NCBI GenBank assembly: GCA_964415615.1
Contig: CAYQAW010000001.1
Span: forward strand, 40,593 to 104,592
Origin: an uncultured Gammaproteobacteria bacterium
GTDB taxonomy: Bacteria > Patescibacteriota > Microgenomatia > Daviesbacterales > UBA10151
Reading direction: 5' to 3'
DNA length: 64,000 bases
The position numbers and the translations under genes are program-made. The notes below the pieces were generated by a model. That model saw nothing but the letters and a program-made list of their open reading frames with translations, searched no databases and had not been told where the DNA came from. Shown in pieces: positions 1 to 64,000 of this stretch. Every line of letters begins with the position of its first letter. The stretch's first letter is position 1.

Positions 1-703
1 CATCTCCTACAACTGCCACAACAGCTTGACCAGTTTTGGGATTTACTACTAACATCTTTCTAAACTTAAAAAAATCTCTATACCTTGGATAATTTTCAGC
101 AAAACCTGGAGACAGAAATGTTTGAACTGCTAAATAATAACGTTCTCTTTGTTTATCAATTTCCCTAAAATCTTTCTCATTAGGAACAAAATAACCCCAA
201 GCCCCTAAACCAGGCGCCATACCAGCATCAGAGTATTTCGCAAAATCTAATGTGCTATCTGCATGAGCATATAAATTATCTCCTGGATATCTATATAAAT
301 GTTGCTCTCCACCGATCAAACCATAATTTCTGTTAAGTCTAATACCATCTATTTCTGTTTTCACTTTAAGACCAAAATTACGGGACAGTATATCAACAAT
401 ATTATCTTCCTCTACTGTAGACAATAGTCTTACTTCTCTGGGTACTTTGTCAGACAAAACTTCTGCAAGCAGAACATTTTGATCATAGCCTTCAAGAACA
501 TCATCACGGCTCACAATCAATTCAGGAGAAGACAACTGCTGCTTGTAAGGCGTAGATAATAACATTAGGCCTCCTAATGACCCTAAAGCTAAATGTTTTA
601 CAGCATCGCCATGCTTTTCCCAAAATTTATTTTGAATGGCCCTGTGACGGACAATCCATTTTTTCCTTAAATATTCATAATGCGGATTTTTGCTGGTAAA
701 TTT
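1..703 (-). CDS. DPBB-fold (RlpA/3D-like) domain protein, partial; continues past the window start
   Basis: Manual translation of the minus strand from the ATG at 704-706 gives MKFTSKNPHYEYLRKKWIVRHRAIQNKFWEKHGD...NYGLIGGEQHLYRYPGDNLYAHADS...NPKTGQAVVAVVGD with no stop before position 1. The VVNPKTGxxVVAVVGD motif resembles RlpA/3D double-psi beta-barrel domains. Its start abuts the secD stop. It is absent from the ORF track because it is truncated by the window edge. Confidence 0.4.
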
Positions 704-706
704 CAT

Positions 707-2026
707 CTATTTAATAATCAGTCTAAGTAATGTCCTGGTTACCACATAGCTTGTAAACATAGAAATCATTACCCCAATTGCCAAAGTTATAGCAAAACCT
801 CTGATTAAAGATGTACCAAGAGTATATAAAATAGTGGCAGTAATAAGCGATGAAACATTGGATGCCCAAATTGAAGACCAGGCTCTTTTAAACCCTAAAT
901 CCAGAGCCAAAGTTTTGCTTTTACCCCAACGTATTTCCTCTTTCATTCTCTCAAAAATTAAGATATTGGCATCAACTGCCATACCTATTGACAGAATAAA
1001 TCCAGCAATTCCAGCCAGGGTCAAAGTAAATTGTAATTGTGGAATAAAAAAGCCTGTTTTAAAGATTGCCAACACCAAAAGAGTGTAGGTAATAAGCGCC
1101 ATATCTGCAATTAACCCCAAAAAACCATAATATGCAGCCATATACAAAGCTATTACTGAAAGACCTATTATACCTGCCACCAAACTTTTATTGACAGACT
1201 CCTGACCTAAAGTTGGACCAATAAAATGTTGGCTAATTAACTTGATTGGTACAGGTAATGCTCCGGCATTTAATTCAATAGCTAAATTCTTAGCTTCTTC
1301 TGTTGTAAACTGTCCAGTAATGATAGCATTCCCACCATTAATCTCTTGCTGAACGTTAGGAGTAGAGATAGGTTGATTATCCAAAAAAATTGCCAGGGGT
1401 TTTCCAATGTTTCTTTTGGTAATTTCGGCAAATTTTTTACTTCCTTCAGCAGTAAATTCGATTGCTACTTCTGGTCCTGACTTTATCCCACGACCCGAAC
1501 CAAAAGTGACTTGCGCCTTTTTCAAATCAGCACCAGAAAGCCCAGTTTGTCTGGCAAAATAAATAATCGGCACTCCAGATTTGGTAGCTTCAATTTCCCG
1601 GTCAGATAATTTAGCGGGTAACTCTCTAAAATCTAATTGAGCAGTTTTTCCTACCAAGTTTGCTGCAGAAGAAGCATCTTTAACCCCTGGTAGTTCCACT
1701 AAAATCCTTCTCTGCTGTCCTATCTTCGACGTTTGAACTACAGCCTCTGAAACTCCATATAAATTAACTCTTCGCTCTAAAACTTGTTTTGCAGATTCCA
1801 AAGCGCTATCCCTATTTTGAGAATCAATCTTATCCATTTGAGTCTCTAAGATAAGCTCTGTACCACCCTGCAAATCTAAACCTAATTTTAAAGGAAAAAG
1901 CCCTAATATATCAATGCTCCTACCCAAAATTTTGAGGGAGGGTAATTGTTTAATAGGAGGAATATCAATCCATAAAGCCAGCACAGTTAAGACTAGAATT
2001 ATCCAAACTAAAATTCGTGGCCTCAT
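707..2026 (-). CDS. secD: protein translocase subunit SecD (SecD/SecF family membrane protein)
   Basis: 439 aa. It has an N-terminal TM, a large periplasmic domain and a C-terminal multi-TM bundle (LVAGIIGLSVIALYMAAYYGF...AGIAGFILSIGMAVDANILIFERMKEE) typical of SecD. Confidence 0.8.
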   Translation of the reverse strand: MRPRILVWIILVLTVLALWIDIPPIKQLPSLKILGRSIDILGLFPLKLGLDLQGGTELILETQMDKIDSQNRDSALESAKQVLERRVNLYGVSEAVVQTSKIGQQRRILVELPGVKDASSAANLVGKTAQLDFRELPAKLSDREIEATKSGVPIIYFARQTGLSGADLKKAQVTFGSGRGIKSGPEVAIEFTAEGSKKFAEITKRNIGKPLAIFLDNQPISTPNVQQEINGGNAIITGQFTTEEAKNLAIELNAGALPVPIKLISQHFIGPTLGQESVNKSLVAGIIGLSVIALYMAAYYGFLGLIADMALITYTLLVLAIFKTGFFIPQLQFTLTLAGIAGFILSIGMAVDANILIFERMKEEIRWGKSKTLALDLGFKRAWSSIWASNVSSLITATILYTLGTSLIRGFAITLAIGVMISMFTSYVVTRTLLRLIIK

Positions 2027-2050
2027 TAAAAGATTATACCTAATTATTAG

Positions 2051-2692
2051 TTAAATTACTAAACCAGAAAGTAAATCTTCTTCATCCCCCATAAGCATCA
2101 CCTTAGGTTGCGTTATAACCCGTAAGATAAACGGATCGCGTCTTTTGACCCTAAAGCTAAATTCCGCTTCATCCATAAAAGAATAGTTAATCTCACCTTC
2201 ACGCCTTGCTTGTTCATCAGCAATAATCGCTTGCAACTCAGGTGAAACTATCTGCCCAACCACCAACAGATCAACATCTTCTGTGTGAGAAGATTCGTTC
2301 TTGAGATATCGCGTAGCAATCATCGCGTACTTAATCCGACCCAACTTACCTTTATTTCTAATAATTGCCCCGCCTAACCCGGTTGATTTAGATACCAAAC
2401 CCACTAGTTCCCGATAATAAGTATAATCCTTGCGGAAACGATATAATCTGCGATTCGCCCTCCATTCCGAAGAAACCATCCCAAACTTTTCCATCCTTGC
2501 AAGCTCGCGCCTGACAGCGTTAATCTCCTCACTAACTCTTCTGACTATTTCACGAACATGAAAAAGCGCAACAACAGGTGAAGATAAAAAAAGTTGTAGT
2601 ATTTTTACCCGGACTCTTGAGACAAAAAGTTCCTCAAGCATTTTAAAACCTCCTTTCCGGGCAGAAAGTTTCGCCAACTGGCCCCGATTCAA
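2051..2692 (-). CDS. winged-helix DNA-binding protein with a C-terminal nucleotidyltransferase-like region (predicted regulator)
   Basis: 213 aa. The N-terminal wHTH-like segment is LEELFVSRVRVKILQLFL...REIVRRV. The C-terminal part has an EDVDLLVVG-type motif. The family assignment is tentative. Confidence 0.4.
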   Translation of the reverse strand: MNRGQLAKLSARKGGFKMLEELFVSRVRVKILQLFLSSPVVALFHVREIVRRVSEEINAVRRELARMEKFGMVSSEWRANRRLYRFRKDYTYYRELVGLVSKSTGLGGAIIRNKGKLGRIKYAMIATRYLKNESSHTEDVDLLVVGQIVSPELQAIIADEQARREGEINYSFMDEAEFSFRVKRRDPFILRVITQPKVMLMGDEEDLLSGLVI

Positions 2693-2706
2693 TCGGGGCT
2701 GGCGAA

Positions 2707-3888
2707 TCAGTAATTCACTTTTGACCCTTCAGGAACAGTTTGAATCCAAATTTGTCCCCGATTAAATTCTATCTCTTGACCATTTTTGTCTAAGAATTTG
2801 CTCCTGGCAGTTCTGGAAAGCTTACTCCACTTACCCTCCACTACATTACCATCCTGGAAAATGAGCGCCTTACCATTCCCAATTGTTCCATACAACAAAT
2901 GAACATTACCAGGATAACCATCATTAGCATTTGCTTCTTTTTCAAATTGAACAATTATAACCTTAGGAGCAAGTTGAATATTATTATCCAAATCTATATG
3001 ATCTGAACCACCATTTTTTCTCTTGTAAGAATTTGTAGCAGAATCATATATCCAGACAACCTCGTAACCAGGCTGGGATTCCCAGAAATTAACTTTGATA
3101 TTCCCAGTAGCTCCGTCTTCTTTATCGTCTTTAAACTTCCAAGAAATAAAGTTCTTATCCCACTTTATCCCTGCTGAATCCGTAGCTGTCCAACCTCTTT
3201 TGGCTCCCACTTCCCAAAGTTTTGCAGTAGTGGAATACATTGTATGTTCTGTGGCAACCGAACGACCTAATCTTTGATAATCTCTCCAAAAAATAGGAAA
3301 CCCAATACTAAATTGGTTTAAATCATTTACTTCATACCTGATAATCTGACCTAAGGCATCTGCTGGACCAGGAGTATTTGCTCCTCCTACATGAGCATAA
3401 AGCGCATCATACTCTCCTAACCAATCCAAAAAATAAGTTCTCGCTGATCTAACTGGCCCAACTTGAACATCTGACAAGTTACAATAAAAAACTGCCATAA
3501 ATCTGGTAATTCCACCTTCTGCAACTGCCTCGTATACTACATCTGCTGAAGAAAGTCCTGATTGAGGTCTTGATTCTGTGTGATTTTCAATCATCACAGC
3601 CAAAGGTCTTCTCTTGTTCCAGAAATCTGCAGCTTTTTGAGTATGCTTACTACCATTTAATGGACATTCCTCAGTTTTTGGCTCATTTGGATCCTCAATC
3701 AAAGCATCAGTAGGAGTTGGCAATGAAGATACTAAACCTGCCTTGCCAGAAGAAGATTTACCAACTGCACTAAATAATGAATAAGATATGCTTGTTGAAA
3801 CACCATAAAAAAACACTCCTAGAATTATTAAAACTAAAATTCTCTGTAAGCTGTTTAGACCTTGAAATGTACTTACTACTTTATTCAT
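2707..3888 (-). CDS. DUF3048-family exported protein (YerB-like)
   Basis: 393 aa with an N-terminal TM/signal. The core PLAVMIENHTESRPQSGLSSADVVYEAVAEGGITRFMAVFY matches the DUF3048 signature, recalled from memory. Confidence 0.55.
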   Translation of the reverse strand: MNKVVSTFQGLNSLQRILVLIILGVFFYGVSTSISYSLFSAVGKSSSGKAGLVSSLPTPTDALIEDPNEPKTEECPLNGSKHTQKAADFWNKRRPLAVMIENHTESRPQSGLSSADVVYEAVAEGGITRFMAVFYCNLSDVQVGPVRSARTYFLDWLGEYDALYAHVGGANTPGPADALGQIIRYEVNDLNQFSIGFPIFWRDYQRLGRSVATEHTMYSTTAKLWEVGAKRGWTATDSAGIKWDKNFISWKFKDDKEDGATGNIKVNFWESQPGYEVVWIYDSATNSYKRKNGGSDHIDLDNNIQLAPKVIIVQFEKEANANDGYPGNVHLLYGTIGNGKALIFQDGNVVEGKWSKLSRTARSKFLDKNGQEIEFNRGQIWIQTVPEGSKVNY

Positions 3889-3892
3889 AATT

Positions 3893-4363
3893 TTACTGTT
3901 CTGTCATTGCTTTTTTAATTACTAATTCTTCTTCCTTTGATAATTGATACTTACTGCTTTTACCCAAAACTATTTCTTTACCAAATACTCTGGTCCCTGG
4001 TCTCGCATGCAAACTAGTAATTACCATTCCCGTTCCAAAGCTATCCAAAAGGCAAATTGTAAAACTTTGATCTCCTCCTGTATCATCATAAGGATTATAA
4101 CGCAATAGTTCTACTCTTTGTATATGCTGCAATCCTTGATCTCTAATTTTTTCTATCTGCACTTTCAAATCAGACAATTCACCTTTAAAACCTTCAATTA
4201 TTTCTATAATTTCTTCAAATTTTTTTCTGATATCGCGACTTCCAGATTTTGGAAAAAGCGATATTAAAAATTTATTCTGCTTCCAAACCAAAAAAGTCAA
4301 AATAATCAACCAAAAAACTATTACCGCCTCAACCAAAACAAAGACGGCCCAATCCGGATACAT
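3893..4363 (-). CDS. DUF4446-family membrane protein
   Basis: 156 aa with an N-terminal TM, a coiled coil, and a RYNPYDDTGGDQSFTICLLDSFGTGMVITSLHAR motif typical of DUF4446. Confidence 0.5.
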   Translation of the reverse strand: MYPDWAVFVLVEAVIVFWLIILTFLVWKQNKFLISLFPKSGSRDIRKKFEEIIEIIEGFKGELSDLKVQIEKIRDQGLQHIQRVELLRYNPYDDTGGDQSFTICLLDSFGTGMVITSLHARPGTRVFGKEIVLGKSSKYQLSKEEELVIKKAMTEQ

Positions 4364-4805
4364 ATGTTACTCTTTCAATATACTTTATAAATATTAACGT
4401 TGTCAACTAAAGCTTTCATCTCTCTTGGTGCTTGACAGCCTTATCATATCATGCTAGGCTCAACTGAGGCTAATTTTAAATACCGTCATGGCTATCCAAC
4501 AGACTAAAAAACAATCAGATCTGGAAAAGCGCCTGCAGTTACTGCGTAAACAAGTCTATGGCAATGAGAAGTTCAGAGTTCAGAGTTCCCCGGCCTCGCT
4601 CCGCGAAGCGGGGCGGGCAGAGTTCAGAGTCGAAAACAAAGGAACTGTAAACTCTTCTAATGATCTTACTTATCTAGGTCAGGATTTATTAAAGATTTTA
4701 ATCTTTTCATCCGCAGCTATTGGTATTCAAATTGTCTTATTTATACTACTGAAAACTAATATCTTGAAACTAAATTTATTTTGAAGGGAGGTGAAATTTA
4801 AGTTA

Positions 4806-4945
4806 TGGCACAAATGTATTGTGTTAAATGCCGCCAGAAAAGAGACGCAGAAAACGTACAAGAAGTCACTATGAAAAATGGCAAAAAAGCCTCAAAAGGT
4901 ACTTGTCCAGTCTGTGGTACTTCTATGTTTAGAATTGGTGGCTAG
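4806..4945 (+). CDS. small zinc-ribbon protein (CxxC...CxxC, DUF5679-like), 46 aa
   Basis: Manual ORF MAQMYCVKCRQKRDAENVQEVTMKNGKKASKGTCPVCGTSMFRIGG. A GGGAGGTG Shine-Dalgarno sits 8-12 nt upstream and a terminator follows. It is too short to appear in the ORF track. Confidence 0.6.
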
Positions 4946-4961
4946 TTAGTTCACCATTTTG

Positions 4962-4999
4962 AAAAATCCCACAAAGCCACAAGGTAGAGTGGGATTTTT
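4962..4999. terminator. bidirectional rho-independent terminator between the zinc-ribbon gene and rnpB
   Basis: AAAAATCCCAC-[17 nt loop]-GTGGGATTTTT. The stem is flanked by an A-run on the left and a T-run on the right, so it can terminate transcripts from both strands. Confidence 0.6.
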
Positions 5000-5004
5000 C
5001 GTGT

Positions 5005-5270
5005 GTGCCTAGGAAGTTAGTAAGCCAGATTCTGTTTCTCGATGATCATTTATCTAACGCTCCTTACTTCAACAAATGGGCAAGCAGCCCTGTTGGTTCT
5101 AGGATTGCAGCGGGGAGGATTGCCTCGTTTCACTCCCAATTTTCATCAGGATTCGTCACTGTTGCTCTATACTAGGCCTTACGGCTGTCGCCTTACGGCG
5201 ACCACCCTGCTTTGTGCTGTCTGGACTTTCCTGTCGCCTAAGGCGACCGATCATCCTTCTTCCTAGGCAA
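5005..5270 (-). ncRNA. rnpB: RNase P RNA (bacterial type, reduced size about 265 nt)
   Basis: The minus strand reads GCCTAGGAAG...CGACAGGAAAGTCCAGACAGCAC...ACAGAATCTGGCTTAC...CTTCCTAGGC. Both P4 strands (AGGAAAGUCCxGxC and ACAGAAxCyGGCUUA) and a closing P1 helix (CCUAGGAAG/CUUCCUAGG) are present. The GC content is higher than its surroundings. Confidence 0.75.
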
Positions 5271-5283
5271 GTCTATTATACAA

Positions 5284-6252
5284 TTAAATCCTTTTTCCTT
5301 CAATTACTTCAGCTGCTATGATTTGAAATACCACTGCCATTGGAACTGCCAGCAATGCCCCTGGAATACCAAGTAATCTACTGCCTATAGCAATTGCCAA
5401 AATTACCACCAAAGGATTTAATCCCACTGCCCTCCTCATCACTTGAGGCACAATTAGATGATTTTCCATTTGTTGAATTATCAAATACATTGCAGCTACA
5501 CCAACACTCAAAACAGGAGAAATAGTCAATGCCAAAAAAATAGCCGGAATCGCCGAAATTATTGGTCCCATAACAGGTATTACTTCCATAATCCCAGCTA
5601 TTAAAGCAAGCGGTAAGGCAAAAGGAATGCCTAAAATTGTCAAACCTATATAAGACAATACTCCAATCAACAAAGACAAGATTAATTGACCTTGTAACCA
5701 GGCTCCTAATTTCCCTTCAATTTTAATTATAGATCTCCTAATCCTTTCTTCTCTACTTCCAAATAATGAAGCAAAACGGCTTTCAAGATTATCTTTGTCC
5801 AACAGCATATAAAAAGTCAGCACCAGTAAAAATACTATGGTAAGTATATTATCAAAAATAGAAATGGTGATAGAAAATAAATTTTTTGAAAAAGATGTAA
5901 GTTCTGAGGAAAAAACAGACTTATCAATATTGGTGATATTAAAAAATTGAGCTATCAAAGACGGCGAGGCTACTATCAACCTTGTAGTTTGTTCAATTAA
6001 AGGAGGCGATATACTCACAATCAACCCCGCTATAATTACTATTATAATAATGTAGGTAATTGCAATACTTAATGCTTTCGGTACTTTTAATCTGATCAAT
6101 GCTTCTACCAAAGGAGACAAGGCTGAAACAAAAATCACTGCCACAAATAGAATGATCAGAAGATCACGGATTAAATAAGTAACCCAAAGAGCTAATATAA
6201 AAATTGCTGTAAATATTACTGTCCTATGAGAAATATCAATCTTGTGTGACAT
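5284..6252 (-). CDS. AI-2E family transporter (PerM/YhhT-like, UPF0118)
   Basis: 322 aa with multiple TMs. The N-terminus FVAVIFVSALSPLVEALIRLKVPKALSIAITYIIIIV and the overall topology are typical of AI-2E family permeases. Confidence 0.65.
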   Translation of the reverse strand: MSHKIDISHRTVIFTAIFILALWVTYLIRDLLIILFVAVIFVSALSPLVEALIRLKVPKALSIAITYIIIIVIIAGLIVSISPPLIEQTTRLIVASPSLIAQFFNITNIDKSVFSSELTSFSKNLFSITISIFDNILTIVFLLVLTFYMLLDKDNLESRFASLFGSREERIRRSIIKIEGKLGAWLQGQLILSLLIGVLSYIGLTILGIPFALPLALIAGIMEVIPVMGPIISAIPAIFLALTISPVLSVGVAAMYLIIQQMENHLIVPQVMRRAVGLNPLVVILAIAIGSRLLGIPGALLAVPMAVVFQIIAAEVIEGKRI

Positions 6253-7210
6253 CTGCAGCTTGATGATACCATTTAACTATTACTTTTTCCACATTACCAG
6301 AAAGATATTGATCAGTTATATCAAACCATTCAATATCTTTCTCTTTTTTAAACCAGGTTTGTTGCCTCCGGGCATACCCATGAATTTTTCCTTGCATAAT
6401 CTTAATTAAATCTTCTTTACTAATAATCTTTCCCTCTAAAAAATCAGCCAATATTCCATATTCTAATCCCAACTGCCTCATTCTTCTAAGACTCAAACCT
6501 GCTTTATGTAATCTTTCTGCCTCATGAATCATTCCCTGATTAATCCTAGAAATAACCCGTTCATCAATTCTTCTGTAAAGAATATCCCTGGGAGCATTTA
6601 ACCCAATCTTTAAAAGATTAGCTTGCTTAAATCCTAAATCATAAATCATAAATCTACTCTTTTTCGGTCTTACCATTATCATTTCTATTGCCCTAACAAG
6701 TCTCCTAGGGTTGTGTCTATCAGACCCATTAAGGCTTTCCCATTTATTTTTATCTAGATTTTGTAACTTTTGTTGTAATTGCTCTTTAGAAAGCTCCTGC
6801 AATTCCTTTCTTAAATCTTTATCTACAGGAATAACTAGATTTGGTAAGCCTTCAAGCAATGCTTTTAGATACAAACCAGTTCCACCTACAATAATTGGCA
6901 GTTTCTCTCTACTTAAGATATTATCCACAACTTTGTTTGCATCTTTAACATAATTATAAACTGTATATTGCTGTCTAAAATCCACCACATCATACATCCA
7001 GACTTTTACCCCATCCATCTCCCAAAACCCTTTACCTTTTTCAACTACTACTTGCTTATCTGGAAGCTTACCTGTCCCAATATCTAATTTTTTGTAAACC
7101 TGCCTTGAATCACAACTGACCAACTCTCCATTAAACTTCTTAGCTAACTTTAGAGCTAAATCTGTTTTACCAGTTGAAGTAGGACCCACGATCATCAATA
7201 ATTTATTCAT
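6236..7210 (-). CDS. miaA: tRNA dimethylallyltransferase
   Basis: P-loop N-terminus LLMIVGPTSTGKTDLALKLAKKFNGELVSCDSRQVYKKLDIGTGK. This is the classic MiaA start. Confidence 0.85.
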   Translation of the reverse strand: MNKLLMIVGPTSTGKTDLALKLAKKFNGELVSCDSRQVYKKLDIGTGKLPDKQVVVEKGKGFWEMDGVKVWMYDVVDFRQQYTVYNYVKDANKVVDNILSREKLPIIVGGTGLYLKALLEGLPNLVIPVDKDLRKELQELSKEQLQQKLQNLDKNKWESLNGSDRHNPRRLVRAIEMIMVRPKKSRFMIYDLGFKQANLLKIGLNAPRDILYRRIDERVISRINQGMIHEAERLHKAGLSLRRMRQLGLEYGILADFLEGKIISKEDLIKIMQGKIHGYARRQQTWFKKEKDIEWFDITDQYLSGNVEKVIVKWYHQAADVTQD

Positions 7211-8760
7211 TAGTAATTTCTATAGATATAGAAGCTGGTAGTACCATCAGGTTCTGAGATACTTCTAGCTAACCGCAAGGAGGATATCTGTGTAGATAAA
7301 TTGCCTATATGATCAAAACGGGTAACAACGATGCTATTTGGATTAAACACTGCTTGGCCTAGTGTTAAAGGATCAAAGAAGAAGGTTTTGCTAAAAAGAT
7401 CCTCTCTATTATGTTTTATTAAATTAAACCGCCAATACCTATCCGTATAATAGTAAATTCTATTGTCAAAATAGATGGTCTTTGCAGATTTTATATTCTC
7501 CTCCGACAGTACCGCATCCTGCACCCCTAAAATATCGTAATCAAACCAAACATACGACCTTGTTCTATAATCGTTAAAATAATCATGCAAGAAAAAAGCA
7601 AATTGAATAGGAACTGAGATTATTAATATTAAAACTAAAATTTTAGCTAATTTATTGCGTGAGAATAACAAAAATTTAACTGCTGAGGTGGCCAGCAAAG
7701 CAGCAAAAGGTAAAATAAATAATTCCTTAGAAGCCCTATATTCGTTTCCTACTAAAGCTGCAGCGCTAGGAGCAGTAAAAAAGCCCATTATAAGCAGCAA
7801 ATTAAACCAGCCTCTTCTTTTGAAAGCCTGGTATATACCTAAAGGGAGCAATATCACAAATGGTAATAAGAAAACTCCAATTTTACCTGTAGAATGAATT
7901 AAACTAGAATCCCCTTTAAAAAATAAAAAAATTGGATCGAAATACTTAAGATAAACTACCACCATTTGAGTTATTCTTGCCGGCGTTAATAGCGTTATCA
8001 AACCTTCTAAAGGATTTAATTTTGTATTATATAATCCTGTATAACGTACTTGATCTGTCAAAGTATCAGGATATTGTGACAACCAAGGGATAAGAGGTAA
8101 CAACGGCAGAATAAAAGCCAATAAAGGAATCAATATTAAAGCCTTGCTTTTTTTATATCTAAGCGAAACAAGCCATAAAGTGAATAGTATATAAATTGGC
8201 ATAATCACCTTTGTTGCATGATAGCTATGTATACCTATACCTAATAAAAGTGTAGATAAAAATAAAAACCACAAGTTTTTTTTGGAAAAAAATAGATGAA
8301 TTAATACCATCCATCCTAATACAAAAGGTATGGGAAAAAGATTATCAAGTAAAATTCTACTCTGAATAAAGTGCACCGGGGTTAAGGCAAGAAAAAATGC
8401 GGCCAGTAAACCTAATTTTTCACTATCAAATATCCTCTTTGCTAAAAAATAAATTAGAATTATATTTAAAAGCCCTATCATAATGCTCGGCAATCTAATA
8501 GTTATTTCTGAAAGAGGTAATACTGTTAAAAAAAGGGCTGTTAGATATACAATTATTGGAGTGGCCCACATTACTCCAAGATGCCAAAAATACAGAGGGA
8601 AAAACCGGCCGTTCTCGTCAAAACCAGTTTTTGCAATCGAATAAGCATTTAAAGAAAAACCTAACTCATCCCGGTTAAGATGCACTGGAACTTTATCTAA
8701 AGAATAAGTATAAAAAAAACTAACTATTATCAGCAGTAAGATTATTTTAATTTTGCTCAT
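7210..8760 (-). CDS. GT-C fold membrane glycosyltransferase (GT39/ArnT/PMT-like)
   Basis: 516 aa and polytopic. The N-terminal loop DKVPVHLNRDELGFSLNAYSIAKTGFDENGRFFPLYFWHLG resembles polyprenyl-phosphate-sugar-dependent mannosyltransferases. Confidence 0.6.
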   Translation of the reverse strand: MSKIKIILLLIIVSFFYTYSLDKVPVHLNRDELGFSLNAYSIAKTGFDENGRFFPLYFWHLGVMWATPIIVYLTALFLTVLPLSEITIRLPSIMIGLLNIILIYFLAKRIFDSEKLGLLAAFFLALTPVHFIQSRILLDNLFPIPFVLGWMVLIHLFFSKKNLWFLFLSTLLLGIGIHSYHATKVIMPIYILFTLWLVSLRYKKSKALILIPLLAFILPLLPLIPWLSQYPDTLTDQVRYTGLYNTKLNPLEGLITLLTPARITQMVVVYLKYFDPIFLFFKGDSSLIHSTGKIGVFLLPFVILLPLGIYQAFKRRGWFNLLLIMGFFTAPSAAALVGNEYRASKELFILPFAALLATSAVKFLLFSRNKLAKILVLILIISVPIQFAFFLHDYFNDYRTRSYVWFDYDILGVQDAVLSEENIKSAKTIYFDNRIYYYTDRYWRFNLIKHNREDLFSKTFFFDPLTLGQAVFNPNSIVVTRFDHIGNLSTQISSLRLARSISEPDGTTSFYIYRNY

Positions 8761-11050
8761 TGTATTTTCTTTTTAATAAATTTCTTGACAAGATAAATAA
8801 AACCGCCACCAAGGACATGATTGACAACACAATCGATTCATTAAGATAAGATGGTTTATATTTGAATTCAATAATATTTGAGCCAGCTGGAGCCTTGACC
8901 GCTCTAAATAAATAATTGGCTTGATATATAGATATTTCCTTACCATTCAAGTAAGCTTTCCAACCCGGAAAATTAGTGTCAGTTAGAACCAGTATGCCGT
9001 CATTAGATGAAATATAATCAATCTTTACGTAATCTGACTTATAAGTAGAGATTATCCCGGGTTTGATAGTAGTAGAATTACCTATTCCATTAAATTCTCC
9101 CGTATCTTTAGTTTCTAAAATAACAGTATTGGGATCAAAATTCTCTGCAGTTACTAAACTAAAAGCCTCTGAATCATTTTTTGCTTGAGACCATTGACTT
9201 GTTATATAAACTCTTGGTAAAGGACTATCAACAATTACTAAGCTATTGTTAAAATAAAGATATCTTACTGACCCAATCTTAAACAGATCTGTTTTACCTG
9301 CAAACCATTGCCTCTCTGCTTCATTCTGCCATTTTTCAAATCTCTTTAGCGGTAATGAAGCAAAACCATTAGCCTCCGGTATATGATGGGGTATCAATTG
9401 ATCAGGCATTAATCCGGTCCAGTCATGACTGAATGTATAGACCCGACCCGTGCTGTATGTTAATTCATTTTTCAACTTATTAATAGTAGAATCTTCACTG
9501 TTAATAAGTTCATTGAAATTTTTCCAGATATTTACTTTACTTGCAAAAAAGAATAAATCTGCAATAACAAATATAATAATAGCCATCTTAATGATGAAGG
9601 CCCTAAACCCATTACAAATTAATATAATAATTAATGCTGATAAGCTAATAAAAATTAATCCTATTTTTGTTTGTTCTTGGAAAGAATACAAAACCATCCG
9701 CTGCATAGAAGCAGGATTACCCAAATCTGTCACATAACCTAATTTTGAATAATTTTGTAGGATAAAATCGTAAATCTGTCCCGGATAAAATCTTGCAAAC
9801 GAAAAACCTACTATCACAACAATAAAGATTAAAAAGCTTGCTAAAATAATAGTTCCATTAATTTTAATTCCTTTTAATTCCCTCCGTTGGAATAGTACGG
9901 TGAATCCTAATCCTGCTAAGATTGCCAAGGAAAAATCAACTAGAAAAAGAAACCTTCCGGGAGCTCTTAGACCATCAAAGATCGGAATATGTAATAAAAT
10001 TTTATACAAGGGGGTATTTTTACCAAGAGCTAATATTAAACTAATCAACAAAAGCATAAAGAATAACATTGCCTTTTTTCTTGTTTCTTTTAAAAATGCA
10101 AAAGACGCAAGAAATAACGTTATAATTCCAACGTACCCCGTGGTTTCTATTTGACCCCAATAACCCCAAAAATGCCAAGTCATAGATGCTGTCCAGGGCT
10201 GCAAACTATTGAAATAAAAATTGGGAAAGAAAAAAGTAATAAAATCGAAAAAAGAGAACGATGAATTTGTGGCATCAGCAAAGCTAACACCCTGATTCCT
10301 TATAGATAGAAGGATTAATCCTATTGAATATAAAACATAGGGCAGAGAAATCATGAGGGCTATCCCTAACATGATAAATATCCCTACGATATTAAATATT
10401 TTAGATTGCGACCTTAGAAATAAATATAAGGTTACATAAATTATTGTCATTATGGGAATATTGGGATGACCCGTAAGAAGCTGTAAACCAAATGATGCAC
10501 CAGCTAATATAAAATACTGCTGTTTTTGTCTTGAAATTGCTAACTCTATAAAGAGTAATATTAATGGTAAATAAGCATAGGCATAAATATGACTAAAATA
10601 TTGCATATGGGCGATAATGAAACCATTAAACATAAAGACCACTCCAGCAAATAGAGCTGCAAATCTATTTAGGTTAATTTTCCTTGCAAAAAGATAAGTA
10701 CACATTCCGGCCAAGAAAACATGAAGAAAAGAAAGAATAAATACCGTCAGACGAAGTGGCAAAAAAATATGTATAATACTCAATGGATAAAACCAAGGTA
10801 TTTGTCCATCTCCTCCAATTGGAAATCCAAAATATATATCAGTTGTCCATAATGGCAAATGCAAAGACTTAAATGCTTCATCCATCAAATATATAAATGG
10901 AAGTACTATTTTGGGAGTATCAAAACCCCAAATTATTTGATCGCCAAAAAAACCGTTGAAGAAATATACAAAGCTTAGTAGAAATAGAACTAAAATAACT
11001 GTTAAAGCTTTATAGTTTGCAAAAAGTTTTTTAAATTTATGGATTTCCAT
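8747..11050 (-). CDS. YfhO-family membrane protein (GT-C-like putative glycosyltransferase)
   Basis: 767 aa, with a polytopic N-terminus plus a large C-terminal extracytoplasmic domain. The size and hydropathy pattern fit the YfhO family. Confidence 0.55.
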   Translation of the reverse strand: MEIHKFKKLFANYKALTVILVLFLLSFVYFFNGFFGDQIIWGFDTPKIVLPFIYLMDEAFKSLHLPLWTTDIYFGFPIGGDGQIPWFYPLSIIHIFLPLRLTVFILSFLHVFLAGMCTYLFARKINLNRFAALFAGVVFMFNGFIIAHMQYFSHIYAYAYLPLILLFIELAISRQKQQYFILAGASFGLQLLTGHPNIPIMTIIYVTLYLFLRSQSKIFNIVGIFIMLGIALMISLPYVLYSIGLILLSIRNQGVSFADATNSSFSFFDFITFFFPNFYFNSLQPWTASMTWHFWGYWGQIETTGYVGIITLFLASFAFLKETRKKAMLFFMLLLISLILALGKNTPLYKILLHIPIFDGLRAPGRFLFLVDFSLAILAGLGFTVLFQRRELKGIKINGTIILASFLIFIVVIVGFSFARFYPGQIYDFILQNYSKLGYVTDLGNPASMQRMVLYSFQEQTKIGLIFISLSALIIILICNGFRAFIIKMAIIIFVIADLFFFASKVNIWKNFNELINSEDSTINKLKNELTYSTGRVYTFSHDWTGLMPDQLIPHHIPEANGFASLPLKRFEKWQNEAERQWFAGKTDLFKIGSVRYLYFNNSLVIVDSPLPRVYITSQWSQAKNDSEAFSLVTAENFDPNTVILETKDTGEFNGIGNSTTIKPGIISTYKSDYVKIDYISSNDGILVLTDTNFPGWKAYLNGKEISIYQANYLFRAVKAPAGSNIIEFKYKPSYLNESIVLSIMSLVAVLFILSRNLLKRKYNEQN

Positions 11051-11105
11051 TAAAATGCAGCTACGTAAAGTATATTATAATGAGAATCAATATACTAAAT
11101 AATTT

Positions 11106-12335
11106 ATGATTAAAAGGATTATTTTTTTGATTTCATTATTAAGATTCGCCTTTATTTTAGTTCCTAGTTTCAAAATAGATATGACAGATTGGCAGGCTTG
11201 GAGTGCCAGAATAGCAGAGGTTACTCCACTTCATTTCTACAACCCGAATTATTTCGCTGATTATTTTCCCGGATATCTCTATATGCTTTGGTTCTTAGGT
11301 AAGTCTTTCTATATTCTACTCCCGCATTTATCTGTATTTAGTATCGAATTCGAGATCTACTTAAAATTATTTACTAATCTATTTGATTTAGGAACTGCAT
11401 ACTATATTTATAAGATTGTTTACAGGTATCAACATAAATTTGCATTAATTGCTCCAATTTTTTATCTTGCTAATCCTGCTCTTGTTTTCAATTCTTCTGT
11501 TTGGGGACAAGTCGATGGGATTCTAGCATTTTTCCTAGTTTATTCTGCATATTGTTTAATAGAGCTCAAAAAAGCTTATCGTTCTAATTTCTTTTCGGCT
11601 TTGTCAATTATTATCAAACCTCAAGGATTAGCAATATTTCCAGTTATGATTATTTATCTTCTTTCGAATTTTAACTTCAAAAAGTACTTTAGTTTATTAA
11701 TAATCCCCGCTCTACTGATTCTCCTCTCTTTGCCGTTCTTTCTAAAAGATCCAATACTAGGACTCTTACATCTATTTCAAAAAAGCGCTAATACATATCC
11801 TTATACCTCAATGTTTTCCTATAACTTCTGGTCCTTTGCTGGATGGTGGAAACCAGACTCAACTAGATTTTTAGACCTTACTTTTCAAACCTGGGGAATA
11901 GCATTTTACCTAACATCATTAATCTTTATCTCGCTACCTTTAATTTTTAGAAGGAATCAGGATAACTTTTCTATATATTTTGCCTTGGCTTTAGCAAGCT
12001 TTGCATTTTTTCTATTCTTAACTAGAATTCACCAACGATATCTTTTTCCATTTTTTTCATTTCTATTAATCACCACTTTTATAAAAAACTCCTTGAAACT
12101 AAAAACTATTTATATTGCTCTTTCCTTAATCCATTTCATTAATCTGTGGTACGTTTATTATTACTATAATTATGTATATCTAAATCCTAAATTTTCATCT
12201 CTTTTAATTTACAAATTCTTAAGCGCAAACTATAATTTATTCACCCTGCTTAATTTGTTTGGTTTCGGATTATTGGTCTTGATATATTATAAAGCTGGAT
12301 ATACTAAGAAAAATCATGTTCAAAAAATTTCTTAA
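11106..12335 (+). CDS. membrane glycosyltransferase, DUF2029/GT87-like (mannosyltransferase-like)
   Basis: 409 aa and polytopic. Loop motifs MTDWQAWSARIAE and YNPNYFADYFPGYLY are typical of DUF2029 (PIG-M-like) GT-C enzymes. The family assignment is tentative. Confidence 0.45.
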   Translation: MIKRIIFLISLLRFAFILVPSFKIDMTDWQAWSARIAEVTPLHFYNPNYFADYFPGYLYMLWFLGKSFYILLPHLSVFSIEFEIYLKLFTNLFDLGTAYYIYKIVYRYQHKFALIAPIFYLANPALVFNSSVWGQVDGILAFFLVYSAYCLIELKKAYRSNFFSALSIIIKPQGLAIFPVMIIYLLSNFNFKKYFSLLIIPALLILLSLPFFLKDPILGLLHLFQKSANTYPYTSMFSYNFWSFAGWWKPDSTRFLDLTFQTWGIAFYLTSLIFISLPLIFRRNQDNFSIYFALALASFAFFLFLTRIHQRYLFPFFSFLLITTFIKNSLKLKTIYIALSLIHFINLWYVYYYYNYVYLNPKFSSLLIYKFLSANYNLFTLLNLFGFGLLVLIYYKAGYTKKNHVQKIS

Positions 12336-13530
12336 ACCAAGAAGTATTTTAATTACAATTTTAATTGTAACAGCTTTTCTTCGCTTGTACCGCCTGGATT
12401 ATCCAAATAAATATGTCTTTGATGAAGTTTACCATGCTTATACCGCTAAAGAATATTTAAAGGGTAACAAAGACGCCTGGAGCCCCTGGGGTAAATCACC
12501 GCCAGGCGTGGCTTTTGAATGGCTGCATCCACCTATTGCCAAAGAACTCATGACAGCTTCAATGTTTATCCTGCATAACACTGATGCTTGGGCTTATAGA
12601 TTACCAGGGGCTCTCTTAGGAATCTTATCAGTATTTTTAGTTTATAAATTAGCAATATTGCTTTTAAAAAACGAGACTGCTGCCTTACTGTCTGCTTTTA
12701 TTTTTTCCATTGACGGATTAGTCTTTGTCCAATCTAGAACTGCTATGAATGACGCTTATCTTGTAGCTTTTATTTTACTAAGTGTTATTTTTTTCGTAAA
12801 ACAAAGATATATTTTAGCAGCGGTTTTCATGGGTATATCTATGTCCACAAAGTGGACGGGAGTTTATTTAGTTCTTTTTTATTTACCAATTCTTTTATAT
12901 CAACGCCAGTTCAGTAAACTAAGCTATTTTATACTAATCCCTCCTATCATTTATTTCATAAGCTACATTCATTATTTTTTGATGGGTTATAATTTAAGTG
13001 ATTTACTCGAATTACACAAGCAAATTTGGTGGTATCAAACTCACTTAAAAGCAACACATGCTTATTCTTCTCCCTGGTGGTCATGGCCACTTAATTTATA
13101 TCCAGTTTGGTATTTCGTGGATTATCAAAAAAATAACATTGCTAATATCTTTGCCTCAGGCAATCCTGTTGTTTTTTGGGTAGGTAGCGCTACTGTAATA
13201 CTTACGATGATAGAAGCAATAAAGAAAAAAGCTTTAAATCTATTATTAATTTCATTGGGATTTATTGTCTTCTGGTTACCATGGGCGCTGTCTCCTAGAA
13301 TTATGTTCTTATATCATTTCAGTCCTTCTGTTCCATTTCTATCCCTTGCTTTGGGTCACCAGTTAAATTCAATTTTGAAGAACAAAGAAGAAAGGAAATT
13401 AGCTATAACTATTCTAATCCTGATAATATTAAGTTTTATTTTGCTCTTTCCATTTTTAACAGGAGTACCTATTCCAAGAAGTTTTGTTAAAATATTTTTC
13501 CTCTTTAATTTATCAAAAAATCCTTTTTAA
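12316..13530 (+). CDS. protein O-mannosyltransferase-like GT39 family membrane protein
   Basis: 404 aa. YVFDEVYHAYTAKEYLKG is the PMT/GT39 DE-motif loop (FDEVH). The protein is polytopic. Confidence 0.7.
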   Translation: MFKKFLKPRSILITILIVTAFLRLYRLDYPNKYVFDEVYHAYTAKEYLKGNKDAWSPWGKSPPGVAFEWLHPPIAKELMTASMFILHNTDAWAYRLPGALLGILSVFLVYKLAILLLKNETAALLSAFIFSIDGLVFVQSRTAMNDAYLVAFILLSVIFFVKQRYILAAVFMGISMSTKWTGVYLVLFYLPILLYQRQFSKLSYFILIPPIIYFISYIHYFLMGYNLSDLLELHKQIWWYQTHLKATHAYSSPWWSWPLNLYPVWYFVDYQKNNIANIFASGNPVVFWVGSATVILTMIEAIKKKALNLLLISLGFIVFWLPWALSPRIMFLYHFSPSVPFLSLALGHQLNSILKNKEERKLAITILILIILSFILLFPFLTGVPIPRSFVKIFFLFNLSKNPF

Positions 13531-13535
13531 AAAAA

Positions 13536-13820
13536 TCATTCATTCTTCCCAAAAACCCAAGGTGTCTGAGTTTTAACCTGTTTCTCTTTTTTTCTATTCT
13601 TATTCAATAAATCACTCTTTTCTAACATCCTAGCTACCCTAATAACTGTGTCTGTACCTACTTTCATTTGCTCGGCTATTTTTCTAATAGACAAACCTTT
13701 CTCAAGATACTGAATAATTTGCCAGCGGTTCTTCAACATTCTTATTTCAGACGGCGTGAGTAAATTAGCAATAACATAATCAGGAACAGAAATATTTTTA
13801 ACTTTAAGTGGTTTTGCCAT
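13536..13820 (-). CDS. TrpR-like DNA-binding protein (YerC/YecD family)
   Basis: 94 aa. PSEIRMLKNRWQIIQYLEKGLSIRKIAEQMKVGTDTVIRVAR matches the TrpR-related YerC/YecD family. Confidence 0.6.
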   Translation of the reverse strand: MAKPLKVKNISVPDYVIANLLTPSEIRMLKNRWQIIQYLEKGLSIRKIAEQMKVGTDTVIRVARMLEKSDLLNKNRKKEKQVKTQTPWVFGKNE

Positions 13821-13831
13821 GTATTCTTATT

Positions 13832-14719
13832 TTATATTACCCAATCTTTAAAATTATTGGCAAACTTATAATTAGGTTTTGCAGCCAAGGATTCATCTAA
13901 GAATCCTCCTATTGCCCGTGCTGCCAGTACTACTTTTAATTTATCCTTTTTATATCCTCTCATCAGTAACCTGGAATAAATATCTTGAGCAATTAAGGGA
14001 TTTTTCAAAACACTAAAAACTCTTTGAATAAAATAACAGATATCATAATTTTCAACGCTATTTGGCTTAGCATGCTCCCCATCAATTAACCCTAATCTAC
14101 CTTCTCTTAAATTTAAAATATGCCAAGGCGCAAAATCACCATGCCTAGGATAACCTATTAATTCACCAACTCCTTTTTCAACAATCTCCAAAAGAAGTTC
14201 CAGTTTATACTTTTTGCGGATACCAACTGGGACATCGGCAAACCATAGATTAACCTTATCAATAAATCTTTTCCTATAATCACCTTCTTCGTAAGGCATT
14301 TTTTGTATTAATTCAGCAAGCTCAATCACCTGAGATATATAATCTGTCAGATGAAATGACAGTAATTCTCCATCAAAAAATTCTGTAATTAAATAGAAAT
14401 ATTTCTTTTTATAAAAACCACTGTCATAATTTTTGGGGACATTATATAAAAAACCTGATGGAAAATATTTATTAAAATAATCATTCCAATTATATTCATT
14501 TTTGGTAATAACACTGATTCCCTCACTGGTTGATAATTTTAAAAAATAAGTCTCACTATTTTTTGTAAGAATTCCCAGCACATGCCTGCCCCCATTCCAG
14601 AGCTTTTTGACATAATAATTTTTAGAAAAGAATAATTCTATCTTACCAAGATCTAAATTTTCCCCGAGACGATAATCAAGGATTTTATTTCCAGAAACAA
14701 CCTTAAATGAGTTCAGCAC
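13832..14719 (-). CDS. protein kinase-like / aminoglycoside phosphotransferase (APH) family protein
   Basis: 295 aa. The catalytic-loop-like YPRHGDFAPWHILNLREGRLGLIDGEHA (HGDxxxxN...D) matches the APH/choline-kinase fold. Confidence 0.55.
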   Translation of the reverse strand: MLNSFKVVSGNKILDYRLGENLDLGKIELFFSKNYYVKKLWNGGRHVLGILTKNSETYFLKLSTSEGISVITKNEYNWNDYFNKYFPSGFLYNVPKNYDSGFYKKKYFYLITEFFDGELLSFHLTDYISQVIELAELIQKMPYEEGDYRKRFIDKVNLWFADVPVGIRKKYKLELLLEIVEKGVGELIGYPRHGDFAPWHILNLREGRLGLIDGEHAKPNSVENYDICYFIQRVFSVLKNPLIAQDIYSRLLMRGYKKDKLKVVLAARAIGGFLDESLAAKPNYKFANNFKDWVI

Positions 14720-14991
14720 TATTTAATTAATCTTTTGAGAGTCTTACCAGCAGTAAAGCCAGGAGTCTTTTTACTGGGAATTTGAATATTTTCTCCTGTT
14801 TGAGGATTCCTGCCTCTTCTTGCTGCTCTGGATCTTATCAGAAAAGTTCCAAAACCAGTAATAACCACTTTTTCACCTCTTACTAACCCATCTCTGATTA
14901 AATTAAAGGTAGAATTAACTGCATCAGAGGAGGCTCTTTTTGTTAGATGTGCCTTCTTGGCCACTTTTTCGATTAATTCATTTTTTGTCAT
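14719..14991 (-). CDS. hup: DNA-binding protein HU
   Basis: 90 aa. MTKNELIEKVAKKAHLTKRASSDAVNSTFNLIRDGLVRGEKVVITGFGTF...RNPQTGENIQIP is the HU/IHF signature. Confidence 0.85.
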   Translation of the reverse strand: MTKNELIEKVAKKAHLTKRASSDAVNSTFNLIRDGLVRGEKVVITGFGTFLIRSRAARRGRNPQTGENIQIPSKKTPGFTAGKTLKRLIK

Positions 14992-15045
14992 ATGAATATG
15001 GATAAATTTACCAAATGTTTTGATCTTTGTAAAGCCCCAAAATCA

Positions 15046-16371
15046 TTATGTAGTCATGGTAGTTTCAGATATTCTTGTTTCCCTGATGGCAGTGATCTTG
15101 ACAGCTCCTGGCACCATTACTTCTTTGGAAATTCTTTCAGCTATATCATGGACAAGCTTTGGTAGTTCATCATCTGAAATTCTCTCTGGAACAACAATAA
15201 CTCTAACTTCTCTACCTGCTTGTACTGCAAAAGCTTTCTCCACTGCATCAAAGGAGGTGGCAATTTTTTCTATATCATCCATTCTCTTAATATAATCTCC
15301 AACATTTTCATGCCTGGCTCCAGGTCTTCCTCCAGAAATAGAATCAGAAATATAAACCAAAATTGACTCAACAGCAGAAAAAGGTTTATCTTCGTGATGC
15401 TCTGCAATACAGTTGATAATTTTTTCTGGTAAATTAAACTTTTTAGCAAGAGCAACACCTTTGTCGACATGGGTACCTTCATCTCCTTCTGTAACAACTT
15501 TACCTATGTCATGAAGCAGACATCCTATCCTTACTACATTAACATCTGCTCCAATCTCCCGAGCTAGTGCAATACCAATTTGGGTTTCCTCTTGGGTGTG
15601 TAAAATTAAATTCTGGCCATAAGAGTATCTATATTTAAATCTACCAATAATATCCATCAGTTCTACTGGAAGATTATAAACTCCTACATCATGACAAAGC
15701 TTTTCTCCAGCTGCCCTCATAAGTTTATTAATATCTGCTTCAGTCTTTTCTACAATTTCTTCAATTTTCTGTGGTTGAATCCTACCATCTTCCATTAATC
15801 TTTCCAGAGAGACTTTAGCAATTTCTCTTCTCACTGGATCAAATGAGGAAAGTATCAAAGTATCAGGAATTTCATCATCCATTACTACATCAACACCAGT
15901 GACTTGTTCAAAAGTTCTAACATTTCTACCTTCTTTACCAATAATTCTACCTTTCATTTCCTCATCAGGAAGTTTTACTTTAGAAGTAGTAAATTCAGAA
16001 ATATAGTCTGTTACCCCATGAAGCATGGCATCTGCTAAAATATCTTTTGCTTTTTCATCAGCAGTTATTTTTATTTCTTCCTCAGCTTCTTTAATCTTTT
16101 TGGAAATTTCACCTGCCAACTCTTGATCTAAATTTTCAAGGAGAATTTTTTGAGCTTCATCACGGGATACAGAGGAAACTTTTTCTAACTTAGAGACCAG
16201 ATCCTTTCTAGCCTTCTCTAGCTGCTCAAGTTTTTCATCAACTAATTTTTGCTTCTCAGAAATCTGCCTTTCTCTTTCTTCTAGTATTCCTTCTCTCTTA
16301 GCAAGTTCTGCTGAAGAGTTGGTTTGTTGATATGTCTGATCTGACTTAATAGGACCAAATGTTCTTTGCAT
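15046..16371 (-). CDS. rny: ribonuclease Y (KH + HD domains), N-terminal membrane anchor apparently absent
   Basis: It has a KH-domain segment GRIIGKEGRNVRTFEQVTGVDV and an HD-domain segment LLHDIGKVVTEGDEGTHV. The reading frame is closed by TGA 13 codons upstream of the annotated start, so no N-terminal TM is encoded. Confidence 0.85.
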   Translation of the reverse strand: MQRTFGPIKSDQTYQQTNSSAELAKREGILEERERQISEKQKLVDEKLEQLEKARKDLVSKLEKVSSVSRDEAQKILLENLDQELAGEISKKIKEAEEEIKITADEKAKDILADAMLHGVTDYISEFTTSKVKLPDEEMKGRIIGKEGRNVRTFEQVTGVDVVMDDEIPDTLILSSFDPVRREIAKVSLERLMEDGRIQPQKIEEIVEKTEADINKLMRAAGEKLCHDVGVYNLPVELMDIIGRFKYRYSYGQNLILHTQEETQIGIALAREIGADVNVVRIGCLLHDIGKVVTEGDEGTHVDKGVALAKKFNLPEKIINCIAEHHEDKPFSAVESILVYISDSISGGRPGARHENVGDYIKRMDDIEKIATSFDAVEKAFAVQAGREVRVIVVPERISDDELPKLVHDIAERISKEVMVPGAVKITAIRETRISETTMTT

Positions 16372-16651
16372 ATTAGTTTGAAGATCTGAAAAAATACCTA
16401 AAGTTAATCAGGATTGACAGGGGTATTTAATTTTAGAAAGTTTACTTTCATAAATTTACCTCAATTTTTCAGATTCCATTATTATTTTACTCTTTTCCTA
16501 TCACTTTTTCAACACTCATCACTCTAAAACCAAATTTAATCCTGACGTACCCGTGATTTGAGACGATCGTATAAATATACGGGTATGGTACCCAACAATT
16601 TTTCTAACAATTACTGGTATTCAAGTATTTTTTATATTAATAGATTTACCA

Positions 16652-16686
16652 AGAAAAAATTTTCCAAGCTATCAAGCTTTGGAAGG
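16652..16686. terminator. rho-independent terminator downstream of the coiled-coil gene (usable on both strands)
   Basis: TTCCAAGCT-ATCA-AGCTTTGGAA hairpin, flanked by AAAAAAA on the plus strand (U-run on the minus strand). Confidence 0.5.
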
Positions 16687-16705
16687 AAAACTTAACAAGA
16701 GCATG

Positions 16706-17449
16706 TTATAGGTCATTTGTCAAATTCTGCTGTGGCTTTGTTCCAGATTCAATAACTTTAACTGCTATTTCCTTCACCTGTCTGGTTGCATCTTCCAAAG
16801 CTTTTTTCAAAACTTCAATCTCCGTATTCAACCTGTTATTTTCTGTAGTTAAGTTGTTAATTTTTAAATTTAAAATATCTTTTTCTGACTTTTGTTCCTG
16901 CTCTTTCATTTTCCGTTCTGTTTCAAATTTGGAAACTAATTCTTTTCGCAGAAGTTCTTGAGCTGTAGATACTGCTTTTTCTTTTTCGCCATCAAATCCA
17001 TCTGTTGTCTTGCGCAGTTGAATCAACTCTGCTTTTTCCTGATTCAGGATTTCCTGCTGATCTTTTAGCTGCTTTTCCCATATAGCTTTTTTGTCAGTAA
17101 ATTCATCTTCTGCTATCTTCCTTCTTCTGGCTGTTTCATATTCATAAGTTTCTTTATTCCTTTTTCTCTCCAGTTCTTCCTGAATATTCCGATCCTCAAC
17201 ATCTTTGTCATGATTCTTCTGTTCCAAACTCCAGGATTCTTTGGTCTTGGTAATCTCTTTTTGCAATAGCTCAAATTCAGATTGAAGATCGGAAAAATTT
17301 TTAAGTAAGGCAGCAAACGGATCAATTTTAGTTGTCTTAACAGTTTCCGTCTCTTCAACAGGTTCTTCAATTGTCTTTTTGCTTTTAACAGTTCTAACTG
17401 CCATTGTGCTGATGATTCTATAGGACATCAGTTGGTTTGTCAAGATCAA
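16706..17449 (-). CDS. coiled-coil protein (hypothetical)
   Basis: 247 aa, highly charged with heptad periodicity (EELERKRNKETYEYETARRRKIAEDEF...). I recognise no enzymatic motif. The true start may be the internal M at codon 16. Confidence 0.45.
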   Translation of the reverse strand: MILTNQLMSYRIISTMAVRTVKSKKTIEEPVEETETVKTTKIDPFAALLKNFSDLQSEFELLQKEITKTKESWSLEQKNHDKDVEDRNIQEELERKRNKETYEYETARRRKIAEDEFTDKKAIWEKQLKDQQEILNQEKAELIQLRKTTDGFDGEKEKAVSTAQELLRKELVSKFETERKMKEQEQKSEKDILNLKINNLTTENNRLNTEIEVLKKALEDATRQVKEIAVKVIESGTKPQQNLTNDL

Positions 17450-17473
17450 ATATTTGCAAACAAAATTTTTCTA

Positions 17474-17722
17474 TTATTGATAGTGGTCGTTTATGTCAAT
17501 AATTTCAATTTTTCCGTCTTCTGTTGTACCGAAAATTACCCTATATTTTCTATCAATGCGAAATGAATGCAATTTCGAATGTTGAAGTTTTAAAATTTCC
17601 GTATGAAGTGAGGGATATCTTGGATTTTCTTTAAATAGTCTTAGTTGCTTATTAAACTTTTTGGTTAGATGATGTTTTTCAAGAAATACAACCAGATCTG
17701 CCCGTAATGGCTTAACGTTCAT
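17474..17722 (-). CDS. type II toxin, RelE/ParE superfamily
   Basis: The C-terminus SFRIDRKYRVIFGTTEDGKIEIIDINDHYQ is the RelE/ParE fold signature. The start is taken at the internal MNVKPLRADL, which overlaps the upstream RHH gene by 11 nt. Confidence 0.6.
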   Translation of the reverse strand: MNVKPLRADLVVFLEKHHLTKKFNKQLRLFKENPRYPSLHTEILKLQHSKLHSFRIDRKYRVIFGTTEDGKIEIIDINDHYQ

Positions 17723-17999
17723 AAAAAGAAGACTTACTAAGTCCTTTAATAACGCTATCAATAAATTTCTTATTGTACTTACCTGTTTTTTCAAAATCGG
17801 CTCTGATCTCTTCTAATGGCTTGGGAACAAAAGGCTCAAACCTGAATTCCTCCTTAGGATAAGAGAGATATCTCCTGAGTATGTTTCTAATAAATTCTGA
17901 ACGGGTTGAAAAACCCTGCTTTTTAGCTTCCATATCTACCTTTTTTGCTATTTGGCCTGGTAAAGAAATTGTGATAGTTGACATAACAATATTTAACAA
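17712..17999 (-). CDS. ribbon-helix-helix (CopG/Arc-type) antitoxin
   Basis: STITISLPGQIAKKVDMEAKKQGFSTRSEFIRNILRRYL is a typical RHH beta-strand plus two helices. It sits immediately upstream of the RelE/ParE gene and overlaps it. Confidence 0.6.
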   Translation of the reverse strand: MLNIVMSTITISLPGQIAKKVDMEAKKQGFSTRSEFIRNILRRYLSYPKEEFRFEPFVPKPLEEIRADFEKTGKYNKKFIDSVIKGLSKSSFYER

Positions 18000-18005
18000 T
18001 ATTTC

Positions 18006-18635
18006 TTAATTTTTGTCAATAACTTGTTTGATTATTTCATATTCAAATCCTTTTCTCATTAAAAACTCAAATGCTTTTTTCTTAAATTCTAAGGGGTCTA
18101 AATTTTTCCAAAATCTCATTTTCTTTTCCAAAGCTTGTTTTGCCAGCTCCTCTTCATTGAACTCTTGACTCTCGACTCTAGTCACTTCCTCAATAATTTC
18201 TTTATCAATCCCTTTTTGGAAAAGTTCTGCTTTAATTGCTCTTATTCCTTTTTGTTTACTCTTCCTTCTTGCTTCTACCCAAGCTTTAGCAAACTCTAAA
18301 TCGTGAACCATCCCTTTTTTCTTTAAATTTTCCACCAAAGCATCTACTACCAATTGACTTATTTCTTCTTTTCTTCTGACTCTAAAATAATCCCTAACTT
18401 CTTTTTCCGAATGTTGTCTAATGCCAAACCATCTGTACATCCTCTCCATTAATTTTCCTACTTCTGCCTCAAATAAAATTTTCTCCAGATCTTCTGGGGT
18501 TATAACTTTCCCAACCACCAATCTTCTATTGACTACTAAATCTTCATCTGCTCCAAATGCAAATTCCCCATCCAAAAATACATTAAATCTTCGTGGATTC
18601 TTTTTTTGTGGCTCTACTGAAGTAATCTTAGACAT
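18006..18635 (-). CDS. recX: recombination regulator RecX
   Basis: 209 aa of three-helix repeats (DYFRVRRKEEISQLVVDALVENLKKKGMVHDLEFAKAWVEARRKSKQKGIRAIKAELFQKGI), located near recA. Confidence 0.8.
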   Translation of the reverse strand: MSKITSVEPQKKNPRRFNVFLDGEFAFGADEDLVVNRRLVVGKVITPEDLEKILFEAEVGKLMERMYRWFGIRQHSEKEVRDYFRVRRKEEISQLVVDALVENLKKKGMVHDLEFAKAWVEARRKSKQKGIRAIKAELFQKGIDKEIIEEVTRVESQEFNEEELAKQALEKKMRFWKNLDPLEFKKKAFEFLMRKGFEYEIIKQVIDKN

Positions 18636-18641
18636 TTATAC

Positions 18642-19145
18642 TTAAGGATTTCTATTAGTAGAAAGCGCAGCTCTAATTCTGGAAAGAGCTGGTGGTCTCA
18701 CTTTTACATCATGTTCCCCTAAAGTATTAACAACTGCTTGAACTATTCGACCAGTATTAATATCCGATATAAATTTTCCTTCAATACATTCATCAAATAA
18801 TCTAGTCTCCGGAGAATCAACAGATTTTATGTATTGATCTTCGAGAACTCGAAACTCATCAGCATTCATGGAACCAAGCTCGCATCCATCAACCTTAATC
18901 CTTCTTACACCCTCAATTTCAATCGAGACACCAGTTCTTGCAAAAGAATGCTTTTCGTTTTCTACTACAATGCAACCCTGCTTTTGACAGCCACCACAAA
19001 CCATATCTTCAGGAACTAAAACCTGTTTTGGAGGAGGCATTGTTGCTCTAATTAGAGGATAACCATTATCACCTTTGACAACTTTAAACTTAACTCCCTC
19101 TGCAGCTAATTTTGTCAGTTCATTATTATCTTCACGTTCTGGCAT
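18642..19145 (-). CDS. hypothetical Cys-containing protein encoded between recA and recX
   Basis: 167 aa: MPEREDNNELTKLAAEGVKFKVVKGDNGYPLIRATMPPPKQVLVPEDMVCGGCQKQGC...DGCELGS...DECIEGKF. I recognise no family. Confidence 0.45.
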   Translation of the reverse strand: MPEREDNNELTKLAAEGVKFKVVKGDNGYPLIRATMPPPKQVLVPEDMVCGGCQKQGCIVVENEKHSFARTGVSIEIEGVRRIKVDGCELGSMNADEFRVLEDQYIKSVDSPETRLFDECIEGKFISDINTGRIVQAVVNTLGEHDVKVRPPALSRIRAALSTNRNP

Positions 19146-19162
19146 ATCTTATATTGTAAATA

Positions 19163-20224
19163 TTAGCTTTCTTCTACCGAACCCTCTGCCTCTTCCTGTC
19201 CCACTACAATTTTTTCCTTACCATCTTTTTGTTTACCCCATGCATCTCTAACTTCTTTTTCTAACTTTTCAGCTTCTTTTTTGTTTTCTTTTAGATAAGC
19301 ACTGCTGGCAGCTCTACCTTGACCCAGTAATTTTTCACCCCATTTTATAAATGCTCCAGCTTTAGTTAAAATCTCCAGTTCTATTCCTACATCCAAAAGC
19401 TCTCCTTGATGTGATATACCATCTTCATTCATATCAAATTCTGCAATCCTAAATGGGGGAGCCACTTTATTTTTAACAACTTTTACCCTATGCCTTGAAC
19501 CTACTACCAAATCTCCTTCTTTAATATTTTCAATCTTTCTAATATCTAGTCTAACGGAGGAATAAAATTTCAAAGCCAGTCCTCCTGGAGTAGTCTCAGG
19601 ATTGCCAAACATCACTCCAATTTTTTGCCTTAGTTGATTTGTAAAAATAACAATTGTATTAGTATTAGAAACAGCTCCAGTTAACTTCCTTAGGGCTTGA
19701 GACATTAAACGGGCTTGCATACCCATGACAGAATCACCCATTTCTCCTTCTAACTCAGCTCTAGGAACTAGGGCTGCTACAGAATCTATCACCAAAATAT
19801 CTATTCCACCTGAACGGATTAAAGCCTCTGCAATTTCTAGGGCTTGTTCTCCCGTATCTGGCTGGGAAATAAGTAAATCATCTAAATTAACTCCAATTTT
19901 TTGAGCTCTTTGAGGATCAAGAGCGTGCTCTGCATCAACAAATGCAGCCACGCCACCTTTTTTTTGAGCTTCAGCAATTACATGAAGGCAAACACTGGTC
20001 TTACCGCTTGCTTCAGGACCAAAAATTTCAATAATTCTGCCTTTAGGTAAACCGCCTACACCTAATGCCAAATCTAACGCTATAGAACCTGTAGGAATTA
20101 TCTCTGTGGTAAACTTTTCAACTCTCTCACCCAAACGCATAATAGAACCTGTACCATACTGTTTTTGAATTTGTGCCATGGCTGCGGAGATTGCAGCTTT
20201 TTTAGCGTCATCATTTTGTGCCAT
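19163..20224 (-). CDS. recA: recombinase RecA
   Basis: Walker [36 protein letters not shown] and the L2 loop are present. A C-terminal acidic tail is also present. Confidence 0.95.
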
Positions 20225-20297
20225 ACATTAACAATACCAAATATATCCCAAAGATCAATACCCCAAAATTACTCTGTATCAATGTATGGATACATAG

Positions 20298-20370
20298 TCG
20301 GGGTGACAAGAATTGAACTTGCTACATCCGCGACCCCATCGCGGCGGTCTACCGATGACCTACACCCCGT
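20298..20370 (-). tRNA. tRNA-Pro (anticodon GGG)
   Basis: The minus strand reads CGGGGTG-TA-GGTC-ATCGGTA-GACC-G-CCGCG-AT-GGG-GT-CGCGG-ATGT-GCAAG-TTCAATT-CTTGT-CACCCCG-A, a full cloverleaf with U33 and G37. CCA is not encoded. Confidence 0.8.
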
Positions 20371-20375
20371 AATTG

Positions 20376-20404
20376 TTGTATTTTACCATTCACCTCTTTA
20401 GAAT
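20376..20404 (+). promoter_or_regulatory. sigma-70-type promoter (TTGTAT-17-TAGAAT) for the EEP-family gene, giving a very short or leaderless mRNA
   Basis: The -35 box is at 20376-20381 and the -10 box at 20399-20404. The ATG is at 20414 and there is no Shine-Dalgarno. Confidence 0.4.
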
Positions 20405-20413
20405 ACCATTTAT

Positions 20414-21190
20414 ATGAAAATTATTTCCTTAAATACTTGGGGTGGAAAGATCTATCACCCTTTAATAAATTTTATAAACAAAAACGCAAAAGACACAGAT
20501 ATTTTCTGTTTTCAGGAAATATTTGATACAACCTCTGCCCTTACTGATGTTTTAGGATACAGAGTAAATTTATTCAAAGAAATTACTAAAGTCCTAATAA
20601 ATTACTCAGGATACTTTTTCCCATGTATAGATAATTATTTAGTTGGAAGTTTTCAAAAACATTTTACAGATTTTAACCTCTCTTCAGGGTTGGCAATATT
20701 TGTCAAAAAATCTTTAAAAATAACCTCTTCCGGAGATTTCTTTGTTTATAGAAAGAAAAATGATCACAAGTTGGGAGATTTTAATACAATGCCAAAAAAT
20801 GCACAATATATTAGTTTATCTGCTGCAGGAAAACAATTTGTTATTTGTAATATTCACGGTCTCTGGAGTACTGAGGGAAAATATGATACTCCTTCTCGTA
20901 TTCAACAATCTCAAAAGGTTGAAAAGTTTTTAGATGATCAAAAAGGCGGAAAAATTTTGTGTGGGGATTTGAATTTAGCATTAAATACTCGAAGCTTAAA
21001 AATATTAGAAGAAAATATGACCAATTTAATCAAAAAATATAATATTCCTACAACTAGAAACAAACATTTCCCAGGTATGGAAAAATTTGCAGATTATACT
21101 TTTGTATCTCCCGATGTAAAAGTTATAGACTTTCAAGTACCTGATATTGAAATTTCTGATCATCTACCCATGATTTTGGAGTTTTCTTAA
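20414..21190 (+). CDS. endonuclease/exonuclease/phosphatase (EEP) family protein
   Basis: MKIISLNTWGG...DIFCFQEI N-terminal motif and a C-terminal SDHLP motif, both typical of the EEP fold. Confidence 0.7.
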   Translation: MKIISLNTWGGKIYHPLINFINKNAKDTDIFCFQEIFDTTSALTDVLGYRVNLFKEITKVLINYSGYFFPCIDNYLVGSFQKHFTDFNLSSGLAIFVKKSLKITSSGDFFVYRKKNDHKLGDFNTMPKNAQYISLSAAGKQFVICNIHGLWSTEGKYDTPSRIQQSQKVEKFLDDQKGGKILCGDLNLALNTRSLKILEENMTNLIKKYNIPTTRNKHFPGMEKFADYTFVSPDVKVIDFQVPDIEISDHLPMILEFS

Positions 21191-22302
21191 ACTATTTTTT
21201 CCCAGGGGAATTCATCTCGGCCAAAGTGACCATAAGCTGCTGTTGGCAAATATATCGGCCTTTGCAAATCTAAGCCTTTTAATATTCCTGAAACTGATGT
21301 ATCTAAAATTTTCTGCATAAAAGATAGAATTACTTTGTGTGATTTTTTATTAGTCCCGAAAGTTTCTACATCCTGCATAGTAGGTTTCCTAGCTCCTATA
21401 AAATAGGCAAGTCTTACTTCTGCTTTGTCTGCCAGTTTTGCAGCTACAATATTTTTTGCCAAGAATCTGGCAGCATAAGCACCAGATCTGTCCACTTTTG
21501 TTGGATCCTTCCCGGAAAAAGCTCCTCCACCCACTCTGGCATAACCTCCATAACCATCAACTACTATCTTTCTACCAGTCAGTCCACAATCAGCAGCAGG
21601 ACCACCATGATGCCAAACCCCTGTCCCATTAACAATTATTTTATCCTTTTTGATTTTAAATCCATAAACATCTAAAACAGGTATTACTACTGACTGATAA
21701 ATATCATCTTTAACTTTATTCAAATTAACAGATTCCTCATGTGGAATAGCAATAACAACTTGAGTGACTTTATATGGCTTGCCGTCTCTATACTCAATTG
21801 TTACTTGAGACTTCCCATCAGGCCTTAAATATTTAACAATTTTCTCTTCTCTGGCTTGATCCATTCTTTTAGTTAGAGCGTGAGCCATGGTAATAGGCAG
21901 AGGCATCAGGCAAGTTGTTTCTCTGCAGGCATATCCAAACATCATTCCCTGATCTCCGGCTCCTTTTTTATCAACACCAACTCCAATTTCAGGAGATTGT
22001 TCGTGAATATGAACCTCTATTGATGATTTGTGAGAAAAATCATAAGTTGGATCTGTATAGCCTAATCTTTTAATTTGATCTCTGGCAACCTGCCCGTAAT
22101 CCACCCTGGCATGAGCAGTAATCTCCCCGGAAATTACTACTCTGTTAAACCCTGCCAAGACCTCGCAAGCCACATGACCAAATCTATCCTTAGTTAAAAC
22201 TGCATCAACAACTGCATCAGAGATAGCATCACAAATTTTATCCGGGTGACCAGAACAAACTGATTCTGAAGTAAATGTTGTTACACCGTTAGTTTTAATC
22301 AT
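21187..22302 (-). CDS. metK: S-adenosylmethionine synthetase
   Basis: FTSESVCSGHPDKICDAISDAVVDAVL and GGGAFSGKDPTKVDRSGAYAAR are present. The start is set at MIKTNG because the upstream 21 codons overlap the riboswitch terminator. Confidence 0.9.
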   Translation of the reverse strand: MIKTNGVTTFTSESVCSGHPDKICDAISDAVVDAVLTKDRFGHVACEVLAGFNRVVISGEITAHARVDYGQVARDQIKRLGYTDPTYDFSHKSSIEVHIHEQSPEIGVGVDKKGAGDQGMMFGYACRETTCLMPLPITMAHALTKRMDQAREEKIVKYLRPDGKSQVTIEYRDGKPYKVTQVVIAIPHEESVNLNKVKDDIYQSVVIPVLDVYGFKIKKDKIIVNGTGVWHHGGPAADCGLTGRKIVVDGYGGYARVGGGAFSGKDPTKVDRSGAYAARFLAKNIVAAKLADKAEVRLAYFIGARKPTMQDVETFGTNKKSHKVILSFMQKILDTSVSGILKGLDLQRPIYLPTAAYGHFGRDEFPWEKIV

Positions 22303-22305
22303 AAA

Positions 22306-22435
22306 AAACCTCTCAAAAAAATATGAGAGGTTTACAGTTTGTCCGACATTAAGTCGAGACCACATCTTCCTCTCAGGAATCTGGCACCTTAGGCTTTAAG
22401 GTTGCCGGTCGCCTAGGCGACTCTCTTGATGTATT
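22306..22435 (-). promoter_or_regulatory. SAM-I (S-box) riboswitch with intrinsic terminator, controlling metK
   Basis: The minus strand reads ACATCAAGAGAGTCGCCTAGGCGACCGGCAACCTTAAAGCCTAAGGTGCCAGATTCCTGAGAGGAAGATGT, with AUCAAGAGNGG, GGCAACC and AAGGUGCCAAAUUCC blocks and a closing P1. It is followed by the terminator AACCTCTCA-(9 nt)-TGAGAGGTTTTTT directly before the ATG. Confidence 0.8.
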
Positions 22436-22481
22436 TATTATTTAACCATAACTACTTTATTTTGACAAGTCCTCAAAAATT

Positions 22482-23876
22482 TTAGTGACCACTCATATCC
22501 CAATCTTTACTAACTTTTTCAAATCTATCTAGTTTACCTTTCATAATTTCTTTTAATCTTTCCAACTCACTATCATCTTTAGCTTCAAACCTTAAAACCA
22601 GTGTAGGAGTATTGGAGGAAGCCCTTACTAATGCCCAACCTTTATCTGTATAAACCCTGGCTCCATTAATATCTATTACTTTATAACCTTCTGCTTTAAA
22701 TTCAGAAGTCAGCTCATCAACAATATCATATTTATCTTCATCTGTGGTTTTAACTTGAATAGTAGGAGTAGAAATATAATAAGGCGTACCATCAACAATT
22801 TCTGATAGTGGTTTATTTTGTGTTGCCAAATACTCTAAAAGTTTTAAGGCAGCAATCATGCTGTCATCAAAACCATAATAGCCATCTGCAAAAAAGATGT
22901 GTCCGCTCATCTCTCCCGCCAATGCTGCTTTTTCTTCATGCATTTTGGCTTTAATGTGCGAGTGACCAGTCTTCCACATGATTGGTATTCCACCATGAGC
23001 TTTGATATCCTCCGGTAAGGCCTCTGAAACTTTAACATCAAAAATTATTTTTGCTCCAGGTCTTTTTGACAAAACCAATCTTGATAGTAAAATCATATAA
23101 CGGTCTGGCCAAATAATATTCCCCTTTTCATCAACCAATCCTAACCTGTCTCCGTCACCATCAAAGGCAAACCCTAAATCACACTTATTTTTGATAGTTT
23201 GTTTAGCAGTATCCTCCATCATGGCAGTCCCATCTGGGTTAGGGGTATAGTTTGGGTAAGTTGGGTCAACATTAGTAAAATGCTCAACTACCTCGCATCC
23301 AGCATCTCTTAAGATATCTGGAACAAAAAGTCCAGCAGTACCATTACCGGTATTTACCAAAACTTTAAACTTCTTTTTAATATCAACTTTGGAAACTAAA
23401 TCCTGTTTGTAAGCCTCAGATACATCTTCTTTTCTGATTGTACCTTTACCATCCACAAAATCTTCTTTAGCTATAATATTGTAGACTTCTTGAAGTTCAT
23501 CAGTTAAAAGTGTATAGGAAAAATCTGATCCCAGTTTTACTCCATTCCATCCTGCTGGATTATGAGAAGCTGTTACAGTGAGTAAACCTTTAATTTTTAA
23601 ATGATATTGAGACCAATAGCCCATTGGGGTAGTGACAGTTCCTGTATCAATAACATTGATGCCACTTTCAGTTAAACCTTTAATTACAGCTTTGTGAAAA
23701 CTTTCAGAAGTGCCTCTAGCATCATGTCCTACTACTGCTTCTGCAATGTCCCGCTTTTGCAAAAATGCCCCAAAACCTCTACCGATATAGTACATGGAAT
23801 CTTCATTTAATTCATCAGGTGCTTCGCGACCGCGCATATCATATTCGCGGAACATGGTTTTTTTCAGTATTGGCAT
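22482..23876 (-). CDS. phosphomannomutase/phosphoglucomutase family protein
   Basis: Active-site TASHNPAGWNGVKL, metal loop DGDGDRLGLVD and sugar loop GEMSGH are present. Confidence 0.8.
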   Translation of the reverse strand: MPILKKTMFREYDMRGREAPDELNEDSMYYIGRGFGAFLQKRDIAEAVVGHDARGTSESFHKAVIKGLTESGINVIDTGTVTTPMGYWSQYHLKIKGLLTVTASHNPAGWNGVKLGSDFSYTLLTDELQEVYNIIAKEDFVDGKGTIRKEDVSEAYKQDLVSKVDIKKKFKVLVNTGNGTAGLFVPDILRDAGCEVVEHFTNVDPTYPNYTPNPDGTAMMEDTAKQTIKNKCDLGFAFDGDGDRLGLVDEKGNIIWPDRYMILLSRLVLSKRPGAKIIFDVKVSEALPEDIKAHGGIPIMWKTGHSHIKAKMHEEKAALAGEMSGHIFFADGYYGFDDSMIAALKLLEYLATQNKPLSEIVDGTPYYISTPTIQVKTTDEDKYDIVDELTSEFKAEGYKVIDINGARVYTDKGWALVRASSNTPTLVLRFEAKDDSELERLKEIMKGKLDRFEKVSKDWDMSGH

Positions 23877-23945
23877 ATATTTTGTGAAGAATGTAAATAT
23901 ACCTGACTTTTAATCTAAATTCAACTGTCTGCCTGGCTTTTTAGT

Positions 23946-23988
23946 AAAAAAATCCCTAGGTGTCCTATCTGAACCACACCCCAGGTGG
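23946..23988 (-). terminator. putative rho-independent terminator between the small ORF and the phosphohexomutase gene
   Basis: The minus strand reads CCUGGGGUGUGG-UUCAGAUAGG-ACACCUAGG followed by GAUUUUUUU. Confidence 0.4.
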
Positions 23989-24000
23989 AGTAATGCAGAG

Positions 24001-24195
24001 CTATTTCATTTCCCATTCTGCTAAAACAAGGTCCCATTTCCGTCTATCCAGCATATGAGAACTTGTCAGCACATCTATATCTTCTCCTGTAATATCCTCT
24101 TTTATCCCAGCCTTTTCAAGATCAGCTTTTAATTTCCACAAATTTACCGGTTGGAAAGGTTTTAAATTTGAATATGCTGCTCTAGTAAGCCTCAT
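24001..24195 (-). CDS. small hypothetical protein, possibly the C-terminal part of a frameshifted gene of about 100 aa
   Basis: 64-aa ORF. A 35-aa ORF (MVDILYDSSGRSEEQLRGLNRADM...) lies just upstream in another frame. I recognise no family. Confidence 0.3.
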   Translation of the reverse strand: MRLTRAAYSNLKPFQPVNLWKLKADLEKAGIKEDITGEDIDVLTSSHMLDRRKWDLVLAEWEMK

Positions 24196-24316
24196 AGCTT
24201 CTACTAAAGATTGAGGCTTAATTGCACCAAATAGACGGTCATATCCGCTCTATTAAGCCCTCTTAGTTGCTCCTCACTTCTTCCAGAACTATCGTAAAGT
24301 ATATCTACCATTTAAA

Positions 24317-24706
24317 TTACCTCTTTGGAGATTGCTTCTTCGCTCTCGCTTTTTGGGCATTACCGTATTTTCTTCTCTCTTTAACCCTAGCATCCCTGGT
24401 TAATAATCCTTCTTTTTTCAGAGTAGTCCTTAAATCTGGACTGACCTTGGCAATAGCCCTGGAAATTCCATGAATTACTGCTCCCAGTTGAGAAACCTGC
24501 CCCCCACCTGCTACTTTGACTGAAATTGTATATTTTCCTGCTGTTTTAGTCACATCTAAAGGCCTATTGTAATGTTTTTGTACCACCAGTCCTAGAAAAT
24601 ATTCTGAAATGGGTTTGCCATTAACAGTCATCTGGCCTTTACCGTCTGATAACCTAACCCTTGCTACAGCTTCTTTTCTTCTGCCAACAGTAGAAATAGT
24701 ATTCAT
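24317..24706 (-). CDS. rpsI: 30S ribosomal protein S9
   Basis: [12 protein letters not shown]...[27 protein letters not shown]. Confidence 0.92.
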
Positions 24707-25095
24707 TTAGCTTCTCCTGCAAATACCTTTAATTTTTTGATCATCTGCCTGCCTAATCTATTGCGAGGAAGCATACCTTTGACAGCATGTTCAATAATAT
24801 ATTCCGGTTTACTGGTTAAAACTTTATCAAAAGTTTCTACCCGCAATCCTCCAGGATAACCTGAATGGCGGGTGTAAGTTTTTTCTTTCATCTTTTTACC
24901 TGTTACTTTAACTTGGCTGGCATTGGTTACCACCACAAAGTCTCCTGTATCCAGATATGGCACAAAGCTAGGTTTGTTTTTACCCATTAAAATTTTTGCC
25001 AACTCAGTAGCAAGTCTTCCTAAAACTTTCCCACTAGCATCTATTACATGCTTTTCTCTCTTTATATCTTTAGCTGATATTACATTAGTGCTCAT
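24703..25095 (-). CDS. rplM: 50S ribosomal protein L13
   Basis: [35 protein letters not shown]...[10 protein letters not shown]. Confidence 0.92.
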
Positions 25096-25119
25096 AAATT
25101 AGGGGCTAGTTACTAGAGT

Positions 25120-25575
25120 CTAGTGACTAGGTTTTTTCTCCCTTTTCTTATTAGCAGGTTTCTTTATTTCTGCATTTACTTCTTTTTTATCTTCTTTTCT
25201 TGACTCTAGACTCTTGACTCTAGACTCTTTTTTGGTTGGCTTTAACTGCTCTGCTCCAATTAAGCTCATTTTCACCATAGTAGCCTGATCTCCCTGTCTT
25301 GGCCCCATTCTTACTGTACTAGTAAACCCGGATGTTTTATTTCCTAATTTTGGCAGTATTTCTTTTATCTTTTCTTTTAATTCCTTGTCTGAAGAGAATG
25401 AGTCTTTCTTAACTGAATTGATGATTTTATCAACTAATCCTTTAATTGATTTTGCCTTAGATTCCGAAGTTTGAATAGTACCGTGTAAAAACAGCGACCG
25501 CACCAATGTTTTAAAGAGTGCTTGACGCTGACCTATATCTCTTCCCAGGTGTTTGCCATAAACTCTATGCCTCAC
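25120..25575 (-). CDS. rplQ: 50S ribosomal protein L17 with a Lys/Ser-rich C-terminal extension
   Basis: MRHRVYGKHLGRDIGQRQALFKTLVRSLFLHG. The tail contains a 14-nt tandem duplication (25198-25225). Confidence 0.9.
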   Translation of the reverse strand: MRHRVYGKHLGRDIGQRQALFKTLVRSLFLHGTIQTSESKAKSIKGLVDKIINSVKKDSFSSDKELKEKIKEILPKLGNKTSGFTSTVRMGPRQGDQATMVKMSLIGAEQLKPTKKESRVKSLESRKEDKKEVNAEIKKPANKKREKKPSH

Positions 25576-26470
25576 GAAGAGTCAACCCCCTCTCAGTCAG
25601 CTTCTCTGATATTAAGCTGATAGATTTAGCTCCTAAGTTCTTTGCTTTTAATAACTGTTGTCTTGGAGTATTTATTAAATCCTCTATAGTGTTAATTTCT
25701 ATAGCTTTCAGAGCATTGGTTATTCTGACAGGTAGATCAAGCTCTTCTATAGTCAATTTTAAAGTCTCTTCAGAAATCTTGGGTTCAGTCTCTTCTGTCT
25801 CTTCTTCCAATTCTGGTTCGTAAACTTTACGGAAAGATTCTGACAAAATTTTTGCAGCTGAATTTACCGCTCCCAGAGGAGTCAGCGCTCCAGTAGTTGT
25901 AACATTTAGTATTAATTTATCAAAATCTGTCCTTCTCCCTACTCTGGTCGGTTCAACACTGTAATTTACCGATACAACTGGACTAAACAAAGCATCAATA
26001 GGAATTACACCAATTTCATTTATTTTGCGCTCCTCTGCCACTGAATAACCTTTACCTTGGCAAGCTTCCATTTCAATATTAAGCTTAGATTTTACATCTG
26101 TTAAAGTAGCAATGTGTTGGTCTGGATTTGCAATTTCTCCATCTCCTTCAATTACCAAATCCTTTGCCTTAATCTCTTTTTTACCTGATGTTTTTAAAGA
26201 TAGTTTTATTGGTTTATCCGAATGTACGCTTAAGCGAATTTTTTTAATATTTAGAATAATCTCAATTACATCCTCCAACACTCCATCAATGGTAGAAAAT
26301 TGATGGGCTACCCCATCAATTTTGGCTGAAGTAATTGCAGCTCCTGGCAAAGATGCCAGCAGTACTCGTCTTAGGCCATTGCCTAAAGTATGACCAAAAC
26401 CTGCCTCAAGAGGCTCTATAGAAATAATCGCAAAATTTTCTCTTTCTACTTCTGTTTTTATTTTAAACAT
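25565..26470 (-). CDS. rpoA: DNA-directed RNA polymerase subunit alpha
   Basis: IEPLEAGFGHTLGNGLRRVLLASLPGAAITSAKIDGVAHQFSTIDGV and the C-terminal CTD are present. The start is taken at the internal MFKIK to avoid a 23-nt overlap with rpsD. Confidence 0.9.
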   Translation of the reverse strand: MFKIKTEVERENFAIISIEPLEAGFGHTLGNGLRRVLLASLPGAAITSAKIDGVAHQFSTIDGVLEDVIEIILNIKKIRLSVHSDKPIKLSLKTSGKKEIKAKDLVIEGDGEIANPDQHIATLTDVKSKLNIEMEACQGKGYSVAEERKINEIGVIPIDALFSPVVSVNYSVEPTRVGRRTDFDKLILNVTTTGALTPLGAVNSAAKILSESFRKVYEPELEEETEETEPKISEETLKLTIEELDLPVRITNALKAIEINTIEDLINTPRQQLLKAKNLGAKSISLISEKLTERGLTLREA

Positions 26471-26477
26471 ATCAGTC

Positions 26478-27080
26478 CTATCTGGAATAAAACTCAACAA
26501 TCAATTGTTCGTCAATTGATTTCTCCATCTCGTCTCTATTGGGAATTCTTAAAACCTTGCCTACTGTAGCCTGTCTTTCAAGCCACTCTGGCAAGGTCTG
26601 AGACTCTTCCAAACTCTTTTTAACTTGTGTATTATCTCTCATTTTGGGAGATATTTCAATAGTCTGATTAATACCCACTTTAAAAGATGGTATTGTCACT
26701 TTTTTACCATCTACTTTAACATGGCCATGACTCACCAATTGTCTTGCACCATTACGGCTACTGGCAAACATCAACCGATATACTACATTATCAAGTCTTG
26801 TTTCCAAAGCCTGTAGCAAAACCAAACCTGTTGCGCCTTTAATCCGCGAGGCTTGATCAAAATACCGTCTAAATTGTTTCTCCAGCATACCAAAAATTCT
26901 TTTTGCTTTCTGTTTTTCCCGAAGCTGAACTCCATATTCTGATGTTCTTCGTCTTCTACCCAATCCGTGCTGTCCTGGCGGTATGACCCCTTTTTTTTCT
27001 AATGCTTTTACATCTTTTGCATAAAGAGCAATCCCTTCTCTTCTTGATAATCTTCTTTTCGGTCCGGTATATCTAGCCAT
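26478..27080 (-). CDS. rpsD: 30S ribosomal protein S4
   Basis: [16 protein letters not shown]... Confidence 0.93.
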   Translation of the reverse strand: MARYTGPKRRLSRREGIALYAKDVKALEKKGVIPPGQHGLGRRRRTSEYGVQLREKQKAKRIFGMLEKQFRRYFDQASRIKGATGLVLLQALETRLDNVVYRLMFASSRNGARQLVSHGHVKVDGKKVTIPSFKVGINQTIEISPKMRDNTQVKKSLEESQTLPEWLERQATVGKVLRIPNRDEMEKSIDEQLIVEFYSR

Positions 27081-27475
27081 TAAACCCTTCTCCTTTTTTT
27101 GGGTCTCGGACCATTATGTGGAATTGGGGTCACATCAGCAATCATAGTGATATTAATACCCGAACTTCTCAACGCTTTAATCGTAGCATCTCTACCTGAC
27201 CCAGGTCCTTTAATATATACCTCAACAGCACTAAGTCCCATCTCTTTACCTTTTTGGGCAACTTTTTCCATAGCAGAAATTGCAGCAAATGGTGTGGCTT
27301 TTCTGGCTCCTTTGAAACCTGATGCACCTGAGGTACTCCAAGCCAAAATATTGCCCGAAGGATCTGTTAATGTTACTAGGGTATTATTAAAAGTTGCAGT
27401 CACATATACCCTGCCATTGGTAATTTTTTTCTCTACTTTTTTTACTGCTTTAGTTTTAATCTGTCTTTTAGCCAC
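27080..27475 (-). CDS. rpsK: 30S ribosomal protein S11
   Basis: [22 protein letters not shown]...[13 protein letters not shown]. Confidence 0.93.
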
Positions 27476-27893
27476 CTTTACCTCCTGTACTTGCTGCCAT
27501 TACTGGTCCGCCTGTTTTTGCTACTACTTCTTTTCTAACAGTACCAACAGTCTTTCTCTTGCCTCTTTTAGTTCTAGCATTAGACCTGGTCCTCTGACCT
27601 CTTGATGGTAAACCTTTACGGTGTCTTAATCCCCTATAACTGCCAATTTCTTCCAGTCTTTTAATATTCTGTTCAATTTCTTGTCTTAAATCACCCTCTA
27701 CCTTAAATTTCTCAACAGCTTTTTGTATTTTACCAACCTCTTCCTCAGTAAGATCCTTAATTCTTTTAGCTCCGTCCACTGATGTTTCCTTGATAACTTT
27801 GACTACATTTGATCTGCCTATACCAAAGATATAAGTTAAACCAATATCAACTCTTTTATTTTCCGTTAAATCTACCCCTGCAATACGCGCCAT
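27468..27893 (-). CDS. rpsM: 30S ribosomal protein S13
   Basis: [29 protein letters not shown]. The start is set at MARIAGV. Confidence 0.92.
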
Positions 27894-27947
27894 ATTAAAA
27901 CTTTCTTCCAAATTGTAAATTGTAAATTGTAAATTGTAAATTCATAA

Positions 27948-28064
27948 TTATCCTTGTCTTTGTTTGTGCCTCGGATCACGAGGGCAAATCACATACAACA
28001 TGCCTTCACGCTTAACGATTTTACAAAACTTACACCTTGCTTTAATTGATGCTTGTACTTTCAT
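27948..28064 (-). CDS. rpmJ: 50S ribosomal protein L36 (zinc-binding form)
   Basis: Manual [41 protein letters not shown]. It is too short for the ORF track. Confidence 0.9.
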
Positions 28065-28067
28065 AAA

Positions 28068-28313
28068 TTACTTTAATCTAAAAGTTATTCTGCCTTTATC
28101 CAAATCATATTTTGGACTCATCTCTATCCTCACCCGATCGCCTTCTAAAAGTCTAATATAATGCATCCTCATCTTGCCTGATATATGACATAAAATCACT
28201 CTCCCCAAAAGCTCTGGTAAATCAACGCTTCTATCAATCTCTACTCTAAATAAAGTATTCGGCAAAACCTCTTTGACTTTACCTTCTACTAGAGTAACAT
28301 CTTGTGTCTGCAT
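28068..28313 (-). CDS. infA: translation initiation factor IF-1
   Basis: [51 protein letters not shown]. Confidence 0.93.
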
Positions 28314-28358
28314 AGATAATTTTTTCAGCTAAGCTATTTTAGCAGAACTAGCTTCGTA

Positions 28359-29126
28359 TTACAACCCATAGCAGGTTAAAACCTCAGCTTTCTTTTCTCC
28401 TGCATTTACAGTCATCTCAAAAAGCCCTCCCCAGGATTTATCTAATGCTGAAAAAGTCCAATTATCTTCCCCTAAAACTACATCTGGCCCCCCTTTAGTA
28501 TAAATCACTTCAATTGCCAAAGTCATGCCACTCTTTACTACTGAACCAGTTCCTGGAGACCCAACCCCTGGTATTTCCGGATCTTCATGCAAAGATCTAC
28601 CCACTCCATGTCCTACTAAACTTCTGACTACACTATAACCTGCTCCTTCTACTTTAGTTTGAATTGCATGCGATATGTCCCCAATCCTATTACCGTCTAC
28701 CGCCTGAGCAATTCCCAACCATAACGCTTCCTCTCCCGTTTTCAAAAATTTTATTTTTTCTGACTGTTCACTGTCTACTGTACCCTGTCCACTTACTAAA
28801 ACACTCCAGGCGCAATCCGTATGCCAACCTTTATAGACAACTGCCAAATCTACACTCACTAAATCACCGTTGACAAACTTCCGATCGGTAGGTATTCCGT
28901 GTACTACTTGCTCATTTACTGTAATACATGTGGCATATTTATATCCAGGTACAGTTTTATAAGAGAGATCTCCACCATATTTATAAATCTCTTTTTTAAC
29001 TATCTCATCAACCTCCAACTCTGAGGTACCAACTTTTATAGACTCCATGGCGCGCTTGAGTGCTTTTGCTGCGATCTCGCCCGAATGTCTCATCAACTTT
29101 AGCTCATATTGATTTCTTGATTTCAT
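28359..29126 (-). CDS. map: methionine aminopeptidase type I
   Basis: VVHGIP...DLVSVDLAVVYKGWHTDCAWSV...HGVGRSLHEDP. Confidence 0.9.
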   Translation of the reverse strand: MKSRNQYELKLMRHSGEIAAKALKRAMESIKVGTSELEVDEIVKKEIYKYGGDLSYKTVPGYKYATCITVNEQVVHGIPTDRKFVNGDLVSVDLAVVYKGWHTDCAWSVLVSGQGTVDSEQSEKIKFLKTGEEALWLGIAQAVDGNRIGDISHAIQTKVEGAGYSVVRSLVGHGVGRSLHEDPEIPGVGSPGTGSVVKSGMTLAIEVIYTKGGPDVVLGEDNWTFSALDKSWGGLFEMTVNAGEKKAEVLTCYGL

Positions 29127-29628
29127 CTTGAATATTTTGTATGTCTCCTATTCCACTGATTTCAATTAATTTATTACCTTGTTTGTAATAATCCAAAAGT
29201 GACTGTGTTTGTTGATAATATAAATCTAACCTTTTCTTGATAAGTTCATAAGCATCATCGCTTCTGCCTCTTGCCAAAAGTCTTTTTATTACCTCTTCTT
29301 CTGGAACATCTAAATAAAAAACTTTATCAAAACTAGGATCAAAATTCCGTAGTTGATTCTCAGTTCTGGGATAACCATCAACGACAAAACCATCTTGACA
29401 ATCTTTCTCTTGCAGTCTTTGTTTAACTGTTTCAGAAGTTATCCGATCATCCACTAGTTGGCCACTGTCTAAAATCTCCTTAACACGTCTTCCCAGCTCA
29501 CTATCTTCTGAAGAAATTTTCCTGAATATATCTCCCATGCTTATAAAAGGCACTTTTAAAAATTCTGCTAAAAGTTTTGCCTGAGTAGACTTCCCAGATC
29601 CCTGTGGTCCAATCAGTAATATTTTCAT
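29104..29628 (-). CDS. adk: adenylate kinase (short form, no zinc lid)
   Basis: [36 protein letters not shown]. Confidence 0.9.
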
Positions 29629-30920
29629 GATCTTCTCGCAAATACCTCGTAGCTTCTCTCAATTAACTTACTTTCAAACTGTTTGGCTGTATCTAAAATG
29701 ACTGATACTACAATCAGTAATCCTGTTCCACCCAATACTAGAGTTTTAACTCCTGTTACCTGTGCAGCTATCGAAGGCAAAATCGCAATTGCACCCAAAA
29801 ATATTGCTCCTGCCAATGTGATTCTAACCATAATATAATTCAAAAAAGCTGCTGTTTGAGTACCTGGCCTGATCCCGGGAATAAATCCTCCATATTTTTT
29901 GATCTCATCAGCAACTTTAGTGGGATTAAAAATAACAGCCGTATAAAAAAAGGTAAAACCAACTATCAAAAGAAAATAAATTAAATTATAAGTTACACTG
30001 TCTGGGTTAAAACTTGTTGCCAACATCCTCCCCACAGAAGAGAGTTGTGGATTCGAAAGGCCTGCAAGGTATGATCCAGCAAAAGATGGAACCAACACCA
30101 AAGAAACAGCAAAAATAATAGGAATTACTCCTGCTTGATTTACTCTTAAAGGTAAATAAGTTTGAGCACCTGTTCCCCCTTCTCTGCCACCGGTAAATCT
30201 TCTGGCATATTGGACAGTAATTTGTCTTCTACCCTCATTAATAAATACTACCCCTGCCACCACCAAAACTGATAGTACTGTAAAAATCAAAATATTGATG
30301 ATTTGTGTCTGATCAACCACAGAGGCAGTCTGAGTCAGAACAATTGGTACCCTGGAAACAATCCCTGCAAAGATCAGAAGTGATATTCCATTACCAATAC
30401 CATATTCTGTAATCAGCTCTCCAATCCACATTAAGAAAATAGTGCCTGCAGTCATTCCTACAATAATTGCAGCAACCTGCAGAGGATTTATTTGAGAAAT
30501 TATTCCCTGGTTTTTTAAAAGTACAAACATACCAATTGACTGCAAAATTGCCAAAGGAACAGTCAAATATCTGGTATATTGATTAATCATTTGTCTGCCC
30601 ATTTCGCCTTCTTTAGATAAAGCTTCCAATTTAGGACTAATCATAGTTAGCAGTTGAAATATAATTGAGGCGTTAATATATGGATTAAGACCCAAAGAAA
30701 TAATAGAAAAATTAGCCAGAGTCCCTCCTGAAAAAATATCCAGTAAGCCCAGGAATTGGTTGGAGGAAAAAAGTTGCTGCAATCCCTTCAGATCTACTCC
30801 TGAAACAGGAATATGAGCAGCAATTCTAACTAAAACGACCAAAATTACGGTGATAATGATTTTTCTACGTAGCTCTACAATTTTAAAGGCATTAATAATT
30901 GGAGAAAATATATTAGACAT
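29625..30920 (-). CDS. secY: preprotein translocase subunit SecY
   Basis: 431 aa with 10 TMs. It sits in the conserved position between rplO and adk. Confidence 0.93.
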
Positions 30921-31308
30921 TTTCTATTTTTCCGCCCAATTTTTCTATCTTTTTTTGGGCAGTGGCAGACATAGGGATTTTAATAGTAAGTTTTTTGGTC
31001 AACTCTCCATTATCTAAAAGCTTTACTCCTTTTTTTGCTTCTGTCCCGGAGATAATTTTTGCCTCCAGTAATTTGTTAATATCAACAACTTCTTCGTCTT
31101 TAAAAATATTCAGTTGCGAAAGACTTATTAATTTTGGCTTAATAGACAAATTAGGATTACCTTTTCCTCTTCTTAAAGGTAATTTTTTATATAAAGAAAG
31201 TCCACCTGTAAAAGTGGCAGGAATTTTACCTCTGGCTTTTTGACCTTTAGTCCCTCTACCTGCAGTCTTTCCTTTTCCAGAACCTATACCCCGGCCTAAT
31301 CTTTTCAT
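30913..31308 (-). CDS. rplO: 50S ribosomal protein L15
   Basis: [28 protein letters not shown]. Confidence 0.92.
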
Positions 31309-31793
31309 ACTTTTCCCTCTATTTTCTTAAGCTTACCTAAAGCCTCCAAAGTTGCATAAACATTAGAAGCCTTGTTTTTGGTACCCAAAATTTTGGAAAC
31401 AATATCGTGTATTCCTGCCGCCTCCACTACCACCCTGACTGCTCCTCCGGCAATCACTCCAGTTCCCTCAGGCGCAGGCTTTAAAAGTACCCTTGCCGCG
31501 CCATTTTTTACCACAATTGGATGTGGAATTGTTCTACCTTTTAGAGAAACTTGTATCATGTGCTTTTTTGCATAAGTGGTAGCTTTTCTGACTGCAGATT
31601 GCACTTCAGCTGCCTTACCCAGTCCTACTCCTACTTTACCTTTTTTATCACCAACTACCACCAAAACAGATAATGACCTTTTATCTCCGCCTTTAGTTTT
31701 TTTAGAAACGCGGTTGACCTGAACCACTCTTTCAAAAAATTCAGATTCTGGCTGTTGTGTTTGAGCGCCTCTTTGATTATATTTATTATTCAT
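31305..31793 (-). CDS. rpsE: 30S ribosomal protein S5
   Basis: RVVQVNRVSKKTKGGDKRSLSVLVVVGDKKGKVGVGLGKAAEV... The start is taken at MNNKYNQ to limit overlap with rplR. No rpmD (L30) gene lies between rpsE and rplO. Confidence 0.88.
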   Translation of the reverse strand: MNNKYNQRGAQTQQPESEFFERVVQVNRVSKKTKGGDKRSLSVLVVVGDKKGKVGVGLGKAAEVQSAVRKATTYAKKHMIQVSLKGRTIPHPIVVKNGAARVLLKPAPEGTGVIAGGAVRVVVEAAGIHDIVSKILGTKNKASNVYATLEALGKLKKIEGKV

Positions 31794-31797
31794 ATAG

Positions 31798-32133
31798 TTA
31801 AAATTCCAAACCTCCCTCTCTGGCACCTTTTCCAAGCTCAGCTATCCTACCATGATATAAAAATCCACCTCTGTCAAATACCACTTTTCTAATTTTAATC
31901 TTTAATGCTTTTTTTGCTAAGGTTTTACCCACTTCATACGCTCTTTTCATCTTCTGCTCCTTAGTCATTTTAAAATCGTTACCTGACACTAAAGTTTTAC
32001 CAAGTTTATCGTCTATAATTTGAGCATAAATGTGCTGACTGGAACGAAACACAGCCAGTCTGGGCTTATCTTCAGTACCGTAAATATATTTCCTAATTCT
32101 GAGATGTCTTTTTATTCTAGATTCTTGTTTCAT
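31798..32133 (-). CDS. rplR: 50S ribosomal protein L18
   Basis: PRLAVFRSSQHIYAQIIDD...FDRGGFLYHGRIAELGKGAREGGLEF. Confidence 0.92.
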   Translation of the reverse strand: MKQESRIKRHLRIRKYIYGTEDKPRLAVFRSSQHIYAQIIDDKLGKTLVSGNDFKMTKEQKMKRAYEVGKTLAKKALKIKIRKVVFDRGGFLYHGRIAELGKGAREGGLEF

Positions 32134-32699
32134 ACCTTTCCTCCAGCTGTACCCGTTGCTCCAACTTTGGCACTCTTGCCTACTTTCTTCCTAATATATT
32201 CACCTGCATATCTTATTCCTTTACCCTTATATGCATCTGGAATTCTGACCTTTTTAATATTGGCTGCAACTTGTCCCACCAGTTGCTTATCTATTCCAGA
32301 CACTTTAATCTTTGTATTATCCACTACCTCAAAAGTAACACCCTCTGGAGCAATAATCTCTACAGGATGAGAAAAACCAACATTTAAAGTTAGTTTGTCT
32401 CCGCCTACTTGAGCCCTAAATCCCACACCAATCAGTTCCAAGTTTTTACTCCAAGATTGTGTAACTCCTGTTATCATATTAGCAATTAGACTTCTTGTTA
32501 AACCATGCAATGCTCTAATTTTCTTTTGATCATCTTTCCTTTTAACAGTTAGCTTGTCCCCTGCAATTTCTACTTCTATTGCAGAATCCACGTTTAAACT
32601 CAAGACACCTTTTGGACCAGTCACACGTATCAAACTTCCAGTCTCTTCAACTGTAATTCCTGCAGGTATTATAATAATTGCATTACCAATTCTGCTCAT
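32130..32699 (-). CDS. rplF: 50S ribosomal protein L6
   Basis: MSRIGNAIIIIPAGITVE...GPKGVLSL. Confidence 0.92.
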   Translation of the reverse strand: MSRIGNAIIIIPAGITVEETGSLIRVTGPKGVLSLNVDSAIEVEIAGDKLTVKRKDDQKKIRALHGLTRSLIANMITGVTQSWSKNLELIGVGFRAQVGGDKLTLNVGFSHPVEIIAPEGVTFEVVDNTKIKVSGIDKQLVGQVAANIKKVRIPDAYKGKGIRYAGEYIRKKVGKSAKVGATGTAGGKV

Positions 32700-32704
32700 A
32701 GTTT

Positions 32705-33079
32705 TTACCAGACCAACGCTAGCACTTCTCCACCTACTTTTGATTTACGGGCCTCTCTATCAGTCATCAGGCCCTTTGGTGTGGATATAATAGCTATTCC
32801 CAACCCATTTAAAACTGACGGCAACTCTCTCGCTCCTTTATAAACTCTAAGGCTTGGTTTAGAAACTCTTTTGATATCAGTTAAAACAGGAACTCTCAAG
32901 TTGTATTTAAGTGTCACTATTATTTCCCTATCTTTTTTAGCTACATCAGAAAGGTAGCCTTCTTTTTTAAGCAACTCTGTCATATTCCAAACCAATTTGG
33001 AAGATTTTACAGAAACCGTAATTTTACCTACCTGATAACCATTTTTTATTCTAATTAACGTATCCGCTATGGGATCCAT
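32705..33079 (-). CDS. rpsH: 30S ribosomal protein S8
   Basis: MDPIADTLIRIKNGYQVGK. Confidence 0.93.
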   Translation of the reverse strand: MDPIADTLIRIKNGYQVGKITVSVKSSKLVWNMTELLKKEGYLSDVAKKDREIIVTLKYNLRVPVLTDIKRVSKPSLRVYKGARELPSVLNGLGIAIISTPKGLMTDREARKSKVGGEVLALVW

Positions 33080-33080
33080 G

Positions 33081-33260
33081 TTACCAACTCGCTTTCTTCA
33101 CTCCAGGAAGCATTCCCAGATGTGCTAATTCTCTAAAACAAAGCCTGCAAAGTCCAAATTTTCTAATATATGCCCGTGGCCTTCCACACCGCATACACCG
33201 GTTTGTCTTTTGTACATCATATTTAAATTTAGTTTTTACAATATTACTTACTTTAGCCAT
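33081..33260 (-). CDS. rpsZ: 30S ribosomal protein S14 type Z (zinc-ribbon form)
   Basis: Manual [62 protein letters not shown]. It is not in the ORF track. Confidence 0.9.
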
Positions 33261-33351
33261 ATTAGTCGCTCCGCTCCAATGTATAATTGAAAATGTAAAA
33301 TGGAAAATTATTTTTCATAGTTTTTAATTGTAAATTGTACATTGTAAATTG

Positions 33352-33897
33352 TTAATTTCTAAATGGCATTCCTAAATACTCTAATAATTTCTTACCTTCT
33401 TGTTTGTTTCTTGCAGTAGTGGTGATAGTTACTGCCAAACCTCTGGTTTTATCCACGCTTTTATAATCAACTTCTGGAAAAATAGTTTGCTCTTTCAAAC
33501 CAATATTTAAATTCCCATTTTGATCAAAAGCATCAGCAGATATACCTCTGAAATCTCTCACCTTAGGTAAAACAATACTTACTAACTTATCCAAGAAAGC
33601 ATACATTTTATCACCTCTCAGTGTCACCATCATCCCAATTGGCTGACCCTGTGCAACTTTAAAAGCTGCAATTGATTTTTTGGCCTTTGTTACAACAGGG
33701 TTTTGACCTGCTAGAGCAGATAAATAAACCTTTACCTTATCCAGAATACCGCTATTATCTTTTGCTTCACCCAAACCAATACTAATTACTATTTTTGTAA
33801 CAGAGGGCACTGCCAGCTTGTTTTTAAATCCCAACTCCTGCTGCAATTTTGCTTGTATTTCTTTAAAATATTTTTCTTTAAGCCTTTGCATTTTCAA
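33352..33897 (-). CDS. rplE: 50S ribosomal protein L5
   Basis: MQRLKEKYFKEIQAKLQQELGFKN... Confidence 0.92.
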   Translation of the reverse strand: MKMQRLKEKYFKEIQAKLQQELGFKNKLAVPSVTKIVISIGLGEAKDNSGILDKVKVYLSALAGQNPVVTKAKKSIAAFKVAQGQPIGMMVTLRGDKMYAFLDKLVSIVLPKVRDFRGISADAFDQNGNLNIGLKEQTIFPEVDYKSVDKTRGLAVTITTTARNKQEGKKLLEYLGMPFRN

Positions 33898-34195
33898 TCT
33901 CCTTTTTGCACTTGTGGCAAACTCTCATTTTCTCATTCCCTATCATCTTAAAACCTACTCTAGTCACTTTTTTACAATTAGGACAAATTAAAGCCACATT
34001 AGATGCGTCCAAAGATTTAGGAATATCGACAATCCCACCCTGCATATCTTTGTACTTTTTTACGTGTCTTTTATAGAGATTTACACCGCTCACAAAAACT
34101 CTTCCGTCCTTACCTTTCACATACTCAACCTTACCTTCTTTACCACGATCTTTACCTAATAGAACTTTTACTTGATCTCCTTTTTTAATCTTCAT
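33878..34195 (-). CDS. rplX: 50S ribosomal protein L24 with a Cys4 (zinc-ribbon-like) C-terminal region
   Basis: [26 protein letters not shown] motif. The C-terminus reads CPNCKKVTRVGFKMIGNEKMRVCHKCKKE. Confidence 0.88.
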   Translation of the reverse strand: MKIKKGDQVKVLLGKDRGKEGKVEYVKGKDGRVFVSGVNLYKRHVKKYKDMQGGIVDIPKSLDASNVALICPNCKKVTRVGFKMIGNEKMRVCHKCKKEIENAKA

Positions 34196-34563
34196 TACCA
34201 TACCTCCTGCGCAAGTGAAATAATCTTCGTGTATCCTGCATCCCGAACTTCTCTGGCAATCGGCCCAAAGATACGGGTGGCCCGCAAATTACCATCGTTA
34301 TCTATAACTACCCCAGCATTATCATCAAATTTTATATATGAACCATCATCACGTCTAACTTCTTTTTTAGTTCTGACTATGACTACCTTTATAACTTCAT
34401 GGTTTTTAACTTGTCCATTAGGATCTGCTCCTTTAACGACTGCTACCACCTTCTGCCCTAAAGTAGCCTTTCTTTTACCTGAACCACCCAAAGGTTGAAT
34501 AACCTGTATAGATTTTGCTCCGCTGTTGTCTGCCACTGTTAATATTGTTCTATGTTGTACCAT
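34195..34563 (-). CDS. rplN: 50S ribosomal protein L14
   Basis: [23 protein letters not shown]. Confidence 0.93.
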
Positions 34564-34588
34564 AAAATTAGCTATCAGTCTTCAGCTT

Positions 34589-34969
34589 TCAGCTGTCAGA
34601 CTTCTCCTTCCTTTTAGCCTTTTTTTCTGCTTTTTCAGTCTGATGACTGACAGCTGATGACTCTTCAGTCTTTTCTTCTTCTGGCATTACTTCAGCTATC
34701 GCCTGCTCTGCTGCCATTTTCTGTTCTGCCTCCACAATTTCTGCTAAATTCTTCCCTATTACCTTTACAACTCTCCAGTGTTTATTTTTAGAAACTGGTT
34801 TTACTTTAATAATTTCTACTATATCCCCCAGCTTTACTCCAATAGGATCATCCACTAAAATATTTTTAGATCTTAAAAAAGTCTTTCTATATAAAGGATG
34901 CATGGCTGTCCTTTCTATAAGCACTGTTGCAGTTTTACTCATTTTTGCTGATATTACTCTGCCTTTCAT
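34589..34969 (-). CDS. rpsQ: 30S ribosomal protein S17 with a repeat-encoded Lys-rich C-terminal tail
   Basis: GRVISAKMSKTATVLIERTAMHPLYRKT. The tail ...SHQTEKAEKKAKRKEKSDS is encoded by repeat module A. Confidence 0.9.
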   Translation of the reverse strand: MKGRVISAKMSKTATVLIERTAMHPLYRKTFLRSKNILVDDPIGVKLGDIVEIIKVKPVSKNKHWRVVKVIGKNLAEIVEAEQKMAAEQAIAEVMPEEEKTEESSAVSHQTEKAEKKAKRKEKSDS

Positions 34970-34994
34970 GAAATTAGCTATCAGTCTTCAGCTT

Positions 34995-35291
34995 TCAGCT
35001 ATCAGACTTTTCCTTTCTTTTGTTTGACTTCTTTGGCTTTTCTTCTTTTTCATCTGTTTTTTCAGTCTGGAGACTTATTGACTCTAACTCTACCATCAAT
35101 TCTTTCTGTTTGATCAGTGTCAAGATTTGAGCCACTTCTTTTTTCCTTTTTGAAATCGTTTTTAAATCTTTTAATTTCTTCATATTTTTATCCAAAGTCA
35201 AACTAACAATTTCTTCAGTTAAAGTCTTTACTTTAAGTTTTAGTTCTTTTAAATCTAATCCTTTAATTTGTACAAACTCGTTTTTTTTCAT
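34995..35291 (-). CDS. rpmC: 50S ribosomal protein L29 with a repeat-encoded C-terminal tail
   Basis: MKKNEFVQIKGLDLKELKLKVKTLTEEIVSL... The tail ...EKPKKSNKRKEKSDS comes from repeat module B. The start is set at MKKNEF. Confidence 0.85.
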   Translation of the reverse strand: MKKNEFVQIKGLDLKELKLKVKTLTEEIVSLTLDKNMKKLKDLKTISKRKKEVAQILTLIKQKELMVELESISLQTEKTDEKEEKPKKSNKRKEKSDS

Positions 35292-35370
35292 GTTTTTGAT
35301 CCTTTCAAAAAGACAAGGTTCTGATGACTGAGCAATATAATATTTCCAAATTGCGAAGTCATCATGGTCC

Positions 35371-35784
35371 TTATGTTTTCTCCACAAATTTAGTATCCAT
35401 AGGCAGTTTATGAGAAGCCAACCTTAATGCTTCTTCTGCTATTTCCTTGCTGACAGCTCCCATTTCAAAAATTAAATTGCCTGGTTTTACCACTGCTACA
35501 TATCCTTCCACATCACCCTTACCAGAACCCATTCTGGATTCTGCTGGGTGCTTAGTAATTGGCTTATCAGGAAAAACCCTCATCCAAATACGTCCACCTC
35601 TTTGGGTAAAGTGAGCCATGGCTCTTCTTGCTGATTCCAACTGTCTTGCTGTAATAAATCCCGCTTCCATAACCTTGATCCCAAAAGTCCCAAAAGACAA
35701 ACTATTACCCCTGGTGGCCACACCACTTCTTTTACCTTTAAAAACTTTTCTATGTTTAGTTCTTTTCGGTTGTAACAGGGCCAT
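35371..35784 (-). CDS. rplP: 50S ribosomal protein L16
   Basis: [21 protein letters not shown]. Confidence 0.93.
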
Positions 35785-36425
35785 TAAATTTTTACCTCCC
35801 CTTTATTAATCCACACTTTTACCCCTACATATCCTGATTTTGTCAAAGCTGGGTATGAAGCAAAATCTATATCCGCTCTTAAAGTATGTAAAGGCATCGT
35901 TCCCGAGGCTTTCCATTCACGTCTCGCAATCTCTGCTCCACCAATTCTACCAGACAAAACAACTCTGACCCCTTTTGCGCCAGATCTCATCGCTCTTTCG
36001 ATTGCCTGATTCATCACTCTTTGCGCAGGAAGTCTTCTGGCAAGCTGTTCAGCCACAGATTGAGCAACCAAGTAAGCTACGGAATCTGCTGATTTTATTT
36101 CCATTGGCGCCACTTCTAAAGTGTTATCGTTTTTAATCTTTAATTCTACCATTAGAAACTTTTTAATTTCAGTTAAACCTGTTCCACCTCGTCCGATCAA
36201 AACTCCAGGGCGCGAAACAAAGATTATAACTTTTAATTTATTCACCGCTCTCTCAATCTCTACAGCAGCTACCCCTGCTTTTGAGAGCTTCTTCATCAGC
36301 AGATCACGGATTTTCAAATCTTCTAAGACATTTTCTCTATATTTAATTCCATGAGCAAACCAACGTGACTTCCAAGTTGACCCAATACCCATTCTAAAAC
36401 CTACCGGATGTATTTTTTGTCCCAT
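35784..36425 (-). CDS. rpsC: 30S ribosomal protein S3
   Basis: [15 protein letters not shown]... Confidence 0.93.
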
Positions 36426-36455
36426 AAAAAGTCATCAGTCTTCAGCTTTCAGCTA

Positions 36456-36875
36456 TCAGACTTTTCCTTTCTTTTGTTCAACTTTTTCTGTTTCTGTCTG
36501 CTTTGTTTTCAGTCTGATGACTGATGACTGATGACTGATGACTATTGGCTCATCACTTAGCACTATTTTTATATGTGCCATCCTCTTTTTATATGGTCTC
36601 ACTCTTCCTCTGGTACCTGCCCTGAAACGGCGCATCTTTGTGCTTTCATTTATCTCAATTGTCTTAAAACTTGCTTTTTGGGAATCTAAACCTTTCCCCT
36701 TAGCATTAGCAAGCACTGTTTTAATGGCTTTCTGAAAATCTAAAGCAGCAGACTTGGGTGTAACTTCCAAAACAGCAATGGCTTGATCAGGAGTCATTTT
36801 TCTCACCATATCAGCTACTAATCTCAATTTTCTTGGACTTGTATGTATATATTTTTGTATCGTTGTTATTTCCAT
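36456..36875 (-). CDS. rplV: 50S ribosomal protein L22 with a repeat-encoded C-terminal tail that contains a heptanucleotide tandem repeat
   Basis: METTIQKYIHTSPRKLRLVADMVRKM... The tail VISHQSSVIRLKTKQTETEKVEQKKGKV is encoded by repeat module C and includes (CTGATGA)4. Confidence 0.9.
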   Translation of the reverse strand: MEITTIQKYIHTSPRKLRLVADMVRKMTPDQAIAVLEVTPKSAALDFQKAIKTVLANAKGKGLDSQKASFKTIEINESTKMRRFRAGTRGRVRPYKKRMAHIKIVLSDEPIVISHQSSVIRLKTKQTETEKVEQKKGKV

Positions 36876-36876
36876 A

Positions 36877-37161
36877 TTATGTCTTTGCCACAGATTTTTC
36901 TGTTACTTTTCCATGACCTCTAAAGATTCTAGTCGGAGCAAATTCACCTAATCTTTGTCCTACCATTGATTCAGTGACAAATACAGTCACAAAATTTTTA
37001 CCCTGATGAACTAAAAAAGTCTGACCTACAAACTCAGGTGGAATTTGTGATCTTCTAGCCCAAGTTTTAATTGGGTTTTTAGGACCACCAGCCTTTTGAA
37101 CCATGACTTTTTTCATTAACTTTTCATCAATATATGGTCCTTTTTTTGTTGATCTACTCAT
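36877..37161 (-). CDS. rpsS: 30S ribosomal protein S19
   Basis: [19 protein letters not shown]. Confidence 0.93.
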
Positions 37162-37898
37162 GGTCTTCTCCTTTTGACAATATATCTACTTGTCTGCTTT
37201 TTCTTATTCCTGGTTTTACCAACAGCAGGACGGCCATATTTAGTCATTGGTGTTTTTCTACCGATTCCAGATCTGCCTTCTCCTCCGCCGTGAGGATGAG
37301 AATCAGGATCTTGAGCCACACCTCTGACTGTTGGCCTGATCCCCATATGACGTGATCTTCCAGCTTTACCTATTACTCTTTGTCTCATCTCTTCATTTCC
37401 CAAACTACCAATTGTGGCCAGCGATTCCAAAGGTATCATTCTAATCTCTCCTGAGGGTAATTTCAAATGTGCAAATTCACCCTCTTTGGCTAAAAGCTGC
37501 AAGGCAGTACCGGCACTGCGCCCAAGTTGTCCACCTTTTCCAGGCTTCATCTCTACATTATGAAGTAAAGTACCCACTGTAATATTTTTAAGCTTGCACG
37601 CATTGCCATCTTTTATTTCTACTTTTTCTCCTGATATGACTTCGCTACCAACTGCTATTCCTTTTGGTGCCAAGATATATCTATATTCACCATCCGCATA
37701 TTTAACCAATGCAATACCAACATTCCTGTTTGGATCATAATCTAAAGAGACTATCTCACCAGAAACTCCAAATTTATCTCTTTTAAAATCAATCTCCCTA
37801 TAATATCTTTTATGTCTGCCTCCCTGACCTCTCACAGTCACCATACCGCCTGTTGATCTGCCGGAGTGTTTCTTAAGTAATGTTTTTAGATTTTTCAC
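37158..37898 (-). CDS. rplB: 50S ribosomal protein L2
   Basis: ...[15 protein letters not shown]...HGGGEGRS... Confidence 0.93.
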
Positions 37899-38323
37899 TT
37901 TCCTGTAATCACCTTTCTCTGTGTTGTTGGCGCAGCGCCAACTGCGCTTCTTTCTACTTTAACTTTAGTTCTGCCTAAAATATCTTTCTTTTCTCTTAGC
38001 TTTATAGGTTCACCTTCCACTGTTGTGACTACTGCCTCTTCTTTAGGAGTTTCAAAGATAGTAATTTTGTCTCCTTTTTTAACTTGCACATAAGCCTTTT
38101 TAACTCCAGCGAGCATATAACTCTTTCTGACTCTTTTTTGGGATTTTACTTTACCTTTGATATTTATTATCTTAACTTGTAAGACTTTAACATTAAATCT
38201 TTGAGCTATTTTTTTGGCAACTTGTGGTTTTGTAGCATTTTTGTCAACCTCAAAAGCATACAACCCATTTTGAGCCAGCTTCATAGATTTTTCAGTAATA
38301 ATTGGTTGTTTAATTATAATCAT
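37895..38323 (-). CDS. rplW: 50S ribosomal protein L23 with a C-terminal extension
   Basis: MIIIKQPIITEKSMKLAQNGLYAFEVDKNATKPQVAKKIAQRFNVKV. Confidence 0.9.
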   Translation of the reverse strand: MIIIKQPIITEKSMKLAQNGLYAFEVDKNATKPQVAKKIAQRFNVKVLQVKIINIKGKVKSQKRVRKSYMLAGVKKAYVQVKKGDKITIFETPKEEAVVTTVEGEPIKLREKKDILGRTKVKVERSAVGAAPTTQRKVITGK

Positions 38324-38994
38324 TTCAACCTTTCTACTGCTTCTTTGGTAACAAAAAGTAATTCATGTTTTACAATCTCATAGGCATTAATGAGGCTGAC
38401 CGGCAAAATATCTGCTTCCGGGATATTTCTGATAGCCCTGACTACATTATCCTGCTTTTCTCCAGTCACAATCAGTAAACTTTTAGCTTTTAGCTTTTTA
38501 AAAAGCTTTACCATTTCTTTGGTTTTACCTGAAGATTTTTCCAACCCTGATAATCCTATTATTTTCTTGTCAGCTGCTTTTTCAGAAAGAGCTGAAAGTA
38601 GGGCTGCTTTTTTCATCTTTCTTGGTAAATCTAATCTAATTTTGCGGGGTTTAGGACCAAAGGTTATTCCCCCACCCACAAAAATAGGTGCCCTTACTGC
38701 GCCATGCCTGGCTCTACCTGTTCCTTTTTGTCTATAAATTTTAGCAGTTGACCCTTCAACTTCTCCTCTGGTTTTAGTCGAACCTGGCAAATTCTTTTGA
38801 TTAGTAGTATAAACTTTGACTGCTTGTGCCAAAAGGCTTTTGCTTACTTTTTGACCAAAGATTTCCTTTGGCAAAGCTAAAGTTCCATCCTCTTTACCTG
38901 CTAAAGAATAAACAGGAATAGAAAGACTAGATCCTTCGACTCGCTTTGCTCGCTCAGGATGACTCGCTTTGCTCGTCACTTTCTTAACTGGCAT
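38320..38994 (-). CDS. rplD: 50S ribosomal protein L4
   Basis: 224 aa. ...IYRQKGTGRARHGAVRAPIFVGGG... Confidence 0.92.
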   Translation of the reverse strand: MPVKKVTSKASHPERAKRVEGSSLSIPVYSLAGKEDGTLALPKEIFGQKVSKSLLAQAVKVYTTNQKNLPGSTKTRGEVEGSTAKIYRQKGTGRARHGAVRAPIFVGGGITFGPKPRKIRLDLPRKMKKAALLSALSEKAADKKIIGLSGLEKSSGKTKEMVKLFKKLKAKSLLIVTGEKQDNVVRAIRNIPEADILPVSLINAYEIVKHELLFVTKEAVERLK

Positions 38995-39748
38995 TTTCTG
39001 TTCCTTCTTTTAGTGCTTCTTCAGTTGGCTGTTGGACCACTGTTTCTTGTTGATTTTCTGTCTTCTCTTCACCCTTTACGCTTTCCCCTTCGCCCTCTTC
39101 TTCTAGTTTTTCCTCTGGTGGAGGGGTGTAACCTTTAACCCTACCTAGCTTTGTCACAGTTATTAGTCCGCCGATAGGTCCTGGCACTGCACCTTTTATT
39201 ACAAGTAAATTGTTTATTTTATCAATTCCTACTACCTCTAAGTTCTTCACGCTAACTTGAACATATCCCATATGCCCTGCCATTCTTTTACCTTTATATA
39301 CTCTGCCTGGAGTTGTACCTGAACCAATTGCACCTGGTGCACGCAGTCTATCAGACTGACCGTGAGTCTTGGGACCACCATGAAAGCCATGGCGCCTTAC
39401 TCCGCCTTGGAATCCTTTACCTTTAGAAACTCCACTTACCTTTACTGCATCTCCCCTTGAAAAAACCTGGTCCAGTTTAATCTCTGTTCCAGGCTTTAAA
39501 TCTTGTTGCTCTGTTGTTTTAACCTCCCTAAACCATTTAATCTTTTGGTCAAGACCAGCTTTTTTGGCGTGTCCAATTTGGGGTTTTTTAACAGACTTTT
39601 TGGTACCAAACCCAAGTTGGACAGAAGCTGAATTAAGTTGGGTCACAAAATTAGGGGAAATTTCCACTACAGTTACCCCCACCCTTCTACCGCGGGAGTC
39701 ATATGTTGCTGTCATTTCTTTTTTAATACCCAGTAAACTGTTTATCAT
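38984..39748 (-). CDS. rplC: 50S ribosomal protein L3
   Basis: MINSLLGIKKEMTATYDSRGRRVGVTVVE. The start is taken at the ATG. The ORF track extends to a GTG at 39778. Confidence 0.88.
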   Translation of the reverse strand: MINSLLGIKKEMTATYDSRGRRVGVTVVEISPNFVTQLNSASVQLGFGTKKSVKKPQIGHAKKAGLDQKIKWFREVKTTEQQDLKPGTEIKLDQVFSRGDAVKVSGVSKGKGFQGGVRRHGFHGGPKTHGQSDRLRAPGAIGSGTTPGRVYKGKRMAGHMGYVQVSVKNLEVVGIDKINNLLVIKGAVPGPIGGLITVTKLGRVKGYTPPPEEKLEEEGEGESVKGEEKTENQQETVVQQPTEEALKEGTENAS

Positions 39749-39945
39749 ATTTAACCCAATAAAAAGAGTGACCTCCACCTTTGGCGGATGGTCACTCAGT
39801 ATCTCGCCTAGACTCGCCGTATCGACAACCGACGCACGATCTACTGAAAATTTAACAATTTAAATTTAACCTGACAGTAATGTCATGCTCTCAAGAGATT
39901 CTAACACGAACTCATGCCTAAATGCAAGCTAGCTTAAATAAGGGC

Positions 39946-39974
39946 TTGACATTCGGCTTTTATTGGGGTATAAA
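39946..39974 (+). promoter_or_regulatory. near-consensus sigma-70 promoter (TTGACA-17-TATAAA) for the PUR-alpha-like gene
   Basis: The -35 box TTGACA is at 39946-39951, followed by a 17-nt spacer and the -10 box TATAAA at 39969-39974. The RBS GGGAAGGGGGTGAG is at 39996-40009 and the ATG at 40019. Confidence 0.55.
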
Positions 39975-40018
39975 TATTTTAGGTACGAGTAATTTGGGAA
40001 GGGGGTGAGAATTAAGAG

Positions 40019-40252
40019 ATGGAAAAGAGTATTAAACAAACTGTTAAATCCTCAATGCTTAGGGCTGGCAAAAGAACATTTTTCTTTGATGTCAAAGTAG
40101 CTTCTAATAACAAGAAGTATCTAAAAATTACTGAGTCAGCTTTTGAGGGAGAAGGTAAGGAAAGAAGATATAATTCTTTTTTGCTTTGGCCTGAAAATTT
40201 AACTGATTTTCAACAAAGATTAACAGAAATCAATAATTTCCTAGCACAGTAA
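40019..40252 (+). CDS. PUR-alpha-like (DUF3276) small nucleic-acid-binding protein
   Basis: 77 aa. GKRTFFFDVKVASNNKKYLKITES...FLLWPENLTDFQQRL matches the bacterial PurA-like repeat (GKRTYFFDVK / YLKITES). Confidence 0.6.
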   Translation: MEKSIKQTVKSSMLRAGKRTFFFDVKVASNNKKYLKITESAFEGEGKERRYNSFLLWPENLTDFQQRLTEINNFLAQ

Positions 40253-40391
40253 ATAAAAGGTCTCTGACTACACTCAGGATAAACATGCCAGCTAAATTTA
40301 ATCTCCACAAAACAATCATATCATGGACAAAAATTTCTCGATCGGAAACAAATTGCCACAATATAACCTATTAAAACAAAAGGATAAATGA

Positions 40392-40703
40392 TTATTTAGA
40401 AGAAGGATCAGGCATAAAAGGATGTCGAAGGTTGTATAAAGCCCTAGCTTCAGTTTGTCTCATCCATCCAATTGAGTAAGGTCTCCCTCTTAATTCCATT
40501 CCTACTATTTCTCCAACTTCAGCAAATGACTTAGATCTACCATCATCTAAACCAAATCTTAATTGAAGCACTCTTCTTTCCCTATGAGTAAGCCCATTTA
40601 AAACTTCCTCTACTTCTCGCATTGACTCTTCTATGCTTTTTATAGTAAGGCTCGAAAACGATGCTGCTAATTCTGATTCATTTATATTTGGATTTTCTAC
40701 CAT
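40392..40703 (-). CDS. stand-alone sigma-70 region-4 (sigma 4.1/4.2 HTH) domain protein
   Basis: 103 aa. LNGLTHRERRVLQLRFGLDDGRSKSFAEVGEIVGMELRGRPYSIGWMRQTEARALYNLRHP aligns with RpoD region 4 (LTxRExxVLxxRFGLxDG...EVG...RQIEAKALRKLRHP). It carries a 7-aa insertion in the recognition helix. The gene starts 17 nt downstream of the rpsJ stop. Confidence 0.6.
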   Translation of the reverse strand: MVENPNINESELAASFSSLTIKSIEESMREVEEVLNGLTHRERRVLQLRFGLDDGRSKSFAEVGEIVGMELRGRPYSIGWMRQTEARALYNLRHPFMPDPSSK

Positions 40704-40720
40704 ATGAGTTTTGATTTATT

Positions 40721-41029
40721 CTACATTTTCACCTCAATGTCAACTCCAGCTGGAATTTCAAGATGCATTAGGGAATCTATAGTTTTAGGGGTAGGTTCTA
40801 TAATATCAATCATTCTTTTGTGGGTTTTTATTTCAAAAGCTTCTCTGGAATCTTTATCTGTATGGGGTGAGGCTAATACTGTAATTCTTTCAGTTTTTGT
40901 AGGAAGGGGTATTGGACCAACTATTTTTGCTCCAGTGCGAAGGGCTGTATCCAAAAGGGATTCACAGGTATTATCCAGTACCCTGTGATCATAACTTTTC
41001 AATTTGACACGAATACGTCCCCTCGGCAT
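40721..41029 (-). CDS. rpsJ: 30S ribosomal protein S10
   Basis: [40 protein letters not shown]. Confidence 0.93.
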
Positions 41030-41062
41030 AGTTTTTATTCCCCTTTAAAAGTGCATAATAGC

Positions 41063-42247
41063 TTAAGCTATTATCTTAGTAATAACTCCAGCACCAACTG
41101 TTTTTCCACCTTCTCTGATAGCAAAGCGGAGACCATCTTCCATAGCAACCGGTGTAATAAGCTTGCCTGTTACTTTAACTGTATCTCCAGGCATAGCCAT
41201 TTCCACACCTTCTGGAAGAGTGACTTCACCAGTCACGTCAGTAGTTCTGATATAAAATTGTGGTCTGTAACCTTTGAAAAATGGGGTGTGTCTTCCGCCT
41301 TCTTCTTTAGAAAGAATATAAACCTCAGCTTCAAATTCAGAATGTGGGGTAATGGATCCTGGTTTTGCCAATACTTGCCCTCTTTCTACATCATCTTTTT
41401 CAACACCTCTAAGGAGTATTCCAGCGTTGTCTCCAGCCTGACCTTCATCTAGCATCTTATGGAACATCTCAATACCTGTTACAACACTCTTTTTTGTAGG
41501 TCTAATACCGACAATTTCTATTTCCTCATTAACTTTAACCTTACCTCTTTCAATTCTTCCAGTAACAACTGTTCCTCTACCTTTAATAGAGAAAACATCT
41601 TCAACTGCCATTAAAAATGGTTTATCAGTATCTCTGACTGGAGTTGGAATCCATTCATCAACTTTATTCATCAATTCTTCTACTGCCTTTATGCTTTCTG
41701 GATCACCTTCTAAAGCTTTTTTAGCAGAACCTCGGATTATTGGAGACTGAGGGTCATATTCATATTTTTTAAGCAGATCTCTTACTTCTTCTTCAACTAA
41801 ATCCAAAAGCTCCGGGTCATCTACCATATCTACTTTATTTAGAAATACTACAATTGCTGGAACTCCTACCTGACGAGCCAAAAGCAAATGCTCTCTGGTT
41901 TGAGGCATTGGACCATCTGGAGCAGAAACAACTAGAATTGCTCCATCAGTTTGAGCAGCACCAGTGATCATGTTTTTGATGTAATCTGCATGGCCTGGCA
42001 TATCAATATGGGCGTAGTGTCTTTTTTCAGTTTCGTATTCTTGGTGGGAAATATTAATAGTAATACCGCGGGCTTTTTCCTCAGGAGCGTTGTCAATCTG
42101 ATCTACCGACCTTTTTTCTGCAAAACCTTTAGCAGCCAGTACATTGGTAATTGCTGCAGTTAAGGTGGTCTTACCATGGTCAACATGACCCATGGTTCCA
42201 ACATTAACGTGTGGTTTACTTCTATCAAATTTTTTTACGTCTGCCAT
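41063..42247 (-). CDS. tuf: elongation factor Tu
   Basis: [15 protein letters not shown]...DMPGHADY...NKVDMVDD. Confidence 0.97.
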
Positions 42248-42292
42248 AATTTTACCTTTAAAATCCAGCTCTCTTTAGCTGGAACATTTATA

Positions 42293-42321
42293 AATATAAC
42301 GTATTTGCAAAATAAATGCAA
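42293..42321 (-). promoter_or_regulatory. candidate sigma-70 promoter (TTGCAT-17-TATATT) upstream of tuf, preceded by a short hairpin
   Basis: The minus strand reads TTGCAT-ttattttgcaaatacgt-TATATT. The hairpin CCAGCTaaagagAGCTGG lies at 42265-42282. Confidence 0.3.
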
Positions 42322-42337
42322 TAGTTAAATTTGAAAG

Positions 42338-42685
42338 CTACTTTGTACACCCATCTGGATAATTTCCTTCAAAACCAGGTCTACACAAAGAAGAACCTCC
42401 ATGGTAATTAGAGCAAAAGTTATTACCTGCATTACCTTCAAAACCTGTTGTACAACTTACATCCTGAGGAAATTGAGTACTAGAAACAGATGATTTAAAA
42501 ATTTTATCTTTAAAAATAAAAACTGCTACCCCTATAATTAAAAATATAACTATTATAACCACTGGTAGCAAAAAATTCTTTTTAGCTCCAGGTACATTTG
42601 GAACTATTTTAGGGTCAGCTATAATTACCTGAGGCTGCGGAGCAATTGGTGATTGAGTAGGTGCTTGAGATTGTGTCGGCTCCAT
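42338..42685 (-). CDS. small membrane protein with a Cys-rich extracytoplasmic tail (hypothetical)
   Basis: 115 aa. Pro/Gln-rich N-terminus, one TM (LLPVVIIVIFLIIGVAVFIF), then CTTGFEGNAGNNFCSNYHGGSSLCRPGFEGNYPDGC with a GFEGN repeat. Confidence 0.45.
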   Translation of the reverse strand: MEPTQSQAPTQSPIAPQPQVIIADPKIVPNVPGAKKNFLLPVVIIVIFLIIGVAVFIFKDKIFKSSVSSTQFPQDVSCTTGFEGNAGNNFCSNYHGGSSLCRPGFEGNYPDGCTK

Positions 42686-42740
42686 ATCATATTTTGCTCA
42701 TGAATTATCTTTTCTGTCAAATTTTAGATTTAAACCAGTG

Positions 42741-42774
42741 ACAAAATACCCTACGGCCGTATGCAAAATTGTCA
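42741..42774. repeat. direct repeat copy 1 (34 nt) containing the palindrome TACGGCCGTA, flanking the PIN/HTH cassette
   Basis: ACAAAATACCCTACGGCCGTATGCAAAATTGTCA. The second copy at 43514-43547 differs at 4 positions. Confidence 0.7.
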
Positions 42775-42788
42775 AAACTTTTTGGTAA

Positions 42789-43205
42789 TTATTGCAAGCT
42801 TCTTAAATACTGTAAAAATCTTGCCGGAGTTGTTACTACGATCTTCAATTCTTGGATAATTTTATCAATCTTAAAATCCTTTGTATTATACGAAAGAAGG
42901 TATTTTGCCTTTGCTTTCTTCACACCAGCAATTATGTGAACATCGTCTAAATCCAAAGTATAATTTTTGAAGCTTTTTTTTACTTCTTTTAATTGAACAA
43001 CATTTAATTTTTCTTTGACTACTTCTGCTAATTTATCTTTATTAAGCCCTAACCGGTCGCATACCTGCTCTAATTCTTCTATGGATTTATTTGAAACAAA
43101 AGATTGTAGATCAGTTTCATGGATAATGAAATATGCTGCACCTTTATCAGATATCAACGAAGAGATGATCACATCGGAGTCTAGAAAAACTTTTTTTCTT
43201 TTCAC
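42789..43205 (-). CDS. PIN-domain toxin (VapC-like)
   Basis: 138 aa. N-terminus KVFLDSDVIISSL and C-terminus DLDDVHIIAGVKKAKAKYLLSYNTKDF are present. The acidic-residue layout fits a PIN fold. Confidence 0.6.
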   Translation of the reverse strand: MKRKKVFLDSDVIISSLISDKGAAYFIIHETDLQSFVSNKSIEELEQVCDRLGLNKDKLAEVVKEKLNVVQLKEVKKSFKNYTLDLDDVHIIAGVKKAKAKYLLSYNTKDFKIDKIIQELKIVVTTPARFLQYLRSLQ

Positions 43206-43468
43206 AGCTTTGATCTTACTCGGGAGAGTTCTCTGTGTATTTTAGGAATTTTTTTTAAATCTTCTTTCTCTGCTTTTTGCAAATCTTCATCCAGTCCACT
43301 AAAAATAAAGGATATCGAGCTTTGGGGAATACGGTAAACTTTACCGATTTTTTTAGCCACGATTTCACCACGGCTGATCAAATCATAAACCGTATTTTTA
43401 CTAAGCTGCAACATTTCAGCCACTTGCTCAGGAGTATATACTCTAGGCAAATTTTGATTACTAAACAT
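43202..43468 (-). CDS. helix-turn-helix (excisionase/MerR-like) antitoxin partner of the PIN toxin
   Basis: 88 aa. YTPEQVAEMLQLSKNTVYDLISRGEIVAKKIGKVYRI is an excisionase-type HTH. Its last codons overlap the toxin gene by 4 nt. Confidence 0.55.
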   Translation of the reverse strand: MFSNQNLPRVYTPEQVAEMLQLSKNTVYDLISRGEIVAKKIGKVYRIPQSSISFIFSGLDEDLQKAEKEDLKKIPKIHRELSRVRSKL

Positions 43469-43474
43469 GTCTAA

Positions 43475-43503
43475 ATTGTACTAAACACTATAAAACATGT
43501 CAA
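43475..43503 (-). promoter_or_regulatory. sigma-70 promoter (TTGACA-17-TACAAT) for the antitoxin-toxin operon, apparently leaderless
   Basis: The minus strand reads TTGACA-tgttttatagtgtttag-TACAAT-ttagac-ATG. The imperfect palindrome TTTGCATACGGCCGTAGCAAA (candidate operator) lies about 20 nt upstream of the -35 box. Confidence 0.5.
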
Positions 43504-43513
43504 TAGACCAATT

Positions 43514-43547
43514 ACAAAATTTGCTACGGCCGTATGCAAAACTGTCA
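43514..43547. repeat. direct repeat copy 2 (34 nt) containing TACGGCCGTA
   Basis: ACAAAATTTGCTACGGCCGTATGCAAAACTGTCA. Confidence 0.7.
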
Positions 43548-43598
43548 CAGGTTGCTCTCCTCACAGCAAAAAGATAGAATAAGCATGAGACTTACTAA

Positions 43599-43913
43599 AT
43601 GAAAAAAGTTATACTGGTTATTTTCATTATTTTACTAGTTGGATACCTCTGCACTCAAAAAGAGGATATACAATCTTTGTGTAATTTACCTTACCATACC
43701 ACCGTAGAACAATGTTCAAATGGTGATATAATTATTGATCGTGGAGCTATTAATTATGATGGCACTGAAACTTATTTAGATAAAAATGGATTTTTTCTTT
43801 ACTCACGAGGTGGCTGGGGAGCATACCGGGAAAGTATATTATATAAGCTTAGAAAATCATTTAATAATCCGATCGGATGCGATACTAAAGAATTAACAAA
43901 TAAATGTAGTTAA
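43599..43913 (+). CDS. small exported Cys-containing protein (hypothetical)
   Basis: 104 aa with an N-terminal signal/TM ([15 protein letters not shown]) and 5 further Cys. Its 3' end overlaps the fusA stop by 4 nt on the opposite strand. Confidence 0.45.
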
Positions 43914-46048
43914 TGTTCTACTCTACCAGTAAAGCCTGAGGTTTCTATAATCTTTTGAGTAATATTACTTGGAACTGGTTCATAATGATCTGCTTCCATA
44001 TAATAAGTGGCTCTACCCTGAGACATACTTCTTATAGCTGTTGCATATCCATGCATTTCTGCTAGTGGCACTAAAGCCAAAACCACTCTGGCATTTCCAC
44101 TGGTTTCGGAAGAAAGGATTTGAGCTCTTTTTGAAGACAAATCACCAATAATCTCTCCTAAAAATTCCTCAGGGGTGGTAACCTCCACCTTCATTATTGG
44201 CTCAAGCAAAATCATATCTGCTTTTTTGGCTGCCTCAGACAAGCCTAAAGAAGCTGCAATTTTAAATGCTATCTCAGATGAATCAACATCATGGAATGAT
44301 CCATCATAAACTGTAACTTTAATATCTGTCACAGGGAATCCAGCCAAAATTCCAGTATCTTCTTTTTCAATAACTCCTTTTTCAATGGGAGGAATAAATT
44401 CTCTAGGAATTGCTCCACCCACAATTGCTGAGACAAATTCCCTACCCTGTCCGCGGGGCAAAGGTTCAATCTTGAGCAAACAATGGCCATATTGACCACG
44501 TCCACCTGTTTGTCTAATGTATTTACCCTCACCCTCTGCATATTTGGTAATAGTTTCTTTATAGGCAACTTGTGGTTGACCAACATTTGCCTCCAACTTA
44601 AACTCTCTTTTCATCCTATCTACCAGGATTTCAAGCTGCAGCTCACCCATACCGGCAATAATAGTTTGTCCTGTATCAGCGTCAGATCTAACTCTAAAAG
44701 TTGGATCTTCCTCAGCTAGTCTTTGCAGGGCAAACCCCAATTTTTCCTGATCAGATTTTGTTTTTGGCTCAATTGCCAAAGAAATAACTGGATCAGGAAA
44801 AGAGATAGATTCTAAAATAACAGGAGCAGTTCCATCACATAAGGTATTCCCAGTTATAGTATCTTTAAGTCCTACTGCAGCCACAATTTCCCCAGCCAAA
44901 GCCTGATCAATCTCTTCCCTGTCATTGGCATGCATCAAAAGAAGCCTCCCTACTCTTTCATTTAATTGCTTGGTGGAATTATAAACATAAGAACCACTCT
45001 TTAAAGTTCCTGAATAAACCCTAATGTAAGTTAATTTTCCAACATGAGGATCAACTTGAATTTTAAATGCTAAAGCAGCTAAAGGCGCAGCAGGATCACC
45101 CTTTCTTTCTTCAGCTTCCCCTGTTTGCGGATTTATTCCACTTGTAACATACACATCCTGAGGTGAAGGAAGATATTCAACAACAGCATCAAGCATTGGT
45201 TGAACACCTTTGTTTCTAAGAGAAGATCCAGCAAAAACTGGCACAATTTTACTCCCAATCACAGCCTTTCTTAAAGCTTTTTTGAGTTCTGTGACTGTAA
45301 TTTCAGTTCCGTTGAGATACTTTTCCATCAACACATCATCAGAACCTGCAATTTCCTCTACCAGTTTTTCCCTGGCAACTTTAACCTCATCTGCCATATC
45401 AGCAGGAACTTCTGTCTCACTGAATTTAGCGCCTGTTTGATCGCCTTCCCAAATTAGAGCCTTTTGAGTTAGTAAATCTACTACTCCTTTAAAATCATTT
45501 TCTTTGCCAATAGGTAAGTTATAAGCTATAGCATTAGCGCCTAGCCTGTCTCGAGCAGACTGAATAGTAGTGGCAAAATCTGCTCCCACCACATCCATTT
45601 TGTTGGAAAAAGCGATTAAAGGAACGCTATATTTATTGGCTTGTCTCCACACTGTTTCTGTTTGAGATTGTACCCCAGAGGAGGAATCTAAAACAATTAC
45701 TGCTCCATCCAAAACCCGCAGGGATCTTTCTACTTCTGCAGTAAAATCAACATGCCCTGGGGTATCAATTAAATTAATTCTTATTTCATTTCCTTCAAAA
45801 AGTCCTTTTTTAACTGTCCAAAAAGCAGTAATGGCTGCAGAAACAATGGTAATCCCACGTTCGCGCTCCTGCTCCATCCAGTCAGTAACAGTAGTTCCCT
45901 CATCAATATTTCCAATTTTATAAGTTCTACCTGTATAAAACAGGATTCTTTCTGTAGTAGTTGTTTTACCAGCATCAATATGGGCTATTATGCCTATATT
46001 ACGGATTCTATCAAGTGGGAAGTCCCTTTTAGTCTTTTGTATTGCCAT
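43910..46048 (-). CDS. fusA: elongation factor G
   Basis: 712 aa. [26 protein letters not shown]... Confidence 0.97.
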
Positions 46049-46049
46049 T

Positions 46050-46271
46050 TTATCTTTTTTCTAAATCTCTTATTATCTTTTTTACCTCTTCAATTCTAAC
46101 TCTGGTTGTATCTGCATCTTCTATAGCCATAGTATAAGCTGCATTCTCGGATAAATCACCTTCAGCAGCAGCAGCGCCCTTTTTCGCCAAAATAATCTTC
46201 AGATCTTCTTCAAGCTGCGCTAGATTATCTTTCCACATCTTCAATTTTTCTTCTCTTAATTTATTATTCAT
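46050..46271 (-). CDS. GreA/GreB N-terminal coiled-coil domain-only protein (73 aa)
   Basis: [73 protein letters not shown] aligns with the GreA N-terminal domain, including the tip motif GDLSENAAY (GreA GDLKENAEY). The FKBP-like C-terminal domain is not encoded. The GGGGAGGGG Shine-Dalgarno sits 4 nt upstream of the ATG. The ORF track extends 26 codons further upstream into hairpin sequence. Confidence 0.55.
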
Positions 46272-46313
46272 AATGAACCCCTCCCCGCAGCAAGCTGACG
46301 GGGTATTCTGGTT

Positions 46314-46346
46314 CAAAAATAAAAAACCTCCCTCAAGCTGGGAGGC
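46314..46346 (-). terminator. rho-independent terminator upstream of the GreA-N gene
   Basis: The minus strand reads CCUCCC-AGCUUGA-GGGAGG followed by UUUUUUAUUUUU. Confidence 0.55.
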
Positions 46347-46370
46347 CACAAGCAGATATTATACAATGAA

Positions 46371-46574
46371 TCAGTCTACATTTCCAGCAGCAATAGCAAT
46401 ACGGTCAGCTCTGATTATATTTACAGGATCTATTGCTCTAGATAAAATTGCCGCTGAAATAGGATCCATGCGATTAAAAGCATCAAGTCTATCTCCAACA
46501 TCAGGTCCGCTCAGTTTTCCCACTACTTTTACTAGATCTATTACTGGTCTGAAAACAAGATTTTCTACTGTCAT
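46371..46574 (-). CDS. small hypothetical protein (67 aa)
   Basis: The ORF has non-repetitive composition and is followed by the terminator at 46314-46346. There is no clear RBS and I recognise no family. Confidence 0.3.
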   Translation of the reverse strand: MTVENLVFRPVIDLVKVVGKLSGPDVGDRLDAFNRMDPISAAILSRAIDPVNIIRADRIAIAAGNVD

Positions 46575-46667
46575 ATATTAATATTACCACTTCTGTTCTA
46601 CTGGATTACCGCTATCTACATATTCCATACTATATATTATATACTATTAGGCCTATTCTTAAACTAA

Positions 46668-46961
46668 TTATCTTGGGGTAAAATGGAGCTCGACTTTTAG
46701 ATCTAATGCGTCTGCCAGTCTTTTGATAAGTGATAAAGAAGGTCTGGCATTAGCATTTTCTAACCTGGAAATAACTGCTTGGCCAGTACCCATTCTTTTG
46801 GCCAACTCTTCCTGAGAAATTTTCTTCTTAACCCTGGCATCAATTATGGCTTGTATAATAGCAAATTCAGGCTGTAAATCCTCATAAGCTTTTTTCACCT
46901 TTGGATTTTGAAAGAGTTCTCGTTTCAATTCTTCAGTTGTATAATACCTTGGTTTGTTCAT
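46668..46961 (-). CDS. XRE-family HTH antitoxin (HigA-like)
   Basis: 97 aa. ISQEELAKRMGTGQAVISRLENANARPSLSLIKRLADALDLKVELHF is a Cro/C1-type HTH. It overlaps the upstream toxin-like ORF by 4 nt. Confidence 0.65.
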   Translation of the reverse strand: MNKPRYYTTEELKRELFQNPKVKKAYEDLQPEFAIIQAIIDARVKKKISQEELAKRMGTGQAVISRLENANARPSLSLIKRLADALDLKVELHFTPR

Positions 46962-47259
46962 ATTTTATATTCCTCCAAACGCTTCCTTGCAGTTTTTATC
47001 TCCTGTCGAGGAGTTTTCTGACTTTTTTTCTTAAATGCACACACTACAATCATAGCCGACTCGGCTTTACCTAAAAGTAATCGAATAGATCCAGGTCGCA
47101 GTTCCCATAAATTACTATCTAGCTTCTTTAAATATTGACTTGGCAACCTAAACCCATTCTCCTCAAATAACTCAATATACCCTTGAGCTCGTCCTTGATC
47201 TATTTCAGACAGGATGCTAAAAATTCCTTAACTCTCTTATCAGTAATTACTTTCAACAT
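46958..47259 (-). pseudogene. Gp49-like (HigB/RelE-superfamily) toxin gene disrupted by a frameshift in a T5 run
   Basis: Frame 1 reads MLKVITDKRVKEFLASCLK*. A second frame continues ...SILSEIDQGRAQGYIELFEENGFRLPSQYLKKLDSNLWELRPGSIRLLLGKAESAMIVVCAFKKKSQKTPRQEIKTARKRLEEYKI. Joined, the two frames match the Gp49-like toxin family (YIDLLEEFGPRL...LYELR...IVLLHGFxKKTQKTPxxEI). The shift maps to the AAAAA run at 47219-47223 (T5 on the coding strand). Confidence 0.55.
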
Positions 47260-47351
47260 AATTTTATGACAAATTTATCATAATTACAAGTGGTAAAATC
47301 GTTATCTAATTAGAGGGTAACCCAAATATATACCGAAGTCAAGAGAGAAAT

Positions 47352-47828
47352 TTACCAACGGAAGTGACTGAAGGCCCTATTGGCTTGGGCTGTTTTTTGA
47401 GTATCGTCTTTCTTCTTAATAGCAAGTCCTGTACCATTTGCAGCATCCATCAGCTCTGCTGCCAGTTTTTTATCAAATGAATGATATTCTTTATTGGATT
47501 TGGATTTTGCCCCAGCTAAAATCCACCTTATAGCCAAGGCTTCTTTTCTGTCACCACGGACTTCAACTGGTACCTGATATGATGCTCCTCCAACCCTCCT
47601 AGGTCTTACCTCCATTTTGGGAACAACATTTGCTATGGCTTTTTCAAAAACAGACAAAGGCTCCTGCTTGCTTTGCTCTTTTATTGTCTCAAGAGCTTGA
47701 TAAACTACTTTTTCTGCAATGGTTTTTTTGCCGGAAATCATTAGTTTATTAATAAATCTAGTTATTATCTTTGATCCATAAATTGGATCTGGGGCTAAAA
47801 TTTTTTTTGAGGCTTTTTTGCTTCTCAT
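47352..47828 (-). CDS. rpsG: 30S ribosomal protein S7
   Basis: 158 aa. MRSKKASKKILAPDPIYGSKIITRFINKLMISGKKTIAEK. Confidence 0.93.
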   Translation of the reverse strand: MRSKKASKKILAPDPIYGSKIITRFINKLMISGKKTIAEKVVYQALETIKEQSKQEPLSVFEKAIANVVPKMEVRPRRVGGASYQVPVEVRGDRKEALAIRWILAGAKSKSNKEYHSFDKKLAAELMDAANGTGLAIKKKDDTQKTAQANRAFSHFRW

Positions 47829-47830
47829 AT

Positions 47831-48307
47831 TTATGCTGCTCCTACAGCTGGGGCTGATGCAGTTGCTTTAGGTGCTGCTGCCCTAGGTACGGGTCCGCCT
47901 CCTCCTGCCTTTGTACCATATCTGGATCTTCCTTGTTTTCTGCCTACTACCCCTGCTAAATCATACTTTCCTCTGACTAAATGATATTTCACTCCTGGTA
48001 AATCTTTTACCCTTCCACCTCTAACCAGTACTATACCATGCTCTGCCAAAGAATGTCCCTCTCCTTGAATATATGCTGTCACTTCAGTTCTGTTGGAAAG
48101 CCTTACTCTGGCTACTTTTCGGAGAGCCGAGTTAGGTTTTTTAGGAGTCATGGTTTTAACTAAAGTCACCACTCCTCTTTTTTGAGGGTTAAAATCTTGA
48201 GTGTATCTTCGATCTTTGGCATTAAAACCACGCCTTAAGGCTGTTGCTTTAATCTTTCTGGCAGTATTTTTTCGTCCTTTTCTTACTAATTGATTGACTG
48301 TCGGCAT
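47831..48307 (-). CDS. rpsL: 30S ribosomal protein S12 with a 30-aa Gly/Ala/Pro-rich C-terminal extension
   Basis: [56 protein letters not shown]. The tail reads [28 protein letters not shown]. Confidence 0.93.
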
Positions 48308-48309
48308 TT

Positions 48310-51300
48310 CTAATTATCTACCTTTGCCCTCTCGTAACTTGTTGGAATCAAACGCCCAATTATAACATTTTCTTTGAGTCCTATTAATTTGTCATCTTTA
48401 CCAGACATCGCAGCATCTGAAAGTATTGATGTAGTTTCTTGGAATGAAGCTGCAGATAAGAAACTTTCTGTTTGCAAAGAAGCTCTAGTTATTCCTAATA
48501 TAACCACCTCTGCTGTGGCTGGTTCACCACCGCTTGCCAAAACCCGTCTATTTTCCTCTTCAAAACGGAGTTTGTCAATAATTTCACCAGGAAGCAAGTT
48601 AGTATCACCCTGGGTTTCTACTCTGACTTTATCAGACATCTTCCTGACAATCACCTCAAAATACTTCTCATTAATAGGCACACCCTGAGATTCATAAACA
48701 GATCTTACTTCATCAACTATGTAGCGTTGTGCAGCCTTCAAACCTTGAATTCTCAAAATTTCTTTGACATCCACATGCCCTGAAGCCAGCACTGTCCCAG
48801 CATCAATCAGTTGTCCTTCTTCTACTAGAAGGGCTGCAGTAGCAGGAATAATGTATTCCCTTTCTTCGTGTGGCTTTTGGGTAGTTTTAACCCTAACCCT
48901 TATCCCCAATTCAGTCTCAACGACTGAAACTTTACCAGCAATCTCAGACATTGGTGATGCAACTTTAGGGGTCCTGGCTTCAAATAACTCTTCTACTCTT
49001 GGTAAACCTTGGGTAATATCTAATCCGATAATCCCTCCTGTGTGGAAAGTACGCATAGTAAGCTGTGTGCCTGGCTCACCGATAGCTTGAGCAGCCACTA
49101 CTCCAACAGGGGTGCCAATTTTAACCAGTTGTCTAGTAGTCAAATCAAAACCATAACAAGCACTACAAATTCCATAACGGGCCTCACAAGTCAAAGGAGA
49201 ACGAGCTGATACTTTTACTACCCCTGCTTTTAGAATTTGAGTTATCGCCACTTCTGCTAGGATCGCACCCTTTTTGATAATTACTTTCCTGCTTTTAGGC
49301 TCTAATATATTCTCTGCAACAACTCTTCCCAGTAGCTTCTCTCTGGCGGTGGTAAAAACATCCTTTAAGATATCAAATTCCAAAAACAGTTCAGTTGCGC
49401 AATCTTCCATCCTGATAATAACATCATGAGCAACATCTACCAACCTTCTGGTCAAGTATCCTGCATCAGCTGTTTTCAAGGCTTTATCTGCTACACCTTT
49501 TCTGGCACCTCTGGCTGAAGTGAAGTATTCAAACACAGATAAACCTTGTCTGTAATTGGATTTCGTAGGCAATTCCACAATCTTACCGGTTGGATCAGTA
49601 GACAAACCCCGCATGGCAGAAAGTTGCTTTGCCTGATCTCTTGAACCTCTAGCGCCTGCTTCAACCATCATTCTGATAGGGTTTTTCATACCCAGATATT
49701 CCCAGGTAGCATTTGCCAACTCTTCTGTCACTTTAATCCAGACCATTTGTGAAAGCTGTGATTTTTCTTGTGGAGTAATTAAACCTTTGGCAGTATTTGC
49801 TTCAATTTTCTCGATTTCCTTTATAGCTCTATCCAAATAAGCCTGTTTATCAGATACAACTTTTGCATCAAAGATAGAAATTGAAATACCGGCAATAGTT
49901 GCCCCCCAGAAGCCAATAGTCTTAATATTATCTATCAGCTCTGTTGCCTTTTCCTTACCTAAAGTTTCCATTGCCCGCAGGATGATGTCACGGATAGTAA
50001 GCCCTTTAATAACTGAATTTATAAATTGCATCTCAGTAGGCAAAACTTGATTAAAAAGTATTCTACCTACCGATGTTTCTATAACTTCACCATTAATCCT
50101 GGTTTGGATTTTTTGTTGAATCCCAATTTTGCCTAAAGTATAAGCCCTAACTGCATCTTCTATGGGTGCAAAGAAGTGCAGTTTCTCACCTTCTGCAACA
50201 TCCTCAAACGAAGTCAAAAAATAACATCCCAAAGCCATTTCCCTATTTGGCACAGTCACTGGCTGAGCATTGGCTGGACTAAAAATATTTTCTCTTGCCA
50301 TCATTAAATTCTTTGCTTCCTCTTGGGCTTTCCCAGATAAAGGCACATGAACTGCCATCTGATCTCCATCAAAATCAGCATTAAATCCTGCGCAAATACA
50401 AGGATGAATAGCAATGGCATTACCATCAACCAGTATTGGGAAAAATGCTTGAATCCCTAATCTATGCAGTGTAGGAGCCCTGTTGATCAGAATTGGATGC
50501 CCTGTAATGATTTCCTCTAAAATATCCCAAACCTCAGAAGACCGAAGCTCCAAAACATTTTTTGCGCCTTTAACATTAGATGCCAAACCTCTGGCAATAA
50601 CTTCCCGCAAAACAAACGGCTTGAACATTTCAAGAGCCATTTCTTTTGGTAACCCGACTTGATCTAGTTTTAATTTTGATCCAACCACGATAACTGATCT
50701 TCCAGAATAATCTACCCTTTTGCCCAATAAATTCTGTCTGAATCTTCCCTGCTTACCCCGTAACATATCTGAGAGGGAACGGAGAATATGAGTAGTAGCA
50801 GGACCTCCCCGTCTTGAAGTCCTGGATGATGCATCTATCAAGCTATCAACAGCTTCTTGTAGCATTCTTTTTTCATTCCGCAAAATTATTTCTGGAGCAC
50901 CCAGATTAATTAGCCTGTTTAAGCGGTTATTTCTATTAATTACTCTTCTGTAAAGATCGTTTAAATCTGAGGTAGCAAATCTTCCTCCTGGCAGTTGCAC
51001 CATAGGTCGAAGGTCTGGGGGTAAAACTGGTAAAACCCGCAGTACTAACCATGCAGCAGAGATGCCAGAAGAACGCATTCCTTCAATCACCCGAAGTCTT
51101 TTTGTAGCCTTGATATGTTTTTGCCCTGTGGACTTTCTGACCTCTTCCCTCAAAGCTGCAGCCATTTTATCCAAATCTAGCTTTTGTAGAACTTCCAAAA
51201 ATGCTTCTGCTCCCATTCCTACCTGAAGAAAATCTGAAACTCCATATTCGAAAAGCTTTGAATATTCATCCTCTGATAGAAGTTTTAAAGCCACAACAGA

Positions 51301-52002
51301 TTTAACTAAATCAGATACAGCTTTAAAAATTCCTTCCAACTGACCAATTTCTACAACTAAATTATCTCTCAACTTTTGGATTTCATGTCTACCTTTTAAC
51401 TCTTTTTCCTGTGCCTCAAGTTCAAATTTTTCCTTTTCCAGTTTCTTTTTAAGACCAGTTACGTCCTTTTTGAGCTGACTTTCAAAATCTTTGATCGTCT
51501 TTTCCAAATTTTCTTTTGCTTGGGAAATTTTTGTTTGTAAATCTTTCTCTAATTTTTCCAGAGCTGCAGTTTTACCAGAGGGATCAATACTAATCACAAT
51601 ATAGGAAGCAAAATATATTACTGCTTCCAAATTTTTGGGTGAAATATCCAGTATCAGGGATAATTTGGAAGGCGCACCTTTGACAAACCAGCTATGAGCC
51701 ACAGGAGAGGCAAGATTAATATGGCCCATTCTTTCTCTTCTGACCTTGCTTTGGGTAACCTCAACTCCGCACTTATCACAAATTACTCCCCGGAATCTAA
51801 TTCTTTTATATTTACCGCAGTAACATTCATAATCTTTAGTAGGCCCAAAGATATTTTCAGAAAACAGTCCATCTTTTTCAGCTTTTAAAGTTCTATAATT
51901 GATAGTTTCTGGTTTTGTAACCTCACCAAAAGACCAATTCCTTATTTGCTCAGGAGAAGCAACTGTGAGTCTTAAACTTTCAAAATCTACTAAATCGTTC
52001 AT
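48310..52002 (-). CDS. rpoC: DNA-directed RNA polymerase subunit beta'
   Basis: 1230 aa. An N-terminal zinc finger and NADFDGDQM catalytic loop are present. Confidence 0.97.
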
Positions 52003-55000
52003 TCTGCCTCCTTTACTTCAAAAGAACTGTCAGGAGCTCCCAGCTCTTCTATACTAGCAGTTGATTTCATATCTAGTGCTTCTTCAAGCTGCGCTATTTC
52101 AGTAGTCACTTCTTTACTCTTCTCAGCCTCAGCGACCTCAGTCACTATTTTTGCTCCCAGTGTTTCAACATAAAGTCCCAAGGCTTGCAATTCTTTAACC
52201 AACACCTTAAAAGATTCAGGAATTAAAGCCTGGGGAATATCAATTCCCTTAACAATTGCCTCAAAAGCTTTAGCCCGTCCTACTACATCATCAGATTTTA
52301 TAGTTAACATTTCTTGTAAGATATGCGCAGCTCCATATGCCTCCAAAGCCCACACTTCCATCTCTCCTAATCTTTGCCCTCCCATTTGAGCTTTTCCTCC
52401 CAAAGGCTGTTGAGTAACCAACGAATAAGGACCGGTGGAACGGGCATGAATTTTTTCCTCCACCATGTGAATTAATTTCAGGATATAATTTATACCCACC
52501 ACTACACTGCTTCCAAAAGGTTCCCCTGTTCTTCCGTCAAAAAGTTGTGTCTTACCGTCAGTTGAATACCCTGCTCTTTTTAATTCTTCCATTAATCTCT
52601 CTTCAGGAATCTTTTCAAAAACTGGCGCAGCTATTTTATAACCCAATTGCTTAGCCGCAAATGCCCAGTGTGTTTCTAGTAATTGTCCTAAGTTCATCCT
52701 GGAAAGAACTGATAGAGGAGAGATAATAATATCTATCGGAGTTCCATCAGCCATGTGTGGCATATCTGCAATCGGCACAATTTTGGAAATAACTCCTTTA
52801 TTACCATGGCGGCCTGCCAGTTTATCTCCGGCAGTCACTTTTCGGAGTTGAGCAACTTTTACTTTAATTCTCTGAAGAGTTCCTGTATCAAGCTCGTCTC
52901 CGTCATCTCGGGAAAGTATCTGCACTCCAATGACAGTACCCCGCTCACCATGAGGAATACGTAATGATGTATCTCTGACTTCCTTGGCTTTTTCTCCAAA
53001 AATAGCCCTAAGTAATCTTTCTTCAGCAGTCAACTCTGTTTCACCTTTGGGCTGAACTTTACCAATCAATATATCATTTGGCCTCACTTCTGCCCCAACT
53101 CTAACAATTCCTTTCTCGTCCAAATTAACTAGCGCTTCTTCAGACACATTAGGAATATCCGAAGTTAACTCTTCTGGTCCAAGCTTGGTTTCTACAACAT
53201 CGACTTCATATTCTTCAATATGAATTGAAGTTAACGCATCATCTTTTACTAACCTGTCTGAGATAACAATAGCATCTTCATAACCTAAACCATCAAAGCT
53301 CATATAGGCAATAAGTAAATTTTGACCTAAAGCCAACTCCCCGTTCTCACAAGCTGCGCCATCAATCAAAAGATCGCCTTTTTTCACCTTTTCATCTACC
53401 CCAACTACTGGTGTTTGCGAATAACAAGTTCCTTGAGGAGAGTGGACAAATTTCTTGATTTCGTACTTGATTTCATCCTGCTTAGTTTTCAAAATGAGCT
53501 TTTTCCCATCTACATATTTTATAGTTCCATCTTCCGGAGCTCTAACAACCCTACCCATATTATCAGCTACAATTCTCTCCATACCTGTACCTGAAATTGG
53601 AGCTGTAGGTCTGAGTAAAGGCACTGCCTGACACTGCATTTGGCTACCCATCAAAGCTCTGTTTGCATCATCATTGGCCAAAAATGGAATCAAAGAGGCA
53701 GATGTACCAAAAATCTGCTGGGGTGAAATATCAATTAAGGAAATATCTTTTGCTGTTCCTTCAAAGAAATTACCCTGATATCGGGTTGGCACTCTTTCAT
53801 CTAGAATGAAACCCTTCTCATCGGTATTTACAGTAGCCTCAGTAATATGAAAGTCTTCCTCATCATCGCCTGTAAAATAAATAACTTCATCAGTCACTTG
53901 TGGCTTACCTTTTTGTAGAACTACTTTTCTATAAGGAGTCTCTAAAAACCCATACTCATTTATCCTGGCATAAAGCGCCAGATATGTAACTAGTCCAATA
54001 TTTTGACCTTCAGGAGACCTGATAGGATCAATCCTGCCATATTGAGAGTGATTAATATCGCGTACAGAAAAAGATGCCCTATCTCTGGTAATACCGCCTG
54101 CTCCCATCACAGAAAGTCTCCTTAAATGATCAAGTTCAGATAAAGGATTTACTTGATCTAAAATAGAAGACAGTTGAGAGGAACGGAAAAATTCATTAAT
54201 AGCAGCAATCACTGGCTTGGCATTAATTAAACCACCTGGAGTGACTTCCTGATCAGCTGCTGTCAAACTCATTCTTTCTTTAATAATACGCTCAAGTCTT
54301 AAAACTCCAATTCTGAAAGCATTTTGCTGAACCAACTCACCGGCGCATCTAACACGGCGGTTTGCCAAATGATCTATATCATCCAGTTTACCCTCACCTT
54401 TACTTAATTTAATTAAATATTTTAAAGTAGCAATAATATCTTCTTTGGTTAAAATCCAATTATCGGGGGTATTTGGTATATTCAGACCAAGCCTTTTATT
54501 TATTTTATATCTGCCTACTTTAATTAAGTTGTAACGCCTGGAATTAAAAAACATTCCATCAAGTAGAGCTTTTGCATTATCTAATACTACCGGATCTCCT
54601 GGACGCATCTTTCTAAAAATCTCCAGAAGCGCCTCGTCAGTGTTGGCAGTTGGATCTTTGACTAGAGTTGCATCGATAAATTTGTCTTCTCCATTATCAA
54701 CGTCTTTGAAAAGCTCTACGATTGATTCATTGTCAGAAAATCCTAGAGCCCGGAGTAATGTGGTTGCAGCGAATTTTCTTCTCCTGTCAATCTTAGCTGT
54801 CAAAACTCCACCGCGGGTTATAGAAAACTCCAGCCATGAACCACGGTAAGGACGGATCTCTGCAGAAAATAATCTCCTTCCGGTAATTGGATCATCAGAG
54901 GCTTGGAAAAACACTCCAGGAGAACGGACTAACTGATTAATGATAACTCTCTCAACCCCATTTACGATAAAAGTACCTTTATCTGTCATTTGGGGAATAT

Positions 55001-55340
55001 CACCCAGAAACACATCCTGTTTATATCTTTGTCCTGTTTGCTTATTAATCAGGATTGCTTCAATTTTTAGAGGAGCATCATAAGTAACGCCTTTTTCACG
55101 GGCGATTTCTGCTGTATTTTTAGATTTACCAAAATAAAAGGACCCTAGCTGCAGGGTCCAATTCTTTCCTGTAAAATCTTCCACTGGGGAGATTTCTTCA
55201 AGGACTTCACCAATTCCAGTTTTAAGAAACCAATTATATGAATCAAGTTGAATTTGAATTAAATTAAGTTCTGGAACCAACGCTGGTGCTTTGCTCCAAT
55301 ATTTACGGTTATCTTTTGTATTAGATACGTTCAGTGACAT
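51999..55340 (-). CDS. rpoB: DNA-directed RNA polymerase subunit beta
   Basis: 1113 aa with conserved beta-subunit motifs throughout. It overlaps rpoC by 4 nt. Confidence 0.97.
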   Translation of the reverse strand: MSLNVSNTKDNRKYWSKAPALVPELNLIQIQLDSYNWFLKTGIGEVLEEISPVEDFTGKNWTLQLGSFYFGKSKNTAEIAREKGVTYDAPLKIEAILINKQTGQRYKQDVFLGDIPQMTDKGTFIVNGVERVIINQLVRSPGVFFQASDDPITGRRLFSAEIRPYRGSWLEFSITRGGVLTAKIDRRRKFAATTLLRALGFSDNESIVELFKDVDNGEDKFIDATLVKDPTANTDEALLEIFRKMRPGDPVVLDNAKALLDGMFFNSRRYNLIKVGRYKINKRLGLNIPNTPDNWILTKEDIIATLKYLIKLSKGEGKLDDIDHLANRRVRCAGELVQQNAFRIGVLRLERIIKERMSLTAADQEVTPGGLINAKPVIAAINEFFRSSQLSSILDQVNPLSELDHLRRLSVMGAGGITRDRASFSVRDINHSQYGRIDPIRSPEGQNIGLVTYLALYARINEYGFLETPYRKVVLQKGKPQVTDEVIYFTGDDEEDFHITEATVNTDEKGFILDERVPTRYQGNFFEGTAKDISLIDISPQQIFGTSASLIPFLANDDANRALMGSQMQCQAVPLLRPTAPISGTGMERIVADNMGRVVRAPEDGTIKYVDGKKLILKTKQDEIKYEIKKFVHSPQGTCYSQTPVVGVDEKVKKGDLLIDGAACENGELALGQNLLIAYMSFDGLGYEDAIVISDRLVKDDALTSIHIEEYEVDVVETKLGPEELTSDIPNVSEEALVNLDEKGIVRVGAEVRPNDILIGKVQPKGETELTAEERLLRAIFGEKAKEVRDTSLRIPHGERGTVIGVQILSRDDGDELDTGTLQRIKVKVAQLRKVTAGDKLAGRHGNKGVISKIVPIADMPHMADGTPIDIIISPLSVLSRMNLGQLLETHWAFAAKQLGYKIAAPVFEKIPEERLMEELKRAGYSTDGKTQLFDGRTGEPFGSSVVVGINYILKLIHMVEEKIHARSTGPYSLVTQQPLGGKAQMGGQRLGEMEVWALEAYGAAHILQEMLTIKSDDVVGRAKAFEAIVKGIDIPQALIPESFKVLVKELQALGLYVETLGAKIVTEVAEAEKSKEVTTEIAQLEEALDMKSTASIEELGAPDSSFEVKEAE

Positions 55341-55369
55341 TTGTAGATGGCCTATGGGACAGACTCAAC

Positions 55370-55409
55370 AAAAGGAAGCATACGTTATCGTACGCCTCCG
55401 TTTTTTTTA
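55370..55409. terminator. hairpin plus U-run immediately upstream of rpoB (candidate terminator or attenuator)
   Basis: GGAAGCATACG-TTATC-GTACGCCTCC-GTTTTTTTT on the plus strand. The complementary hairpin on the minus strand (GGAGGCGUACG/CGUAUGCUUCC) is followed by UUUUGUUG. Confidence 0.4.
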
Positions 55410-55477
55410 TTGAATTAAACTTAATTTACCACAAGTTTGGTAGCACGTCAAGAGGTCAGTTAAAAAAATTTTGATAT

Positions 55478-55801
55478 TTACTGAGTAAATTTAAAAGTGG
55501 AGAGAATTTGATCAATATATGGCTCACTCTTATCTGAAATTTCTAAATGAAGTATTTTCTTATTAACTAAAATATCTATCTGAGCTTTACTTCTTAAAGC
55601 TGGTTTTCCACTCACAGTAATAGATTTAGGTGCTGGAACTAAACTTTTTAAATTTTCATAAATATTTTCATCACCATATATCATAATTCTAAAAACTTCA
55701 TTACCTTCAGTATGCATATTTGTTGTAGGCACTTGTGTTACTCCTGCTTCAAAGAAATTAATATAACTACCCAAAGTATTATCAGGTATTTGATCTATCA
55801 A
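55478..55801 (-). CDS. hypothetical protein, paralog of the exported protein at 62148-62876, lacking a signal peptide (possible remnant)
   Basis: It shares ...YPPNW / ...IYGDENI and the C-terminal PYIDQILSTFKFTQ with the 62148-62876 product (QFDQILSTFKFTD). The frame opens only 23 codons upstream of the TTG start, after a TAA. Confidence 0.4.
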   Translation of the reverse strand: MIDQIPDNTLGSYINFFEAGVTQVPTTNMHTEGNEVFRIMIYGDENIYENLKSLVPAPKSITVSGKPALRSKAQIDILVNKKILHLEISDKSEPYIDQILSTFKFTQ

Positions 55802-55929
55802 CCAATTAGGAGGATATTTAAAACTAAATCTAAAAGTATTATCAGTATATGTTTTCCATTTTTATCTTCAAGATACCATACCCATACATGTGTACGATCG
55901 TCTTAATGTATGTCCATTCAAAATGGAAA

Positions 55930-56292
55930 TTAAATTAGTCCAAAATATTTTTTGGCTTCCTGCTCATCTTTTTTCATTTGTTTTATTAACTCCTCAGCAG
56001 AATTAAATTTTTGATTGTTTCTGATTTTTTTTATTAGACTAACAGAAATCCATTTACCATAGATATCTTTATTAAAATCCAATATAAAAGTTTCTGCAAG
56101 GAATTTTTTCTCATTAAAAGTTTTAGCCATGCCAATAAAAGTAAGTGAAGGGTATAAAACACCGTTTAGTTTAGTTTTGGAAATATATATTCCTACAGAA
56201 ATATCTTTTGTTAAATTAACATTAGCTGTAGGAAACCCTAATTTTTTTCCCCTCTGATTATGTTTTCTTACCTTCCCCCAAAATTTATTCAT
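55930..56292 (-). CDS. riboflavin kinase domain protein (stand-alone RFK, RibF C-terminal-like)
   Basis: 120 aa. GKKLGFPTANVNL is the RFK PTAN motif. Confidence 0.7.
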   Translation of the reverse strand: MNKFWGKVRKHNQRGKKLGFPTANVNLTKDISVGIYISKTKLNGVLYPSLTFIGMAKTFNEKKFLAETFILDFNKDIYGKWISVSLIKKIRNNQKFNSAEELIKQMKKDEQEAKKYFGLI

Positions 56293-57254
56293 GGGTTATT
56301 GGCTACATTTTGATTATGTTCTTCTAAAGTTTTGCCGTAATATGAGTTGCCTTTTGAGTCATGGTAATAATATAAATAAGGGGTGTTTAAATCAGCATTG
56401 GCCACAGCTTCAAGCGAGGCTAAACCAGGATTGGAAATTGGGGTTGGAGGCAAACCAGCATGCAAGTAAGTATTATATGGCGAGTCAACTTGAAAATCAT
56501 CTTTACTCAAATTCCTTTTCCACCAGCTTTTTTCCTGAAGTTGATACCCTAAAGCATATTGAATTGTAGCATCTGCATTCAGTCCCATATCTATTTTTAA
56601 TCTTTTAAGCAGAATGCTTGCTATTTCTGTTCTTACCTTTGCAGACCTTGCTTCCCGTTCAACAATAGAAGCTAAAATAATCCCTTGAGTCTCAGTAAGC
56701 CCTTTGGAACGGATTTGGGAACGCAAAGCGTCTGTAAAACGGTTATCAAAAGTTTTTCTCAAAGTATCAGTTATATATCCTACTGAAGCCTCTTTAGGAA
56801 AAAGGTATGTATCAGGAAACATGTAACCTTCTTTTGCCAATTCCAAAAATTTTGAATTTTGAATTTTGAATTTTGAATTTAATTCTTCTGCCATTTCTTC
56901 AACACGCCAACCCTCTATTAAAGTAACCCAAATATCCTCACTGCCTGTTTTCAAAGTTTTTACCAATTCCTGCACAGACATAGAAGGAGAAAGCTTAAAT
57001 GAACCTGCCTGAAGCTTATCTGTCAAATTATTTTGTTTGATATAAATCTTAAAAGCTAATTCTGATTTGATAAGATTATCTTCCTTTAACTTTTTAGCAA
57101 TTCCAGATACCCCGGTGCCTTTTTCAATTACAAAAACCTTAGTTGATTTATCAGAAGATACAGATCCCAATTGGCCATTCCACCAATTTTTACTTAAAAA
57201 AAATATAGCCATCAAAAAAATAAAAAACCAGATTATCCTTTTCATTTTTTTCAT
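56289..57254 (-). CDS. mltG: endolytic murein transglycosylase MltG (YceG family)
   Basis: N-terminal TM, then the EGYMFPDTYLFPKEAS (YceG) motif and C-terminal YYYHDSKGNSYYGKTLEEH. It contains a (TTTGAAT)4 tandem repeat. Confidence 0.8.
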   Translation of the reverse strand: MKKMKRIIWFFIFLMAIFFLSKNWWNGQLGSVSSDKSTKVFVIEKGTGVSGIAKKLKEDNLIKSELAFKIYIKQNNLTDKLQAGSFKLSPSMSVQELVKTLKTGSEDIWVTLIEGWRVEEMAEELNSKFKIQNSKFLELAKEGYMFPDTYLFPKEASVGYITDTLRKTFDNRFTDALRSQIRSKGLTETQGIILASIVEREARSAKVRTEIASILLKRLKIDMGLNADATIQYALGYQLQEKSWWKRNLSKDDFQVDSPYNTYLHAGLPPTPISNPGLASLEAVANADLNTPYLYYYHDSKGNSYYGKTLEEHNQNVANNP

Positions 57255-57628
57255 ATATTATCTAAATAATTTTGTAATATTTCTGCAGCTGAAAAATCAT
57301 CTTCATAACGGCGTTTTTTTCTTCCTCTGCCTTGGTCAATCATTGCCTGTAAAGCTTTTTTACTAGATAATGTCTCATCAGCAGTTACTACATCAAATCT
57401 CATTTTTTTTAAGGCATTAATAAATCCAGTCACATTTTTGCCCATTTTTCCTTCTGGTAAACCTACAACTATTTTTTGAAATCCACCATCTTTTATCACT
57501 TGTGAAGTTTTTTCTACAGCATCAGAAAAATTTTTAACCTCTATAATCTGCCAGGGGGAAACAAATTCACCTTCTGATATAGCCAAACCAATTCTTCTTT
57601 GACCAAAATCTACTCCTAAATACTTCAT
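57251..57628 (-). CDS. ruvX: putative pre-16S rRNA nuclease / Holliday junction resolvase-like RuvX (YqgF)
   Basis: MKYLGVDFGQRRIGLAISEGEFVSPWQIIEV. Confidence 0.85.
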   Translation of the reverse strand: MKYLGVDFGQRRIGLAISEGEFVSPWQIIEVKNFSDAVEKTSQVIKDGGFQKIVVGLPEGKMGKNVTGFINALKKMRFDVVTADETLSSKKALQAMIDQGRGRKKRRYEDDFSAAEILQNYLDNI

Positions 57629-58266
57629 ATCATCTTACCCAAAACTACTAATCTCTTAAGATTTAAACCAGGTGGCACACAAGTCATCAAAGAAATATAT
57701 CTTCCCTGATCTTCTGGTGATTGCAATACTGATAAATCTGAAGGATCAACTATTTTAAATCCAACAACTTCATAAATAAATTTTGTTCCAGGAGTTTCGA
57801 TAATTATTTGATCTCCTTTTTTTAAATCAGGTAATTTAGAAAAAGGCACACTCTTTACTGCAAGAAATTGGCTTAAAGCAGAATGACCGGAAATAAATAA
57901 ATTACCCTTTTCTCCTGGCAAAGCAGAACCAGGAAGTTGGGCTAAGCCTTTTGATAAATCGTTAGTATCCACAAAGACATCTGTTTTATTTATTTTAAGA
58001 GCTGGAATAGACAAGTTAAACCTATCATAATTAGGCTGAGTTTCGCGTTTAAGAGAAGAAATAAATGCAGAAAAACTATCTTTATTTTGAACTGAAATCC
58101 CTAAAACTTCTTTCGTTGATTTTATAGGACTGATTAAAATCTGGTTCTGATATTGTTGTCCTAGCTGCCAAATTTGGAATGATATTACTGGTAAAATTAC
58201 CTGCATCAGAATAAAAACCCCAATCGCTAAAAATCCTACAGAGATAAATTTTGAGATGGCTATCAT
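57625..58266 (-). CDS. sortase family transpeptidase
   Basis: N-terminal TM, an active-site-like His (ISGHSALSQF) and the TLxTC catalytic Cys motif (ISLMTCVPPG). Confidence 0.7.
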   Translation of the reverse strand: MIAISKFISVGFLAIGVFILMQVILPVISFQIWQLGQQYQNQILISPIKSTKEVLGISVQNKDSFSAFISSLKRETQPNYDRFNLSIPALKINKTDVFVDTNDLSKGLAQLPGSALPGEKGNLFISGHSALSQFLAVKSVPFSKLPDLKKGDQIIIETPGTKFIYEVVGFKIVDPSDLSVLQSPEDQGRYISLMTCVPPGLNLKRLVVLGKMI

Positions 58267-60431
58267 TTCAATCCTACCTCAATTTTGATGTTTTTTATCA
58301 AAAGAGGCAGACGCGATAAAGGTTTTGGCAAATTTGGAGTCAAACTGATTTCAGAACTTAAAATATTATCCATACCTTTTAATATGTCCGTAACCTGATC
58401 CGGAGTCTTAAATTTAATTTGATTTTTAATCTTATCTGTATCAATCTTAGGTATAAACTTTGCTTTGAATTTTGCTAAAAATATTAATTTCCCATCCTTC
58501 TCTAGTTTAGAAATATCTGCTTGTGTCTCAGTTGCTGAAAGGTCAAGCGTAAAACCATCAGGTACTTGCAAATTAACTAGCTTTGAAACAATAGTTCGCA
58601 GATCAGTGTCATCAAAAGCTGTTCCTTTATAATCTACAGCTAGATTAAGAGAAAACTCACTTGCCTGGTCATTAATATTTTTGCTGTAACTCTTTCTAGT
58701 AATACTCTCTAATAAAGCCTCCTCCAGAATTTTTTTGTTAGGATATTTATCCTGTAATTTTTGCTGTGCTTGTTGTCTTAAGTCAGAAGATAATTTAGCA
58801 AGAAGTTTTTGCTGATCTTCGCTTGATACAACAGTAACATCTTTCGAGGTGCCTCCAGAAAAATTACCCTGGGTCTTACCAACAAACTGATCAGCTGTAA
58901 ATTTACCAATTGTTAATTTAGTCTCAGAGGGAATATTACCGTCAGCTCCAATCGCAACTGCAGTTGCTTGCGCTGTCACTGTACTCTTTGAAGCAGAGTC
59001 TGAAAGTGTTGCTGAAACAGAAGCAGTATTATCTAATTTGAACTTAATACCCCCTGAAGAGATCAATGTTGTCCCTGCTGAAAAATTTTGCCCTTGGGCA
59101 GTATTGTTGATAATTACTACTGTTCCTTTAGCAGGATCACCAATTTGTCTTTTGCCAGAAGCTGTATCTTTTGCCGATCCTGATACTTCTATCTCTACCA
59201 TCTGTCCCGGGATTATCTTATTATTCTCATCCACCGTCTTTTGACCCGGATCTGCCACCACCTGGGCATCTTTTTCTATAATCTTTGGCTCAACAAATAT
59301 TTTGATATCTGCTTTAACCAGTAAAAAATAGGCGATTGCAAATAAAACAACTACACCAAACACAACAATTGGAATTAGTTTTCTAAAACTAAATTTTGGT
59401 TTCAGTTTTTTTTCATTAGCAACTGGTTGCCCCAAATCCCTTTCAAAATCATCAATTTCTAAAGGAGGCTGCTGGAAAGATGCAATGTTTGATTCTTCTG
59501 GTATAACCTCATCTTCAGAAACTTCATCTTTCTCTACATCGCCAACTACAAATCCAAAATTATCTTCTGTTTCTAGCACTTGTTCCTTTGGGGTATCTTT
59601 TTCTACTTCCGTTTCCTCTATGGCTACTTTCTCTATATGTTTTTCTACTTCGTGGTCCGAATATGAAATATTTCCATTTATTTCTGACCCCCCAGCCAAA
59701 CAAATACTTTTAATTTCCAAATCCTGACCTAATTCATCTATTTTAGGAAGATGCAAAAAAGAGAGTTTTGACATCCAGGCAAAGGATGATAGTTGGCTTT
59801 TTAATCCGCCAGTCCCGATTGAATCGGGGCCAGCTGACGGACCATAGATTAAAATCTTAGAAGGCAAAGTCTCAATATCTGTAAAAGTAAGCAAAGCTTT
59901 CTCAATGTCTGTTCCAGAACTTTCGCCTCTTTTGATTACTTTTACCCCGTCCAATTTACCAGCCCTTACTATTGTCACTGTCAAGTGTAGTTTTTGAAAA
60001 CCTACTAATATTGCAGTTGTGGGAATACCATCTTGTTTTTCTAAAAAGTGAATTAATGCATTACTAGTTGACACATAAGCCATCGGAGTAAGCTCTAATT
60101 CTTTAACAAAACTACGCAGTATTTTTAAATATTCATCTTTTAGGCTATCATCGGATAACCAGGAAGCAGGCACCCCAAAAAGAATTTTTTGAGGCTCAAT
60201 CTCTTTTAACCCCAAGACCTGATCAAGTAATTTATCAGACACAGCAATAATCTCATCATTTGATGAGTAGGCCTCGGAAGCTGTACTCAAAATCTTAAGC
60301 TGTCTGCCTTCAACAGTCCACAGAGCTGCTGTTAAACTGTCTGTTCCAATGTTAATGGCAAAAAAATATTCTAACTCTTGCGCCTTTTTTCCAAACGGCA
60401 AAAAGGCAGTCACTTTGTCAAGGAAACTCAT
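58263..60431 (-). CDS. bitopic membrane protein with an N-terminal actin-like ATPase (FtsA/PilM-like) domain, one TM and a large extracytoplasmic C-terminal domain
   Basis: 722 aa. FAINIGTDSLTAALWTVEG (phosphate-1-like) and ICLAGGSE (adenosine-motif-like) are present, then an acidic linker, a TM (LIPIVVFGVVVLFAIAYFLLV) and about 350 aa of Ser/Thr-rich extracytoplasmic sequence. There is a 4-nt overlap with the sortase gene. Confidence 0.45.
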   Translation of the reverse strand: MSFLDKVTAFLPFGKKAQELEYFFAINIGTDSLTAALWTVEGRQLKILSTASEAYSSNDEIIAVSDKLLDQVLGLKEIEPQKILFGVPASWLSDDSLKDEYLKILRSFVKELELTPMAYVSTSNALIHFLEKQDGIPTTAILVGFQKLHLTVTIVRAGKLDGVKVIKRGESSGTDIEKALLTFTDIETLPSKILIYGPSAGPDSIGTGGLKSQLSSFAWMSKLSFLHLPKIDELGQDLEIKSICLAGGSEINGNISYSDHEVEKHIEKVAIEETEVEKDTPKEQVLETEDNFGFVVGDVEKDEVSEDEVIPEESNIASFQQPPLEIDDFERDLGQPVANEKKLKPKFSFRKLIPIVVFGVVVLFAIAYFLLVKADIKIFVEPKIIEKDAQVVADPGQKTVDENNKIIPGQMVEIEVSGSAKDTASGKRQIGDPAKGTVVIINNTAQGQNFSAGTTLISSGGIKFKLDNTASVSATLSDSASKSTVTAQATAVAIGADGNIPSETKLTIGKFTADQFVGKTQGNFSGGTSKDVTVVSSEDQQKLLAKLSSDLRQQAQQKLQDKYPNKKILEEALLESITRKSYSKNINDQASEFSLNLAVDYKGTAFDDTDLRTIVSKLVNLQVPDGFTLDLSATETQADISKLEKDGKLIFLAKFKAKFIPKIDTDKIKNQIKFKTPDQVTDILKGMDNILSSEISLTPNLPKPLSRLPLLIKNIKIEVGLK

Positions 60432-60439
60432 ATGAGTTG

Positions 60440-62116
60440 TTATCGTACTACAATTTCCGCTCTAATTCTACGGATACCAGCAGAAACCGCTTCTTCTTTA
60501 GTAATTGTTATCCTATCAATCACGCCAGTATGCTCAACATGTGGTCCGCCACAAAACTCCAAAGAATAATATCCACCATCTCTTGGTCCTATTCCATAAA
60601 TACTTACCTCAATACCATATTTCTCATTAAACAAACCAATAGCGCCCATTTCTTTTGCTTCTTCTAAGGAGACTATTTTATGCTCAACTGTCAGATCTTC
60701 TTTTATTTTTTTATTAACAATATCTTCCACTTGTTTTATTTCTTCAGGGGTCATTTTTCTATCAAAGGAAAAATCAAATCTAAGTCTTTCAGCGGTGATA
60801 TTGGATCCTTTTTGGAAAACCTGTGGACCTAAAACATCCCTTAAAGCCTGATGCAATAGGTGAGTAGCTGTGTGATATTTGGTTACTATTTCAGAATGAT
60901 CTGCCAGCCCCCCTTTGAACATCCCAGCAGAAGCTGTTCTAGACAACTCCCTGTGTTTCTCAAATTCTAGTCTAAATTGCTCCTTGTTAATCTCTTGTCC
61001 TTTTTGTCTAAATAATTCTTCTGTTACCTCATAAGGAAAACCAAAAGTCTGATACAGGTCAAAAGCCTTTTTCCCATCAATAGCAGCAATTTTCTCAATC
61101 TCCCTAAACCCACGATCTAAAGTTTTACCAAACTTTCGCGTCTCATCTTGAACTTCCTTCACAGCAATAATTGAACCTAAAGCCACATTTTTATTAAGCA
61201 TCCGCAGTTTTACAGCCGATCTTCTTAATAACCTTCTTAAGGTATATCCTTGTAATTTGTTAGAGGGAATAACCCCGTCTGCTATCAAAGCAACCGAAGC
61301 CCTCATATGATCAGCGATGACTTGCATGGGTGCTTTATATTCTTCATAGCCTTTATCGGTCACTTCTTCTATGGTGTGAATAATTTCTGTATATAAATCT
61401 GTTTTAAAAATATCCTGCTGGTTTAATGTTGCAGCTGTTAATCTTTCTAAACCTCCACCAAAATCTACATTTTTTTGAGCCAATTCTTTTAAAGATCCGT
61501 CTTCCTGCTTTTGATATTGAATAAAAACAGAATTACCAATTTCCAATAAATTCCCGTTGTCAAATTTATAGAAGACTTCCGAATCTGGACCGCCAATTTC
61601 ACCAACCGGCATCTTATCTGGAAGGCCTGAACGGGACCACCAATTTTCATTGACCCCATTAAAGAAAATCTGATCCTCTGCTACCCCTAAACTCTTCCAT
61701 ATTTCATAAGATTCAGTGTCCTTTGGTACATCTTCACTGCCTTCAAATACAGATACATATAATTTCTCTTTGGGTAGTCCTAGTTCTTTTGTAAAGAATT
61801 CCCATATCCAGGGTAATTGCTCTTTTTTAAAATAATCTCCCAAAGACCAGTTGCCTAACATTTCAAAAAAAGTAGTATGTCTGCTGTCTCCCACTTCTTC
61901 AATATCTTCTGCCCTAAAAGAAGGTTGAGAATCAACTAATCTCTTACCAGCAGGGTGGGTTTGCCCTAAAAGATAGGGGACTAAAGGCTGCATCCCAGAG
62001 GAAGTAAAAAGGGTAGAAGGATCATTTTCCGGCACCAATTTAGCTGGAGCAATTTCCTTATGTCCGCGACTTACAAAAAACTTAATATATTTTTCTCTAA
62101 TATCTTTAGAAGTCAT
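60440..62116 (-). CDS. alaS: alanine--tRNA ligase, short form (catalytic, tRNA-recognition and editing domains; no C-Ala domain)
   Basis: 558 aa. IREKYIKFFVSRGHKEIAPAKLVPENDPSTLFTSSGMQPL and the editing-domain HTATHLLHQALRDVLG...CGGPHVEHTG are present. Confidence 0.85.
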   Translation of the reverse strand: MTSKDIREKYIKFFVSRGHKEIAPAKLVPENDPSTLFTSSGMQPLVPYLLGQTHPAGKRLVDSQPSFRAEDIEEVGDSRHTTFFEMLGNWSLGDYFKKEQLPWIWEFFTKELGLPKEKLYVSVFEGSEDVPKDTESYEIWKSLGVAEDQIFFNGVNENWWSRSGLPDKMPVGEIGGPDSEVFYKFDNGNLLEIGNSVFIQYQKQEDGSLKELAQKNVDFGGGLERLTAATLNQQDIFKTDLYTEIIHTIEEVTDKGYEEYKAPMQVIADHMRASVALIADGVIPSNKLQGYTLRRLLRRSAVKLRMLNKNVALGSIIAVKEVQDETRKFGKTLDRGFREIEKIAAIDGKKAFDLYQTFGFPYEVTEELFRQKGQEINKEQFRLEFEKHRELSRTASAGMFKGGLADHSEIVTKYHTATHLLHQALRDVLGPQVFQKGSNITAERLRFDFSFDRKMTPEEIKQVEDIVNKKIKEDLTVEHKIVSLEEAKEMGAIGLFNEKYGIEVSIYGIGPRDGGYYSLEFCGGPHVEHTGVIDRITITKEEAVSAGIRRIRAEIVVR

Positions 62117-62147
62117 GAAGCTATTTTAACAGGAAAACTCTAGCTTG

Positions 62148-62876
62148 TCATTGCTCCTTAACACATTTACCCCCAGCATCAGGATAGCTACCATCCATCT
62201 GACATGTATATCCTTTAGGACATTGATTCTCTGGTAAATTAGCAGCTATTCCTCCACAAAACTTCCCTTCAGGACTTTCAACTTGATCTGTAAATTTAAA
62301 GGTGGAGAGAATCTGATCAAACTGTTCAAACTGCCCTGGATAAAGTTGTGGTGCAAAATATACAAAGGTGTAATTATATCTCCCCTTGTCTAGCGGTCCA
62401 ATGGAAAAGAAATTCTTGTCGAAGGTAGTTTTCTTTACTTTTTGATTCAGCATTATTATCGATTCCTCTGTAATATTTTTAAAAGTATAATTTGAGACAA
62501 AATCAGTAGTTTTTAGATCAAGATTTATAGAGTTATCATATGAGTAGATATAAAACAGAGTTGGCTTACTTGTATAATTCTCTGCCCACATATCAATATT
62601 AATTGTTTTCCCATCTTTATTAGTAGTTTTATTTTTATGACTAAAAGTCACCGGATATTTAATTGTAAAGTTATATTTTTGATCAGCATGTGTCTTCCAA
62701 TTAGCAAATTCCGTAGAAACAAAGGATTCAGGATTAGAGCTTGGAGTAGGTATTGATTGAGTTACTTGTTGAGGTGCAGCAACTGGTTTGATTTGCTTTT
62801 GATAAGTTAAATATCCACCAATTCCTAAGGCTATTAATAAAACTATTAATATTGGAGCTAAGCCTTTTTGCTTCAT
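62148..62876 (-). CDS. exported hypothetical protein with a Cys-rich C-terminus
   Basis: 242 aa with a signal/TM (LAPILIVLLIALGIGGYL). The C-terminus reads CGGIAANLPENQCPKGYTCQMDGSYPDAGGKC. It is paralogous to 55478-55801. Confidence 0.5.
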   Translation of the reverse strand: MKQKGLAPILIVLLIALGIGGYLTYQKQIKPVAAPQQVTQSIPTPSSNPESFVSTEFANWKTHADQKYNFTIKYPVTFSHKNKTTNKDGKTINIDMWAENYTSKPTLFYIYSYDNSINLDLKTTDFVSNYTFKNITEESIIMLNQKVKKTTFDKNFFSIGPLDKGRYNYTFVYFAPQLYPGQFEQFDQILSTFKFTDQVESPEGKFCGGIAANLPENQCPKGYTCQMDGSYPDAGGKCVKEQ

Positions 62877-63166
62877 TTAAGAACTTTTTTATAAAACCTC
62901 TTCTGCTTGGGTTTAAGGATATTTCTTAGTACTGCAACTGCCCCTGTGGCAACTTGCACCTCAGCACTGGTTACTAAATTACTGGCTGTTTGGACTGGTC
63001 TTTCAATATCCTGGGCAATATTTTCACCTGTTTGTAAAATAGTATTGAATTTATCTAAACCTTTCTTTAAATCTCTTAATATAAAAAATACTTGAATACC
63101 AGTAATTGCTAGAAAAATTGACAGAAGTAAAATCAGAAAAATTAATGCCACTTGTAAAAAATCCAT
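62873..63166 (-). CDS. small membrane protein (hypothetical)
   Basis: 97 aa with an N-terminal TM and a basic C-terminus. The 4-nt overlaps suggest an operon with rodZ. Confidence 0.45.
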   Translation of the reverse strand: MDFLQVALIFLILLLSIFLAITGIQVFFILRDLKKGLDKFNTILQTGENIAQDIERPVQTASNLVTSAEVQVATGAVAVLRNILKPKQKRFYKKVLK

Positions 63167-63191
63167 AGAATTCAGTTTAACACAAAGAGCA

Positions 63192-63830
63192 TCATTTCTT
63201 CAAAAATACTGTTCTTTCAATCTTGGTCACTTTACCACTTTTGGTAGTTGCAGTAATAACTAAAGTATTCATATTGTCAGAAAGTTTAATCTCCTGGGAA
63301 AACTTACCAGATGGATCTACTCCAATTTCCTGATCATTAATAGCCAACTTTGCCTCAGGATCAGTCCTGCCAACAACCTGAACCGCAACAGAATTAGTAC
63401 TTAGCTGATTACTTGGTTGATCAACTTCCAAAAATGGCCCCCCTACCAAAAAACGGTACTCAAACCAAAGATAAACAAAAAAGATAATAATCAGACCCAA
63501 AACTATGCTTCCCAATACCCTGCCAGGAGTTAGTCTAAATTTTTTATCATCAACTGGATGACTAAAGGTTTCTAAAACTCTGGGTGGATGCGCCCTGTCA
63601 GAAAATTCTCTTCTAAAAATTGCCAAAAGCTTTTCTTGATCTAATTTTAAAAATTTACCATAATTTTTAATAAATCCTTGAATAAAAGTTGGGGGAGGCA
63701 ATTGTTGATATTGCCCAGCTTCTAAGGCTTCCAGTAACTCTTTACGGATTTTAGTAGCTTTTTCAATCTCCTCCAGGGTATAAAACTTTCTTTCTCTTTC
63801 TTCTTTTAATACTTGTCCAACTGTTCTCAT
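63192..63830 (-). CDS. rodZ: RodZ-like cytoskeleton protein (XRE HTH + TM + C-terminal domain)
   Basis: MRTVGQVLKEERERKFYTLEEIEKATKIRKELLEALEAG HTH, followed by a TM (VLGSIVLGLIIIFFVYLWF). Confidence 0.7.
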   Translation of the reverse strand: MRTVGQVLKEERERKFYTLEEIEKATKIRKELLEALEAGQYQQLPPPTFIQGFIKNYGKFLKLDQEKLLAIFRREFSDRAHPPRVLETFSHPVDDKKFRLTPGRVLGSIVLGLIIIFFVYLWFEYRFLVGGPFLEVDQPSNQLSTNSVAVQVVGRTDPEAKLAINDQEIGVDPSGKFSQEIKLSDNMNTLVITATTKSGKVTKIERTVFLKK

Positions 63831-63839
63831 GATTTTGTA

Positions 63840-64000
63840 TTATACTCTGTAAACACCCTCTCTTAATACTATGTGTGTACCATCTTTAAAAAGCTGCACA
63901 ATTGTTGAGGGCCTTGACTTCAATTTCCCTCCATCCACATAAAAATCAATTGTATTACCAAAGTATTTTTTGGCCTGATTGATACTCTCAGCAACTTTTT
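63840..64000 (-). CDS. tsaC: L-threonylcarbamoyladenylate synthase TsaC/Sua5 family, C-terminal fragment (the gene continues beyond the window)
   Basis: Manual translation gives ...KVAESINQAKKYFGNTIDFYVDGGKLKSRPSTIVQLFKDGTHIVLREGVYRV*. This matches the YrdC/Sua5 C-terminal consensus (DGG...PSTIV...R.G). Confidence 0.6.
   Translation of the reverse strand, partial: KVAESINQAKKYFGNTIDFYVDGGKLKSRPSTIVQLFKDGTHIVLREGVYRV

Follow-up and report, generated by a model that had tools for sequence, protein, structure and literature searches.

A Membrane-Anchored Baseplate J/gp47 Homolog with an Actin-Like Cytoplasmic Domain Is Paired with a Sortase in Microgenomates

We analyzed a 64,000-nucleotide stretch of DNA (hereafter the window) from an uncultured, groundwater-type bacterium (Candidatus Daviesbacteria) that encodes a 722-residue membrane protein, which we call X, immediately followed by a sortase. 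This locus is a conserved operon segment of Microgenomates, and its two membrane-anchored products most likely function as a pair in the cell envelope. X joins a minimal cytoplasmic domain of the actin-like ASKHA fold to an ectodomain that is a complete homolog of J/gp47, a baseplate wedge protein in contractile phage tails and tailocins. We infer, with a probability of roughly 0.4, that X serves as a transmembrane scaffold through which a partner in the cytoplasm is connected with an extracellular platform that works with the sortase.

The minus-strand gene order is alaS, X, sortase, ruvX, and mltG (table 1), and the open reading frames together with Pfam and NCBIfam models confirm the layout and flanking genes given in the original prediction. 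The end of alaS lies 8 nt upstream of X, the stop of X and the start of the sortase gene overlap by 4 nt, and overlaps of the same length are found at the sortase/ruvX and ruvX/mltG junctions. Judged from the overlap, the sortase gene is predicted to be translationally coupled to X. A promoter-like site precedes alaS (62151–62123), and from alaS to the flavokinase gene none of the gene boundaries is marked by a terminator-like site. The sole minus-strand terminator candidate in that interval is a weak stem of 6 pairs within X (60267–60252).

Table 1. Features of the locus encoding X and the sortase, in coordinates of the window.
Feature	Position	Strand	Basis
Gene X, 722-aa bitopic membrane protein	58263..60431	-	ORF listing; NCBI name "baseplate J/gp47 family protein", Ca. 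Daviesbacteria
X aa 20-252, cytoplasmic domain with a minimal ASKHA (actin-like) fold, resembling FtsA/PilM in predicted structure, nucleotide-binding motifs degenerate	59676..60374	-	
X aa 219-230, W-x5-F-L-H-x-P-K motif	59742..59777	-	Conservation in 126 homologs
X aa 263-351, disordered acidic linker, K/R-rich juxtamembrane end	59379..59645	-	pLDDT <50, composition
X aa 290-299, linker motif (D/E)(D/E)-h-G-F-V-x-x-D-(I/V)	59535..59564	-	Conservation in 126 homologs
X aa 352-373, single transmembrane helix, N-in/C-out	59313..59378	-	Hydrophobic 22-mer; AlphaFold helix
X aa 374-722, extracytoplasmic baseplate wedge protein J/gp47 homolog	58266..59312	-	Pfam, PHROG, PDB profile, Foldseek
Sortase, 213 aa, N-terminal membrane anchor, H128/C196/R205	57625..58266	-	ORF listing; Pfam Sortase, TIGR01076
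alaS in its 558-aa short form, heading the putative operon	60440..62116	-	NF002436 615 bits; Pfam tRNA-synt_2c
ruvX (yqgF)	57251..57628	-	Pfam RuvX E 4.9e-24
mltG (YceG-like endolytic transglycosylase)	56289..57254	-	Pfam YceG E 2e-78; TIGR00247 217 bits

The pair had been described as inserted into an alaS–ruvX–mltG neighborhood. Gene neighborhoods in relatives reveal a class-wide conserved operon segment and not a recent insertion; the arrangement of X and sortase is ancestral and conserved within Microgenomates and can be called inserted only relative to other phyla. The order FtsK, RodZ-like protein, AlaS, X, sortase is kept in Daviesbacteria, Gottesmanbacteria, Amesbacteria, and Shapirobacteria, and X is also carried by Woesebacteria. 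Across the class, the gene order and the two-domain architecture of X, with many invariant residues, are retained down to approximately 26% identity. The sortase is encoded directly downstream of X in approximately 69 of 76 species loci, which span 25–75% identity in X and form a sample biased toward one exact motif, having been found with 23 sequences that share FLHFPKIE. The pair is intact in Gottesmanbacteria, where a 419-aa gene occupies the place of ruvX, and remains together elsewhere when a radical-SAM gene has been inserted. This persistent adjacency makes the functional pairing with the sortase that was originally proposed plausible, the proposed inside/outside topology is plausible as well, and the conservation and synteny of the pair across the class imply an important function. 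In a Daviesbacteria subclade (seven loci), ruvX comes immediately after X and the sortase gene is missing from between them; given that these X proteins keep all of the family's invariants, an adjacent sortase is not required by X. FtsK, the RodZ-like protein, and MltG are conserved neighbors that provide an envelope context. Given that alaS–ruvX–mltG is an old housekeeping synteny, these three genes may lack a functional link to X.

A protein 100% identical to X is present in the databases, and at 50% identity the representatives of the family number 7484 for E ≤ 1e-3 and 1713 for E ≤ 1e-30. Database labels for X are merely "hypothetical" or "baseplate J/gp47 family." We found no paper or curated family that describes the architecture of X, and our literature searches on baseplate J in CPR/Patescibacteria or in association with a sortase, and on alaS/ruvX/mltG, returned nothing relevant. 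A paper on the CPR "Pam" pilus mentions a sortase in its introduction only and is unrelated.

Several comparisons identify the ectodomain as a J/gp47 homolog. The Pfam model Baseplate_J (PF04865) matches residues 428–528 with 24.2 bits (cutoff 21.1) and matches 53 of 65 X homologs at E ≤ 1, and three of the six proteins tested match the PHROG family of baseplate wedge subunits (phrog_6). A profile search of the PDB retrieves diffocin TRI-2 at an E value of 4e-4, with the IGxxxNL and FxGGT motifs aligned. Foldseek searches of the PDB and BFVD align 340–360 columns with phage J proteins of 350–400 residues, a correspondence over essentially the whole length of those proteins. A tblastn search of the ectodomain against 50,697 phage records yielded no match, and no contractile-tail genes are found beside X, which occupies a housekeeping setting in all loci. 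The ectodomain had been described as Ser/Thr-rich; its Ser/Thr content is 16.9% compared with 16.4% in the N-terminal domain, and it is instead a folded Baseplate_J-like domain. The C-terminus of X is modeled by AlphaFold as a buried β-strand (residues 715–721, pLDDT >90). X lacks an LPxTG-like sorting signal, in agreement with the original view that it is not a canonical sortase substrate.

The AlphaFold model of full-length X, built from a 126-sequence alignment at approximately 30% identity, has a mean pLDDT of 88. (An earlier model of the N-terminal domain from a shallow set of 20 Daviesbacteria sequences reached a pLDDT of 56 and was left out of the fold searches.) In the predicted structure the cytoplasmic domain has the two-lobe ASKHA fold, and FtsA and PilM are its nearest solved structures, so the actin fold proposed earlier is borne out at the level of structure; the domain was matched by no sequence profile in Pfam or NCBIfam searches of the query, in a Pfam search of 65 homologs, or in phmmer and profile searches of the PDB. 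The structural alignment covers only ~211 of the 330–380 residues of the FtsA and PilM targets. Lobe I (residues 21–134) and lobe II (residues 140–251) are each modeled as the core β-β-β-α-β-α-β-α succession, which leaves no space for the 1C (SHS2) or 2B subdomains of FtsA, and both are absent from the model.

The original prediction called this domain ATPase-like. AINIGTDS, one of the two motifs cited for it, does fall at the phosphate-1 hairpin; the Asp expected there is Asn in this X and is unconserved in the family, where among 126 homologs the position is E in 38%, N in 14%, Q in 9%, and L in 7% and the Gly is present in just 26%. The same homologs contain no phosphate-2 DxGGG, and the loop that follows β5 is variable. 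The second motif, LAGGSE, lies within the last helix of the fold, not in the adenosine loop, and we rejected its conserved AGG as an adenosine motif because of this position in the terminal helix. The alignment thus shows degenerate residues across the family at phosphate 1 (DxG), phosphate 2 (DxGGG), and the adenosine site (GG), and the ATPase-like label is not supported. Within the cytoplasmic domain, the motif with the highest conservation is instead W-x5-F-L-H-x-P-K, just ahead of lobe II strand β5 (W219 98%, F225 99%, L226 94%, H227 100%, P229 100%, and K230 91% in 126 diverse homologs), which is also kept in the clade without an adjacent sortase. Given that canonical nucleotide-binding residues are not conserved and noncanonical motifs are nearly invariant, the best reading is that X would act as a scaffold rather than as an enzyme.

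A linker of approximately 90 residues, variable in sequence and length between homologs, connects the cytoplasmic domain to the membrane. It has pLDDT values below 50 throughout, and its composition is 33% D/E, turning to 40% K/R in the stretch before the transmembrane segment. Within the otherwise unalignable linker, one motif is conserved among the 126 homologs (G293 93%, F294 97%, and D298 84%); it is not docked onto the actin-fold domain in the AlphaFold model. The transmembrane segment is a hydrophobic 22-mer that follows KKLKPKFSFRK and is modeled as a helix at residues 353–371. The K/R-rich stretch ahead of this single segment indicates an N-in/C-out topology.

The assignment of the downstream gene as a sortase, including the TLxTC cysteine, proved correct. 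The protein matches Pfam Sortase (E value 9.4e-21, 74.3 bits, cutoff 26.6) and TIGR01076 (65.5 bits, cutoff 39.35), and it contains one histidine (H128), one cysteine (C196, in LMTCVPPG), and R205, each 99% conserved among 70 X-adjacent sortase orthologs. In the same 70 proteins, G16, P26, and P47 of the anchor and stalk are 100% conserved. In the PDB, the protein is most similar to sortases of class C (E value 2e-13). The class-specific NCBIfam cutoffs are all missed (class C, 75 vs. 160; class E, 63 vs. 160; class D, 55 vs. 165; class F, 16 vs. 166), and the DP[FWY] lid motif is absent. By these comparisons the sortase is placed outside every curated class with its predicted His-Cys-Arg triad intact. 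A sortase family has been reported to be near-ubiquitous in Microgenomates (PMC6744442). When the 64-kb window was scanned with loose criteria for C-terminal sorting signals, nothing convincing emerged; the scan flagged two ordinary membrane proteins, one YfhO-like and the other an AI-2E transporter, and both were rejected as substrates.

For the scaffold reading we propose the following mechanism. The actin-fold domain would be a nucleotide-independent docking or oligomerization module, comparable with PilM, the cytoplasmic domain of GspL, and FtsA with their partners. Like wedge proteins in a baseplate, the J-like ectodomain may oligomerize, here on the external side of the membrane, and the resulting platform could position the sortase or its substrates for linkage to peptidoglycan or to one another. 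A cytoplasmic cue, for instance from the division, elongation, or pilus machinery, would thereby be coupled to surface assembly. A more ambitious version, which we regard as doubtful, is that X and the sortase are the core of a hitherto unrecognized, Microgenomates-wide envelope machine, in which a domesticated phage baseplate wedge protein forms a ring or platform on the membrane's outer face, a nucleotide-independent actin-fold domain wires it to the cytoplasm, and a dedicated, new sortase class builds or anchors a surface structure, for example for host-cell attachment.

Alternatively, X could itself be a division or elongation protein of Microgenomates, either a membrane-spanning FtsA-like tether or an FtsQ/DivIB-type connector acting with FtsK, RodZ, and MltG, with the sortase a mere neighbor. 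We consider this unlikely: in addition to lacking the 1C and 2B subdomains, X shows no match to the Pfam models FtsA or SHS2_FTSA at E ≤ 1 in 65 diverse homologs, ftsZ is not adjacent to X, the ectodomain is unrelated to POTRA/FtsQ, and the tight, persistent coupling with the sortase would be left unexplained. The possibility that X is a GspL- or PilM–PilN-type assembly platform of a pilus or secretion machine, with an actin-fold domain that recruits an ATPase and a sortase that anchors or polymerizes the fiber, is less probable still. The approximately 85 neighborhoods, in which alaS and the sortase are the neighbors of X, contain no pilin, PilB/C/T, or secretin genes and show no association with pilN/pilO; PilM_2 finds no match in the same 65 homologs, and the sortase has neither the lid motif nor the model score of class C. 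Moreover, the ectodomain is not ferredoxin-like, in contrast to PilN, PilO, and GspL, and the FtsQ/PilN-like character suggested for it in the original prediction is not upheld.

Translational coupling and co-conservation of the two genes would also be expected if X were the catalytic partner of the sortase, either as an unconventional substrate or as the acceptor to which it joins other proteins, giving a covalently built surface structure on a baseplate-like foundation. A candidate residue is position 428, adjoining Gly-rich motifs, which is Lys in 92% of homologs and Arg in the window. We nevertheless hold this to be very unlikely given that X has no C-terminal sorting signal and ends in a buried strand and that the conserved ectodomain motifs are generic to Baseplate_J, being common to diffocin TRI-2, and are thus not specific to X. 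Finally, the J-like part might be what is left of a prophage, a tailocin, or an extracellular contractile injection system, in a fusion that is fortuitous or decaying. This idea is effectively refuted: sheath, tube, spike, and other tail genes are absent nearby, X sits in a housekeeping operon with a G+C content equal to that of its neighbors, the complete architecture and its invariants persist at the divergence noted above, and the search of phage records was empty.

Within the Candidate Phyla Radiation, Microgenomates form a large group of uncultured bacteria whose envelope and host-interaction biology is hardly known, and the gene pair offers a testable way into the surface organization of these bacteria. 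The locus pairs X with a sortase lineage beyond the curated classes. Like the class C and E sortases of Gram-positive bacteria, the X-adjacent sortase has the sortase fold, the His-Cys-Arg triad, and an N-terminal anchor; it differs in scoring below the class cutoffs, in lacking the class C lid, in its invariant G16, P26, and P47, and in being paired with X, not with pilins, and without an adjacent substrate gene.

Compared with FtsA and PilM, which have 330–420 residues, the corresponding domain of X has approximately 235 and appears to represent a minimal version that has lost the canonical ATP site; it lacks the additional subdomains and similarity at the level of HMMs, has neither ftsZ nor pilNO as a gene neighbor, and forms a fusion with a large extracellular domain. 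The overall plan of an actin-like domain, one transmembrane segment, and an extracytoplasmic domain is common to X and to GspL/EpsL of type II secretion, a PilM–PilN fusion, and to BfpC-type bitopic proteins. The cytoplasmic domain of GspL is reported to be a docking site for an ATPase and not an ATPase itself. GspL and PilM–PilN have a ferredoxin-like periplasmic domain, whereas that of X is J-like, and no T2SS or T4P genes adjoin X. The closest counterpart of the ectodomain is the baseplate wedge J family (P2 gpJ, Mu gp47, the T4 gp6 core, diffocin TRI-2, and T6SS TssF relatives), with which it shares the Pfam domain, the IGxxxNL and FxGGT motifs, and a nearly full-length fold, although sequence similarity between X and phage proteins lies below tblastn detection and genes for a triplex partner (gpI/gp48/TssG-like), sheath, tube, or hub are absent near X. 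In contrast to members of that family, the J-like domain of X is tethered to the outside of the cytoplasmic membrane and joined to an actin fold, and it would exemplify a phage baseplate wedge protein recruited to a cellular, membrane-anchored, extracellular role.

The source genome of the window is a Candidatus Daviesbacteria (CPR, Microgenomates), and the 722-aa membrane protein encoded downstream of alaS, hereafter X, matches, at 100% identity, an NCBI entry of Candidatus Daviesbacteria annotated as "baseplate J/gp47 family protein". The original prediction placed two genes, those of X and a sortase, between alaS and ruvX, and the ORF coordinates and flanking genes agree with that layout (table below). 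A 4-nt overlap joins X to the sortase gene, the sortase gene to ruvX, ruvX to mltG, and mltG to the flavokinase gene. The alaS gene stops 8 nt short of X, a promoter-like site lies immediately 5' of alaS, no terminator-like site matches any gene boundary from alaS to the flavokinase gene (the sole minus-strand candidate, at 60267-60252, is a weak 6-pair stem within X), and the G+C content of the locus is the same as that of neighboring genes; these features bear out the observation, and the genes have the appearance of a single operon.

Features of the window around the gene for X, with a glycosyltransferase cluster elsewhere in the window
Feature	Coordinates	Strand	Remarks
RodZ-like HTH_25 protein, 212 aa	63192-63830	-	N-terminal HTH_25 (RodZ-type) and C-terminal Glucodextran_B-like beta domain
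Membrane protein, 97 aa	62873-63166	-	
Hypothetical protein, 242 aa	62148-62876	-	no Pfam match
alaS	60440-62116	-	
X	58263-60431	-	
Sortase	57625-58266	-	
ruvX	57251-57628	-	
mltG	56289-57254	-	
Riboflavin-kinase domain protein (flavokinase)	55930-56292	-	
ORF, 107 aa	55478-55801	-	no family match, Pfam included
rpoB	51999-55340	-	
rpoC	48310-52002	-	
PMT-type cluster	7210-13530	both	

Several features of the surrounding genes deserve mention in their own right. The RodZ-like protein is encoded between ftsK and alaS across Microgenomates (the window and the related loci L001-L006 and L086), and a gene for a small membrane protein of ~90-120 aa usually comes next. AlaS is short, at 558 aa in the window and just 444 aa in L086 (4646-5980); its C-terminal part appears reduced in the Microgenomates-type genomes considered here, since the best match of the short form is the NF002436 model (595 aa) and not the ~870-aa canonical enzyme. 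The membrane-anchored 242-aa protein, with its Cys-rich C-terminus, and the 107-aa ORF share the terminal peptide QILSTFKFT, so that these two operon-flanking proteins may have a domain in common or stem from a partial duplication. The PMT-type cluster, composed of genes for three membrane glycosyltransferases (dolichyl-phosphate-mannose protein mannosyltransferase-like), a YfhO-like protein, and a 409-aa protein without a family match, suggests surface glycosylation.

Searching 1.84 billion representatives with a profile yields 7484 clusters at E<=1e-3, of which 1713 reach E<=1e-30; the top 150 matches are mostly 650-830 aa and cover both domains, with shorter ones that look like fragments from short contigs, with ~30% identity in either domain. 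Scanning one genome per species with the motif FLHFPKIE gave 80 loci, whose named taxa are all Microgenomates (Daviesbacteria, Gottesmanbacteria, Amesbacteria, Shapirobacteria) or unclassified Patescibacteria, and a homology search from a divergent X member added Woesebacteria. In these loci alaS immediately precedes X, and in ~69 of the 76 whose flanks are long enough the sortase gene immediately follows it (a scripted count of 67 plus L007 and L013, missed only through split HSPs). The order FtsK, RodZ-like, AlaS, X, sortase, RuvX, MltG, RpoB is kept even at 26-29% identity, and the X-sortase pair is intact where the next gene changes: a gene for a 419-aa protein occupies the ruvX position after the sortase in Gottesmanbacteria (L056, 6925-8184), and in one lineage (L002/L003, 8822-10648, minus strand) an inserted, oppositely oriented gene, whose 608-aa product matches radical-SAM weakly, separates sortase and ruvX. 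The arrangement is ancestral within Microgenomates; given this conserved synteny, the earlier description of the pair as inserted holds only when other phyla are the reference. In Bacillus, the order is presumably alaS-ruvX-mltG. A Microgenomates-type locus with the same synteny also occurs in many MAG records that bear the label "uncultured Gammaproteobacteria" or "Pseudomonadales" (among them L007-L010, L017, L021, L022 [a ~1.0 Mb contig], L025, L028, L030, and L031), and these taxon names are probably wrong. Downstream of mltG, L086 (10963-14100 and beyond) encodes a single 2333-aa product with RpoB and RpoC Pfam domains, which points to either fused rpoB and rpoC genes or an overlooked stop codon in this lineage.

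No actin-like match to the N-terminal domain of X was found in Pfam, NCBIfam, PDB phmmer, or PDB profile searches, nor in individual scans of 65 homologues at ~30% identity. An AlphaFold model built from an alignment of 126 diverse homologues (mean pLDDT 88, >95 in both folded domains) folds residues ~21-251 into two repeats of beta-beta-beta-alpha-beta-alpha-beta-alpha, an ASKHA core with no inserted subdomains. Foldseek reports generic ASKHA similarity to ROK, Ppx/GppA, PilM, and EutJ (E ~1e-7), and in the structure comparison FtsA/PilM lead the other ASKHA families by only ~2 Z units, with Hsp70, EutJ, actin, and E. coli FtsA ranking next (~14.7). The modeled fold is thus actin-like with FtsA/PilM closest, and the original prediction withstood the refutation proposed for it. 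An ATPase-like character of the domain is not supported, as the phosphate-1, phosphate-2, and adenosine positions are degenerate across the family: the phosphate-1 Asp is replaced by Asn in X (family: E 38%, N 14%, Q 9%, L 7%), the Gly after it is only 26% conserved, the DxGGG phosphate-2 motif is absent, and the loop following strand b5 is variable. The predicted LAGGSE motif is present; it sits within the last modeled helix (residues 238-251), by inference the "connect 2" helix and not the adenosine loop. Near-invariant positions are W219-x5-F-L-H227-x-P229-K230, P190, and G158. We infer that this domain may be a nucleotide-independent interaction module.

The linker (residues 263-351) is disordered, 33% acidic, and alignable only at a short motif, (D/E)(D/E)-h-G293-F294-V-x-x-D298-(I/V). 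The K/R-rich stretch preceding the single TM helix (352-373) gives an N-in/C-out topology. The ectodomain, earlier called Ser/Thr-rich, is not unusually so (16.9% versus 16.4% in the N-terminal domain). It scores above the Pfam Baseplate_J cutoff, and 53 of 65 homologues match the same model; phrog_6 ("baseplate wedge subunit", PHROG) matches three of six proteins tested; a PDB search with the family profile picks out diffocin TRI-2 (E 4e-4), aligned across the conserved G-x-V, IGxxxNL, and FxGGT motifs; and Foldseek alignments to entire phage J proteins, which are 350-400 aa long, span 340-360 columns. We identify the ectodomain as a complete homologue of baseplate wedge J/gp47, remote in sequence from phage J given that tblastn against 50,697 phage records gives no match.

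The sortase assignment and its TLxTC cysteine (LMTCVPPG) are upheld by HMM scores (Pfam Sortase E 9.4e-21; TIGR01076 above cutoff) and a conserved triad, H128, C196, and R205, each 99% conserved among 70 X-adjacent orthologues. Scores against all class-specific NCBIfam models fall far below the cutoffs (class C 75 versus 160, class E 63 versus 160). The closest solved structures are class C sortases (E 2e-13); the protein has no DP[FWY], the lid motif of class C. By sequence it is a true sortase, predicted to be active, of a lineage outside the curated classes, and it may be the family described as near-ubiquitous in Microgenomates (Meheust et al., PMC6744442). Full conservation (100%) in the same set is seen at two positions of the membrane anchor, G16 and P26, and at P47 of the stalk, as strong as that of the triad and unlike the variable TM helix of X; such invariance may reflect a specific contact within or next to the membrane.

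With the topology, folds, and homologies of X, its degenerate ATP site, the intact sortase triad, and the tight, deep conservation of the gene pair established, we tentatively favor (probability roughly 0.4) X as a transmembrane scaffold. Its actin-fold domain would dock to or oligomerize with a cytoplasmic partner, as do PilM, the GspL cytoplasmic domain, or FtsA, its J-like ectodomain would oligomerize in the manner of wedge proteins, and the sortase would attach its substrates on or beside this platform. A main weakness of the scaffold reading is a Daviesbacteria subclade of seven loci (L043, L047, L048, L049, L054, L082, L085) in which X is followed directly by ruvX, with no intervening sortase, and retains all 50-odd conserved positions; alaS is inverted in each except L048, where it is undetected. 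One Gottesmanbacteria contig also lacks an adjacent sortase. X might instead serve in division or elongation without involvement of the sortase, which we consider unlikely; we are more skeptical of a GspL/PilMN-type pilus or secretion platform, and X as a substrate or acceptor of its neighboring sortase is quite improbable. A prophage or tailocin relic hardly merits consideration. The ectodomain, a Baseplate_J superfamily member by both HMM and fold, belongs to no contractile tail.

In papers, Pfam, and NCBIfam we found no entry describing the X fusion or its N-terminal domain. We rate X and the sortase as a new arrangement built from known parts, and see a real, if modest, chance that they mark a new kind of envelope machine. 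X differs from FtsA/PilM in that it does not match their HMMs, lacks the 1C and 2B subdomains as well as the ATP motifs, and lies in another genomic context; its closest working likeness is a membrane-tethered actin-fold scaffold of the GspL/PilM-PilN or FtsA type.
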